From Octopus vulgaris (lineage: Eukaryota), in contig OX597821.1 of the NCBI GenBank assembly GCA_951406725.2, positions 57,722,001 to 57,786,000 on the forward strand: a stretch of 64,000 nucleotides of DNA, read 5' to 3'. Of this stretch, positions 1-64,000 are shown piece after piece (positions within the stretch are counted from its first letter, which is position 1; each line of letters begins with the position of its first letter). The notes under the pieces were generated by a model. The model saw only the letters and a list, made by a program, of their open reading frames with translations. It was not told the DNA's origin and did no database searches. Position numbers and translations under genes: made by a program.

Positions 1-143
1 ACTTGACAAGGTATGCATTATTTTCTAAACTCATTCTTCCAGAGATATGACAACAGAAACAATGTAAATATTTTGCGTATTGCATTATTGATGTGTATAT
101 GTTAAAGGAGTGGTTGTGTCCTTTATGTTGGAAGTTTGTGCGG

Positions 144-226
144 TCATCTGACGAGAATGGTTTCTTTCAAATGATGTAATGTTTCCATTAATCAATTAAA
201 TGAGTCGCTTGAAACGGTCGTAATGA
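144..226 (+). ncRNA. Type I hammerhead ribozyme-like motif with long, degenerate stem II
   Basis: TCAT-CTGACGA(148-154)-56 nt-GAAAC GGTC GTA(220-222)-ATGA. Stem I is TCAT/ATGA, stem III is AC/GT around a GGTC loop, and the cleavage triplet is GUA. Stem II pairs only partly. Confidence 0.6.
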
Positions 227-264
227 ATTGACACTTGTGCATCTTCCTTACTCATTCATATATT

Positions 265-318
<54 letters not shown>

Positions 319-1734
319 GCATTTTGTTGATGTTTGAGCATGTGCATATTATGATATATGGTATTTTACGAGTTTTTGACGCAAAATTAATCTATATGTG
401 TGTGTGTGTGAGACGTGCTTCCACACACTTTTTATTTCTTAAATTTACTCACAAGCCATTTGTCAGCTTAGTGCTTAAGTACTAGACACTTGTCCAAGTT
501 GTCATGCGTTAGGACAGAATTCTAAGCCACATGGTTGCAAAGCGAATTTCTTTAGCCAGACATCCATGCCTGCACCTATACATACGACATTGGCTAAAAA
601 AAAAAAAACTTGATATATTCCGCCGTACAGTATAGTGCCTAATTATTTCATAAATTATTTTGTTATAATAAAATTAAATGTTATCGACCGACATGAAAAG
701 AGCTCTATAAATGCAACATTTTATATTACTTTATATTTCAGTGTTATGTAAGAACTTCTAGTTTTGCAGGATTTGCATTAAATTTTGAAAAGAATTCTCA
801 AAGGTAATTAATCACATATTGAAATAACATAAAAGTGAAAGCCAAGTTTAAAACCGCTAGATACTATATCAAAAGCTATCGTTCCAAATTCCAGTAATTG
901 GTGTCACAGATTAAAGGAAATATTAATAAAGTTATTCTGTAGCATGCCTAATACTATGCACAATTTTTAACTCTCACAAATGTTAAGTGTATATTGTCAT
1001 TAAAATTTACTAGTTTTTCTTTTTTGTTGCTGTTTAACACTCAAGTCAGATTTGATCTTGTTTGTGTTTTTTCGCTTCAAGCATCATGTCGACAATTTTA
1101 AGATTCACTCGTTGGTTGGATGACACTGAGTGGGTGTCACAGTTAATATACAGGCGTAGTCGATATTTCACTCTCAATGACTCGATCCACTTATGTATTG
1201 ATAGTTACTATGTGGAGGTGGAATTATTCCTGTAAGGAGTATGAGTATGAAACGAACAATTCTGCATATCGTTTGCTTGTTGCTTTCGTCATTTTAACAG
1301 TCATGTAACGGAATTCAGGTACAAGTCGAAGACTGGCGTGCAAGAATTCTACGCCTATATTGCATAGATAATAATATGTTCTATACGCACCGTATCCATC
1401 GACCTGCTCATACAAATCCTTAATGTTTCTACTTTAATATGAATATTTGAACTAAAATGAATACTAAACCCTCTCTTTCTCTTTTCCTTTCTTTCTTTTT
1501 TCTCCCCCCCCCCCCTCTCTCTCTCTGTCTATCTTCTTATTTATTCATCAATTCTTTCTGTGATTTTTCTCTCTTTCTATTATAACACTCCATATAGACT
1601 CTACCGCTCTATGTGACCTCTCTCCCTATCGCCGCTGAACTAATGAAGAAAGTGCGGAGATGTTGGTGCTGGTGTATTGATTTACTGAACAACTTGCACA
1701 ATGAATATTATTGTGTGTGTGTGTGTGTGTGTGC

Positions 1735-1817
<83 letters not shown>

Positions 1818-2118
1818 GCCCGTAAATCAACAAAACACTTTTTTCCTCAATGGAAAGAACAACAAAAGTCTTAACAAAAACTTAGTCGTCTCAAGAAGGG
1901 TTCTTAACTCCTGTTTGCAAACAATGGTGATTTCTTCGACTTTGTTAAAAGTTTTGGTTGAAAATTTATTTTTACTGCTATTCGCTGGTGCCTCTGGGAA
2001 AAATAAGTTGACGAAAATTCAGCTTGGGCCATAACGAATGTCTTAAAATTGGAGCGACATGCGTGCTAATTTGTGGACGTGCACAAATTACATTCACGTA
2101 CACACACACACACACACA

Positions 2119-2167
<49 letters not shown>

Positions 2168-2653
2168 CCTGCCTTTTATATATACAGATGTATAATTATG
2201 AGTGTGTATGCGCGTGTGTGTGTGCCTGTGCGAGTGTGTGTCGCTTGAATATACATAAAGTGTATGAAAAATTAATTAGACGAGCACTGGACATATATAA
2301 AGATTAAATATAGTAAATATTTTAAAACTCATATATGTAGATATGTCTTTTATATACATGCTTCAGTATATCTATTATTTACTTATGTATGCGATTATGT
2401 ATAAATCTACATTTCACACATGCACCAAAACGAATACATACATATATGTTTGTATTTATTTATGTATGAGTGTACGCGTACGTACATATATGTATATATA
2501 TATATATATATACATATGTGTGTGTCTATATAAATACATATATATATCGTGATTATACTACTTATTCATAAGCTTATATTTGGGTGTGGTGTTTGGCAGG
2601 CAATATTTGTGTCAAAGTAACACAAGATTGTTGAAACAATGCGTGATACTTAC

Positions 2654-2781
2654 AAATATAATATTTACAAGTGATCAAATATCGATCTACACTGATAGCT
2701 GTGAGAAAGCCAATATTTGCTAGTCCAAACAACATCCCTGTGAAGCCATACCACTGACAACCAGTTGTACCAAAGATCCAC
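2654..2781 (-). CDS. RRH: Peropsin-like opsin (class A GPCR), internal exon encoding ECL1-TM3
   Basis: Translates to (V)WIFGTTGCQWYGFTGMLFGLANIGFLTAISVDRYLITCKYYI, with WxFG, the TM3 Cys, Tyr at the bovine-113 equivalent and DRY. Acceptor ctttttcag|G at 2782 and donor T|GTAAGT at 2653. The phase-2 start matches the upstream exon. Confidence 0.8.
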
Positions 2782-2876
2782 CTGAAAAAGATGAGAAAGA
2801 GAAGTTTCAATTAACGTACGCAAGCCATTTTCTAGAAAATATACACTTTATATATATCCTCTACTTTCTTTTCGTG

Positions 2877-3079
2877 TACGAGGGTTTGCTGAAAAGTTCC
2901 TGGCTTTGGGTAAAAGAGGATCAGTCAATTATGATTTCATTTAACATACTCCCCTCTCAGATTCACACACTTATTGCAGCGGTCCTTTACTTTTTCTAAG
3001 CCCTGTAAAAGAACTCGGAAGGTTGAGCCTCCAACCAGGTCTTTCGCGACAGCCAGGAACTTTTCTTCACCCCCTCGTA
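2877..3079. mobile_element. Mariner-derived MITE
   Basis: Imperfect TIRs tacgagggtttgctgaaaagttcctggct ... agccaggaacttttcttcaccccctcgta with TA ends; about 200 bp, non-coding. Confidence 0.75.
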
Positions 3080-3249
3080 TATTTGTAGGATCTCTTCTGT
3101 TTTTAATTATTTGAAATCTTCCTCTGCTTTCTAACAAAGACACAAAGCCGCATCGTTGGAATGTAGATAACAAAAACTATGTCACGTTTTAAACTTGAGA
3201 AAAGTGTTCCATATTTTTACTGTTCCACTTAGAGATTGTATTTCTGATG

Positions 3250-3636
3250 ATGGAAGCTCTCCGTCGGTTACGGCGATGAGGATTCCGGGTGATCCGAATC
3301 AACGGAACAACCTGCTCATGAAATTAACGTGTAAGTGTGTGAGAACTCCACAGACACGTGCACCCTTAACGTAGTTCTTGGAGGTATTCAGCGTGACACA
3401 GAGAGTGACAAGGCCGGCCCCTTGAAATACAGGTACAACAGAAACAGGAAGTAAGAGCGAGAGAAAGTTGTGGTGAAAGAGTACAGCAGGGATCACCACC
3501 ATCCCCTGCCGGAGCATCGTGGAGCTTTTAGGTGTTTTCGCTCAATAAACACTCACAACGCCCGGTCTAGGAATCGAAACCGCGATCCTATGACCGCGAG
3601 TCCGCTGCCCTAACCACTGGGCCATTGCGCCTCCAC
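3250..3636 (-). mobile_element. tRNA-derived SINE
   Basis: Minus-strand head gtggaggcgcaatggcccagtggttagggcagcggactcgcggtcataggatcgcggtttcgattcc carries Pol III A/B boxes. The body recurs in degraded form near 5070-5240, 37545-37760 and 56170-56350. Confidence 0.8.
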
Positions 3637-4377
3637 GTATTTCTGATATACGAGTTAGCTGCTTCATTTCTTCATCTGAAAATCTCAATTCATCTCGATT
3701 ACCATTTAGCCATCTATTGACTGAACCAAGTGCACCAATTATTATTCGTATAAGTGTGAATTTATGATCTGAGAAACTAAAGTTTTCGAAGCAACTATCC
3801 GTAGTTATCTTTTTTCTCTTTGATATTTGAAAGAGATGGTCTCATCAGCAGCACAGCTGTCTTCTATAACGGTACATACTTTTTTCTTATCTATCCCAAG
3901 CAACAATATTCCGCCTCTTATGTTTACACTTGACAGAAGTTTTCATGGGAATGTTCTACCAACATTCCTTGTGTTGATGTTTTTGTATATATTCAATAAC
4001 ACAAGGTTCCTCTATGTTTATTCCAAGACTGTCTTCCAGACATATAAGCTAGTTAACATCTAGCTGCAGAGTGGATAAAAATTACGCGGGGGTATATTTG
4101 CTGCACTGCTATAAGTCTACATTTTTCTTTATTCCTTTTGATTTTCACTTACGGATAACTTTCAACATCTTCTCTATCATAGGCGTAGACATGGCTGTGT
4201 GGTTAAGATGGTTGGTTTGCAAGCAGATAGTTTCTGGTTCAGTCTCAATGTGCGGCACCATGGGCAGGTATCTTTTTCTATAGCGCTGACCCGACCAAAC
4301 CCTTGTGAGTGAATTTGATTCATGGAAACAATTCAAGATCGTCATGTGTGTTGTGTGTGTGTATGGGGGGGGGGGGA

Positions 4378-4717
4378 ACCAGACAAAAATTGCCGCAGCT
4401 CGGCTGGGATGTGTTACCCCTCCCTCCATATTCACCAGATATTGCTCCTTTGGATTTCCTCTTATTCAGGTCTCTGCAAAATAGTCTTAACGGTAAAAAA
4501 TTTCAGTTCCTTGGATGACGTAAAAAGATACTTTGATAAATTCTTTGCCATGAAACCACTTCAATTCTGGGAAGTGGGTATTTTCAAGTTAAAGGAAAGA
4601 TGGAGACGCATTGTGCAACAAAATGGTTCATATTTGGTTGATTAAAATGTGATGGCAAGTATTTATTGACCTTTTTCTTTCCTTTAAAAATCGGCACGAA
4701 CTTTCCGGACAACCCAA
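4378..4717 (+). mobile_element. Mariner (DD34D) element, 3' fragment
   Basis: LGWDVLPLPPYSPDIAPLDFLLFRSLQNSL and GIFKLKERWRRIVQQNGSY. The 3' TIR aaaatcggcacgaactttccggacaacccaa is followed by TA. Confidence 0.9.
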
Positions 4718-4784
4718 TAGTATTAATATATAATAATCTAGTAGTGATACTTATCTCGTGTACGTAATAAATTTCTCTTCTCTT

Positions 4785-4851
<67 letters not shown>

Positions 4852-4869
4852 TTCTCTCTCATTTTGTTA

Positions 4870-5000
4870 TGTTTGTACTGGCCCGGGCTGAAATGTGATA
4901 AGAAATTTAGCTCTTGATTGAGTGAGAAACTTTTACTGCGACCCGGCAACGAACAACAAGCATTAGCACTAGATCCGGCAACGCTGGGTCATAGTGCTAG
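4870..5000 (+). mobile_element. Helitron-like 3' terminus
   Basis: Subterminal hairpin gatccggcaacgctgggtc followed by atagtgCTAG|T; same architecture as the end at 59531-59559. Confidence 0.55.
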
Positions 5001-5436
5001 TATACAATAGGTAGTGTTGGAGTTGATATATTATATACTTCATATTATATGCATGGTGGAACTTCTGTCGGTCTCGACGACGAGCATTCAGTTGTTCGAA
5101 CAACTGAGTCAACTACTCATTGAGCCAGAATGTGATAGGTTAAGTATTTCACTGTCATATAAAACCCTTAAAGTAAATGTCAATTACAGTTAGTGTGATA
5201 CAGTGTGACAAGGTTGAACTTTTGAATTGCAAATAGAATTCACCTGACAGTCTTCCTCACAGTTTCCGTCTACCCAATTTACCTCACAAGGCTTGCCAAT
5301 CCATGCGACCATAACTAGAGCCTTATAATGGCAAAGAGAACTTGCCAACTAGACGACCATAATGCGCGTTATAGCAATGGTGCTAGTGATCTTGTGATCC
5401 TCCAAATATTTTCAGCTTGAAAATAGTAAAAGCTAT

Positions 5437-5601
5437 TAGGCGTAGGAGTGGCTGTGTGGGAAGTAGTTTGCTTACCAACCGCATGGTTCCGGGTTCAGTC
5501 CCATTGCGTGGCACCTTACGCAAGTGTCTTCTACTATAGCCTCGGGCCAACCAAAGGCTTGTGAGTGGATTTGGTAGACGGAAACTGAAAGAAACCCGTC
5601 G

Positions 5602-5632
<31 letters not shown>

Positions 5633-5633
5633 G

Positions 5634-5692
<59 letters not shown>

Positions 5693-5955
5693 GTGTATGT
5701 GTGTGTGCGTGTGTGTGTGTGTGTGCGTGTGTGTATATGTTTGTGTGTCTGTGTTTGTCCCCCCAACATCACTGGACAACCGATGCTGGTGTGTTTACGT
5801 CCCCGTAACTTAGCGGTTCGGCAAGCAAGACCGATAGAATAAGTACTAGGCTTACAAAGAATAAGTCCTGGGGTTCGATTTGCTCGACTAAAGGCGGTGC
5901 TCCAGCATGGCCACAGTCAAATGACTGAAACAAATAAAAGAATAAAAGAAAAAGA
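5437..5955 (+). mobile_element. Dominant composite SINE (tRNA-like head, internal (TA)n/(TG)n tract, conserved 3' body)
   Basis: Head ggcgtaggagtggctgtgtgg...ggttcagtccc; body gaataagtactaggcttacaaagaataagtcctggg...gctccagcatggcc..cagtcaaatgactgaaac. Many copies in the window. Confidence 0.85.
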
Positions 5956-6489
5956 ATAATCAGTATCAGTTTTCAAACTCTCATTTGGTGATATGGAATC
6001 ATTTTGTTCGACTAACCATTACAAGGTCTTGCTCCAGTATGGCCGCAGCCCAATGACCGAAATAAGTAAAGCATAAAAGATATTGTAACAGTTTCCTAAA
6101 TGCTTATTTGCATTACTCCAACGATTGCCAGTTTTTTTTTTTGTTGTTGTTGTTGTTTTTTTTACAATAATTGGATTGTAATTATTCCTTTAAAAGCAAG
6201 TTTATGAATTTTATTCGGTCCGTAATGGAGTCCACTAAAAGTCATAAAATGTCAGACGGTCCACTATTATTATTGTCACCGAAGTTGCATTTTCCGCTGG
6301 CTTTCACCTTCCTAGTTGTATAAATGTCCCGCAGCTTGTGAAAGAGAATTGCTCTATTCAGCTGTAGCTGGCCTTCGTATTCTTCCTTCATATTGCTAGG
6401 ACCACACGTTGCTATGACTCTGAATGATATCGTTTGGCACAGCTGACTCGACGGCGGCGGTACATTTTGGCATCGGAGACAGACAAACG

Positions 6490-6535
<46 letters not shown>

Positions 6536-7045
6536 CACAGCCATACACACAGAGACAAAAACACGCTGACATACAGGCACACACGCAGAAATATATACAT
6601 ATATACATAGAAATAGAAAGAATGAGAGAGAGAGAGAAGGGAGAGAGAAAATATAATGACTAATTGAACACGACTGACATAGACACTTTTCCTCACACAT
6701 ACAGGTGTATGCTTACACTTATAAACACATACAGAGAGTGAGAGGCAGAGAAGGGAGAGAGAAAAAGAGAGAGAGAAGAGGGAACGAAATATTGATACGT
6801 CTGATGTCAAATAGGTCAGCGGCTACGCAATGATGTCAAACAGTCGGCGCCAAAACTGCTGTGCCAAGTGGCTCATATGCGTTCTGGGTATATTTGTACC
6901 GTTAGACATTGATGTGCGGATAAAATCAATTATATAAAAAAAGGAATTAAGACAAAAAGTGAAACAAAAAAGAAATAGAATGAAAAGTTTGGAGAAGAAA
7001 GACAAAAATGGTGTGAGAGAATAAGGAAAACATGCAAAAACTTAC

Positions 7046-7208
7046 ACTCGTTTAAAACTTGATATCCCTGCAATTGGGAAGAGACAAAGACACATCCCAA
7101 TGTCATTAACAGCCAGATTAATAAACAACGTATTGGTCGGCGTTCTCAATGCTTTGTATATAGAGAACATGGATAGTACAATGCCATTTCCGAAAACTCC
7201 TATCAGTC
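7046..7208 (-). CDS. RRH: Peropsin-like opsin, internal exon encoding TM1-ICL1-TM2
   Basis: Translates to (G)LIGVFGNGIVLSMFSIYKALRTPTNTLFINLAVNDIGMCLCLFPIAGISSFKR(V), close to vertebrate peropsin YKELRTPTNAIIINLAVTDIG. Acceptor tttattgacag|GA at 7209 and donor GT|GTAAG at 7045. It splices in frame (GT+G = Val) to exon 2654-2781. Confidence 0.8.
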
Positions 7209-8661
7209 CTGTCAATAAACAGAAAATTATAGAAATGAAAATTGGAGGTATTTTTAGTCGAACACAGTGGATAGTTGACGTCAAAATGAAATTCTGTGTA
7301 AAGGAAAGTGTTATGCATATGATATATTTGATATGACAAGAGAGTGTAAAACTAGATATTATATAAAATGCATTGCTATGTGGTTAAGGAGTTCGCTTTG
7401 CAACCGCGTGGTTTCGAGTTCGGTCTCAATGAGCAGCACCTTGGACAAGTGTCTTTTACTATAACCCCAGGCCGACCACACCACCGTCACTAAATAAAGA
7501 AGGAATTCTACCATGGATTCAATACTTCAATACTCCGACAGTTGGAGAATGTCATAGATGTGATTGATCTTCAGAATTTGATTAGCACATTATTTTATCG
7601 AATTTAAATGTAAGGCAATGTTGATCATGGTGAGATTTAACTTATAACTTTAAAAAGAGTAATTAGTGTAAAAAACGCAAAACCTTTTGTCCCTTACTGT
7701 ATTGGTTCTGCTAATTTTCCTCTTTTCCCTGATTGAATAATAAAGAAATGTTAAGTATTGATTTTATTGGATTACATAACACTACGTTGCCACTTCGAGG
7801 AATTCGATTCCGTTTCTGTAAAATGAGAATAATTTTATATCGTATTTTTCAAATATACAAAGTTATTCTGATGCAATTACACCTAAGCATGGACTGTCAC
7901 CGAGACGTCCTCTGAAATAAAAATCAACAGGCTAGAAGTTACTTTATTTCAGAATAAAGTATATTCACGCTAAATATATTATGAATTTTGCCGAAAAGGT
8001 TTATACATAAGTACACACACACATACATACATACATACATACATACATACATACATACATACATACATACATACATACATACATACATACATACATACAT
8101 ACATGTGTGTGTATACGTATATGTATGTATATATAATAATAAATAATATATATGCATATATGGGTACAGGACGTCACCAACTGTGTAAACAACATGAAAT
8201 ACGTAGACAAATGAGTTAAATACGTAAGCAACGAGAGAGAAAAATAGAAAACAGGACAAGTAAAGAGAGAGAAACGACCCTTCATCAGTTGTCGGCTGTC
8301 TATCTACTCCTCATTTCGAGCATTCAACGACAATATGAGTCTTCAAAGACAGTTGCTCCCATAAATTCTAAAATAAAATTTAGGATTTATGGAGGGTCAA
8401 AGTTGGGGTAAAAACAGAACAGTGAAGACATACTAGAAAACTGAACGAAAACAAATATGAAGTGTCGTTAGACCACGAAGAGAGGAAAATAGTGAACGCT
8501 GGTAGAAATATTTTCTCTCGAAAGAGAAGAGATAGAAGAGAGAGAAAAAACGTCCAGTCCTTTGAACGTCGTGCAGAAAAGGAAAGATGGTCACGTGAGG
8601 AAAGGAAAGATGGACGATGGTCACGTTTGAGCAACAGGAGATAGAAAGATAGATAGATGGA

Positions 8662-8796
<135 letters not shown>

Positions 8797-9022
8797 GACA
8801 AGTATTCTCTGTATAGAGTGCACTTCGTAGTGCTCAAAAGATTTGAACTTGAACGGGTAAAGTTGTAAACGCAAGGACAAGCTAGTGAAACAAATTGATA
8901 TACAAAAAATATTAAATACGTCTAATGCATAAAATATACGTATGTATGCATATAAAAAAGTCCGATTTACACAGAATATAAATGATATCAGGAATTAAAG
9001 GGGTTGAGTAAAAGTTTTACGA

Positions 9023-9115
9023 GTCCAATAGCTGCTTCTGGGGGCTTGATTGTCCAAAATAATGATTGTAAATTGATTTCATCATCGAATACCACCAGCC
9101 TCCGTCTTCAGGGAA
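9023..9115 (-). ncRNA. Degenerate hammerhead motif with long stem II, in a PLE-type repeat (~9000-9330)
   Basis: ccCTGAAGA-cggaggct...66 nt...agccccca-GAAGC AGCT ATT-gga. The core has substitutions. A homologous copy lies at 13677-13800. Confidence 0.45.
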
Positions 9116-9439
9116 GAATTTTACATTTGAGGTGTTGATAGAATGAAGTTTAAAGATGGAATGATTTTATGGAGAAGTAAGTGTATTAGGAGTTGGTGGG
9201 GTTAGATAGAGAGTAGTGAGAGAAGAAAATAGATTTCGGGTTAGGGTTAATAATGTAGTTAATATTTTTCATATATCGAATTGCCTAACTTGCTTGTCTT
9301 TACATTTACTCCTATATACAGGATGCGTAAGATATTTGAGAACAGATTTATGATTATAAAATTCATATATGATAACATATCATATATATGATAACTTAAT
9401 TTATCGAAAAATCCTATGAAGATAAAAATAAACCTTCTT

Positions 9440-10540
9440 TTCTATAATGTTATTCAATAAAGCCACGTTCAGCTTCAACAACTACTATATGAGATCTAAA
9501 TCATCTACAAGCTCGAATCAAGTGATCCTGGTTCATTTTGGACATTGCTCTGACTATGGTAGCTTTCAAAAAATCTTTGGTGTTATGGGCATGTTCATTG
9601 ACCTCTCTCAACAACGCTTCACATGTAATAGTTCAATGGATCGAGATCTGGGGAATTAGGAGGTCAAATGTTAGGAGTTATGTGGTCATGAAAATGTTCA
9701 GCCATCCATTCCTGTTACTAGAGCCATGTGTGATAGTGCAGTGTCTTAATGAACCACACACGCCCTTCTATTGCATACACTGACCTATCCAGGGCTTAAC
9801 AATTGTTTCCAGAACCTCAATGTAGGCGACAGAGTTAACTCTAAGGCCTTGTGGAAAGAAGTATGGAGGCATCACATGTCCTTCATAGCTGACAGTCCGT
9901 AAAACCATGACAGTTGCAGGAAATTTTGCATGCATAACACTTGGAACTTTAGAAAAGTCTGCACATAACCCTCTGTCATTTTTTCTGTTAACTTTTTTTA
10001 TCTTGATCGAAGTTTTTCTCGTTTGAGAAAAACCAAATCAAATCTTCTTCTGCTGGATTTTTCAGTTTGTTTAAGAACCTTTTAGATCTGATGTAGTGAT
10101 TTTCTTTTGCTTTTTCTAACAAATTGAACTTTCCTAATTTCGTAAACAACATTTCTGACTGTTCCTTCAGACACATGAAATCTTTTGCAATTGACTTCAT
10201 GGACTTTCTGGGGTTGTAATCAAGGGCTTATTGACGTTGTTGGATGAATTCGGGTGTTCTGATGATTTCAGAGCAAGTAGAATGCTTTTTAGGCTTTGAT
10301 ACTGGTGATACGTTTCCATCTTCAGTCGCTAGCTCCTTACAAACTTTGTAAACGAAAGATCTGGCAACTTTAAAACATCGAAATATTTCTAAATCGCTAT
10401 GCTCAGCCTTTATAATCACAATAATAGCATGCCTCTTCATTTCTTAAAGCTGAGGGTCTGCCATTATTATTTTCTGAAACAAAGATTATACAGAATTAGC
10501 AAAAATGTAGCAATGACCCCAAAAAGGTATGTCCCCTCAT
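9440..10540 (-). mobile_element. Decayed Tc1/mariner-superfamily transposon (maT/DD37D-like)
   Basis: Fragments MKRHAIIVIIKAEHSDLEIFRCFKVARSFVYKV (HTH), LIWFFSNEKNFDQD and PPNSPDLDPLNYY, with stops and frameshifts. Confidence 0.8.
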
Positions 10541-10544
10541 AACT

Positions 10545-10630
<86 letters not shown>

Positions 10631-11685
10631 GATATGTATATGTGTATACATATATATATATATATATATACACATACATAAACAGAGAGGAAATAGGGGA
10701 GAGAAGACGAGAGAGAGAGAGATCACATCCTAATAATTGCTTAATAGCATTTTATATACCAAGCATCTTAATAGCGATATAGAAACCAAGTAAACGGTAG
10801 AAATAAGCATAAAGATTTAGAAATAGAAAAAGAGACGAAGAGAATCCTCAGAAGATATTCTTTGAGAAGTGTTATCTTTCTACTCTTAGACACGTCAATT
10901 AGATTTTACTGGAACACATCACTGGATGAATATTCCCTTGAGATTACATGAGACAATTATGGAATATCACTTTTTTTCCTATTTTTCTTCCTTTTTGTTT
11001 ACTCCTTTCAGAAATCATTATTTGTTATTTCGGAAGCTTCGGATTGAAAATAAGATTGGATTTCTGAAATTGTAGCAAACACGAGTATAATACAGAACAA
11101 CTGAACATTTTAGGTATAAAAAAATAATTGAGATAAAGTTAGATGTAACACGAAACTGCATTAGCTACTTGTAGTGCTTCAATATTCGACTAACTTTATC
11201 ATTTCTATTATTTAGTTTAATAGAGAGAAATATCATTTTTTTTTTCTAAATACCTGTTCAACATTTTGTTTAAAAGAGGGAAACAACTTTTTAAAAAAAA
11301 TTCAATATCATTTCTCTTTTAAATTCAAGTTTTTGATTAGCTCTCATGTTCAAGAACTTGCCTTTAGATAGAAATATACACATACATGACAATCAGTACA
11401 ACCTCCCATACTTGTTAAGGTTGGAATTTCAAGTTCTTGGAGGTTTCAATGTTTATTCTTTGACACGACTGATTCTAACGCTGGAACAAAAACTAAATTT
11501 AATAAGAGTTTTGGCGGCTTATTGAATCAATTTCAGCGTATTGCTGAAATCGCATACATATCTTTGTGTGTGTGTTTGTTGACATACACGTGCTCCAGCA
11601 TGGCCACAGTCTTTGGGCTGAAACATATAAAAGAAGTATAAGAAATATATATGCGTGTGTATACATATACACTCGAAGGGCTTCA

Positions 11686-11971
11686 ACACAGTTTCTGTCT
11701 TTTAAATTCACAATTCACACAAGGCAACGAAGATACTTGTGTATAGACGAAGATACTTGTTCAAGATAGTTGTGAAGTGGGATTGAACCTCGAAACCACG
11801 TTGTTGAAAAGTGAGCATCTTAATCACACAGTTTCTGTCTTTTAAATTCACAATTCACAGAAGGCAACGAAGATACTTGTGTATAGACGAAGATACTTGT
11901 TCAAGATAGTTGTGAAGTGGGATTGAACCTCGAAACCACGTTGTTGAAAAGTGAGCATCTTAATCACACAG
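11686..11971. repeat. 140-bp tandem duplication of a SINE fragment
   Basis: acacagtttctgtcttttaaattcac...gagcatcttaatc starts at 11686 and again at 11826, near-identical. Confidence 0.9.
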
Positions 11972-12398
11972 CTTCGTCTGCGCCTACGTCAAAATCCCAA
12001 AACGACTATCTATTTCTGGCAATTTAGGGCAAGGGAATCATCGATCATATCAGCCCCTTTGCAAGACTGCAACTTATTTTATCGAGCCTTCACGTTTTGT
12101 GTCCAAATTCCGATGGGACAATATTGTCTTTCGTCCTTTCGGGGGTCGCGAAAATAGATTCCAGCTGAGCAATACATATATATATATATATATATATAAT
12201 AGAAATATTAAAATTACTAAATCTCTCTAAAAGAGATTACGGCAGCGTTACTGGAAATTAATTGTTATCGCCATATTAATATGGCAGTCTTATAGATATA
12301 AGACTAAAGCTGTCGCTGATTAGCTCCATGAGGCCATCGCCTTAAGCTAGCTATTTGACACACAAACTGTGTCCATTATAACCTTCGAACAAGGGAGG

Positions 12399-12453
<55 letters not shown>

Positions 12454-12588
12454 ACATATAAACAAAGGCAAAAGGAAAAATTTCTAATGCCAAATATGCC
12501 GAAAATAGACTTAAATCGTCAATAACCATATAATTCATCACCATAAGCACGTGTCTCGAAGTAAACTGACAGAAATTTCTTAAAAATT

Positions 12589-12661
12589 CCGTTATTATCG
12601 TATCGGTCCCGATTTCAGAGTTAATTCATAAGAATTTTCTCCTCGTCAGCGATATAAACGG
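12589..12661 (-). ncRNA. Type I hammerhead ribozyme, well preserved
   Basis: ccgtttatatcg-CTGACGA-ggagaaaattcttatgaattaactct-GAAA-TCGG GA CCGA-TA-cgataataacgg. Stem I is TATCG/CGATA plus CCGTT/AACGG, stem II is GGAG/CTCT plus AATTC/GAATT, and stem III is ATCGG/CCGAT. Cleavage triplet AUA. Confidence 0.8.
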
Positions 12662-13057
12662 TAAGAAATAAATGAAATACTTACTTATACCCATGAAAGA
12701 AGTAAACACTAAGTCATGTGTATACTTAAGTACCTCAAATATATCCAAAATAGAAATTCTCTAGCACACTTCGAGACACGTGTGATCGGACTGAAAATTC
12801 TCATAGAGTGAGAGAGTCCGGAAGTGAATAGTATTAAATTTACATCTAATATAGGATAAAATTTTTCGAAAAAAATTTATATATATATATATAAGAAAAT
12901 AGTAAAGAGTGAAAAAACGACAGAAGGCTTAAATGTTAAAAAATATATATATTTGCGTCAAAATGTCTGGAGAATATTGGAAAAAATTTTTTTCCTTTCC
13001 TTAAAATGACATAATTTTATACTTTTTAAAGAAATACCAAACAAACTTTCTTATCTA

Positions 13058-13094
<37 letters not shown>

Positions 13095-13142
13095 ATATTT
13101 CGGAATGGTCATATTGCCAGTTTAGCCAATAAATATTTAAAC

Positions 13143-13211
<69 letters not shown>

Positions 13212-13558
13212 TGGTATTATTAAAATACCATCACGAGTGGCAAGTGAATTATCAGCCGTACAGGGGCAGAATTTTAATAGTAATTAGCTGGCAAACTTTG
13301 GCTGATGAGAAATCAGGCACCTATTTGATGCTAAATTTCGAAACCAGTACCAAGTTGACCAGTATTTACTTGTTCTGACCCAGTAGAGGTAAGACTTTAT
13401 AATTGTTCACTGAAATTTTTTCCTATCAAGTCTATAATGGACTTGTGACTATTCGGTGGTACAGAAGTATTTTTTTACTTCTATTCATTAGCGAAGTTAG
13501 TGCTCGTGTAGTGCCCTTGTGTATATATGTACATATCTAATATTGTATGTATATATGT

Positions 13559-13590
<32 letters not shown>

Positions 13591-13676
13591 CAAAGTTGTT
13601 TGGGAAATATATACATATATATTACACAAGGCACAAACGACAGAGAAAATTAACGGGGAAGATGAATGTTGTTATA

Positions 13677-13800
13677 AGTCCATCGGCTGTTTCTAGGGGC
13701 TCAGAGATCCATAATAATGTTGATAGATGTAATTAATCACAATATGGAGTCGTAATGGAAGCAAACAACATTGACTAAATCGAGCCTCCGTCGTCAGGGT
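13677..13800 (-). ncRNA. Degenerate hammerhead motif with ~97-nt stem II insert (same family as 9023-9115)
   Basis: ccCTGACGA-cggaggctc...gagccccta-GAAAC AGCC GAT-gga. The cleavage triplet is mutated. Confidence 0.45.
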
Positions 13801-15076
13801 AGAAAAGATCTTACATTTCAGATAATAATGCAGATAATTTCAAAGATGGAATCTTATATATTTATACTTGAATGTTCATCGTTCAACAACTCTCCACCTT
13901 TTGCTTCCTCTCGTTTTGCATGTGTACTTATATAAATATTTTGTATTTCATACCCAAACTGTTATATTTAATAAATCTAATATGTTTATCCGCATAACTG
14001 CCTCCATATCTGCTCAACTTGATCCCTCTTGTAGCCAGTCTTTACCCCGTGGAATTGAACCCCTGTACAGACAGCGGAATCTATGTTTGAATCATTTGAG
14101 CGCTGCTAAGAGAGAATCTCTGAAGGTCATCTGTTGACTATATACATATTCTTTTATTTTTTTATTTGTTTCGGTCTTCTTGATTGCGGCTATGCTGGAG
14201 CACCGCCTTTAATCGAACAAATCGATCCCATGACTTATTCTTTGTAAATCTAGTTCTTATTTTATCGATCGCTTTTGCCGAACCGCAAGTGATTCAATTG
14301 TAATCATTTAATTAACTTGGAGATTTGTACTTGTACCTTCTCATAGGTCGACTAGACTGAATGTATTTAGGAATGTTTAGACAATTACTGTTTGTCTAAT
14401 AAGATCATCGTTTGAAACTGTGGTGGCTATATCAGAAGATAGAATTAGTATTATAATTATATAATTGACGGTCAATGTTCTAGCCATTACCTCCGCTTAA
14501 CGGTTGTCTGTCCCTTGACCATAGTACCTTCTGCCGCATAGTGCTTGTTTACATGTTTGGTTGGTTTATTTATAACGTCATAAGCGACCTTGGGCCACTT
14601 ATAACATATGCTACTTCTCCATACTTTTACTTTTTTTTAACGACTTTTTTACATCTACCACTATAACGGTCTTAATAGCTCGCCCTTTGGTTTTTAAATT
14701 TAACTGACCAATTATATTGATGGCTGAACTTTGTTCAAATCCCATTACGGACAATAGATAGTTGGTCTTTATAATATATAAGCAAGTATATTAATGTAAT
14801 TAATTTATGGGCATGTTATTTGGATAAATATTAATTAGTACTAATTACGAAATCTTAAGTACTATATTTTTCTAGACCTTTTGGCGATTTCCGTTATCTT
14901 AAAGTACTTGTTTTATTCTTATTATTTCTACACCCAGTTACCCCTAAAGAAAGATTAACCCACCAATTAATTTTTAGTTGTCATTTGCTCAACGACTGAA
15001 AAATGGTATGATTCAAATATATTAAGCCTTCTTTTCTCATCTCGAGGCTCCTTTCTTTTAGTTTATGCATTTTACT

Positions 15077-15198
15077 TCACTCTGATGAAACTCGATGTAC
15101 CAAATCGGATGTGCTATGGAATATGACGAATATTATTCTCAGAATTTTGTTTTACAGCTCTGAGGAACAATGGAAGCAGAAACGGCTGTTAGATGTGA
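15077..15198 (+). ncRNA. Degenerate hammerhead motif
   Basis: GAAAC GGCT GTT agatgtga (15179-15198) is preceded by two candidate cores: CTGATGA at 15082 and acagct-CTGAGGA at 15160. Stem II is poorly paired. Confidence 0.35.
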
Positions 15199-15505
15199 TA
15201 AAGTTTTGTATTAAAAAATATTAATAGATGATAGTCAATGTTTTTGTTCAAGTATTTTTTCCATTTTCTGCTTAATTTAAATTTGATTCCTGATAAACTC
15301 TTGTTTATTTTGTTATTGCCTGTATCCCACGAGCATAATATGCTTGAATATGTAAGTCCAGGGTTAAACGCAGGTAATTTATACCGGGTAGTAAAAACGA
15401 ATATTCTTATCCCTTAGACGGTTATTCCAAACACTAACTCTACTAACCTATATATATAAAGTAAAGACTATTTGCCCACCTAATGTAGCAGTCCCGGTTG
15501 TGGGA

Positions 15506-15551
<46 letters not shown>

Positions 15552-15559
15552 ATAATAAT

Positions 15560-15886
15560 ATTAGGGAATAAATCCAAACTTACAGGGAAAAATTAGATTT
15601 AGGATTAAATCCAATTTTATAGTATAAATATTATATTATATTAAATTAGAGATAAAACCACTATTAGGCAAATCAAACAGTGAAAAACATAAGCCAATAC
15701 ATAAAATTATTTTTAAAATATAAAAGTTAAAAATTAAAAAAATATTAAAATAATTTAAACTTATAAATTTTAAATATATATATACAAATAGATATATATA
15801 TATATGAATGTATATTTTTATATTTATATATTATTTTGTTTATTAATTAATTAATTTATTTATTTTTTAATTATTTATTTATTTAT

Positions 15887-15918
<32 letters not shown>

Positions 15919-16574
15919 CAAAAGTATAAAAGTTTAATAAAAGATAAAGAGTAAAACACTACGATCGTTTCATGGCTGTACCAATTCGAATAACAATAAT
16001 TTAAATTCAGTTGATAATTCGAGTTATGGTTACAGTCAATCTTCAGGTTAATTGAAATATTTTTAAAATAATCAGAAATATTTAAACAATATTTTTAAGA
16101 TATAAATAATATAATTTTACTTATAATAAACTCTATTAACAAACTAGAAACTTAAAACTTAATAATTATGATTATATCAAAATCGATTATAATTTTAAAT
16201 ATTAATTTTAATTTTTAAGGTAAGAAACCCACCGATAATCTAATGTCAGTAATAGTCTATATCTAGTTACATAAATATTTTTTAAAAAATGACTAATATA
16301 TATAAAAAATTATCAATGGATATATATAAATGTATATGAATATTATAATTAAGATCTAAAATAATCTCTATAAATAAATATATATGCACATATAATAAAG
16401 ACCTAAATTTAAAGATGCACATATAATAAAGACCTATATTTAAAGATGAAATATCTAAATTCAAAAATACAAACAAACAAACTTAAACGAACTTTCGGAA
16501 ATCTTATTTAAAATACTTATAGAAATAATCATTTCGTAGTTGATTTGCCTAATAGTGGTTTTATCTCTAATTTA

Positions 16575-16585
<11 letters not shown>
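15560..16585 (-). mobile_element. PLE 3' end / pLTR with inverted partial copy, inserted in (TA)n
   Basis: Same terminus as 61755-61900 (ttagggaataaatccaaa.ttacagggaaaaa). About 45 bp at 15630-15675 is repeated inverted at 16540-16583. A minus-strand NYEMIISISILNKISE resembles the PLE endonuclease C-terminus. Contains a hammerhead. Confidence 0.65.
15957..16049 (-). ncRNA. Type I hammerhead motif with 68-nt extended stem II
   Basis: aac-CTGAAGA-ttgactgtaacca...tggtacagccat-GAAAC GATC GTA-gtg. Stem III has a palindromic GATC loop, the triplet is GUA, and stem I is short. Confidence 0.65.
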
Positions 16586-16610
<25 letters not shown>

Positions 16611-16949
16611 CATACATGTATATATAACTCTGTGTGTGTGTGTGTGCCTGCGCGTGCACGTGAGTACATACAATGGTTTAGCTGGCCGAAAATTCAAAGT
16701 GACTGCAACAACATTCTTGAATAAGAATAATAAACTTTTACTCTACAAAAGTATAGACTAATCCATCAGATTAATTTTAAATTATTGTTATTATAACTTA
16801 ACGGAAAAACAAACATTAATATATCATCATCACCACCACCACCACTACCACTACCACCACCACCATCACCACTACTGCTACGACGATGACATCGTTGTCG
16901 TATAGTAGCAGTAGTAGTAGTGGTGGTGGTGGTGGTGGTGGTGGTGGCG

Positions 16950-17005
<56 letters not shown>

Positions 17006-17679
17006 TTTTATCTTCTACCTTGTTAGTCACACATCGTAGAACTGTATTACATACTGATCTCTCTCATGGATATTTTAACTCGTAATGGAAATCAATAATT
17101 AATTAAAATATTAAATAAATGACAATGAAAATAGTAAATAAAATAAATACATAAAGTTATTCGAAACCAAACCATAATTAAATCATCAGACAACAATAAG
17201 TCGTTAACATAGCTTTGTTTATATCTAAAGGGAATTACAATATTAAATAAAAGTAAACGAAACGCTTTTCAATTTAACTTAGTGACTTTTAAGACACACA
17301 CATACACAAATGTTTATGTAAAGTTTGTCTCAATTGAACAGGACATGATGAAAACGAAGTGAGTGCATCAAGAACTAAATGTGCAGTTATTACCGAATTG
17401 ACGTTTGTAAGATGAAATATTGAAGTAGAAACAGATTGTTGGTATCATTCTTGATATCATTCTTGCTAGAGCAAAGTGTGAAATTCTAAAAGAGAGCTAC
17501 GTGTGTCGCTCGCTGGTATCAATAGGGTTTTTGATCTTCAATTTCTTTTTTACATGTTTCAGTCATTGGACTATGGCTATGCTGTAACGCTTCCTTGTAG
17601 AGTTTACAAGTACTTCTTTTTAAAGTCTGGTACTTCTTCAGTCAGTGCCTTAAACTGAACCGCTAAGTTACGAGCACGT

Positions 17680-18295
17680 AAACAAATGAGTTTGCGAGAA
17701 TAGAGAGAACAGCAGATGTCAACTCGGGATTTGCGGTTGCTTTCGGACAACTTATGAGGCAACCATTTTCCCAGTTTAGGAACCTTTGCAAGTTGTTGAA
17801 GATGACGATGAACAGTTGTATGGTTTGAACTAAACTTTATTGCCAATTCTTCAACTGATAATGCAGGATTTTCTTCAAGTAATGCTTCAAGGAGCTTATC
17901 ATCAAAATCAACCGGACGTCCTGTTCGATCTTCATCTTGACGGCTGAAATCTTCACTTCTGAATTTTGCAAACCATCTTCTGCAGGTTCTTTTATTCAAG
18001 CATTCTTTCCCATAGACTGAGTGTATATTTCGAGTCACTTCGGCTGCAGAATTTCCTTTTTTGTACTCATAAAGCATTATGTGCCTCAAATGCTCTTTGG
18101 ATACTTCCATGTTAGAAAGGGTTTTAATCAAAGAAATTTTAATTCTATTATTCTGTAAAATAATATTTAATTAGTTGAAATGTACACAAATGCATAAAAA
18201 TAATTTTTAATTCCTTAGACATTCTAAAATACTATTAAATTTCATTCAATTTTAAAAAAGGTAAAATCGGACAAAACTTATGGGGTGACTTGATA
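17680..18295 (-). mobile_element. Mariner element, 5' half (HTH region of the transposase)
   Basis: MEVSKEHLRHIMLYEYKKGNSAAEVTRNIHSVYG...RRWFAKFRS...KLGKWLPHKLSE. The 5' TIR tatcaagtcaccccataagttttgtccgatttt lies at ~18263-18295. Confidence 0.9.
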
Positions 18296-18296
18296 T

Positions 18297-18900
18297 TAAC
18301 ATATCGCTTGGATTTCTTCACCATTTTCCACTTAATTGTATGTGGTGTGAAGCTGCTCTTTAAATTCCATACGTGGCTAACCGTCTTAGTTGCATCACTT
18401 TTATCGATGTGCCGAAAAGAAGATAGGTAGCTTGCATAACGTCTCTTGAATTTTCCACCACATAACCCGATGTAATTCTTCTTTTCTGTTGATTTGTCTG
18501 GGTGCGTAGCTGTAACTTCAGCCTCGTATATGACGGAATTTATCATACACGCCTGGTGAAGTGGGCAAGCTTCTGGGTCTCGACAGTTACAACTGAGAGT
18601 GGTCTCTTGGTGGGTTTTGCGAGTTATAATGTTCTTCATATTGAAGCAGCAACTATTTGATACTTTTACTGAGCGTTAAAAAATTTCCTGTGTTTATGAT
18701 TTAATAGTTAATGTACCTACGTTAGTCTTAACATTAAGGAAGAAAGGAAGGACGAACCAAATTGTTTTCCTAGATCTTTTTTTTTTTTATCTATTTTTAC
18801 GATTCATATTTTTACATAGAGTTATAATATATTTTATCTTTGAAGCCGTTCTGAACTAGGGCATTTTTATAATATTTGTTCAGAAGAATATTATAAGAAT
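18297..18900 (-). mobile_element. Penelope-like element fragment (linker plus GIY-YIG endonuclease)
   Basis: CNCRDPEACPLHQACMINSVIYEAEV...NYIGLCGGKFKRRYASYLSSFRH...VWNLK...IKWKMV, preceded by RKTIWFVLPF..NVKTNVG. Truncated at the mariner TIR. Confidence 0.9.
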
Positions 18901-19168
18901 CACTCAATCCCCGAAAGTCCTTCTCAACACATAGCTATGATGCTCCCCCACTAATCCTGCTCGTGATCAGAAATACATATATTGTCAGTCATTAAGGGAC
19001 ATGCTCAAATGATTATGGTCAAGCAACGTACAAGCAAATCTGTGGTATTGAGCAAAATATTTGCTGTAGCCCATCTTTTGCAAACCATCTTCTGCAGGTA
19101 CATGTTAACATTTCTAACTAGTTAAGATCGGAAGTCATGAAATCCACTGCCTGGTATTGCATCAGAGC

Positions 19169-19266
<98 letters not shown>

Positions 19267-19352
19267 ATAATAGTAGTAGTAGAAGAAGAAGAAGAAGAAG
19301 AAGAAGAAGAAGAAGAAGACTCCAATTAAAAATAGAAGAGAACACACATACA

Positions 19353-19383
<31 letters not shown>

Positions 19384-19898
19384 TCACACACACTCACATA
19401 CACACATACAACTATATCCCTCACAACCACCCACGCGCAGTGGCATTCAGCCCAAAGCATACCCTGAGCAAGCAGTTTGGGATTTCTTTGAAACTCTTCC
19501 CTGACTTCGCTGTTCTTAACCTTGGCAAATAATAATTTCTAATTTAGGCTTTGAGCCAATAATTTCGAGGGGATTGCGATGCAATCTAGAGGAACGCAAT
19601 TAAATACTTCGAGTCATCTTTACTACGCTCTAATGACTCTGTTAATCCACAAAATGATAATTATTATTAGTTTGGGTGAAAAAATTCAATTATAAATCAG
19701 ATATTTCAAATGCTTGTGTAAGGAGGGAGAGAGAAGGGGGAAGAGTAAGAGTTCGTGTTTGCGTGTATGTGTGTGAGTGAGTGTGTGTATGTATGTGCGT
19801 GTGTCAGATTATGAGCGTGTGTGGTTTGTGAGGGTATGTGAGAGAGTGTATGTTGTGTTTGCGTGAGCAAGTGTGTGTGTGCACGCCTGTGTATGAGT

Positions 19899-19951
<53 letters not shown>

Positions 19952-20229
19952 TTTGTCTGTGTGTAAGCTTATGAGTGTGTTTGTGTGTGTGAGTGTGAGT
20001 GTATATATGTGTGAGTGCCTGCTTGCTTGTGTGTGTGTGCATGTGAGTGAGATTTCGTATTTTTTGGGGATGCCGAAGATGACCGCCTGAACCAAAATGA
20101 AAAACCCACACTGCAATAAATTATGCGGATGTGTGAAAACATGAAAATATGCGCAACTGTTTGATTTTAAAGGGCTGGTAAATTATTTTGAAATTTAAGA
20201 AAAAGAAAATATTGTGTTTTAGAGAAGTA

Positions 20230-20714
20230 AGCAAGGAAGTACTTTCGGATTTTTCAGCTGGATTAGGAGATGGACACCAAGATGAAGGACAAAATGACAC
20301 CAGAGTACATTAGAATGTACACACAAGTAACTCGTCAGTATGGACAGAAAAATTTAAAAAGACAGTGGCCATGCATTAGTGCCTTCACACTAGAAGTAAT
20401 TTAGCAAGGCTTTATCTACAAAGGAATGGAGATGGAAAATATGTGTGAATTGTGGAATTAACAAAGAAACAATTGGTCAGCATGAAGAGAGGAACTAAAA
20501 ACATAACGGCCATGCCTTTATACTAAAAGTAATTTTGCAAGGATTTATGCACGGCTGTATGGTAAGTAGCTTGCATATCTGCCACATGGTTCCGTGTTCA
20601 GTCCCACTGCGTGGCACGTTGGCCAAGTGTCTTCTACTATAGCCTCTGGCCGACCAAAGCCTTGTGGGCGGATTTGGTAGACGGAAACAGAAAGAAGCCC
20701 GTCGTATATATATG

Positions 20715-20752
<38 letters not shown>

Positions 20753-21660
20753 GTGTGAGTGTGTGCGTGTGTGTGTGTGCGTGCGTGCGTGTGTGTGTGC
20801 GTGCGTGTGTGTGTGTGTCTGCATTTGTCACCCACTTGACAACCGGTGCTGGCGTATCGACGCTCCCGTTACTTAGCGGTTTGGCAAAGGAGCCCGATAG
20901 AATAAGTACTAGGCTTACAAATGATAAGTCCTGGGGTCGATTTGTTCGACTAAAGGCGGTGCTCCAGCATGGCCGCAGTCAAATGACTGAAACAAATAGA
21001 CGAATAAAAGAATAAGGAAGGCAGAAATAAAAGGATTGACTGGAGTAGAGAAGAGTGTTAGAAAAATGGGGAAATCATTTCATGCCTGATTTTAAGGAAC
21101 GTGTTGCTTGGATGTGGTGGGTTGCACTGGGTGAGAACCTCTATGAGTACGAACGAAGGACTCATGAGAAAGAGATGAGCAACTGGAAAGAGAAAGGTCT
21201 TACAATGGAGAGTTTGTCCGAAAAATATCTGACGTAAAAATTCAGGATCAGTCCTTCAGTCTTCTTTAACAATTCAGGTCAGTAATTCTGGTGATGAGTG
21301 ACATGGATTTTTAAACTAAATTAAAAGGTTGATCCCTTCTGCTGAAGTCTTGCGAACTAACACAATCAAGTGCAGCATTTATATATGACAGTAGAAACAC
21401 CTAAAATGTGTAGAAATGCACCTGAAGATAATTTAACTGCATTTACATTGCAAAGACAAAAAAAAATGAAAACTCTAAAAGATGTCAAGACCTGACATTT
21501 AAAGTGGAGCGTGTTCATAGAGCCTCAACTACGAGTAGGATACCCATCGTGATTGGCTCCATTGAAATCATCGAAAACAAAATCCTGCGCTGAAAAGTTG
21601 AAACTACCAGACGTCATTGGAAGTATAGGCTGTCTGTCAATATTAACGCTTTCTTGAAGA
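20230..21660 (+). mobile_element. Highly decayed non-LTR retrotransposon relic (R4/Dong-like RT C-terminus), interrupted by a SINE
   Basis: MDRK...MH*CLHTRSNLARLYLQRNGDGK near 20340-20440 resembles the HP.SDVDRLYLPRKEGGRG motif. L.TNTIK...C..C lies near 21350-21420. Confidence 0.5.
20545..21015 (+). mobile_element. Composite SINE copy
   Basis: Collinear with 5437-5955. Confidence 0.85.
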
Positions 21661-22801
21661 TATCACGTTAGTACATATGCGAGTATGTGTATATGTGTGA
21701 GTGTGTGTGTGTTTGTGTGTGCTTGTGTGTGTATGTCTGTGTGTGTGCAGGAAACTGTATGTTTAATATAGTTGCCTTTATTATAATTCTATTCTATATA
21801 TTGAGAGGGTCATTCTGTCAATAAAAATACACGATTTGACTGTATTTTACTTCTTTAATATATGCGTCGAGGTGTTTGTCTACAAGTTTCTTTGTCCGGT
21901 CATTAAACAATGGCTGTGATTTTGGTAACGGTCGATGTAGCAGTAATAGCTGTAATGACAGCGCTGAATCTATATGTCAGTATATGTGCGTGCATGTATG
22001 TGGTGTGTGTGTGTATGTGTGTGTGTATGTGTGTGTGTGTGAGTGTGTGTGTGTGTGCGTGTGCGCGCGCGCTGTGTATGTGTATTGAATGTGAGGTTGT
22101 GCCATAGCATGGTCGAAAACCAGTGACTGAAATAATTAAAAGAATAACATAAATATGGTTGTGTGTGTTTGTATGTATGTATCTTTTACTTACTTCAGTC
22201 AGCCGTGTCGGAGACCCGTCTTTGGGAGTTCAGTCAAGAAAATTGACCCCAGTACATATTCTTAAAAAGTCTGGTGCAAATCCTATCGTCTGCTTCTGCC
22301 GAACTGCTGTGTTACGCGACGCAAGCCAACACATATTGTCAATCAGTGGAAGGGGACAAACACAAAGACACATACACACATATATGTATATATAAATATG
22401 TATTTATATTATATTGTTTCAATAATTAGACTGCGGTCATGATGAAGTAGATGGGCTTCCACATAGTTTCCGTCTACCAGATTTATTAACAAGGAATTTG
22501 TCGGTCCGGGGTTATTGTAAAAGGTACTTGCTCGACGAGCTTCTTAACTACGCGAGGTGTAGTGTTATTGAATGTGTGTAATAAGAAGTCTAAGCTTTAG
22601 ATTAATAAACGGACAGACTGATGCAGACGATGCTAAGAAAGATATCGGAAAGTCAAGAATCAAAGGAAGATATTCCTCTCCATCTCTCTTCCACCCCTAT
22701 CGATCATAATCAGTCATTATCTGCTGCTGCTACAACTAATTTGAATCCGGTTCAGTCGATACAAATATGAAAAATACATCAAACTGAAACGAAATAAACA
22801 A

Positions 22802-23026
22802 TTGGGTTGTCCGGAAAGTTCGTGCCGATTTATAGTATCTTACCTTTAGACTTACCCTCTCAGGCACCTCAATTCTGGGAAGAGGGTATTTTCAAGTTAA
22901 AGGAAAGATGGAGACGCATTGTGCAACAAAATGGTTCATATTTGGTTGATTAAAACTGTTATGGCAAGTAGTTATTGACCTTTTTCTTTCCTTTAAAAAT
23001 CGGCACGAACTTTCCGGACAACCTAA
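22802..23026 (+). mobile_element. Internally deleted mariner (MITE) of the 4378-4717 family
   Basis: Both TIRs are present (ttgggttgtccggaaagttcgtgccgattt / aaatcggcacgaactttccggacaacctaa). The 3' ~160 bp is nearly identical to 4560-4717. Confidence 0.9.
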
Positions 23027-24050
23027 TAAATAAAAGCAAAAAGCACAATCGAGAACAGATACTCATAGACGTGCAGCATTATGCGCACGTTATGTCATCG
23101 TTACGACGTACACACACACGAACGCATGCGCACACGCATTCACTCAGACAAAAAGGACATGGCACCAAACTTAGCTTCATCTCCATCATCCTAATGACTA
23201 CTGCTACCCTTCTAACCAAACCACCACTACCGCTGCCGCGGCCGCAACAGCCACCGCGGCAACAGCAACAACAACAACTGGACAAAGAGATCAAAATGCA
23301 GTCACGCCAACCTCATTGAAAAATAAAAAGATTTCCAGAGAAAAACTGTGATACAACAATGAACACCGAGGCAAAATTCAAACATTTCGTGCAGTTTGAT
23401 GGACAGAGTGACTCTACCAAAACACAACTCACTCTCTCTCTCTCTCCCTCATTCTCTTACACGCTCGAGTGCTCACACTTCCATATACGCACATATATGT
23501 GCATATTTATATGTATTTATGATACGATATGTATCGCATTGTATTTTGAAATACAGTGTTATGCCCCGGATTTCAAGTTGTATACGTGTATATGTTTTGT
23601 ATGGTGCATTTGAGATTGCTAAATTCCATTCCATTAAAGGCTTTACTTCAATGGGTCCAATCTAATAAATTTTTGAAGTTTTCCATTCAGCTCATTACAC
23701 TAGAAATAACTCTTATTGCATTGCACTTGTGTGCGTGTGTGTGTGTGTGTGTGTGTAACTCTTACAAGGTTAGTACTGTAGCTTTCTTGGGAAATTCATC
23801 TTATTTTCAGGAAAGGTATTTTACTTGGTCTATCAAGATTTTTGACTTTTTAGCGAGGTTTGCGTGGCTTCATTTTTTTTCTTCTGTCTGCAGTGGAGAT
23901 GGTGTTGTCTGTTGTTGTGCTGGTGTTGGTGGTTGTGGTTAGAGGAGTAGCAATAGTCATTGTGATGGTGGAGGTGAAACATTGTTCGGTGCCATCTACT
24001 TTTCTTTGAGTGAGTCTGTACGAGCGTGCCTGACTTTGTACGCGCCTCTC

Positions 24051-24112
<62 letters not shown>

Positions 24113-24712
24113 TGTGTGTGCGTGTGTGTGACTGTGTGTGTGAGTCACAACGATCTGCACTAAGCCCGAAAGATTGTTTGGAGATACATGGCATATTATA
24201 CAATTCTGCCAATTTATTGTATCTCTGAAGCATGAAACTATTAGTACCGCTTTTGTAAATTTTGTATATTAAATAATATTTATCTCTCACTGGAGGGAAG
24301 CATTTTTTGTTGATCCTACCAATAACGGAACTGTAAATTATGTATGTATGTATGTATGTATGTATGTATGTATGTATGTATGTATGTATGTATGTGTGTG
24401 TGTGTGTGTGTGTGTGTTTGTGTGTATGTATGTGTGTGTGTGTGTGTGTAGCATGTTTGTATATCAGAGTTTTGCACTGTATCCTTATTTGACTTAGGAG
24501 ATATAGGGGACTCAAGATTATGATAAAAACACTTGCTCAAAAATATTTCATGGTAGGATCGAATTATGTGACTACGAACTGAAATTTCGAATCGCATAAG
24601 TTCATCTGCTCTAATACTGGTAATCTTATTGAACTAGATTTCGCTGAACTAGATACTGTCACTATGATTGTCTATTTATATATATATGTGTATATATATA
24701 TATATATATATA

Positions 24713-24751
<39 letters not shown>

Positions 24752-25083
24752 GCTTATATATATATATATCTAAACATATTTACATACAGATACATAAGCG
24801 TACACACATACACGCACGCACACAGTCACACACACACATATCTCCAATTATTTGATATTCCATCATATCCAATTATGCTATCACATCCAATTATCAAAGA
24901 TGAATAATATATCTCACGTTGATATATGAATGTATGTATATATGTATGTATGTATTTAAGTATGTATACATATATACATACTTATATGTACATATAAGTA
25001 TGTACATATATACATATGTGTGTGTGTTTGTTTGTCTATATGTAAATGTATGCATATATGTATATGTATATATATATATATTG

Positions 25084-25132
<49 letters not shown>

Positions 25133-25639
25133 GCATATATATTTGTTGTGCAAGATTTTTTATGAGAAGTCGTGTGATGAAACAGATATTGTTATATTTC
25201 GGAATGGTCATATTGCCAGTTTAGCCAATAAAAACACACGCACTATATATTTGGTGTTATTTTGCTTCAGTGTTATTTATTTATTACATTAATCTTAATC
25301 TTATTTCGGCCAGAGTTCTTCCGTCACACTCCTGTGACCCGCATCAGTGGTCCTTTGTTTTCTTCTTTCTTACTTGTGTCTCTCCTTACTAACCGTCAGC
25401 CATTTTGTATTTCTATTGTACGTCTTCATTTGCGCATGCTTATATCTCTATGTGCGTCTATGTTTATTTAGTGTGTGTATGTGGGGGGATGCCTGTAATA
25501 TTTGTATCTTCTGTTTATATATGTTCATGTAATTTGTATTTTGTTTTTTGTTTTTGTTGTTTTTGTTTATTCTTATTTTGTTCATGTGTTTACATCCACT
25601 TATTATTATCATTACATATGCTTGTATGTATGTATGTAT

Positions 25640-25725
<86 letters not shown>

Positions 25726-26189
25726 GGAGATAGAGATGCATATACATAAATATATATTTACTCAAAATATTTATCAAAATTCCCTTATCAATATAAGAAT
25801 TATCTCTAGATCATTTAAGAATGTTAAGAAGATATATTGCCTTCTTTGAAGCAGTGACCAAGTATATTCTTTAGTCTTGTCCCTATGCGTGTTCATCATA
25901 TGTCTGGATAGATAGATAAAATGGCGGATATCTGCAGGTACATACACATACAAAGAAAAATGTTAACATAGGTAATTTTCACAAATCAAATTTCAAGTAC
26001 ACTAATAGGTATATAGATATATAAAGTATAGTTGTGTATATGTGATGTAGTCTGAGAATATATCCACAAATAGGAAACAAAAAGAGGCTATTCGGGAAAA
26101 CAGTAGCTTTACTTAGTTGCAGCCCGTAAACAGTCAGTAACCTATTTTGATGAAGCTGGCAAACCAGATGCACCCGATATCTTTTATCT

Positions 26190-26590
26190 ATCATCTTTTA
26201 TCTTTTACGTGTTTCAGTCATTAGGCTGAGGCCATGCTGGGGCACCACCTTGATATTCTAGTCGAATGAATCGACCCCAGTACTTATCTTTTAATCCTGG
26301 TGCTTATTCTATCGGTTCCTTATGCCGAACCGCTAAGTTACGGGGACGTAAACACACCAATATCCGATTGTCAAGTGGTGATGGTGGAGGGGAGACAGAC
26401 AGACACACACATAGACGTGTATATATTTATATACGACGGGCTTCTTTCCGTTTCCCTCTACCATATCCACTAACAAGACTTGGGTCGGCCCGAGGCTATA
26501 GTAGAAGAGACTTGTCCAAGGTTCTACACAGGGGGATGAACCCGGAACCATGTGGTTGGGAAGCAAGCTTTTTACCACACGGCTACTCTT
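26190..26590 (-). mobile_element. Composite SINE copy
   Basis: Reverse complement of the 5437-5955 family. Confidence 0.8.
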
Positions 26591-26821
26591 GAAAATAGTA
26601 TTTCATCAGAAAATATACATTTTCTATCGAATATTATGAGCTTCCACCTTGGCTTCTAAGTTTCTCGACTGACAGCTTGATCATCGAAAAGCAAAAAGAA
26701 AGAGCTGTAAACAGGGGTGAGTATTAAACTTTTGAAAGTAAATTTAAAAAAGAAACTGAAAGATTTTCAGTATTTCTGGATACATGCTTTAAGAATGCTT
26801 AAAAGAAAAAGGAAAACGAAA

Positions 26822-27364
26822 GCAAGGTCACTGCTTTGCACAGCATTTCTTTGTTCTTAGAACTTGTTTTTTTTTTCTTTTGCAGGAATTTGACTTGTTG
26901 AAAGATATGAGAATTTATATCCAAACTTCTCTGTTCATATGGGAAGTGCAGTCATTCAATGACACATTCGTTACACGATTCACTTACCGAAGTTGTAATC
27001 TTATAAGCATAGACTGCGTAATTCAACAAAGATACGACAGTGATCCGCGAGTTTCGTCAGAAGTAATTTTTTCAAATTCTTTCAACTGTGGTCTGATAAA
27101 CGGTAAATAATGTTCCTTTGTTGTATTTGAGTAAATAGCATATAATTCCATCATATAATTCATGTCGTAACGAGATGCCATTTAAAGATGCAGTTTTAAT
27201 ACATTCCTCTGGCAAACAATTCTTTATCTGCATTTCCTTCTCGCTAGGCTTCTTGTGGAGTGAAAGAAGGAATAATTTTCAATGATCCCTCGCCATTATT
27301 AATTAATTTACATATGTCCATGTATGATTCCTTTCGCAACACTGTTCAGTGTAACCAGTTTAAA
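26822..27364 (-). pseudogene. hAT-like transposase fragment, left arm of an inverted duplication
   Basis: Reverse complement of 28162-28690, with scattered substitutions and small indels. Confidence 0.6.
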
Positions 27365-27644
27365 CAAAAAATCTGTGTAAGATGGTAATTCTTTAGAACC
27401 ATGGGAGCATAATTGGAGAGGGTGGCAAATATATTTTTATGAGTATCAAGGTTAGATTATTTAATTTCATTAATGTATATAGAAGATTATTGATGACACC
27501 CACAGAGGTTTGACGCTCGGTCAATCGCAGCAGCAAATCTCCCCTCCAATGTTTTGCTCTCTCTCTCTCTTACTCTTTCTGTACATACATATGTGTGTGT
27601 GTGTGTGTGTATCTAAACTTATAGGATTAAAAATTATATAAAAC

Positions 27645-28050
27645 TGTAGGAGTGGCTGTGTGGTAAGTAGCTTGCTTGCGAGCTACATCATTCTGGGTTC
27701 AGTCCCTCTACGTGGCACCTTGGGCAAGTGTCTTCTACTACAACCTCGGGCCGACCAAAGCCTTGTGAGTGGATTTGGTAGACGGAAACTGAAAGGAGCC
27801 CGTCGTATATACGTATATGTATATATATGTGTGTCTCTGTGTTTGTGTGTCTGTGTTTGTCCCCCCCACCTTCGCTTGACAACCGATGCTGGTGTGTTTA
27901 CGTCCCGGTAACTTAGCAGTTCGGCAAAAGAGACCGATAGTACTAGGCTTACAAAGAATAAGTCCTGGGATCGATTTGCTCGACTAAAGGCGGTGCTCCA
28001 GCATGGCCGCAGTCAAATGACTGAAACAAGTAAAAGAGTAAAGAGAGTAT
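27645..28050 (+). mobile_element. Composite SINE copy in the spacer of the inverted duplication
   Basis: Collinear with 5437-5955. Confidence 0.85.
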
Positions 28051-28161
28051 TAAGCATTCTCTTTTGTCAATAACTCTTCTTCCGAAGCCTGAAATTCGGG
28101 GAGAGGGGAAGTAGATTGTATCGACCCTAGTGCTCAAGTGGTACATATTTTATCGACTTAT

Positions 28162-28690
28162 TTTAAGCTGGTTTCACTGAACAGTGTTGCGAAAGGAATC
28201 GTACATGGACATATGCAAATTAATTAATAATGGTGGGAAACCATTGAAAATTATTCACTCTTTCACTCCACAAGAAGCCTAGCGAGAATGAAATGCAGTG
28301 GAGTGTATTAAAATTGCATCTTTAAATGGCATCTCGTTACAAGAAGAATTATGTGATGGAATTATATGCTATTTACTCAAATACAACAAATGAACATTAT
28401 TTACCGTTTATCAGACCACAGTTGAAAGAATTTGAAAAAATTACTTCTGACGAAACTCGCGAATCACTGTCGTATCTTTGTTGAATTGCGCAGTTTATGC
28501 TTACAAGATTACAACTTCGGTAAGTGAATCGTGTAACGAATGTGTCATTGAATGACTGCACTTCCCATATGAACAGAGAAGTTTGGATATAAATTCTCAT
28601 AACTTTCAACAAGTCAAATTTCGTCAAAAGCCAAAAAAACAACTGCTAAGAACAAAAAAAAAAACACGCTGTGCAAAGTGGTAACCTAGC
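28162..28690 (+). pseudogene. hAT-like transposase fragment, right arm of an inverted duplication
   Basis: Plus-strand frames give LINNGGKPLKII..TRSLAR..LKLHL*MASRYKKNYVMELYAIYSNTTNEHYLPFIRPQLKEFEK, resembling the PLKI..TRWL..W..LKLHF..LYL.FL.P.L region of hAT-type transposases. Confidence 0.6.
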
Positions 28691-30067
28691 AAAAGATAAA
28701 AGGCAAAATCGGCCTCGTTGGAATTTTGTCCTGCATGTAAACGATTCTACCAGCCCGCTGCCTCATATCTTGTCGATAATAAGGCGATTTGAACCCCGCA
28801 CATACCAATAGTCGTGCAGAAGCATTACGGAAAATCAAGTTGCATTGTTATTGTCTTGAAATCAAAATATGCAAATGTTTTAGCAGCAAAAATGTGCAGT
28901 TTTAAATCTCCACAAAATTCGCATTTGTTTCACGATTAATTTGTCAAGCATTTAGATGGATGAATTTCGTCTGCTGACAACCAGCATATAAACTTATGTC
29001 GATACTTCTTTTAGTTGATATTCCCGGTGAGAATCAAGGTAGAAGAAACCTGAATAATTTTCATTCTCAAATTACTGCTTAAAGAATTCAAGTATATGTG
29101 TACATGTGTACGTACAGCTCTGTCTTTATTATTATATTCATGTATATACACATTCATATATATATGCATTCTCGCATAAGTTGGATATATACGAGTCTAT
29201 GACAACGTGTTTGTGTGTACATATTTTTCTGTATGTTTGAATGTGTATATGTATGTTTGTGTACGTATTTGTGTGTGTGTGTGTATTTGTATATTTGCTT
29301 GAATGTGAGTATGAAAACGTCATTGTGTAGTTGCATGTGTATGGATGTTTCTATACAGCTCTATAACCCTGCATATGTTTTCACTCATGGATTCGAAAAA
29401 AAAAATTAACGATAGAACAACATACAATGAAATTTCTCATATTTTCTACATTTTAAACAGTAACAATGCTTCCAGGGATGAACCAAGAATAAAAATGCTG
29501 TCACTTACTATGCTACAAATCTCTGTACATGTTGTTTTATACATGTTTTTAAATGAGAACAAAGTGGATTATATAAAACGTAAATAAGTTACATTTTTTT
29601 TATCAATTTCTCTTCAGTTTTTCTTTTCTCTATTGTACTTATATCGGAAATATTTCACGAATATTTTGTATTATCAAATGTATTGTACAATTAGAGAAAA
29701 AAAAACTGGTAGAGTGTTTAAAATGTAAAAGTACTCGATTAAACATTATACGGTATCCTGCTTCGTATGTCTATGCGACGAGTTTCATTTTGCGAAACTG
29801 AGTTAGAAATTAGCCCTCGCGACCACGGAGTTCCGTGTTCGATTTGATTGCCTGGCTTTTGGGGAAAATGTATACTGATTTAGCTTCGCGTTGATCAATG
29901 CCTGCTGTAATGAAATATGGCAAACAGAAATGGTTACGGAAGTCCATTGACAACGTGAATAAATACCAGGATAAAGAAGTAAGGTTGCAGTCTAATGACT
30001 AAAATAAGTAATATATATATTTTTAAACACACCATGAGATTTTTGGAAACTTGGTTAAAGGAAGAAA

Positions 30068-30146
<79 letters not shown>

Positions 30147-30659
30147 GAGGTGCTTTCTCTTACACACAAACACACAAAATTTTCAACATCCTACGATTAA
30201 TGACCGATGCCTGATGGGGATGAAAGCGCTCAAAAAATTAATTCTGACTACCTTCTTTATTAATATACACACATACATACATACATACATACATACATAC
30301 ATACATACATACATACATACATACATACATACATACATACATACATACATACATAATTTACAGTTCATACATACATACATACATACGTACATAATTTACA
30401 GTTTACATACATACATAGCCAGCCGAAATTGCAAAGATAATCTGAAACTCGACTGAAGATGGAAACCTCCAAATGATCCGTCCTTGTTTTCCTTGTATCG
30501 TCTGTCTGGATATTTTGTTTTCCTTTCTTTGTTTCACCTGTCTGGATGTTTTGCGTTCTTGTCCCATTTTTGTATTTTTTATATACATACATACATACAT
30601 ACATACATACATACATACATACATACATACATACATACGTACGTACATATATATGTATA

Positions 30660-30894
30660 TATATTCTTTTTATTCTTTTACTTGTTTCAGACATTTGATT
30701 GCGGCCATGCTGGAACATCGCCTTAAAGGGTTTTATTCGAAATAGACCACAGGACTTATTCTTTGTAAGCTTATTACATATTCTATCCGGCTCTTTTGCC
30801 GAACCCTTTAGTTACGGGGGCATAAACATACCTGCATCAGTTGTCAGGTCATGGCAGGGGAGGAAGACAAACACAGACACAGACACACACACAT

Positions 30895-30900
<6 letters not shown>
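30660..30900 (-). mobile_element. SINE 3' body, minus strand
   Basis: ttcttttacttgtttcag..atttgattgcggccatgctggaaca...; reverse complement of the dominant family. Confidence 0.75.
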
Positions 30901-30951
<51 letters not shown>

Positions 30952-31176
30952 CACATACATACATATATATACATACACATACATACATACATATATACAT
31001 ACAAATATATATATATATAATATGTATATATATACATACACATACATACATTCATATATATATATATATATATAAGGATAAAATCTATATAAGATTTATC
31101 GAGTAGCTAGCGTGGAAAACCAATTGAGGAAAAAATGAACACAAAGTATATAATTTATTTCTTTAAATATAAAATA

Positions 31177-31545
31177 CATTGTTATATCTTGGGCTATTAT
31201 TATAAGTAACGTCTGACGCGGTAATGGGACTCTAAAGTCAAACTACATCAATAAGCATACACAGGCACCGAAATCGAGGGAAAGAACAAAGAGTCCTATC
31301 ACAGCGTGAGGCGTTACTTATAGTAATAGCCGTTGATATAATAATATATCTACATTTAAGGGGGAAAATTAGCTGGCTTACGAACCACATGATTCCGGGT
31401 TCAGCCCCACTGCGTGGCACTTTAGGCAAGTGTCTTCTACTATAGCCTCGGGTCGACCAAACCCTTGTGAGTGGATTTGATAGACGGAAACTGAAGGAAG
31501 CCCGTCGTATAAATGTATATATATATATATGTATATATATATATG

Positions 31546-31628
<83 letters not shown>

Positions 31629-32274
31629 TCGTGTGTCTGTGTTTGTCCTCCCCCCCACCTTCGCTTGACAACCGATGCTGGTGTTTTTACGTCCCTGTAT
31701 CTTAGCGGTTCGGCAAAAAGGAATCGATAGCTTAAGTACTAGGCTTACAAAGAATAAGTCCTGGGGTCGATTTGCTCGACTACAGACGGTGCTCCAGCAT
31801 GGCCACAGTCACATGATTGAAGCAAGTAAAATGTAATTGGTTTTCCACGCTGGCTATTTGATAAATCATATATAGGTTTTATCCTTATATTAAAAAATTT
31901 AACCGGAATATATTCAGTGCTGAATTGTTCCGAATATACACGTGCAGCCGAGATGAACATGAGAAGCCTCGTTTCATGGATATATAAGTGTGAACATTTG
32001 TACACGCTCAGCTGGATGCGTTGTTGTTCGCTTGGTATGTAGAGATGTTTATATTTATATTTTCTGCTTTTATTGTACCGATGATTGGAGAGCATGTTGT
32101 ACATTCTGACCTTGAAATCATTAATGATATACGACTAAATCCTTTTTTTAAAGGAAATTCTATGTTCATTCCCACGATTTCGGTCCCTGTGTATATTTCT
32201 TGAAGTAGTTTGACTTTAGAGCTCCATTACAGCATGAGGCGTTACTTATAGTAATAGCCTCAGATATAATAATG
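31177..32274. mobile_element. Non-autonomous DNA element with ~110-bp TIRs and TA ends; SINE inserted at ~31370-31830
   Basis: 31177-31290 (cattgttatatcttgggctattattataagtaacgtctgacgcggtaatgggactctaaagtcaaactac...) is the inverse of 32162-32274. An extra right-end copy lies at 31292-31345. Confidence 0.7.
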
Positions 32275-32401
32275 TATATATATATATATATATAGGCAAA
32301 AACATTCGATTGTTTATATTCGAAATAAGTCGTTACTATTGTTAATAATATCTATGGTGAATATTTTTAATTGATATTATTAGCAGTAACATAGGCGATT
32401 T

Positions 32402-32548
32402 AAATTGGCACGAAGCGTTAGGATGTTGTATGCATCAACCTGTTTAGAAATAAGAGCTAAAGTCTCAGTTCAGTAGTTGAATTGAGACTTTACCTCTTAT
32501 TTCTAAGCAGGTTTACGCTTACAGCATCCTAATGCTTCGTGCTAATTT
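32402..32548 (+). other. 72-bp-arm hairpin with a 3-nt loop
   Basis: Arms 32402-32473 and 32477-32548 pair without indels. Read as + strand RNA there are 6 G-U pairs and 4 true mismatches. Confidence 0.85.
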
Positions 32549-35233
32549 TAAAGATATATATATATATATATATAAGAAGCCCGTCTTATATATATATATA
32601 TATTCCTTCCTTAAGTTCTCTCCGTGTGTATGTATATGTATTATATAAAATATATATACACACATACATACACGTATATATATTTATATACATACATACA
32701 TTCATGCAAGCATACATGCATACAAGCATAGATACATACATACATTCATACATGCATAAACTATTTTCTGTCTTCTGTTATATTCGAAGTCATCTATAAC
32801 AAAAATGCTAAACTCAGCATCAGAAAAATAAAAGGAATTGACATCAACAATTTAACATGAAGAATCTACATAACACTAAAAAGTTTGAATATGATACCAA
32901 ACAGTAGACTTTTTACATCAATTTGAAATGCGAATTAAATTTTGTCGAATTCTGTAACTGTCTATAACATATTGTTTTAACATATGACAGAGAAAGAAAA
33001 TTATGAATTTCCAAAGTTTGTTATATTTTTAGTTGAAATTTTATACAAAAGGTCAGAAACAATATATTTGGATTACTTTATGTAAATTGCTAAAATGACA
33101 GAAAATGAAAGTCAGCCACTAAGGAATAGAATAAAATTTCGTTCATTGAACACGCACGAAAAGTTATGCGATCATAGTCACGTTATAATACAGCGAAACC
33201 ATCAGATAATAATGAATATTGATATTACTGTTATTTAAAATTCGGTTGAAGTAATAAAAAGTACTTACCTCCCAGCTAGAATTTATTTTATCTCCCTCTT
33301 TTCTATAAGGAGTATTCTTGGCAATATAAATTTTGTTATCTATTTGAAATTCTACTTTTATAGTCAATCGATATTTCAAAAATTCGTTAAAAGAAAATAG
33401 CCTATCTGCCGCAAGACAACGACTAAAGTTTGACGTTGAAGAAATATCAATGTACTTATAACGCTTATACACTTGATATGCCGTACGTCTCCTTTGGCAG
33501 ATGTCTTCTACTAGGCCGACACATGCCTTGTGAGTGAATTTGGTAGATGAAAGATATATTTTGTGAGTCACACACACACACACTCCTATATATAGGGCTT
33601 TGTATATTTTACCCTAGTATCACTTTGATGGCATGCACTGCTCTCTCACTCAATAATAATAATAGTCGATAACATCGAACTGGTACTAGGCTGGTAGTAT
33701 ATTTTATCGACAGATGAAAGTTAAAGTTGGCGTCGGTTTGATTTGAACTCAGAATATAAAGGGCCAAAGCATTTTTGTCTTTGACGCTCCAACAATTCTT
33801 CTGAAGTTAGAAGTTTGTGACTAAGTATCAATTAATAATATCGAATACTGCATTCGATTAACACATTTATCGATCTGAGAAGGAGGAGAAATATAGTAGT
33901 CGTCGTCTCCAGTGGGACTTAAATTATTGATATAGCACTCTACTGCTTCTGTCAGCCATCCTTTTAACAATGTATAACTTTAATCATGATTTTCAGTAAT
34001 AATATTAAGAAGCAAAGCAACAACATTAAAACATCTTTTATCTATAAGGTTTAAATTAAACGAAAAACTTATAATTAAAATTGTCAGTAATTGAAAAGAT
34101 AATAAAACGTTGATGATGGCAACTTTTAAAAATAATTTTAAGAACACATCTCCAGGAAATATGCATTTGTTACCGAAATAGTGGAGCCAAGCTAGTGCTA
34201 TTATATTATATTAAAAGCGAGAATATATAAACAGGTTTCAATTAAAGACTTCCACCATTAGCGTTTCATATCTGCTTCAGGGTTTCGGAGAATGGTGAAG
34301 GTGCGGGGCCTAATGGTTAGGATGTTGCACACGTTTGCAGGGTTGTAGTTCCAAAATGCAGACCGTTTAGCACATTGAGTTCTTGAACAAAACACATCAT
34401 TTCATGTTGATCAAGTCTGCTCACTGTCAAATGAGTAACCCTGTGACGAACTGAAATCCCGTTCAGAAGGGCCGTTGTGATCTCGATCAGGAGGTTTCAA
34501 TGCGAGTTCATCATCATCATCATCATCATCAACATCAACTACAACACCAGGACAATACTGCCTCGAGTTCTCGGAATCATAAGTACCCGATTTCCATGGC
34601 GTAACAGTGACCGAGATTACATAATTCCATTTGAAAGTGACCCCATTCCATCACAAGGTTACTCTTTTACAGCTGAGTAAACTGGTGCAACGTGAAATGA
34701 AGGATTTTGCTCAAGAACGCAATTCACTGCCCGGCCTGTAATTAGAAACTACGACCTTGCAATCATCAGTGCAATACCCTAACCACTAGGCCAAACAAGA
34801 TCGCAGTTTCTAATCCTTTTCTGCTGCGTTATCATTCTGAACTTCTCTGTGGCCGTTATTTGACGGCTACAGGAAACAGCAGTAAAATCTCCCTCATGTT
34901 ACACACAACCTATTTAAAGTAGGATAATTTAGCCCTAGTAAAATTATGTCTGGATAAAAAAAGGGACGGGATGATTAAAACGGAAATATTTTTCGTCACA
35001 GGTCTTCTGGGTTAGGAACAACAATAGTTTTAAAAAAATTAAACAAACTAATGTAACCTCACCAGTTTCAATTCCTCGTGTTCTCTGTTTAAATATGGAA
35101 GGAAATTTACTTTACTTTTCATGTTTGATTAAATAATAACCAAACGTGTACTTCAATCGATATAATAGTATGTATCTACGCCCTACACAGCAAGTTGGCA
35201 GAAACGTTAGCACGCCGGGAGAAATGCTTAGCA

Positions 35234-35890
35234 GTATTTCGTCTGCCGCTACGTTCTGAGTTCAAATTCCGCCGAGGTCGACTTTGCCTTTCATCCTTTT
35301 GGGGTCGATAAATTAAGTACCAGTGACGCACTGGTGTCGATGTAATCGACTTAATCCGTTTGTCTATCCTTGTTTGTTCTCTTTGTGTTTTACCCCTTGT
35401 GGGTAGTAAAGAAATAGGTATTTCGTCTGTCTTTACGTTCTGAGTTCAAATTCCGCCGAGGTCGACTTTGCCTTTCATCCTTTTGGGGTCGATAAATTAA
35501 GTACCAGTGACGCACTGGTGTCGATGTAATCGACTTAATCCGTTTGTCTATCCTTGTTTGTTCTCTTTGTGTTTTACCCCTTGTGGGTAGTAAAGAAATA
35601 GGTATTTCGTCTGTCTTTACGTTCTGAGTTCAAATTCCGCCGAGGTCGACTTTACCTTTCATCCTTTCGGGGTCGATAAATTAAGTACCAGTGACGCACT
35701 GGTGTCGATGTAATCGACTTAATCCGTTTGTCTATCCTTGTTTGTTCTCTTTGTGTTTTACCCCTTGTGGGTAGTAAAGAAATAGGTATTTCGTCTGTCT
35801 TTACGTTCTGAGTTCAAATTCCGCCGAGGTCGACTTTGCCTTTCATCCTTTCGGGGTCGATAAATTAAGTACCAGTTATGCACTGGGGTC
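35234..35890 (+). repeat. Tandem array of a 184-bp SINE-derived unit (~3.5 copies)
   Basis: gtatttcgtctg... starts at 35234, 35418, 35602 and 35786. Units are almost identical and contain the B-box-like gagttcaaattcc. Confidence 0.95.
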
Positions 35891-36952
35891 GATCTTATCA
35901 ACTGCCCCACCTCCCAAAAAATTTCAGGCCTTGTGCCTTGTGCCGCACTCTAAATTGCAAGTTGGCAGAATCGTGAGCATGTCGGACGGAAAAAGTTAGT
36001 GGCAGTTTTTCCGGCCTTACGTTCTGAGTTCAAATTCCATCGAGGTCAGCTTTGTCTTTGAACCTTTCATGGTCGATAAAATAAGCTCCAGTCGAACACT
36101 GGGGCCGACGTAATCGATTTTCTCGCCCCTTCAAGATTGTTGACCTTGTGCCAAAAACTAAAAATGATTATCATAAAATGGAGAGCTGGCAGGAACATTA
36201 ACGCAACGGACAAAATACTTAGCGGCATTTCTTCTGGTTTTATATCAGTCGTGCACTAGGGTCGATGTAATCGACTAACCTCATCTAAATTTACATGTCC
36301 TCGGCCATAATTTAAAGCTATTATTAAAAACGTTTTCTGTTGTGGTAAATGCATTAAAACTTAAAGGTGTTGAATATTAATAATAATTGCCTCTTGTATT
36401 ATTGACACTTATCATATCAGCAGATTGTTCTAGATTAAAGAATTCCTTAGAGCAGAAGTTGTCGACCATTTTCTATCATTGGAACCTTTCGTATATACTT
36501 TTGTTCTAGTGGACCTTACCTCTATTTGATGTCTAAAATCTAGTTTTATAGATACTTCATTCAAAATTCCTATTTTGTTTTTCACCCATGAACTTGTGTA
36601 GCTTGAACTGTGTAAAATGAAAGAAAAAGAAACCCAGCTGTTTCTTGCAATACATCAATACATACCAATGCATACATCTAAGCAAAATTTTTTCGGGAGC
36701 CCTTAAAATAATATTGTGGATCCCTAATTTACTATTTTCTTGCATGGACCCCCACCTCCACTAAATCTTATATGGACCCTCGGGGGCCATATGGACTTTC
36801 AAGGGCCATATGAGCCCTCAGGGGTTACGTAGGGTTATATTAACCACAAGATACTTTTTTTTAAGATAGCAAAGTGAGATCTGAGGAGACTTTAGCTGCT
36901 TTTTCTAGTTAGTTCAGCAACCGTGAGGTGGATCTTTCGTTGGCTTGTTTTG

Positions 36953-36959
<7 letters not shown>

Positions 36960-36990
<31 letters not shown>

Positions 36991-37450
36991 TTGTGTGTCT
37001 GTGTTTGTCCCCCACCATCGCTTGGCAACCGATGTTGGTGTGTTTACGTCCCCGTTACTTAGCGGTTCGGCAAAAGACAACCGATAGAATAAACGATAGG
37101 CTCACAAAGAATAATTTGTGGGGGTCGATTTGTTCGACTAAAGACGGTGCTCCAGCGTGGTCACAGTCAAATAACTGAAACAAATAAAAGACAAGTGAAG
37201 AGGGGAACAGTGAACTGGACAGAGGCTTATCCTTTATTTTTCTCATTTTTGCTTGTTTCAGTCATTGGACTACGTCCATGCTGGGGCAGTACCTTGACGA
37301 GTTTAGTCAAACGAATCGACCCAGTGCTTATTTTCTTTTAGTCTAGTACTCATTTTGTCGGTGTCCTTGTCGAACTGCTATGTTACGGGAGCATGAGCAA
37401 GGCAGCATTGGTTGCCGAATGATGGGGGCGACAAGCACAGACAGACACGC
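36960..37450. mobile_element. Two SINE bodies tail-to-tail
   Basis: Plus copy at ~36975-37190 and minus copy at ~37245-37450, about 55 bp apart. Confidence 0.7.
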
Positions 37451-37905
37451 ACAGGCACACACACATGCATACATACATACATATATACATACACACACAT
37501 ACATAAATACATACACACACACACACACACATATATATATAGTGAAGGTGCGTGGCTTAGTGGTTAGGGTATTCGGCTCACCATCGTAAGGTCGTGAGTT
37601 CAATTCCTGGAAACGCGTTGTGTCGTTCAGTTGTCTCAGCTGGCAAAAATGAGTAGTACCTGAATTTCAAAGGGTGAGCTTTGTCAGATTCAGTGTCACT
37701 CTGAATCTCCCTGAGAACCACGTTAAGGACACATATGTTTGTGGAGTGCTCAGCCACTTGCCAACTCACTGGTAGAATACCAATAAATACTTTATTATTA
37801 TTTCCCTCTTTAGCTTTGGGCCACAGGTCCAATTAGTCCTCCGCAGTAGATATCTTAAAATTCCGCACGGAGTTCAGATTTTAAACTAGAACAGTATGTG
37901 TGTGA

Positions 37906-37945
<40 letters not shown>

Positions 37946-38018
37946 ATGCGTGTGTGTGTGTATGTATATGTATACATACATATATATATGTATGTATGTA
38001 TAAATGTATATGTATACA

Positions 38019-38070
<52 letters not shown>

Positions 38071-38897
38071 TTATATACATATATAGACGACAGGATTCCA
38101 TAGAGTTTCCGTCAACCAAACTCAATCGCAAGATATTGGTTGGCTCGTGTCTACAGCAGAAGACACTAGTTCTAAGAGCTGTGCAGTGGGACTGAACTCG
38201 AAACCATGTGGTTGCAAAGAGAGTTTCTTAGCAGCACGCGTAAAAATAAATTAGTAACACAGAATTAGCAAAACAATTTTGCAACACAAAATTTTGCGTC
38301 GTTCATATTTTACTGCAGCGAAGCAGTTATTTGAACTGAGTTACGATAAAACTAATAACTATGATTCGGAAGAGAGGAACAAAAGAAAAGGAAGAAATAA
38401 ACTTATTACAGTGAATTAAAGTAGTTTCTTATGGATGATAAATCAGCTTTTGGCATCAAAACAATAGAAAATTCGAATAGAATACCGACTGAGTAATGTG
38501 GTCCGTTACATTGTGAAATTGTTAAAACCGCAAATTAACTATAAGCAAAGATAAGTATATATTATTATTTTCGTTTCTATGAACGTTTTGAGTCTTTCTC
38601 TGAGAGAATAACTTACTAGCATACTTAAATACAGTCTGCTTCACTTACCACGATTATTATAATCCTATATTAGTGTAATACTTTATTCTTAGTATTATCT
38701 GATGCTCTATTCATAAAACATAACATGCGTCTGCAACCAAAAATTACTTCTACGAATCACAATTTGCCTCGGTTGTATTAGCTGCGAAGTAAATGCTTTA
38801 AGATCTATAAAAGAGCTTAGATATGTTTTCTTACACCTGTTCAGTTGTATGATGAGACGACAGAAAGAGTATATTGGAAATGCCTTGGGTAGTGGAG

Positions 38898-39138
38898 TAC
38901 AGTAAGCTTCCGCCATATCGCGGTTCAACTATCGCGGTTTACCTATCGCCGTTTATTATTTAAGCTTACGTCGTTTCCTCTGTGGTCTTGTTTTTGTATT
39001 TATAATAAAATGAATATATACAAATTATGAAAATAAAAAAAAATTTACAGTACAGTACTGTTTCTACTTCGCGGATGTTCGCCTATCGCAGGGTGGTTTT
39101 GGAACGTAACACCTGCGACAGTCGAGGGATTATCGTAT
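38898..39138. mobile_element. Tigger/pogo-like MITE
   Basis: Decayed TIRs tacagtaagcttccgccatatcgcgg ... cctgcgacagtcgagggattatcgta, with internal tatcgc repeats. Confidence 0.55.
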
Positions 39139-40223
39139 TCAGCGTTTTGGACAGAGTCGTCCTTCACGGTAAATATGACGGAAGGAAAATAAAAGAGAAC
39201 AGAGTTTTACATGTTTTTTTTTTTTAAATGGTTGCAATTGATGGAGAACGCTTATGTAAACAGGAGAAAGAGAGAGAGAAGGAAAGAGAAATGAGAAGAG
39301 GAAGCGAAGTAAACATGACTGAAGTGGAGGGAAAAAACTAAGATGGAAGGAGAGCCAAAGGATAAAAGTAAGAATGTTGAAATAAGACGTGGGGGAGTAA
39401 ATGGAAGATTAAGCATTTATGTACCGTAGGTGCATCGACTGAGGGATCATTACAATGGCCGGTTTCTCTTTCTTTTCTTGCTATCTCAGTGAGCACTTGT
39501 GTGTGTGTTTGTTCTGAATTATGTTTAGTGAGATTTTTTATGACATGTTTACATTTTCCGTAGCCAGAGTTAATTTTGCTCATGTATTACATTCTTCACA
39601 TGGTTAAATAATTTTCATTTTACTCAGTTTCATGTTTGTTACATTTACTGCGCTAGATTTCGTTCTGTATTTTCCCATGCTCTCTAGTTCAGCCCACAAA
39701 ACTTTCATATATGTGTATGTTACTGACTAGCGTTTATCTTATTTTAATACTTCATTTTAAATGCTTCTTTTCAGAATATAAAAGTGAAAGCTCTTCTGAG
39801 TAAAGATTTTATAACTGAAATTTTATATCAATTTGGACAGTCACGCATGTTTATAAAGCTGCGAGTATAGGCATTTATTAGTGCTTCTCGTAATATCGAT
39901 CTAATAGAGGAGCTGCAACCTATCTTTACAATTACATCTAAAATTGTATTTTTTAATCGCCTGGATTTTTAACTTAAGCTATTTGGATATTAAAATGAAG
40001 AATAAGTTTGTTTTGCAATTTGCTTTATAATGCATATATACATACATACATACATACATACAGACATACAGACAGACAGACAGACAGACAGACAGATACA
40101 TACATACATACATAAAGATATACATACGCATAAATACATATATATTTTTATGAACTTATGAACAGAAGTATATCATAGATTTTCATTGTACAAAATCATA
40201 TTTATGATGCTAACTATAAATGT

Positions 40224-40262
<39 letters not shown>

Positions 40263-42291
40263 AACTATACAAACATACACACACACACAACGCATATATA
40301 TGTGTATGTGTGTATGTGTGTGCGTGTAGTGTGTGCGTGCGTGCGTGTCTTTGTACGTATATAAACAAAAAAATATGAAATCAGCCTCGGTGAGCTTGCC
40401 AAAATGTTATTTTGTATCTAAAATATAATTGTTGGACAATATATTCTAGAAATATTTATATATTTTTTTGGCAGAAATCTATTTGCAGAAAATATTTTAT
40501 GATTATGTTTTTGGTTGGTGGTGCTAAACATTATGGAGTTAAACTCATTGATTTTCTCAAAGAAAGTGGAGAATACAATTTATATAAAGGAGATAGAAAC
40601 TGGTAACTGAGATTAAATTAATTTGGAATTTGAAAAATAGGAATTCGACGCAAACTACGTAATGGAACGTGTGGTGTGATACAGACAAAATGGCTTCCGG
40701 ATGAAAAATTGCATTTAATTTTAGAAGTTTTTGGCTTGTGAGGAAAGAAATATTGAAGACAAATGCAATATATAATGTGCATTGAGCAAACCTACTGGGG
40801 TGCACAATCAGCGGTAGAAAAGACGTGTAGGTAACATTCTTCTTAATATAATCGAGGATTTTTTATCATATATATATATAACGATGCATAAAAGTGTCTT
40901 ATAAGGAAACGGGCAGGTAGAATCGTCGGCACATCTAAGAAAATGCACACTGCTTCCGGCTCTTTATGTCTGAACTCAAATCCCACCAAGATCAACTTTA
41001 CTTTTTATCTGTTTGAGATCGATGAAGTACCAGTCATGTACTGGTATCAGTGTAATTGATTTGTCCACTTCCCTCAAAACTGTTGGCCCTGAATTCTGCC
41101 ACGAACTGGCACCCCATTCAGAGGGAATGCTGGGATCGAGATCACTTATTAACCATGGAAACTGCCTAACCGGCTTTGAGTCATTTGGGCTCAAGAAAAA
41201 TATTCTCAAAATATAGAGAATCCAGTACAAGAGGAAATCCTGCAATGTAATTCAAAATTTCTCCAAATACCTTTAATACAGATATAACAAAGTCAAGGAC
41301 AGGTTGTTCGAACTGAAAAGTCTTACTTATCGTACTTAAACAGTCACGTTTAAATATAGGCAATTCTTTTTTGAGTAATTGATGCGTGACACAATTCTCG
41401 AAATTGTCATAAAACGTCATTGAATTATAGCCAAACTTTTGGATTTTTATCGGAACGTAATGTGAGTGTTTCATTGAAAGAAAAGTGAATTTTGAGCAAT
41501 ATAAAGGCGAAAAACTTAAAAGTACCGAAAGAAGCGAATTTTAATTCATCTCAAAGAAGAGGAAAGAGTATTGGGTATTGGAAATACATTATTGATAAAC
41601 ATTAATCCAGATGATAGACTTATGAATGATTAGATCAGGGTTGACATGGCTGACGAAACGATTAGAAATGTTATCATAGAGTAGATGATTGCAATGGTAA
41701 ATCGCATAATATCATTTAGTGATATACATCCAAATGTTAAATTAATAAAACAATTCTCTTTCTCCATCATCGGACCACTTAAGTCTCATAGAAGAGAATA
41801 CTTTCTCCGTAATAATGATGGATGTGAATAAAAGTGATATTTGAATCAAAGCTATCTCTTAGCTGATCTTTCAACGTTTCAGGTATATAGATTCTCACAT
41901 TCAGGTAGGTACATAGAGAATTAAGTTTTGAAGCGTATCAATGGAATCAAAATTAATTATGAGATGCCGTGTTTGTGAATAATAATTGGAAAGCGGCCTC
42001 CAAATTGACAGTTGTGGAAATATATAGCTGTGAGTACTGTTTGACCAAGGAGAGCGGTACAAGGGATATTCTGTTTGTTTTAAATGAAAGACATGGACAA
42101 CAAACGATGATGTTTGGCTTGAAAGTTGAAAAGGAAACTGCTTTGACGGTGCAGATCTCTAACTTCCTTGCTTTTTCTTCTGGCTATAATGAATACAAAT
42201 GGAGTAAATTGGTTGTATAATCAAATTTATAGCGCTCATATCTAAACATACTTAACGTACCTTCGTATACGTCCATATACAAGCATCATTC

Positions 42292-42345
<54 letters not shown>

Positions 42346-42422
42346 TGTAAATATATGCATATAAACAGATAGATATATAGACAGACAGACAGATAGGCAG
42401 GCAGACAGACAGACAGACAGAC

Positions 42423-42537
<115 letters not shown>

Positions 42538-42786
42538 AGTGCATACAAATATATTTACCTTAAAGCAGTGAGGAATCGATCGACGAAATCCAATGAGTTC
42601 TTATTATACGTTGTATTGATTTATGAACGAAGTAATTGAAGTAATTGATTGATGAATAAACTAATTTTCTTGTTTTCTCGCTCCAGGATTTTCCATAATA
42701 ATTCATAAATTTTTGAAAGGTAACAAATGTTTTGTATTTAAATACATATATGTGTGTGTGAGTGCGTGTTTGTGTATACGTATATG

Positions 42787-42817
<31 letters not shown>

Positions 42818-42968
42818 TTATTCCTATATATATACATATATATATATTTACATATATACATATATATATATACATATATATATACACACACATATATATA
42901 TACATATATATATATATATACATACACATATATATATACATATATACATATATATGTAAACATATATA

Positions 42969-43022
<54 letters not shown>

Positions 43023-43825
43023 ATGTATGTTTATGTTTGTATGTGTGTGTATATATGAAACTTTTGATTGGCTTCTCATACAAAAAAGAAAACTACTGAA
43101 TATACAACAATGCTAATGTTAGAAATGTGCTGAATCAGTTATGATTCTATGAAATCGATGCCAGTTATCAATGCTTTTTCAGCAAACCCAATCTCTGTTA
43201 GATGTATGCATGTATGTATACATGTATGTATGCATGTATGTATACATGTATGTATGCATGTATGTATACATGTATGTATGCATGTATGTATACATGTATG
43301 TATGCATGTATGTATACATGTATGTATGCATGCATTATGTGTGCGTGTGTATGTATGTACGCATGCAGGTATCTAAATATATTTACCTATATGTATATAT
43401 GCACACGCACACGAATATATATAGGTAAATGTATAGAAATCGTGATTTAGATATACATAATTAGGCTTCACACACACACACAGGCACACAAGGATATATA
43501 TTTATATATAAATATATATATATATATATATAGACAAATATATTTACATAGGACTGTGTTCTCTATGTTCTATGTAAGTGCATTTGTATATGTGTATATA
43601 TATATTTGCATATGTGTGTGTATGTGTGTGTGTGCGTACGTGCGTGCGTGCTTGTGTGTGTCTGTGTGCTTATAAGTTTCTTAATCTATGTATCTTTATG
43701 CATCTATATATATGTACATAAATATATATACATATACACAAACCAAACATCGATGCCCCAGTATAGCTGCAGCCCTTGAGCTGAAACTCGAAAAAGATAA
43801 AGAAAAAAGAATATATATCTATATC

Positions 43826-43870
<45 letters not shown>

Positions 43871-43873
43871 ATA

Positions 43874-44847
43874 CAGGGGTTGGACAAAATAATTGGAACA
43901 GTAGAAATTTAACTCCAATATTTCAGTGAGCCATTATATTACGAATATCCCTCCAAATTTCATTGTGAGTGTTTTTTTTTTTTGTATTGTAGATGGTTTT
44001 ATTTGGAGTAATTATTGTTTGCCAGCATAACATGGCAGTCCTGGTTTCGGACGAATGTTGCTGTAATTTAGCCCCAGGAGACATCATCTCCAGCTGGCTT
44101 ACGACACGATCTGTGTCCTTATATTTTCGAACAAGGATCACAGATCGTGTCGTAAGCCAGCTGGAGATGATGTCTCCTGGGGCTAAATTACAGCAATATC
44201 CGTCCTAATCCAGGACTGCCACGTTATGTTGGCAAACAATCTATACTCCAAAGTACTGTTTCTAAATATTTCTCGTTGTGAGATTTACAAATAGTAATTT
44301 TCTAATGGTTTTATTTATGTAATTTAATGATTATTTCTATCTCTTTTTCAGATCGTAATATAAATTAAGCTAAGATGCATGACCTCACTGAGTTCGAAAA
44401 AGGGCAAATTATTGGAGCTCGAAAGGCAGGAGCTTCCGTCACCAGAACACTTGAACTCCTCGTTTTTCCAAGAGCTACCATATCAAGGACCATGACTGAA
44501 TTTAAGAAGCAGGGCAGAACCTCCAGCAGGAGGAGTAAGTCCGAGAAAACTTCGAAGCTCACTGAAAAAGACCGACGAGAGTTGAATCGCATTGTGATGA
44601 AAAATCACCGGACAACTGCCCCTAAAGTGACAAAAGAGTTGAATCAACATCTAACTACCCTGTGCCATCCAAATTGTTCGCCGTGAGCTCAATAAAGCTG
44701 GATATCATGGAAGAGCCGCCACCAGAAAACTTCTGCTTTCTCATCAAAACATTCAGAAAAGGCTTAACTGGTGAAAAAGATCACAAGAGCTGGTCGAGAA
44801 AACAATGGAAGCAAGTAATATTCTCCGACGAGTACATTTCGTTTTGA
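43874..44847 (+). mobile_element. Tc1-like transposon, 3'-truncated
   Basis: TA-caggggttggacaaaataat 5' TIR. ORF 44375: MHDLTEFEKGQIIGARKAGASVTRTLELLVFPRATISR...KLTEKDRRELNRIV, then after frameshifts WKQVIFSDE. Confidence 0.9.
44002..44252. repeat. Fold-back inverted repeat (~115-bp arms) in the Tc1 5' region
   Basis: ttgctgtaatttagccccaggagacatcatctccagctggcttacgacacgatctgtg and its exact reverse complement flank a ~20-nt loop. A diverged single-arm homologue lies at ~56430-56550. Confidence 0.9.
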
Positions 44848-44869
44848 TTTAAATATATGTGTTCCATTT

Positions 44870-45620
44870 TGTTTTACTGCGATTTTTTGTTTCAGTCCCT
44901 CAGCCGCATTTGAACCTTCGACTGGGGTAACTATATTTCTACACAAAACACTTACGGGCTTAATCCATATATTAAATAATTGTATCCACTCTGTGCCAAA
45001 TTAAGTGAATGTTTTAATACATATATCTTAGTCTTTTTCGTTTGGCCTCGAAATGTTACGTTACATACGCATTCACCGATCAAGTATAATCTTATTCCAT
45101 GTGCTACCTTTTTAAATTTAATTAATCTCAACTTACCAACATATTTCCACGTTTTCTTTTTCGTTTATAAGTCATGTCAGTACCAGTGTCAAATATCAAT
45201 TTTACACTTGCATTTTTAATTTTCACCTTTACGAATTTTCTGTTCGTTGTATTACCCTTTTTTTTCCGATAACAAACTATTTTTTTACCTTTTTTCTGAA
45301 GTTTTATGATCGTTCTACAGTGCGACTTTATATATCTTATATTTCCACAAGGAAAACACTCCGCTTTTTTAAGTAGATAATTTTTTCTCAAGCGCATGCG
45401 ACCATATACAAAACGTAGGTTTATATCCCGATGTTTGTCGTATTTTTTAGAGAACATATCTCTATTCAGCCTATTCCGCACTGGTTTTACTTGGAAACAA
45501 TCTTTTCGTTCAATTTCCTCTGTGTCATGCCTTAATTTAAATATCCTTTCACATTCTTCACACACTTTTTGCAGGGTTGCATCCTGGCTTTGCTCCAGCT
45601 ATGCAAAAATTCTAGTTCTG
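44870..45620 (-). mobile_element. Ty3/Gypsy-like LTR retrotransposon relic (gag zinc knuckle plus aspartic protease)
   Basis: LEQSQDATLQKVCEECERI...ECFPCGNIRYIKSHC...RKFVKVKIKNASVKLIFDTGTDMT, i.e. a decayed CCHC knuckle followed by a DTG motif. Confidence 0.75.
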
Positions 45621-45764
45621 ACTTATATATATGTATGTAGGCATGTATGTATGTATTATGTATGTATGTATGTATGTATGCATGTATGTATGTATGTATG
45701 TATGCATGTATATATGTATGTGTATATGTGTATGTGTGTATGTCTATCTATATATGTATGTATA

Positions 45765-46100
45765 TTACTCTTTTACTCTTTTACTTGTTTCAGTCATTTG
45801 ACTACGGCCATGCTGGAGCACTGCCTTTAGTCGAGGAAATAGACCCCAAGACTTATTCTTTGTAAGCCTAGTTCCAATTCTATAGGTCTATTTTTTCGAA
45901 CCGCTAAGTTACGGGGACGTAAACACACTATCATCGGTTGTCAAGCTATGTTGGGGGGGGGACAAACACAGACACACAAACACACAGACACATATATTTA
46001 CATATACATATATACGACTTGCCCAAGGTGCCACGCAGTGGGACTGAACCCGAAACCATGTGGTTGGTAAGCAAGCTACTTACCACACAGCCACTACATA
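45765..46100 (-). mobile_element. Composite SINE copy with internal deletion
   Basis: Reverse complement of the dominant family. Confidence 0.8.
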
Positions 46101-48087
46101 CATATATTTTACTGTGTATATATGATAGTAAATTTATTTTGTAATTAAAACTTGTAAATGTACCCATCTATGCATTCTTTACCCATAAGTGATGTACTGT
46201 ACTTCCAATTGTTAAGTTTGCATATTTACTTATATATATGCTCAGATCTAAAAATTGCATCTTCAGTAGTTGGGTACTTTTCACATATATTGAAAAGTAT
46301 TCCGGTATATAACTATACCTTATAAATCATACATAAGTATTTAATTACGTTCTCCTCTATATATACATATAATCTTTTCTATATAATTTTTTTATTTAAT
46401 TTTTTAATATATAGACATTTTTAGTGACCTAGATTTATAACTATTTGTACAACTATTTTTGTTTTGTTATTTTATCATTTATTCAAATGTTTATAAAATA
46501 TTTAAATAATTTTCAAATATTATAATTGTTATATATATGTTTCTATAACGTATATTTGTTTTTATAATATATGATGTATGTTTATACGTACATCGTCACT
46601 AAAATTTCATGTATATGTATAAAAACTATTTATGTACATATGTGTTACATGGGTACAGGTGTTCAGTGTATAAGACTGTCTCTTTGTAACTGTCGTCTAA
46701 TGGGTGCATATGTGCATTATCGTATATTTTCGGTGTCTGATTCCTTTTTAGTCCATAATTCTCAGTGTATACATTGTAAGCGTCTATATACACAAGTATA
46801 TGCATATAATTTTTGTTTTACTAGTACAACAATCCTAGGTTTTTTTTTATATATGTATGCATATTTAGTTGTTTCACTATATATGACACAAGAAAAAAAA
46901 TTTTTTTAGTAACCATATCCATATACATATAATACCAATATTGTTAATTTTTCCAATCTCCTAACAGTTAAAAAGTAGACCATTTTCCCCTTATTTATTC
47001 TGTTGTGTCTGGGGAGAGTCATATTCTTTTTGTGCCTTATAATTTAACACACGCACCGGTAAAATTTCCACTTATTTTCTATTTTTATTTTCCTAAAATT
47101 TTCGTTGCGCCTTGCAACCTTTTCAATAGTCTTGACTCCGTCCATTATTTACATTACGTTCTTTTTTGTTTTTTTGTGCGCGTGTGTGTGGGTCAGTGTG
47201 TGTGTGTGTGTGTGTGTGTGTGTTTATGCATGCACGTACGTATGTATATATGTGTATGTATGTATGCATGTGTGTGTATGTATATATGTGTGTGTATGCA
47301 TATGTATATATGTGTGTGCATCTGTAGGTATGTATTCTGCATATTTATGTGCTTGCATGTCCGTGTTTGTGTATTTTCTATGTATGTGTGTGCGTGAGCG
47401 TGTGTTTGCATTTGTATGAACCTCTGTCTCCTTGTGTATGCATGTCTGTGTGTGTGTGTTTGTGTGTTTTGCAACTATGTACCATGTTTTTATGTATGGA
47501 TGTACATCTCTACATGTGTGGACCCTTGTCTCCATATGCGTCCTTGTGTGGAGTAAAGTGTGTGTGTATATGTGGTCATGTGTTTCAGTCTCCATTTGCG
47601 TATGTGCGCTTGTCTATTCTTATAACCTATGTACCTATCCGTCTGTATGTTGATCTGTTTATTTTCATATCCATATGCTTACATACAAAAAAAAAATACA
47701 TGTGCATACACTTATTTATTATCTCCCCTAAACTAGTCAACTTTCGATAATATTTACTTTCACGAAAATTATTTTCTAATCTTTTATTTTTTCTATAGTT
47801 AGTCATGTCTTAAATAGTCGTGTCTTAAACAGACATGACTCCTAGAATAATTGCACATTCAAAATTAGTAAGAACACAAGACCCATGTAATTCTATAGTT
47901 CACATTTTTCTTTATTAAGTTCTTATTTTTTCTTATTGTGCTGCTGATGAGTAATATATATATATAGCTGAAATTGCGAGGATGATACGGTTCTTGACTA
48001 AAGATTAAAGGCTTCGAATGACCCGTCCGTGTTTTTTGTATCACCTCGTTCTCCGGATGTTTTGCATTCTTGTCCCATTTTGTATTT

Positions 48088-48194
<107 letters not shown>

Positions 48195-48221
48195 ATGTGT
48201 GTACATATATATATATATATA

Positions 48222-49484
48222 TTGGGTTGGCAACTAAGTTCCCGCCATTTTTTAAATTTTGGAATTTTTTTTTTCGAGAATTCTATTTTTGAATCACTTT
48301 TGAATCTATTTTGTTCTTTTGTATTTTTTTCTAGTTGATTTTACTTAATTTTTGTTTGTTTTCAAATAATTAAAATGGAATGTCAAGTTAAGAAAAACGA
48401 GCATTTTCGACACCTCCTTTTTGCTTTTAATCAAGGTTCGAAGGCCGCAAAAGCTGCTCGCGACATTTGTACTGTGTATGGAGAGGGTGTCATAGCTGAA
48501 AGAACCGCTCGCGATTGGTATGCCAAGTTCAAAAATGGAAATTGTGACCTCAAAGACCACCTTGTTCTTGCCGTCCAGTTGAGTTCGATGAAGAACGATT
48601 AAACCATTTTTTGCACGAAAATTTCGTCAAAAGACAAGGGAACTGGCAGAGAAAATGGAATGCTCCCACAGTGCTATAGAGAAGCATCTTCACTCGATGG
48701 GAAAGGTTCAGAAGTATGGAGTATTAGTTCCGCATGCTTTAAGTGAAAACAACAAAAATCAACAAGCCTCAATCTCCGCTGGTTTGCTTGATCGTCACCG
48801 CTCAACTCATGGACACAAACAATTTTATTACCGAATCGTTACTGGCGGCGAAAAATGATGCCTGTACATCAATATGAAGCAGCGTAAGGAATGGCTTAGT
48901 CCCGGTAAACAAGCGACACCGCGCGTGAAACAAGATCTTCATCTGCGTAAAACGATGTTGTGCGTACGGTGGGACTGGGAAGGGATTATCCATTACGAAT
49001 TGCTTGAACGGAACCAAACGGTCAACGCGGAACTCTATGTTCAACGGATGGAACGACTCCACACGGCTATTCAAGAGAAAAAGGCCTAATCGTCAGCATG
49101 GAGTTCTTCTGCTGCACAACCTCGCCCGCCCTCATATCGCCAATATGACCAAGGAAGCCATTCAAACGTATGGCTGGAATGTGCTGCCACAACTGCCATA
49201 CTCTCCTTCTGTGGCACCAACGGATTTCCACCACTTTTGATCTCTTTCAAATGCTATGCGCGGAGTTTCGTTCAATACTGATGCAGAATTAAGAGCTTGG
49301 TTGGATTAATTTTTTCGAATCGAAATCAGGTGATTTCTACCAACAAGGTACTGAAAATCTTGTTGAACGTTGGGATGAAGGTGTAAACAACAAGTGTGAA
49401 TACATTAATAATTAGTTGTTATCTTTTTATTAAACCTTTAAAAACGTTTAAATTTAAAAAACGGCGGGAAGTTAGTTGCCAACT

Positions 49485-49487
<3 letters not shown>
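48222..49487 (+). mobile_element. Full-length but inactivated mariner element in (TA)n
   Basis: TIRs ttgggttggcaactaagttcccgcc / ggcgggaagttagttgccaactcaa. Transposase pieces from 48375: HFRHLLFAFNQG, LVPHALSE, RIVTGGEK*, KTMLCVRWDWEGIIHYELL, LLHNLARPH, PYSPSVAPTDFH. Confidence 0.95.
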
Positions 49488-49558
<71 letters not shown>

Positions 49559-49560
<2 letters not shown>

Positions 49561-49805
49561 GTAAATGTAATATGTGACAATTATTCGGTAGCCATGATAA
49601 AACTACCGTGTTTCGGATGCCGAAACTTGGAGTTGGCCGGATGACTGAAGAGATGGCGGCGTGGATTTCTACCTCGGCATCCGAAACTCGGAGTTTTATC
49701 ATGGCTACCGAATAATTGTCACATATTACATTTACAGATAAATTCCTCTATTTACATAATATCGAGGTCTCTTTCATTCTTTTGCTGTCTTACCATTTTT
49801 ATCAA
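49559..49805 (+). mobile_element. Short PLE-type pLTR with inverted partial copy
   Basis: 49559-49623 is the inverse of 49674-49737. Flanked by (TA)n and contains a hammerhead core. Confidence 0.65.
49634..49707 (+). ncRNA. Type I hammerhead ribozyme motif
   Basis: tggccggatga-CTGAAGA(49645)-gatggcg...cggcatcc-GAAA CTC G GAG TT-ttatcatggcta. Stem I is 11 bp with one bulge and G-U pairs, stem III is quasi-palindromic, and the triplet is GUU. Confidence 0.7.
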
Positions 49806-50268
49806 TATATATATATATTATTCACCGTCCCATTTCTAGCAATGCTGGTGTTCACTGCACCTTTGTCACCCTTAGTAACGGTGAATTATTTCCTTCCTAG
49901 TTTTAAATTGCTTCTATCCGCCTTGATTATTTTATAATGTTTACTTAACCGTTTTGTGAAATCAGTTACTAACTTCTATGACATTCTCCATAATATCGAT
50001 AGGAGTGAGTTGGCCTCTACCAACTGTGATGGAATGAGCATTACCCATGAGTATTAATTTCCTGTACGAAATTAGCATGTTAATCTAATGATCTCGCTCA
50101 CATTGGGAAGGATTTTTCCCCCTCTCAATACAAAGAGACCATGTACTTTTGTGGCCAAAGAGTCTACGACTCCTATTTCTAGCAATGTTGGTGTTCCCTA
50201 CACACTTGTCACTGTCAGTGACGGTGAATTATTTCCTTATTGGTTTTAAATTGCTGCGAGCCACCTTC

Positions 50269-50331
<63 letters not shown>

Positions 50332-50334
50332 ATG

Positions 50335-50399
<65 letters not shown>

Positions 50400-52364
50400 A
50401 AATGCTCTCATACACTTGGAAATGGAAAAAATACAAAATATTAAAAATGGGAAAATAGGAAGGGCGAAAATATAAAAATGGAAGTGCTTTTAAATATATT
50501 CTGTTGTGAGAAGTTTGAAATCTATCGCTTATTATAAATAGTATATCTGTCACCTTTCAGTATTAAAAATATGACATAGAGCGGTTTTCATATTTGGTGG
50601 CATAGTTCAGAAGAAAGAAATTCATAAGCAGTGAAAAATGAAGAATTGGGGAGAAATAGAAGAAATGTAACGTGTAAGGATATAGCCCGATGATAAATGA
50701 AAGAAATACAGAATGAAGAAAATCAAAAATAATGAAATAAGGGTTTTAGAATAAAGTAGAAAAACACACAACTGAAAGCTTGAATTAAATAAGGAATGTT
50801 TAGAATTTAGTGAATAGATATAAAGAAAGAAAACTAGAAAGACTGGAAAATTTTGACTATGTCTAAGATATAAATTTTTAGAAGACAGAAATATATAAAG
50901 AAAGGAACGAACGACTAAATGATTGAGTAAGCAAACGAAGAAAGGGAATTGTGAATGGCATAAGTGTTGTGTCGTGAACGAGGGAAGAAATAAACGAGTG
51001 AAGTAACCGTCGAAAGCCAGCATCTATATGAGCCTTGGGGGGTCCATATAAAAATTTTGATGTTAAAATTTGTGCAATAAATTTACTATACTTCTAAAAT
51101 ACACAAAATATTTTAATATTTTATACAGTTCCTAGAAATATTTAATTATAAAAAGATAATGGGAGTTTTTTAAAAAAATCGAATGGCTATCAGGGGGGCC
51201 ATCCGAATAAAAAAGGGAATTAAAGGAATCCATGGGTAGGAAATGGTTGAGAAACACAAATTTAAAGGCAAAATTGGAGGAAAATATGAATATTGTGAGG
51301 AATGACGAACGTGAGAAGGAAGGAAGGAACGAACGAACGAACGAACGAACGAAGGAAAGGTAAAATAGAGAAAAAATATGAGTATTAAGAGGATGGCAGG
51401 GAGAAACGAAAGAGAAAACGAACGAATGAACGAACACGAAAGAAGGAAAGAAATGGAAGAAAGAATGGTGGGGGCGGGGAAAGAAGAAAAATGTAGGAAG
51501 ACAGGAAGAATGAGTAGCAGGAATGTATGTTGGATGCGTGAAAAGAAAGAAGGAACGATAAAAAGAAAATGGGGAGGAATTATATGGTTGTTCGAAAGGA
51601 AGGGGAAACAGAGATGAGAGGAACATGGGAAGAGTAACGAAGAAAGAGATAAAGGAAGGAAAGGATGAAAGAAAGACATAAACATAAAAGTTGACGGAAT
51701 TGAGTGTGAAGCAAAGAAAAAGTGTAAAAGAAGAATTGGCCACCGACTTGTGCCTATGTATGAAAAGAAAGAGAGAAAAAATGAGATGAATTAAAAGATT
51801 AGCTACGGATACTAAAAAAAAAATGGCTGATCTGAAGCCAAGCAATTCAAAATTCAGTTTTGCCATGAACTTCAGTATTTGGTTGGGGAACAGGAACTTT
51901 AAACATATTCGAAGCAAATAGATGAAAGAGTGAAAGAGTGTGAGATATTGAAGGGAATTGATGACATGAGATAGAGATAAGGAGAGAGAGAAAGAGAGAA
52001 AGAGAGATATTATAGGCATGAGATGAGAATTAAGAAAAAGTAAATATATAAAAACAGCGAAGTAATTTTCCAATACATATGGTAATAATTTATGCATTTA
52101 TGTACTTTAAAATATAGTATCTGTTTTACATCTATCCCTGCAAACTTAATAACCTATTTAATTACAATGCACCGGCTCACACACAAAACTAAGACAAAAA
52201 TTGTTCAAGCACATTTCCCCAAATTATTAAATAACAGCTCAAACCTTACGCAACAACTGGAAACATCGCAGAAATACCTAGCGAGGCAAATAACACCGAG
52301 CCAGAGGCATGAGCTGCCGGGAACACTTAATGAATATTCTGTACACTTTAGGTCGCTTCCCCTC

Positions 52365-52680
52365 TCTACTCTCTTTTACTCTTTTACCTGTTTCAGCCAT
52401 TTGACTGCGGCCATGCTGGAGCACCACCTTTTAGTCGAACAAATCGACACCAGGACATATTCTTCGTAAGCCTAGTACTTATTCTATCGGCCTCTTTGCC
52501 AAACCGCTAAGTTACGGGGACGTAAACACACCAGCATAGGTTGTCAAGCGATGTTGGGAGGACAAAAATTAGACACACAAACATACACATATATATATAT
52601 ACATATATACGACGGGCTTCTTTCAGTTTCCGTCTACCAAATCCACTCACAAGGCTTTGATCGGCCCGAGGCTATATTAG
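52365..52680 (-). mobile_element. Composite SINE copy, 5'-truncated
   Basis: Reverse complement of the dominant family. Confidence 0.8.
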
Positions 52681-52681
52681 A

Positions 52682-52890
52682 AGTGGTGGTGGCTCGGCGG
52701 CGGCGGCGGCGCCGGTGGCGGTGATGGTGATGGTGATGGTGGTGGTGGTGGTAGTGGTGGTGGTGGTGGTGGCGGTGGTGACGGCGGCGGTGATGGTGGT
52801 GGTGTTGGTGGTAGTGGCGGCGACGGCGGCGGCGGTGGTGGCGGTGGTGGTGGTGGTGGTGGTGGTGGCGACGATGGTAATGATGGTTGT
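52682..52890. repeat. (GGT/GGC)n trinucleotide microsatellite
   Basis: Seen directly. One of many SSR tracts in the window, e.g. (TG)n 1711-1816, (GATA)n 8640-8795, (TA)n-rich 53200-53610, (CAT)n 54520-54785. Confidence 0.95.
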
Positions 52891-53239
52891 AGTATCAGTG
52901 ATGATCGTGTTCCTTTTGCAGATTGAATGTGGCTTCTTATTGTTTTTATTATTTTCTTGCCATGATTTACATGACGGGGATAATGACGATGCTAAAAAAG
53001 GAGAGGGAAGAGGAGAACATACATGATGATGATGACGAAGATGATGTTGATGATGATACAGCTGCTGACAAACTCTTCTAGTGTTGCATCCAGTGGTGCA
53101 TTCTATTGCAACAGTTATATACTCCTGTGAATTCATTCTATGAAGCTGTTCTCTGATCGAAGATAATGCACTCGTTTTGTATTGTTCTATATTTAAGTAC
53201 GCATATATACATATGTATATATATATATATATACATATG

Positions 53240-53320
<81 letters not shown>

Positions 53321-53406
53321 GTATGTATGCATGCATGTAAGTAGTTTTGCATTGTTTTATATTTAAGTATGCATATATATACATATATACATACATATAT
53401 ATATAC

Positions 53407-53439
<33 letters not shown>

Positions 53440-53472
53440 CATATATATATACTTATATATATACATATATAC

Positions 53473-53545
<73 letters not shown>

Positions 53546-54322
53546 TATATACACATATATATATGCATATATATATATATAAACATATATATATATACAT
53601 TTGTATATATATGTGTGTGTGTGTGTAAGTAATTTGTAAGTACATATGTATGTATTTTGTTTGTAACCGTGTATATACGCGTCTCTAATGTATGTATATA
53701 TTTACTAGCATGTGTCTGTATACGCTTTTACAGAATACTAAACGCTCCTCTTTGCGTAAAACATGAAATAGAATACTGGAACAGTTAATCAATCAATCAA
53801 TCAATCTATAACTCTGTGTTAATAGGCCGGAGATATCGCTTAATAGCCAATCTATCAGTTTTATGCTCTCCTATTTGTTCTCTCTTTTTTTTTTTTTTTT
53901 TTTTTTTTATTTATTTTTTTTTTTACATTATCAAAGAAAGTCGAAGATGGTATAAAATAGCTATCACTTTCATTTAACGTCTTTGAAACATAAAAACTGC
54001 TCACTTTTTTCTTGATTAAACTTTCTTCATTTTCTAGTTTTCTGCTTTCGTTTCAAGTTTTTAAGGTGCTCGTCAGACGTTTTTTTCTCTCTCTCTCTTT
54101 TCTTAGCAAATACTATAAAGTGCTTTTTTTTTAATTTGAGATTCAGATTGATACGAGACAGCAATTAATTAATTATATCAAATAAATAGCTAATTAATTA
54201 ACATGTGTAACTATTTTTCCTTCTTGTCGGAAAAACATATTCTATTCCTGTACGGAATATCTCTTCTCGGATTTCGTCCAGTGTGTATCTGCTCACACAA
54301 GTTCTTTATTCTTTCTTTCTTG

Positions 54323-54389
<67 letters not shown>

Positions 54390-55784
54390 TGTGTGTGTGC
54401 GTATGTGTGTGTGTGTGTTTCCATTAATATTATATGTACTATCACAAGATATTTGAAGATGGAGTTAAGGTTATTGATATTTTGCTGTTAACATTTCATT
54501 AAACATAAAAATGAACACCACAATCATCCTCATAATCATCAACATCACTATCATCATCATTACCACATCGCTAGTACCATCATCATTATCATCATTGTCA
54601 TCAACTCCATCACCACTTTCACCACCACAATCTTTGTCATCATCATCATCATTACCATCGTCATCGTCATCATCATCATCATCATCATCATCATTATCAT
54701 CATCATCATCATCATCATCGTCATTATCATCCCCATCATCAGTACCAGTAACACTTCCAACACCATCACCTGAACAACATCATCAAATTCAGTATTACCA
54801 AAACGTTTCTATCTTCATCGCTCCAAAATTTGAAATTGGCTTGTTTGTTTGTTTATTTATTTATTTAGTTAGTTGTTTGTCTATTGTTACTAGTTACCCT
54901 CATAGGAAAATACTTCCGCCAAGGCTTTACTTTCAAGAGTACAGTCCGTTATATCGACCCAGAAAGATGGAAGGCAACGTACGATTGTTTTGTTTGGAAT
55001 TGAAACATAAGACACTGTGGAACAATCAAGAGCTGTGTCATCAGCATATGAGCGAACATTGTTCATGATGACCGTAAGCAAGTTGTTAACGTACTGGAGA
55101 AAGAGTTTCGGCAACATTAGCCAAGCTTTCGTTGTGGATCGTTCTCGTTCAACTTCTGTGGCAGAGTCTAAAATGTTGGAGGAGTGCAGGATATAAAAGG
55201 AATTCTGGATATTGAATTTACCGAGAAAGTTTAATTCTTTAATATAAAACCCAAAACAGAGAACTATCTACATACGCGAGTTGAATAATGAGGAGGGTAT
55301 TCAGCCCGATATTTGGAGAATTTTACAGAATACGATATATTCCTGAAGAGAGCTGGGGTGGGGTGCAATTGTCAAAACATTGTATTAGTCGCAACCAATA
55401 GAAGGAAATTAGTCAGAAGCTATTTGTAGACAATAGCAATAACAAGACTAGCTGTAATAGAAACAATAATAATTCCTTCTAATTTTAGGCTCAAGGCCAC
55501 CGATTTGAAGGGATGGGCAAGTCGATTTCGTTGGCCGCAGTACTTGAGCGGTATCATTGTTTATCAATCCTTAAAGGATGAAAGGTAAAATGGAATGCAA
55601 ATGAGAAAAATCAGACAGTTGAAGTTCACCTTGTATTTCTCCGATGTTCTGAAGGTAGAACATCGAGAAACAGGAGATAGAATAATGACGTTATCTTTGC
55701 TCGGGTATGTGCAAAGGAATAAGGACATGGGAAGACTAGTGTTCTATTTGTTCGTATTTCGTATATACATATATATATATATAT

Positions 55785-55857
<73 letters not shown>

Positions 55858-56897
55858 CAGATAGATAGATGAGGAGGAGGATTATGATGATTACTTCATC
55901 TTAACAGACGATAGCCGCCCCCTCAACGCACACACCTCACCCCCCTCACACAGCACAATCTACCGTTGGTGAGCCCCCAGATTACGTTTAAGGCCAGCTG
56001 CTGACTGACAGAGTTTAAAACATAAGTGACAGATATTCAAGTTTCTTCTACATCTTTTGCCCTTTGGAATCTGATTTTGACGGAATGTTGTTGAAGAACT
56101 AGCATTCGTCTTTTAAGTCGTACAAGTTTTGTGATATATGTTGTAAGAGGCACGAGTTCAGGCAACGTTGTCTATGGAAGAACACCGAAAGGAAAGGTAG
56201 AGACTGATACAGCGTGGCATCAGTGACGTCGCAACTCATTTCGACAGCCGAGTGAACTGGAGTAACGAGAAATAAACACACAGCCTGATCCGTTCCGAGA
56301 ATCGAACTCACTACCTCGTGATTGTAAGCCCGACGATCTCACTACTGAACTATATATTATTTTAGAAAAAATAATTTCTAAATCTCTCAAAGAGAGGTAT
56401 TCAGTAACAGTTCTTTAAACTAAAGGCTATTTGCCAACGCAATGTGGCTGTCCTGGAAGGGATGATGTTGCTGTTGTTTATCCCCAGGAAATATCGTTTC
56501 TAGCTGGCTATACGACACAATATCTGTGTTCTTATATTTTCGAACAGGCAGTTCAGTACTCCATCCAGCACAAGACAACAACTGTAGACTAGTTTCTTGG
56601 TTATTGCCCTTTGTCAACACAGTGTAGCTGCTTGGCTCACCGTTCGAATATGTAGTTTTCAAAGTGACACACAATCACAGATCTCAAAATAGGAACATTT
56701 AGTCTAGTCCAGAGATGGTGTTTTGCGCTGGATGGGAGTGCTGAACTCCCTGTTCGAAAATATAAAGATAAAGTTACAGACATTGTGTCGTATGGCCAGA
56801 TAGAAACGATATTTCCGAGGGCTAAACATCAGTAACATTGTCCCTTCCAGGAAAGTCACGTTACGTTGGCAAATGCCCTTCACGTTATATATATATT

Positions 56898-56941
<44 letters not shown>

Positions 56942-57885
56942 GGAAACCAAGAGGAGAATGGAGATTTATTCACACCGAAAACTTTTTTTATTAAAAAGTT
57001 TTCTACAGCAAATATAACCCGGACCAACATATGTTTCTACTGCAGCAAGTGCACATTGCTTTGTATGCAATTATGCATCCTAGTCGCTGCAACTTCATCA
57101 AGGGTACGTCACTTTCAACGTTATTAATAAGGGGTTAGTAATCCAGGTAAAATACTTATAAGTTCTCTGTTGATATAAATACACCAGTCAAACGAATGGT
57201 TTTTTGCGATTGGCATTGAAGTCCAGGTAATCCGAAGATGAAATCCATCAATAATCGACTTTATAAGTCCATGGTTGTATTACCAAGTTAATATGCTATG
57301 GAATAAATGCGTATTAGCACATGTGGGAATTGACCCTATTCCTCTTATTTTCGTGATTTGTGTGCTAACCAATTACACCAACATAACCATCCAGTTTTTT
57401 TCCATTAAATTAAGAAACTATGATTTCATAGGGGTAAATGTATAAACATGTGCGCATTCTGCGTAAATTCAGAAACGTTGATGTGTGAACATTTTGAAAA
57501 TATAATTATCAGTTTACACTGTATATACTAACTTTAATAAATAATCTAATACTGAGGCATATAAGCCCACGACGGGAAAGTGGATATTGATACACCTGTG
57601 AATCAATATATACGGGGAAAACTTCTAATTATATTTTCAAAATTTTCACACATCACCGTTTCTTAACTTAATGGAAATAAATTGATTTGGTAAGTTGGTA
57701 TATTCGGTCAGCTCACTTAACGCGGAAAAAAGAAAAGGTTGCTTTGTTTCCCACTTCTACTAATACCCATTTTTGTCCCGTCATGGGGTATATATTCCCC
57801 AATATTAGACTATTCACTATAGTCAATATATACGAGAAAACTTATGTTTACAAAATTTCCGCTCGTCACCGTAACTTAACTTACG

Positions 57886-57930
<45 letters not shown>

Positions 57931-57933
<3 letters not shown>

Positions 57934-59559
57934 TATTATAAAAGGCAGATTTTATCTGCCTCCCTTTGTATCTTATAGAAATCTACAATATAGGATTTCT
58001 TCAATTACAATTTACCTAGCATTTTTAAGAGTAGAATACATCGGGTCATGCCAGGTCCAGTTTTTAAAATTTAAACTCCAATTAAGCAAAATTTACAGAA
58101 AACTCACATTCTGGTGTGTATGTCAAATGCTTTTCTTAATGTGGTTTACACCACACGCACACGCACACACACAGTGTGCAACGAATAAAATGAAAGTAAA
58201 TAGCGACAGAGTGATTTGAGGAAGACTAAACTGAAAGTATTTAAACCACTACTCAAAAAATAAAAAAACACAGCAAACAGAAACAAATAAATACATAACG
58301 ATTTACTCCTCACACAATTTCTTCAATTAGAGTGTACCCATGATTTTTCAGAGTACTTCAGTGGGTGATGCCATAAAAAATTTCTTTCAATTTTACCACC
58401 AATTAAGACAAAATTCGAGAAAACTCAATATTTTAATATTTCACTCCGAAAGCATTGATGTACATGTGTGCGTGCGTGAGTGTGTATGTGTCATTCCTCA
58501 CACACACGCATACACATACATATATGAGAGTGGCAAACACAAACGTTTCAAACAACTACATACAAACACGTGTGTGTTTGTTATTAGTAAAAAAGGCGCC
58601 AAAACACTACTCACTTATCATTCCAACACATTTGCAAAGACACACGGACGGTGGAATTGCTATAACAATACAGAAAAGGTAAATTGGTTTTTATTTTACT
58701 CTGTATATATTTTATTATATAATATTATATATAGATATATGTATATATAATTGCAGTATGAAACAGTGTTTATGTATAAACAGACGACACTTATATATAG
58801 TTATTATAATAAGAGATTAATAAATGTATGCATCCGTTTAACCCTTTCGTTACCAAACCGCCCGAATTTACCTATTCATATTTAAATGAGAATATCAGAG
58901 TAAATCTCTTTAGTACATTCGTGAAAACACGTATTATACTTCGTAAACACTTCAACTACAGTTTTGTACAAAAATCGAAGTGTAATTTTAATTCCGTGGA
59001 TTATGGGAGATTTTTTTCCGAAATTTGTTCCTATTGTGTTTTCAAAATTTGTAATTCTGACAAAAAATGGATACGAATTTCATTATATCAAGCAGCGAGT
59101 CAGAATTCGAAGGATTTTCTACTGAAGACCTTCATAAATCTAACTCTATGACTGAAAAAAAAAAGCATCTTTATATAAGAGTGAAGTTGTGTGTCTGTCT
59201 CCTACGATTTACATTCGTAACTGCTCCCACATTTTGCGGTGCAGTTTAACCAAAACCGGGTATCTTATAGTCGTGATTCATATCGAGCCCTTCTGAGTAT
59301 TAGCGCGCGTCTACGATGAGTCTACGATTTTAAAAAAATTTACCATCATATTTTCCATTTTAATGCATTTTTTTCGCTTTTATATAAGGGAAGTAACTCT
59401 CTAAAAATATCTACGATGTGTCAACGATTTAAAAAAAAAATTACCTTAATTTTTTTTCAATTTTTAATGCATTTTTTTGCTATTTTTGGCTATAACTCTC
59501 TAAAAATGCTTATATAGTTATTTCCCTTACACCCGAGCAACGCCGGGCGATACTGCTAG
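57931..59559 (+). mobile_element. Non-autonomous composite Helitron
   Basis: 5' A|TCttattataaaagg and 3' hairpin cccgagcaacgccggg followed by CTAG|T. A second 5'-like end, atctttatataagagtgaag, lies at ~59168. Confidence 0.7.
58838..59165 (+). mobile_element. piggyBac-like 5' end inside the Helitron
   Basis: TTAA-CCCTTTCGTTACC terminus followed by an acidic N-terminus, MDTNFIISSSESEFEGFSTEDL (59067). Confidence 0.5.
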
Positions 59560-59592
59560 TATATATATATATATATATATATATATAATGTT

Positions 59593-59627
<35 letters not shown>

Positions 59628-59629
59628 GT

Positions 59630-61623
59630 TAGATAAGGCCGGTTTATGGGATTATCCTGGATTTCACGTTCATAAAGCGCATAGCTTTACGTTGTATCAT
59701 CAGATCCCCAAACCTTTTAACTTAAGGTCTCCCTAACGAGTGTCCGCTCTAGAATGTGAAGGAGGAAAGGGCCTCGTTACTCAATGTCACAACAGAGGAG
59801 TCTCTCCCTTTGGCTATCGATCGCAAGTGAGCCTGTTATCTTGTGGGTTCCAATAAGCCTGTAGGAATTTCCTGAAATGCAAGCACGGTCCAAAAACCTC
59901 CATTCTGGAGTTAAGGATGTTCCCCGGGACGAGGGAGTCTTTTTGCTAGGCATAGTTTACAACGCTTGATCCCGTTTATGCAGGGGTCTGGATTTTCTAG
60001 GATTCTCCATGCTATTGTGTATGGAATCCTGTCGTCTTTCACCTGTCATACATGGCTGGCTAGTGATGCAACGTATCTCCTTTCCGGTATCCTGAAAGAG
60101 GATCTGTGGCTGGAGAGGCGTTGTTTGAATGTGTTTCCGGAGCAACTTATGTACCTCCGTGGTCGGGTTTTGGCAGTGTTGTGTCTGATGGTGTTGGCGT
60201 TACTGCTACCGCTGGTGTTGGCAATGGTGCTGTTGTTATTATGGTCATCGTCATTGATGGAGATGCTGTCATTTCCGTTAGGGATACTGCCATTGCTGTC
60301 GTTAATGTTGTTATTGTTGTTATCGCTGGCGATGGTGCTGCCGCTGATTATGTTCGTTCTCTGTTGCTGCTACTATTGATACTATCGTCCTTGCTACTCT
60401 AGTGGCCGTTGGAGGAACTGCTTATGTTGCTGCTGCTATTAGGGTCGACCAGCACCTGAGCTTCATAGGCGACTCACTGGTTTCACAGTGGCCTCTCACT
60501 GGGCAACAGTTGTGATCCCTGCATGAGCATCCTACCTCCGCTCGTGGTCTAGGGGTGCTAACTAGAATGCTCTTAATATTGGGGGCACAACTAAAAGAGA
60601 CCCTAAGGTTGTGCCTTTTGAAAATGCGTATATATGTGAACGTGTGACATATTTATCTATTAAGGAATATCCTACCTACATACGTTTTTACGTTAAGAGA
60701 GAAGAGGTGGGGGCAAACCAAATGATTTTTCTGTGACCCCTCCTTCCACGTATGTTAGGGCCCGGCATATAGGAGACGCAATCCCTAAATCCGCCAGCAG
60801 CTAGAGCCTTGTTATTAGTATGGGGCTGCTGCATCAAAAATCTCCTGGCTGGAGGAAAGGTTCGTGATCCTATTGCTAACAACCTTCACCAGATTTTTTA
60901 ACGTAATGGGTGGGTGACAGGAGGCTGTGTTGATGTACGTTAGCCTCTCATTTGGCTTGAGGTAGGGCCTGTATTACTGAAGCCCAACTCGAGCGTGACG
61001 TCTCAGAAGTCTGTAGGGGAGCCAAGTATGCTAATTAGATATTTCTTAAGCTTGTCTAGGGTGTTTCCGTTTGCTCTTTTAGAGATGGCCAGGGCATCGT
61101 CTCTGTAGAGACCAAAGAGGACACAGGGGAACTTTTTGTTAAGGGTACCAAGGGTATACAACTCGATGAGGTAAGTCCCCATCGCTACGTCAAAGGAGCC
61201 CTTGGGGTCGGATTGCTTGACCCAGGTCGAACCTTTATTGAACAGCACTGCTTTTCTGGCGTGCATAACGACATCCATATCCTTGTCGCTAACGTCAGTG
61301 GAGCCCCTAGCAAAGGAAAGTGCCTTGATCAGTAACCCTTTTGACATAGACGGGTAAAAATTGACTATGTCAAATTGGGGAACATTGCTCTGCCTCTCCC
61401 CTTGTTGGTATTAAACCATGCAACCACCTCGATGGTGCTACACCATAAGGAAAAGTTGGTGACTCACTTTTGTCGTTATTGATGTTTCTCAATATATGCT
61501 TGCTCGCTCGACCAATCTCCGATTTGGCCGGATTAATCAGGCGGCATTTAGGGTTTGAGGCAAAGTTCGGTTAATGATTTGTGATGGTAATAAACGCGTT
61601 CCTTTTAGCTAAGATCTTAAAGA

Positions 61624-61625
<2 letters not shown>
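59630..61625 (-). mobile_element. Penelope-like retroelement (RT plus GIY-YIG), 5'-truncated and decayed, with 3' hammerhead
   Basis: NPKCRLINPAKSEIGR, FDIVNFYPSM, HARKAVLF..TWVK, FDVAMG, GLYRDDALAI, RPYLKPNE..YINTASCHPP, RKIIWFAP, WRILE..RCKLC, ILNSRMEVFGPCLH. Flanked by (TA)n. Confidence 0.92.
59641..59714 (-). ncRNA. Type I hammerhead ribozyme in the PLE 3' end
   Basis: ggtttggggat-CTGATGA-tacaacgtaaagctatgcgctttatgaacgt-GAAA TCC A GGA TA-atcccataaacc. Stem I is GGGAT/ATCCC plus GGTTT/AAACC, stem II is CGTAAAGC/GCTTTATG, and the triplet is AUA. Confidence 0.8.
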
Positions 61626-61673
<48 letters not shown>

Positions 61674-61925
61674 CATAATTTACATATATATATGCATATA
61701 CATATGCATATGTATATGTATGTATGTATATGTATATATATAATAATAATAAATATTAGGGAATAAATCCAAATTTACAGGGAAAAAATCAGATTTAGGA
61801 TTAAATCCAATTTTATATAGTAAAATATTATAAAATATTATTAGAGACAAAACCACTATTTTGCAAAACAAACAAGGAAAGACTTAATCAATACATAAAA
61901 TTTTAATAAATAGTCAAAAAAAACG

Positions 61926-61968
61926 CCACTACAATTGTTTCTTGTCTTGATCGACAATCTTCAGGTGG
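61926..61968 (-). ncRNA. Minimal type I hammerhead ribozyme (left arm)
   Basis: Exact reverse complement of 62014-62056. Confidence 0.85.
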
Positions 61969-62013
61969 ACTTCCAATAAGTCAGTTTTAATTTGAAACTG
62001 ACTTATTGGAAGT

Positions 62014-62056
62014 CCACCTGAAGATTGTCGATCAAGACAAGAAACAATTGTAGTGG
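62014..62056 (+). ncRNA. Minimal type I hammerhead ribozyme (right arm)
   Basis: CCAC-CTGAAGA-TTGTC gatcaa GACAA-GAAAC AATT GTA-GTGG. All three stems pair, the stem III loop is the palindrome AATT, and the triplet is GUA (cleavage after 62052). Confidence 0.85.
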
Positions 62057-62147
62057 CGTTTTTTTTACTATTTATTAAAATTTTATGTATTGATTAAGTC
62101 TTTCCTTGTTTGTTTTGCAAAATAGTGGTTTTGTCTCTAATAATATT

Positions 62148-62224
<77 letters not shown>

Positions 62225-62238
62225 CATATACATATACG

Positions 62239-62277
<39 letters not shown>

Positions 62278-64000
62278 GCACACGCACACACTCACACATT
62301 AGGGAGCGCAAATTGAAAGGGATCTAACGAGGTGTGGTTGCTTTAAAAGCTCGTTAGCTCTTTGCTTAGAAAAATAGATTTATATGATTAAGGTAAATAT
62401 TGGAGAGAAATGTTTGTTGAATCAACTCTCCTTTTCGCATGGTCATAAGCAGTTGCCAAATTTCGTAATGTTATATCTACAGTACAAACACTTGCCTGTC
62501 TTTCCATGTTTCAGAATTTTCATCTAAGAATCCTTTCGAAGTCCAAGTTTGTAAAAATATTTATTTGCAATTCCTGTTACAAAATCCAATAGTTTTTGCA
62601 TGCATTGATGCAAAATCTACTTCTGACTTCTATGGAGTATCTTAGCATTTATCTTATTCTTGAAAGATCTATCTAATCTTTTCGGTTTAGGAATTTATTT
62701 ATTGATAAAAGAGTGAGGGAGAGTAAAGATGGTGTGCTAACAGAGTTGTTGGTACGTCGGACAAAATGCTGAGAGTCATTTCTTTTAGCACATTATTTTC
62801 TGAGTTCAAATCCCGCCGAGGTCAACTTTGTCTTCCATCTCTTCAAGGTCGATTAAATAAAAGTAACATTCAAGTTGATGTAGTTGACTTGTCCTTTTCC
62901 CTCAAAAATTACTGGCCCTAGGCCCTGCAATGGACCAACGACTTGTTCGGAGAGAATGTTGTGATTTTAGTCACTTATATGCAGTAAGCCGGATAAACAG
63001 ACTTATGAGTCCAAGGGCCAAACAAAAATACGCTCTAGAAATTCGTCCCGTTTGAGAAATGTAGGAAGCTTAGGAAGTTCTGGTGTCGTGGTGGAAGGGA
63101 CCGAAACAGCTACAGAGCTGCTTCCTCGTTCTGGTGAGGCATCGTCTCCTTCATTCGGAGACAGAGTACAGCTGCACTGCCAGCACACAAGTGTTTACCT
63201 TAGAAATACTCTCACTTGTAACCTTTGTTTTGTCAAGAGATACAACGTTACCGTGTTTCTACGTATTGTCCTATATTTGTGATTCCTTGATAATAATGGT
63301 CCGGGAAAATACTGCAGTTGTTTTTCTTTTTGTTTTTATTCAGTAAATTCACTCATCATTATCTCTCTATCGATCTATCTGTCTATATTTATCTCTCTAT
63401 TTATCTCCGCCTACATCCATCTCTCAATCTATCTATTTACTTATTTACTTCTTTATTCAAATTACTTCTTTATTCAAATCAGTGACAACATTACAGAATG
63501 AAATGTTTGTCGTTGCATTTAAGACATTACGAATGTACGTACCTACGTATGTACGTTTAAATGTGTGAGTGCGTGCATATTTTCTCGTGACCGTTAAGAT
63601 ATTTCTGGGTTTTTTTTCTTCCATTGTATCAGATGTTTTTACTTGGTGTATACCTGGTGACACGTTGTTTTCTCCACGTTTTTTTTTCAATTTTGGTCGC
63701 AAATATTCGTTTACTGAATTTTTTTGCCTTTGTTTACAATTTATAAGGAAGAAGCATGTCTCGATGCTGTTCTCATTGTTAAACTCTGAAGAAAAAACAT
63801 AGTCTTAAAAAAAAATAGAAGAGAGAACTCCACTAACTTCCCTGTTTTTATTTCGTTAGGAAAAATAATTTTTTTTCTGTATCAAACTAATCCAAAAGCT
63901 GGAATAAAATCTTTCGTAGACTTTATAAAATCCAAGATTTTGGAGCACGTTTTTCTGCCTCGATAACCAATAATAATAATAATGATGATTTTAAATTTTG

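Follow-up and report, generated by a model that had tools for sequence, protein, structure and literature searches.

Conserved hammerhead ribozymes of amniote introns are found in sense orientation within long introns, a few kb before an exon, and are deeply conserved, low-copy loci. Metazoan retrozymes have been described as low-GC tandem units that carry type I hammerheads, and a mussel, the mollusc example among them, holds about 5,000 copies of 350-390 bp (Cervera and de la Pena 2020, PMC7229834). According to a preprint by Li et al. (bioRxiv 10.64898/2026.07.22.740005), non-LTR retrozymes were derived from the pseudo-LTRs of Penelope-like elements. Penelope-like elements are in turn described as showing 5' truncation, partial tandems, inverted 5' copies, a 30-40-bp tail, and a bias towards microsatellites (Craig et al. 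2021, PMC8557442).

We analyzed a stretch of Octopus vulgaris DNA of 64,000 nt, hereafter the window, in which positions 12661-12589 of the minus strand form a type I hammerhead motif. We consider it highly probable that this motif is the hammerhead of a dispersed repeat family with a unit of about 475 nt, likely a non-autonomous Penelope-like element, and that the window holds a truncated copy that lies in a TA microsatellite of intron 1 of the peropsin gene and is probably a neutral passenger there. The observations behind this explanation are that the motif belongs to a family whose unit length, dimers, and trimer were seen, that copies have inverted 5' pieces, tails, and ends in TA repeats and lack an ORF, and that the motif is intronic and in sense.

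The repeat family and its relation to retrozymes

The initial annotation regarded the hammerhead as stand-alone, but the motif sits inside a copy of about 430 nt of a high-copy dispersed repeat. A 381-nt query around the motif matched 39 other loci at 88-93% (40 of 3,164 candidates were scored), and an exact 34-mer of the repeat has 90 occurrences genome-wide, 45 on each strand, while the control has 0. The repeat unit measures about 475 nt (477 nt in one measured unit), has a GC content of 30%, is non-coding, and carries one type I hammerhead; no reading frame was found within or joined to the copies examined. Contigs of the family are abundant in the sequencing runs of three organisms, and their summed depth in run X18 is about 1,600-2,400 times that of unique flank, a figure that hints at thousands of copies but is not a copy number.

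Sequence common to the family spans approximately 12877 to 12447 of the window on the minus strand, and similarity may extend to about 12893. This element (12447..12877) amounts to about 0.9 unit, with one ribozyme and no ORF. It is flanked by a (TA)23 tract at its 3' end (12401..12447) and by a short (TA)n tract at its 5' end (12878..12901); with TA repeats at either end, a target-site duplication is not readable. The ends of other copies also join (TA)n-type repeats. A different high-copy repeat adjoins the element at 12900-13035 (-). Loose contig ends show other copies of this neighbor extending into a hammerhead core, of which they contain the 3' half, and its copy in the window starts within a few bases of the predicted cut site of that core.

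Tandem arrangement was assessed at 29 loci retrieved with a junction query, which had been picked for tandemness (L147 was left out as it overlaps L146). These loci contain 14 head-to-tail ribozyme pairs at a spacing of 451-478 nt, as well as one trimer. In a separate comparison of 29 loci, by our own count, an adjacent inverted piece is present at 10, and a 3' tail that repeats the first ~43 nt of the unit is likewise present at 10. Both ribozymes are intact in one of the 14 direct pairs (L150). With its single ribozyme and about 0.9 unit, the window copy is a derivative monomer and not an active two-ribozyme locus.

The partial tandems, inverted 5' pieces, tail, and microsatellite targets of the family are insertion traits of Penelope-like elements, and the family is likely a non-LTR retrozyme or non-autonomous Penelope-like element. 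Like the metazoan non-LTR retrozymes, it has a unit that is non-coding, low in GC, and bears a single type I hammerhead, and it occurs as monomers, dimers, and one trimer in a genome that holds Penelope-like elements. Its unit slightly exceeds the 150-450 bp of the first report and falls inside the 51-972 bp given in the preprint (bioRxiv 10.64898/2026.07.22.740005). Unlike those retrozymes, the octopus copies are mostly dispersed 1-1.5-mers with inverted 5' pieces, and the copy in the window is a sub-monomer that carries one ribozyme. The family also shares its type I motif and palindromic stem III with the hammerheads described for Penelope-like pseudo-LTRs (PMC4209133, PMC8557442), together with the partial tandems, inverted 5'-truncated pieces, a 30-45-nt tail, and microsatellite insertion; unlike the pseudo-LTRs, it is without a reading frame, and no partner was found in the searches described below. 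Most metazoan forms have a stem III of 1-2 bp; the octopus stem III exceeds this and is nearer to that of monomer-competent fungal and protist forms. The family thus adds a cephalopod example to the known animal retrozymes or non-autonomous Penelope-like class, and the occurrence of Penelope-type integration scars (inversions, tails, and TA targets) on a retrozyme agrees with the proposed Penelope-like origin of retrozymes. We found no description of octopus hammerhead retrozymes in the literature searched, and in its main text the repeat annotation of O. vulgaris uses neither "hammerhead" nor "ribozyme", although the family may stand in repeat libraries under another label.

No autonomous partner sharing the repeat was identified among 60 endonuclease loci, 30 from each of two Penelope-like groups, drawn from 14,426 and 18,431 first-look candidates. 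Similarly, 18 flanks of 9 kb and three of 10 kb around repeat copies contained no protein-coding partner. Penelope-like frames that lie near copies at three loci (L065, L080, and L171) were rejected as the partner because they end in unrelated sequence. The frames at L065:1-2540 (-) and L080:6700-7700 (-) represent another Penelope-like family, with a reverse transcriptase followed by a C-terminal GIY-YIG domain, and the 3' repeat of this family has a hammerhead-like fold in which, read by eye, the core letter at position 4 is changed. At locus L106, a ribozyme of the same build as that of the octopus repeat (AUA triplet, long palindromic stem III, and bipartite stem II) lies about 250 nt past a C-terminal GIY-YIG frame and about 200 nt before a (TA)n tract; its architecture is alike, and it has no sequence match to the repeat family. 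A young Penelope-like family (L111-L140) gave 150 scored matches at 95-100% amino-acid identity, with many open frames of 784 aa, and no hammerhead was found within 1.5 kb of its frames at any of the 30 loci.

For the spread of the family, we propose that tandem source copies would be transcribed and would self-cleave once per unit at the AUA triplet, yielding unit-length RNA that may be circularized. Cleavage of source copies could proceed as a monomer or, through the palindromic stem III, as a dimer of the kind described in PMC4209133. A Penelope-like reverse transcriptase/GIY-YIG endonuclease, acting in trans, may then insert copies of the RNA at (TA)n tracts. In the genome, the copies continue across the cut site and stop ~100-260 nt past it; a linear cut monomer would thus not serve as the template, which would instead be circular or a multimer left uncut. 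When folded as a circle, one natural monomer of the repeat reached a z of only -1.5. The window copy cannot release a unit because it has only one ribozyme; if the intron is transcribed, this copy could make a single cut in the pre-mRNA, probably a slow or partial one, and such cleavage would be unselected.

Anatomy and predicted fold of the motif

A strict hammerhead scan returned a single match in the 64-kb window and 0 in 200 controls (second-order Markov copies of 64 kb each, both strands), and the motif exceeds chance expectation. Rfam hammerhead models gave 0 matches in the window at the gathering score. Another candidate, at window position 148, failed the stricter scan and was dropped. 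The motif at 12589..12661 (-), recognized by the scan and a constrained fold, has a CUGAnGA/GAAA/NUH core and three helices and is open at stem I. Its C3-A9 segment is CUGACGA (12649-12643), its G12-A15.1 segment is GAAA (12616-12613), and U16.1 and A17 correspond to 12602 and 12601, giving an AUA triplet with a predicted cut after A17 at 12601 (-). The core had been described as intact from the letters alone, and this is borne out, as is the bipartite build of stem I (5 bp, a 2x2 internal loop, and 5 bp) and of stem II (4 bp, a 2x2 loop, 5 bp, and a 4-nt loop). The 5-bp stem III that had also been described does not form within one molecule. This stem is quasi-palindromic, and in the constrained fold of the monomer it comprises 4 bp and a GGAC tetraloop; the fifth pair appears only in the two-molecule fold, and within one molecule it would need a 2-nt loop.

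The minimum-energy fold of 12589..12661 is not a hammerhead, as CUGA of the core pairs with the 5' strand of stem III. In all seven sequence contexts, ranging from 73 to 701 nt, the hammerhead ensemble is predicted to lie 1.6 kcal/mol above the lowest fold, by energies that leave out tertiary contacts and thus neither prove nor exclude hammerhead activity.

The pairing registers are kept across 60 distinct core-intact copies of the family, with two-sided changes between subfamilies, and in stem III these changes involve C-G (22), U-G (21), and U-A (15). Such two-sided changes are consistent with selection on source elements; some are at CpG, and decay may explain part of them. A U-U opposition at U1.7 (58 of 60 copies) and an A-A opposition next to stem II (57 of 60) are family traits. 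A subfamily seen at loci L014, L022, L023, and L078 is marked by an AUU triplet, present in 7 of 60 copies, and by a C-A opposition at the base of stem II, present in 6 of 60. Because several copies share these changes, the subfamily must have spread in that form.

Position within the peropsin gene and predicted cleavage

The opsin gene in the window is peropsin, as its exon peptide shows full identity to a protein of 325 aa to which NCBI gives the name peropsin, Octopus vulgaris. The exon downstream of the motif had been labeled TM1-TM2; it does reach TM2, but it begins in mid-TM1, so that it is coding exon 2 (7046..7208, minus strand, with an AG acceptor at 7210-7209). Coding exon 3 lies at 2650..2781 (-), with an approximate lower end. 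The cut site lies upstream of exon 2, at a distance of 5,392 nt from its start (7208), and on the same strand as peropsin, which matches the sense position about 5.4 kb upstream given in the initial annotation. A location in the first intron had been made conditional on an exon 1 further upstream, and the modeled coding exon 1 (C8:57991791-57991689) lies 262 kb upstream. On this gene model, the motif is in sense orientation within intron 1, which is ~262,480 nt in all and occupies 7209..64000 (-) of the window, with exon 1 outside it. The peropsin coding region covers ~359 kb (G000:C8:57632608-57991791), of which intron 1 accounts for 262 kb. This intron also holds several long LINE-like frames.

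If the real transcript started at an unmodeled exon nearer to exon 2, the motif would never be part of the peropsin pre-mRNA. The exon 1 gene model is probably not independent of this assembly, intron 1 is very long, and P0003 is without exon 1, all of which would fit such a start. Nevertheless, the modeled exon 1 encodes residues 1-34 exactly and ends in G|GTAAGT, so that joining it to exon 2 (window position 7208) yields a complete Gly codon in a phase-matched GT/AG junction, and these residues have no other match in the window. We therefore give a nearer start almost no credence and retain the position of the motif within intron 1.

A looser scan of 284 kb covering intron 1 detected four hammerhead motifs, two in sense (12649 and 61964) and two in antisense (13302 and 62018). 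All four are inside the window, and none was detected in reversed or complemented controls. The window copy is the sole copy of its repeat family in the 284 kb scanned. The motif at 13302-13349 (+), antisense to peropsin, has a long stem II and a stem III of only 2 bp, and likely belongs to another Penelope-like family. The motifs at 61930-61964 (-) and 62018-62052 (+) are an inverted pair of identical minimal hammerheads with a palindromic stem III, one of which is also in sense within intron 1; they lie beside remnants of a Penelope-like reverse transcriptase and GIY-YIG endonuclease at 60046-61410 (-).

Cleavage of the window copy as a monomer is plausible because of its 4-bp stem III, its unpaired U1.7, and the A beside the closing pair of stem II. 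A tertiary contact between U1.7 and an A of loop II is described in PMC11875169, and, as read from the sequence, U1.7 and the A beside stem II are a candidate for such a rate-enhancing contact. The copy might accordingly cleave fast, sever an appreciable fraction of the peropsin RNA during its synthesis and ahead of exon 2, and lower the mRNA without being under selection. This would fit a motif that has an intact core as well as these features and is in sense within the intron, 5.4 kb before the acceptor. The predicted ddG of the active fold is also 1.6 kcal/mol here compared to 2.0-5.1 in the four of four sister copies folded, and splicing is reduced by intronic ribozymes that are fast (Fong 2009, cited in PMC10919898). 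However, the inactive fold is predicted to be the more stable, and where the contact as described involves a tetraloop, stem II here has an internal loop. The mussel retrozyme ribozyme is reported to cleave at only ~0.1/min (PMC7229834) and eight of nine Xenopus retrozyme dimers failed to cleave according to the preprint (bioRxiv 10.64898/2026.07.22.740005), and intronic ribozymes that cleave slowly left splicing unaffected (Fong 2009, cited in PMC10919898). Overall, we regard fast, unselected cleavage as unlikely.

At the mammalian rate given in PMC10919898, a polymerase needs ~1.5 min for 5.4 kb, and it would probably need longer in a cold animal. If the sense copy cleaved as a monomer within minutes, before exon 2 is made, it could set the yield of peropsin mRNA and act as a transposon-donated timer comparable to the CPEB3 ribozyme. 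We consider this very unlikely; were it true, many further copies of the family that lie in sense within introns could be understood on the same model. Splicing of peropsin may be affected to a small degree, a selected effect is unlikely, and the locus would gain greater weight only if cleavage measurably alters peropsin output. A break in coverage at ~12601 had been suggested as a check for cleavage. A low-depth bin does cover the cut site in the putative RNA run X1 (121, compared to 752 and 390 beside it), but we rejected this dip as evidence because it was not reproduced in X6 or X13; X11 was too shallow. The private letter of the window copy at 12655 occurs in no contig of three putative RNA runs, which says nothing on silence. 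Likewise, no RNA run was listed with sequence from 7000-13000, an outcome that carries no information on expression.

Conservation, age, and surroundings of the window copy

Of 57 copies examined, 27 are equally intact: besides the window copy, these comprise 12 of the 33 that the similarity search supplied and 14 of the 23 taken from loci selected because their core is exact. Rare changes occur at 7/348 core positions (2.0%) and at 257/8,824 positions elsewhere (2.9%; p 0.41), and decay in the cores of the family resembles that in other parts of the repeat. Against the majority letter of each alignment column, the window copy has 22 differences over 381 positions, a level similar to that of its sisters (mean 5.1%), and its eight private changes are spread evenly, with two in the ribozyme (p 0.65), in neutrality tests whose power is low (12 core positions and eight private changes). 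The initial annotation had implied a gene-specific role; this role is not supported, as the motif came with the retroelement family as cargo, many copies match it in intactness, and the low-power tests show no conservation after insertion. Little suggests that the window copy is special, and its sequence gives no sign of retention to regulate peropsin.

The two private substitutions in the ribozyme are at 12657 and 12655 (12655..12657, minus strand); they are shared by none of 29 aligned copies and are rare in the DNA run X18. Together they shift stem I from the 6+4 bp of the family to 5+5 bp, while the helix stays closed and U1.7 remains unpaired. This preservation of stem I would be expected if the insertion had been retained and tuned, through the stem I shift, to time cleavage against peropsin splicing. 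Such a regulator would resemble the HDV-like ribozyme of CPEB3, which is also in sense, a few kb (9.9 kb) upstream of the next exon, and in a long intron (PMC10919898), and the window copy is the only one of its family in the 284 kb scanned. However, the CPEB3 ribozyme is described as a deeply conserved, low-copy locus, whereas the octopus motif is one of many copies, has no conservation signal in either the copy itself or the family core, and diverges from the column majority to the same extent as its sisters. Approximately 43% of Xenopus retrozyme copies are reported to be intronic (bioRxiv 10.64898/2026.07.22.740005), and sense intronic matches are expected by chance, because intact copies are many genome-wide and introns are very long. 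We thus consider an exapted regulator extremely improbable and favor a neutral passenger.

The Jukes-Cantor distance of the window copy is 0.05-0.06, or 0.02 if only private changes are counted, which corresponds to a rough age of 15 million years on the scale given in PMC13282606, and less by the private changes. For the insertion junctions in organisms A, D, and E, no listed contig spans one, and high-copy repeats make up the flank on either side. One X18 contig skips 487 nt (12346-12834), but this gap mismatches the ends of the element and was not counted as an empty allele.

The window contains several other repeat-derived features. A fragment of a Mariner-type transposase helix-turn-helix domain (PF17906) adjoins a GIY-YIG-like fragment at 17604-18170 (-) and 18235-18675 (-). 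Inverted arms of 344 nt at 26868-27211 and 28296-28639 are 95% complementary and 1,084 nt apart, and are possibly a DNA-transposon derivative. Near-perfect tandem arrays are located at 35234-35893 (184 nt x 3.6) and 11686-11979 (140 nt x 2.1).

Follow-up and report, generated by a model that had tools for sequence, protein, structure and literature searches.

A head-to-head palindrome with two hammerheads in an Octopus vulgaris (TA)n tract, probably formed from two separately primed cDNAs

Described PLE insertions and hammerheads

Insertions in which an inverted, 5'-truncated copy accompanies a tail present on one side only have been described for PLEs (PMC8557442, PMC3846280), and these two accounts bear out the statement in the original prediction that inverted pLTRs are known for this group. 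At the enzyme level, PMC11167929 describes a PLE protein that nicks the two target strands and extends both of them, two RT start sites that bound the tail, and uncleaved RNA as the main substrate. How PLEs build inverted ends is still an open question according to PMC8557442 and PMC11167929. Dual minimal hammerhead ribozymes (min-HHRs) on opposite strands, ~100 to 700 bp apart, were reported by Cervera and de la Pena in 2014 (PMC4209133); the same work calls the G10.1-C11.1 pair highly conserved in minimal hammerheads and describes a single minimal motif that did not cleave and dimers that cleaved weakly. Such hammerheads are also present in Hydra elements, the insertion target of which is (TA)n (PMC8557442). 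Retrozymes, in turn, are thought to derive from PLE pLTRs (PMC7229834; bioRxiv 10.64898/2026.07.22.740005).

The locus described here lies in the window (i.e., the whole stretch of 64,000 nucleotides that was analyzed) and works like a PLE inverted-pLTR insertion. It resembles the inverted-pLTR insertions of EN+ PLEs (PMC3846280, PMC8557442) in its head-to-head 5'-truncated copy, its junction palindrome, its tail at one end, its AT-rich or microsatellite target, and the hammerhead within the repeat; it differs from those described there in having no ORF, in having two nearly full-length arms, and in the length of its tail (~70 to 88 nt versus 30 to 40 bp). With the minimal type I hammerheads of metazoan PLEs reported in PMC4209133, it shares a 4-bp stem I and a palindromic helix III that requires a dimer, whereas its stem II has 5 bp rather than 7 to 8, the pair called highly conserved there is U-A rather than G-C, and only 45 nt separate its two motifs. 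Members of the Hydra clade (e.g., Hydra-1_Obim and Penelope-5_HM, as given in PMC8557442) are similar to the locus with respect to the (TA)n target, the CTGAAGA(T/G) motif, the short stem II, and the self-complementary helix III. Nevertheless, the palindrome hammerhead and its flanks do not match any of the four Hydra rows compared, nor do they match the hammerhead of the neighboring Hydra-type remnant, and the element contains no RT. The clade is recognized by RT and EN motifs (RWK, DKT, CxCX5C, no CCHH). Since the element is without an ORF and since a CxCX5C linker and a Hydra-1_Obim-like RT occur only in that neighbor, we do not file the element as Hydra.

Metazoan non-LTR retrozymes (PMC7229834; bioRxiv 10.64898/2026.07.22.740005) are likewise short and non-coding, with a type I hammerhead and a unit of ~250 nt. 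They are, however, described as head-to-tail tandems that give circular RNA, whereas at the locus the copies face head-to-head and each strand has a single sense ribozyme. A tandem retrozyme at the locus was ruled out, as neither copy of the family in the window is tandem. The architecture and the idea of a dsRNA source are already in print, as are hammerhead pairs on opposite strands. No description of this particular family was found in the openly accessible papers searched, and Repbase/Dfam or further supplements may hold one.

Structure of the palindrome and its hammerheads

Alignment to the reverse complement paired positions 61829-61990 with 61992-62152 at 98.8% identity over 162 columns, so that the near-identical arms of ~160 bp proposed in the original prediction for 61829..62152 are confirmed. 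When the 7 central bases are left out, the only difference between the arms (61829-61987 and 61995-62152) is an additional C at 61915. These 7 bases (61988-61994) are unpaired, and the palindrome is thus not spacer-less as had been claimed. The center is best read as a head-to-head junction between 61987 and 61988 and not as a turn at 61991 (i.e., the right copy begins at 61988, and the left copy lacks the first 7 nt of the right copy). The extent originally given is correct for the palindrome and too short for the element, which reaches 61741 on the left; with its unpaired tail of ~88 nt included, the element measures 412 bp (61741-62152; Table 1). Because 61741-61830 matches one end of the second family copy in the window (15547-15633; 92% identity), the unit is asymmetric.

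Table 1. Coordinates of the palindrome element, its flanks, and related features in the window
Feature	Position	Strand	Basis
Second family copy, long end plus ~990-nt arm, joined to 59-nt inverted short-end arm, in (TA)n	15547..16600	-	Alignments, fold
Decayed, 5'-truncated Hydra-type PLE of another family, RT and GIY-YIG remnants	59626..61625	-	Translation versus Hydra-1_Obim by eye (from the supplement of PMC8557442)
Left flank (target), (TA)n plus degenerate TA-rich sequence	61626..61740	.	Sequence
Unpaired tail (long end) of left copy	61741..61828	-	92% identity to 15547-15633; predicted 13-bp stem-loop as in second copy; indistinct outer boundary within (TAA)n/(TA)n
Left copy of repeat unit, sense on minus strand, without first 7 nt of right copy	61829..61987	-	Arm alignment
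Minimal hammerhead, type I, with GUA; cleavage predicted between 61930 and 61929	61926..61968	-	Motif and alignment
Head-to-head junction; 61988 is recurrent 5' start in other copies	61987..61988	.	Center variants in 3/4 runs; 7 distinct left breakpoints
Right copy, recurrent 5' start to short end	61988..62152	+	Arm alignment, contig junctions
Minimal hammerhead, type I, with self-complementary ACAAUUGU for helix III of a dimer; cleavage predicted after 62052	62014..62056	+	Motif and fold
Right flank (target), (TA)n/(TACA)n	62153..62280	.	Sequence

Both copies in the window carry an unpaired tail of ~70 to 88 nt with a predicted 13-bp stem-loop at one end only, and at the other end both stop 13 to 18 nt past a TCTCT motif. 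Both ends of both copies meet (TA)n (i.e., insertion into (TA)n in two of the two copies). No target-site duplication is readable for the palindrome element, both flanks of which are (TA)n. There is no ORF between or beside its arms, and neither window copy contains one. The second copy has very unequal arms, its inverted short-end arm (16540-16598) being only 59 nt long, and there is no hairpin at its junction. Its hammerhead (15956-16050) has a long stem II (a region of ~70 nt) and a helix III palindrome, ACGAUCGU. A very AT-rich stretch of ~330 nt lies between the hammerhead and the tail region of this copy and is absent from the copy at 61741.

Each arm of the palindrome holds the same 43-nt type I hammerhead, and the two point away from each other. 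The motif consists of a 4-bp stem I, CUGAAGA, a 5-bp stem II with a 6-nt loop, GAAA, C-AAUU-G, and GUA, in agreement with the original prediction of two divergent hammerheads (62014-62056 on the plus strand and 61926-61968 on the minus strand). A strict hammerhead descriptor gave three matches in the window (both palindrome motifs and 13297-13354) and none in each of 100 simulated windows of equal dinucleotide content; an Rfam search of the whole window gave no match at the gathering score. The core is complete (i.e., CUGANGA, GAAA, UH, stems I and II, and a self-complementary helix III), and to this extent the hammerheads can be called intact, as predicted. The first pair of stem II, however, is U-A and not G10.1-C11.1. 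As this pair is not G-C in the Hydra rows compared either, we expect a lower activity and an unaffected fold. The stem II region may alternatively pair with the downstream arm, a possibility for which two copies are too few to permit a judgment.

RNA folding predictions gave -250.3 kcal/mol for the full palindrome, and forcing an active hammerhead within it would cost +75.8 kcal/mol on either strand; at the level of prediction, the hairpin and the ribozyme fold are therefore mutually exclusive, as originally proposed. The antisense arm would be transcribed first and is predicted to capture the sense arm while the latter emerges, with the hairpin already dominant at that stage. Even for a lone arm, the active fold is predicted to be disfavored (by +6.0 and +5.7 kcal/mol), and the isolated motif has a predicted probability of 0.018. 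Two motifs are predicted to cofold through an 8-bp ACAAUUGU helix (cofold MFE, -22.0 kcal/mol), and helix III is also self-complementary in the second copy and in the neighboring element. The predicted misfolding of the lone arm and the predicted cofolding of the dimer fit the cleavage results given in PMC4209133. In the normal context of the hammerhead, cleavage would require a dimer formed through this helix.

Family junctions and the origin of the palindrome

Part of the stretch was contained in 20 of the 24 runs listed by a run search (7 organism labels), and none of the holders among these 24 rows was an RNA run. Six rows taken by guess for RNA share 0.44 to 0.48 of the sequence words and do not count as evidence. 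Contigs of four public DNA runs from three studies (X1 and X2, label A; X6, label B; X5, label C) were aligned to the locus. Between 1,355 and 14,947 contigs aligned per run, and the summed depth on the tail was 2e5 to 1.8e6; this contig depth marks a high-copy family, although summed depth does not equal copy number. Among 24 listed of 252 rows, the loose contig ends before 61743 are (TA)n in all four runs; the same holds in X2 for the ends before 61829 and in X1 for the ends behind 62141. Exact-pattern scans gave no matches in metagenome contigs, prokaryote genomes, or viral contigs.

The junction itself is variable. Four variants of the center, with TCAAA, CAAA, CA, or C added, were found across three of the four runs and three organism labels; in each of them, one copy starts from 61988 and 0, 2, 5, or 6 nt are missing from its partner, with an overlap of 0 to 2 nt. 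The variant with CA added is the commonest (depth, 1397 in X2 and 336 in X6) and equals a 4-bp snap-back at TTCA/TGAA. TTCA or CA directly precedes 61988 in six of the six such rows listed. Seven other partner breakpoints (61804 to 61919) are joined to 61988 (among 15 listed of 72 joints and 12 listed of 37). In these contigs, the start at 61988 recurs and is joined to many different inverted partners. The exact junction of the window was matched by none of the 32 contig pieces listed. A hammerhead is missing from at least one arm in all of the 15 joints listed (of 72), the sides of which (20 to 28 letters) are below the 30-letter threshold of reliability. The depth at 61987 is 4817, 967, and 429 in X2, X6, and X5, respectively, and that of the next bin is 486,073, 166,175, and 46,133. 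Only about 1% of the summed depth crosses the center, and full palindromes with two hammerheads are a small minority of the family junctions. Palindrome centers are often under-sequenced. Eleven of the listed joints link 61899-61920 to 62069-62078 without a hammerhead, 17 to 26 nt downstream of the predicted cut and beside a U8 run; this cluster may reflect a stop of RT or a template that had been cleaved and trimmed.

On the basis of these structures, we consider it probable that the palindrome is a head-to-head join of two cDNAs made from the hammerhead-bearing end of a high-copy, non-coding repeat and placed in (TA)n, likely as a single insertion through borrowed PLE enzymes (probably of the Hydra type). 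In such an event, a PLE endonuclease would nick both strands of (TA)n, and RT would start at two fixed RNA sites flanking the tail, giving a long end and a short end. Because both arms include sequence 5' of the cleavage site, the RNA template would be uncut. One cDNA would reach the recurrent 5' start at 61988, the other would stop 7 nt short of it, and the two cDNA 3' ends would be sealed with little or no microhomology. Two starts and joined 3' ends would account for a long end, a short end, a head-to-head junction, and truncation of either arm, as in both copies of the window, and the second copy repeats this layout of long and short ends with arms of ~990 and 59 nt. A common template is also indicated by a minority base carried by both arms (A at 61923, T at 62059), where 89 to 99.8% of the family depth reads C, at a site beside an A run where alignment may contribute to the difference. 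Against two cDNAs, the tail is longer than the published 30 to 40 bp, and the TTCA or CA preceding 61988 fits a fold-back or an inherited junction equally well. Since no ORF-bearing partner of the family was found, we only infer that borrowed PLE enzymes mobilized the repeat. The PLE insertion product proposed in the original prediction is supported, and the structural marks of such an insertion (i.e., an inverted 5'-truncated copy, a one-sided tail, and a hammerhead in the repeat) are all present. As to its route, for which a fold-back or a template switch had been suggested, the data favor two separately primed cDNAs, and a snap-back is kept as a rival. We regard the locus as a real, young-looking, and ordinary insertion of a known kind.

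In a snap-back, which we judge unlikely but the serious rival, a single cDNA would reach the 5' end of the RNA, fold on a terminal TTCA..TGAA mini-hairpin, and copy itself, and an endonuclease would then trim one arm at the tail; the center of the window would be a TTCA/TGAA junction after a loss of 2 nt. The commonest center variant is precisely such a 4-bp hairpin, the recurrence of TTCA or CA before 61988 and the rare allele common to both arms are in line with this route, and self-priming was proposed for palindromic junctions in PMC3846280 and the tail was ascribed to endonuclease resolution in PMC8557442. Nevertheless, the second copy, with its unequal arms and no hairpin at the junction, would need an extra template jump, as would the partners truncated 70 to 180 nt from the center, and the combination of a long and a short end matches the two RT starts measured in PMC11167929.

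An artifact of assembly or of library fold-back seems to us highly improbable. The absence of the exact junction from the contig pieces listed and the microsatellites on both flanks, where assemblies are weak, speak for such an artifact. In opposition to this, the mirror ends exactly at the short end of the family and the flanks beyond it differ, an indel distinguishes the arms, the same layout recurs in the second copy and in other families of the window, and sister junctions occur in three of the four runs under three organism labels. We give equally little credence to an inverted duplication at the DNA level or to two insertions homogenized by gene conversion. Hairpin-forming arms can be homogenized. 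Nonetheless, both outer ends are the family-specific ends defined by the RNA, the junction lies at a start common to many other copies, and separate insertions would not be expected to bring their 5' starts within 7 nt of one another. A MITE or foldback DNA transposon was ruled out by the asymmetric ends and by junctions that differ between copies.

The original prediction also viewed the palindrome as a possible self-silencing unit that yields ~160-bp dsRNA. As a selected unit, it would be kept for dsRNA/siRNA production and for shutting off the ribozyme, which would limit the family. The predicted energies of the hairpin and of the active fold are compatible with such a role, and inverted repeats of Penelope yield siRNAs in Drosophila according to PMC3681739 and PMC3136932. 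Inverted Penelope copies are in this respect like the locus, i.e., PLE inverted repeats as a source of dsRNA; in Drosophila this rests on small-RNA data, whereas at the locus the dsRNA is predicted from folding alone. These siRNAs, however, did not silence Penelope efficiently (PMC3681739), and the family studied here is very abundant. As a lone arm is predicted to be inactive and a dimer to be needed, there would be little activity to switch off. With the center crossed by about 1% of the summed depth and with one or both hammerheads missing from all of the 15 joints listed, a dedicated self-silencing unit has in our opinion very little chance of being correct, and we do not retain it. A read-through RNA of the locus is predicted to form a ~160-bp hairpin unable to cut, i.e., a passive dsRNA by-product. 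The long RNA hairpin is, in these models, likely a by-product and not a switch.

With its many copies, one fixed 5' start, two fixed 3' ends, and numerous variants of the junction, the family is well suited for telling two-primer synthesis from snap-back, and uncut RNA is suggested as the template in the animal. The extra value of the locus lies only in this fixed start and in the junction spectrum of the family. A more far-reaching view, which we offer as doubtful speculation, is that the family RNA begins with a 4-bp mini-hairpin (TTCA-TAATT-TGAA) ~65 to 70 nt upstream of an uncut hammerhead and that this hairpin seeds or seals the inversion. The palindromes would then mark where the RNA of a non-autonomous, Hydra-type element begins in vivo, with the ribozyme of this element bypassed in copying, and the ~1% of full palindromes would represent a growing, self-made dsRNA reservoir against the very abundant family in an octopus-like host.

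Neighboring elements in the window

The Hydra-type remnant to the left adjoins the palindrome element at a distance of 115 bp and carries a CxCX5C linker like that in section 11 of PMC8557442. Its own hammerhead (59648-59708) differs from that of the palindrome and lies only ~22 nt from the 3' end of the remnant, and no DNA similarity between the remnant and the palindrome family was found (best E value, 0.43). The remnant suggests an octopus-like host and shows that (TA)n-targeting Hydra enzymes have been active here, but the palindrome does not descend from it. A reading of the palindrome as the 5' pLTR belonging to this adjacent RT copy was ruled out on the basis of the other hammerhead, the missing DNA similarity, the far greater decay of the remnant, and the (TA)n between the two. 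An asparagine-rich insertion lies in its endonuclease region (60230-60370); N-rich inserts have been described in rotifer Penelopes (PMC3846280).

None of the four frames of the remnant was matched in Pfam. Among 38 frames chosen from the 100 listed in the window, two were matched (i.e., a mariner HTH and DUF3915), and no host gene or intron context was found among these 38 frames, a search that is blind to short exons. The mariner transposase HTH remnant (PF17906; E value, 4e-23) is located at 17604-18170 on the minus strand, next to another fragment of a Hydra-type linker and GIY-YIG domain (18300-18750, minus strand).

Three further inverted elements in the window, which belong to other families, also lie with one end at (TA)n and with the opposite end ~80 to 105 nt away, in support of the two-cDNA reading; these three were taken from 11 inverted-repeat rows, and most of the other rows are without a clear layout. 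Two of them (32399-32551 and 31164-32288) are older inverted repeats with ends at (TA)n and ~90 to 105 nt off, in which no intact hammerhead core was found. The third (49533-49762; also delimited as 49557-49810) is a head-to-head arrangement in (TA)n with a one-sided tail of ~80 nt and a hammerhead-like core (CTGAAGA...GAAAC), and its left arm is cut within the motif. Two related palindromes (44002-44252 and 56423-56880; 79% alike over 119 nt) are without a canonical hammerhead core. Hammerhead descriptor matches at 13297-13354 (plus strand) and 12596-12654 (minus strand) lie on opposite strands, face outward, and are ~640 bp apart. Finally, a tandem array of ~184-bp units (35234-36120) has partial similarity to 62748-62860.
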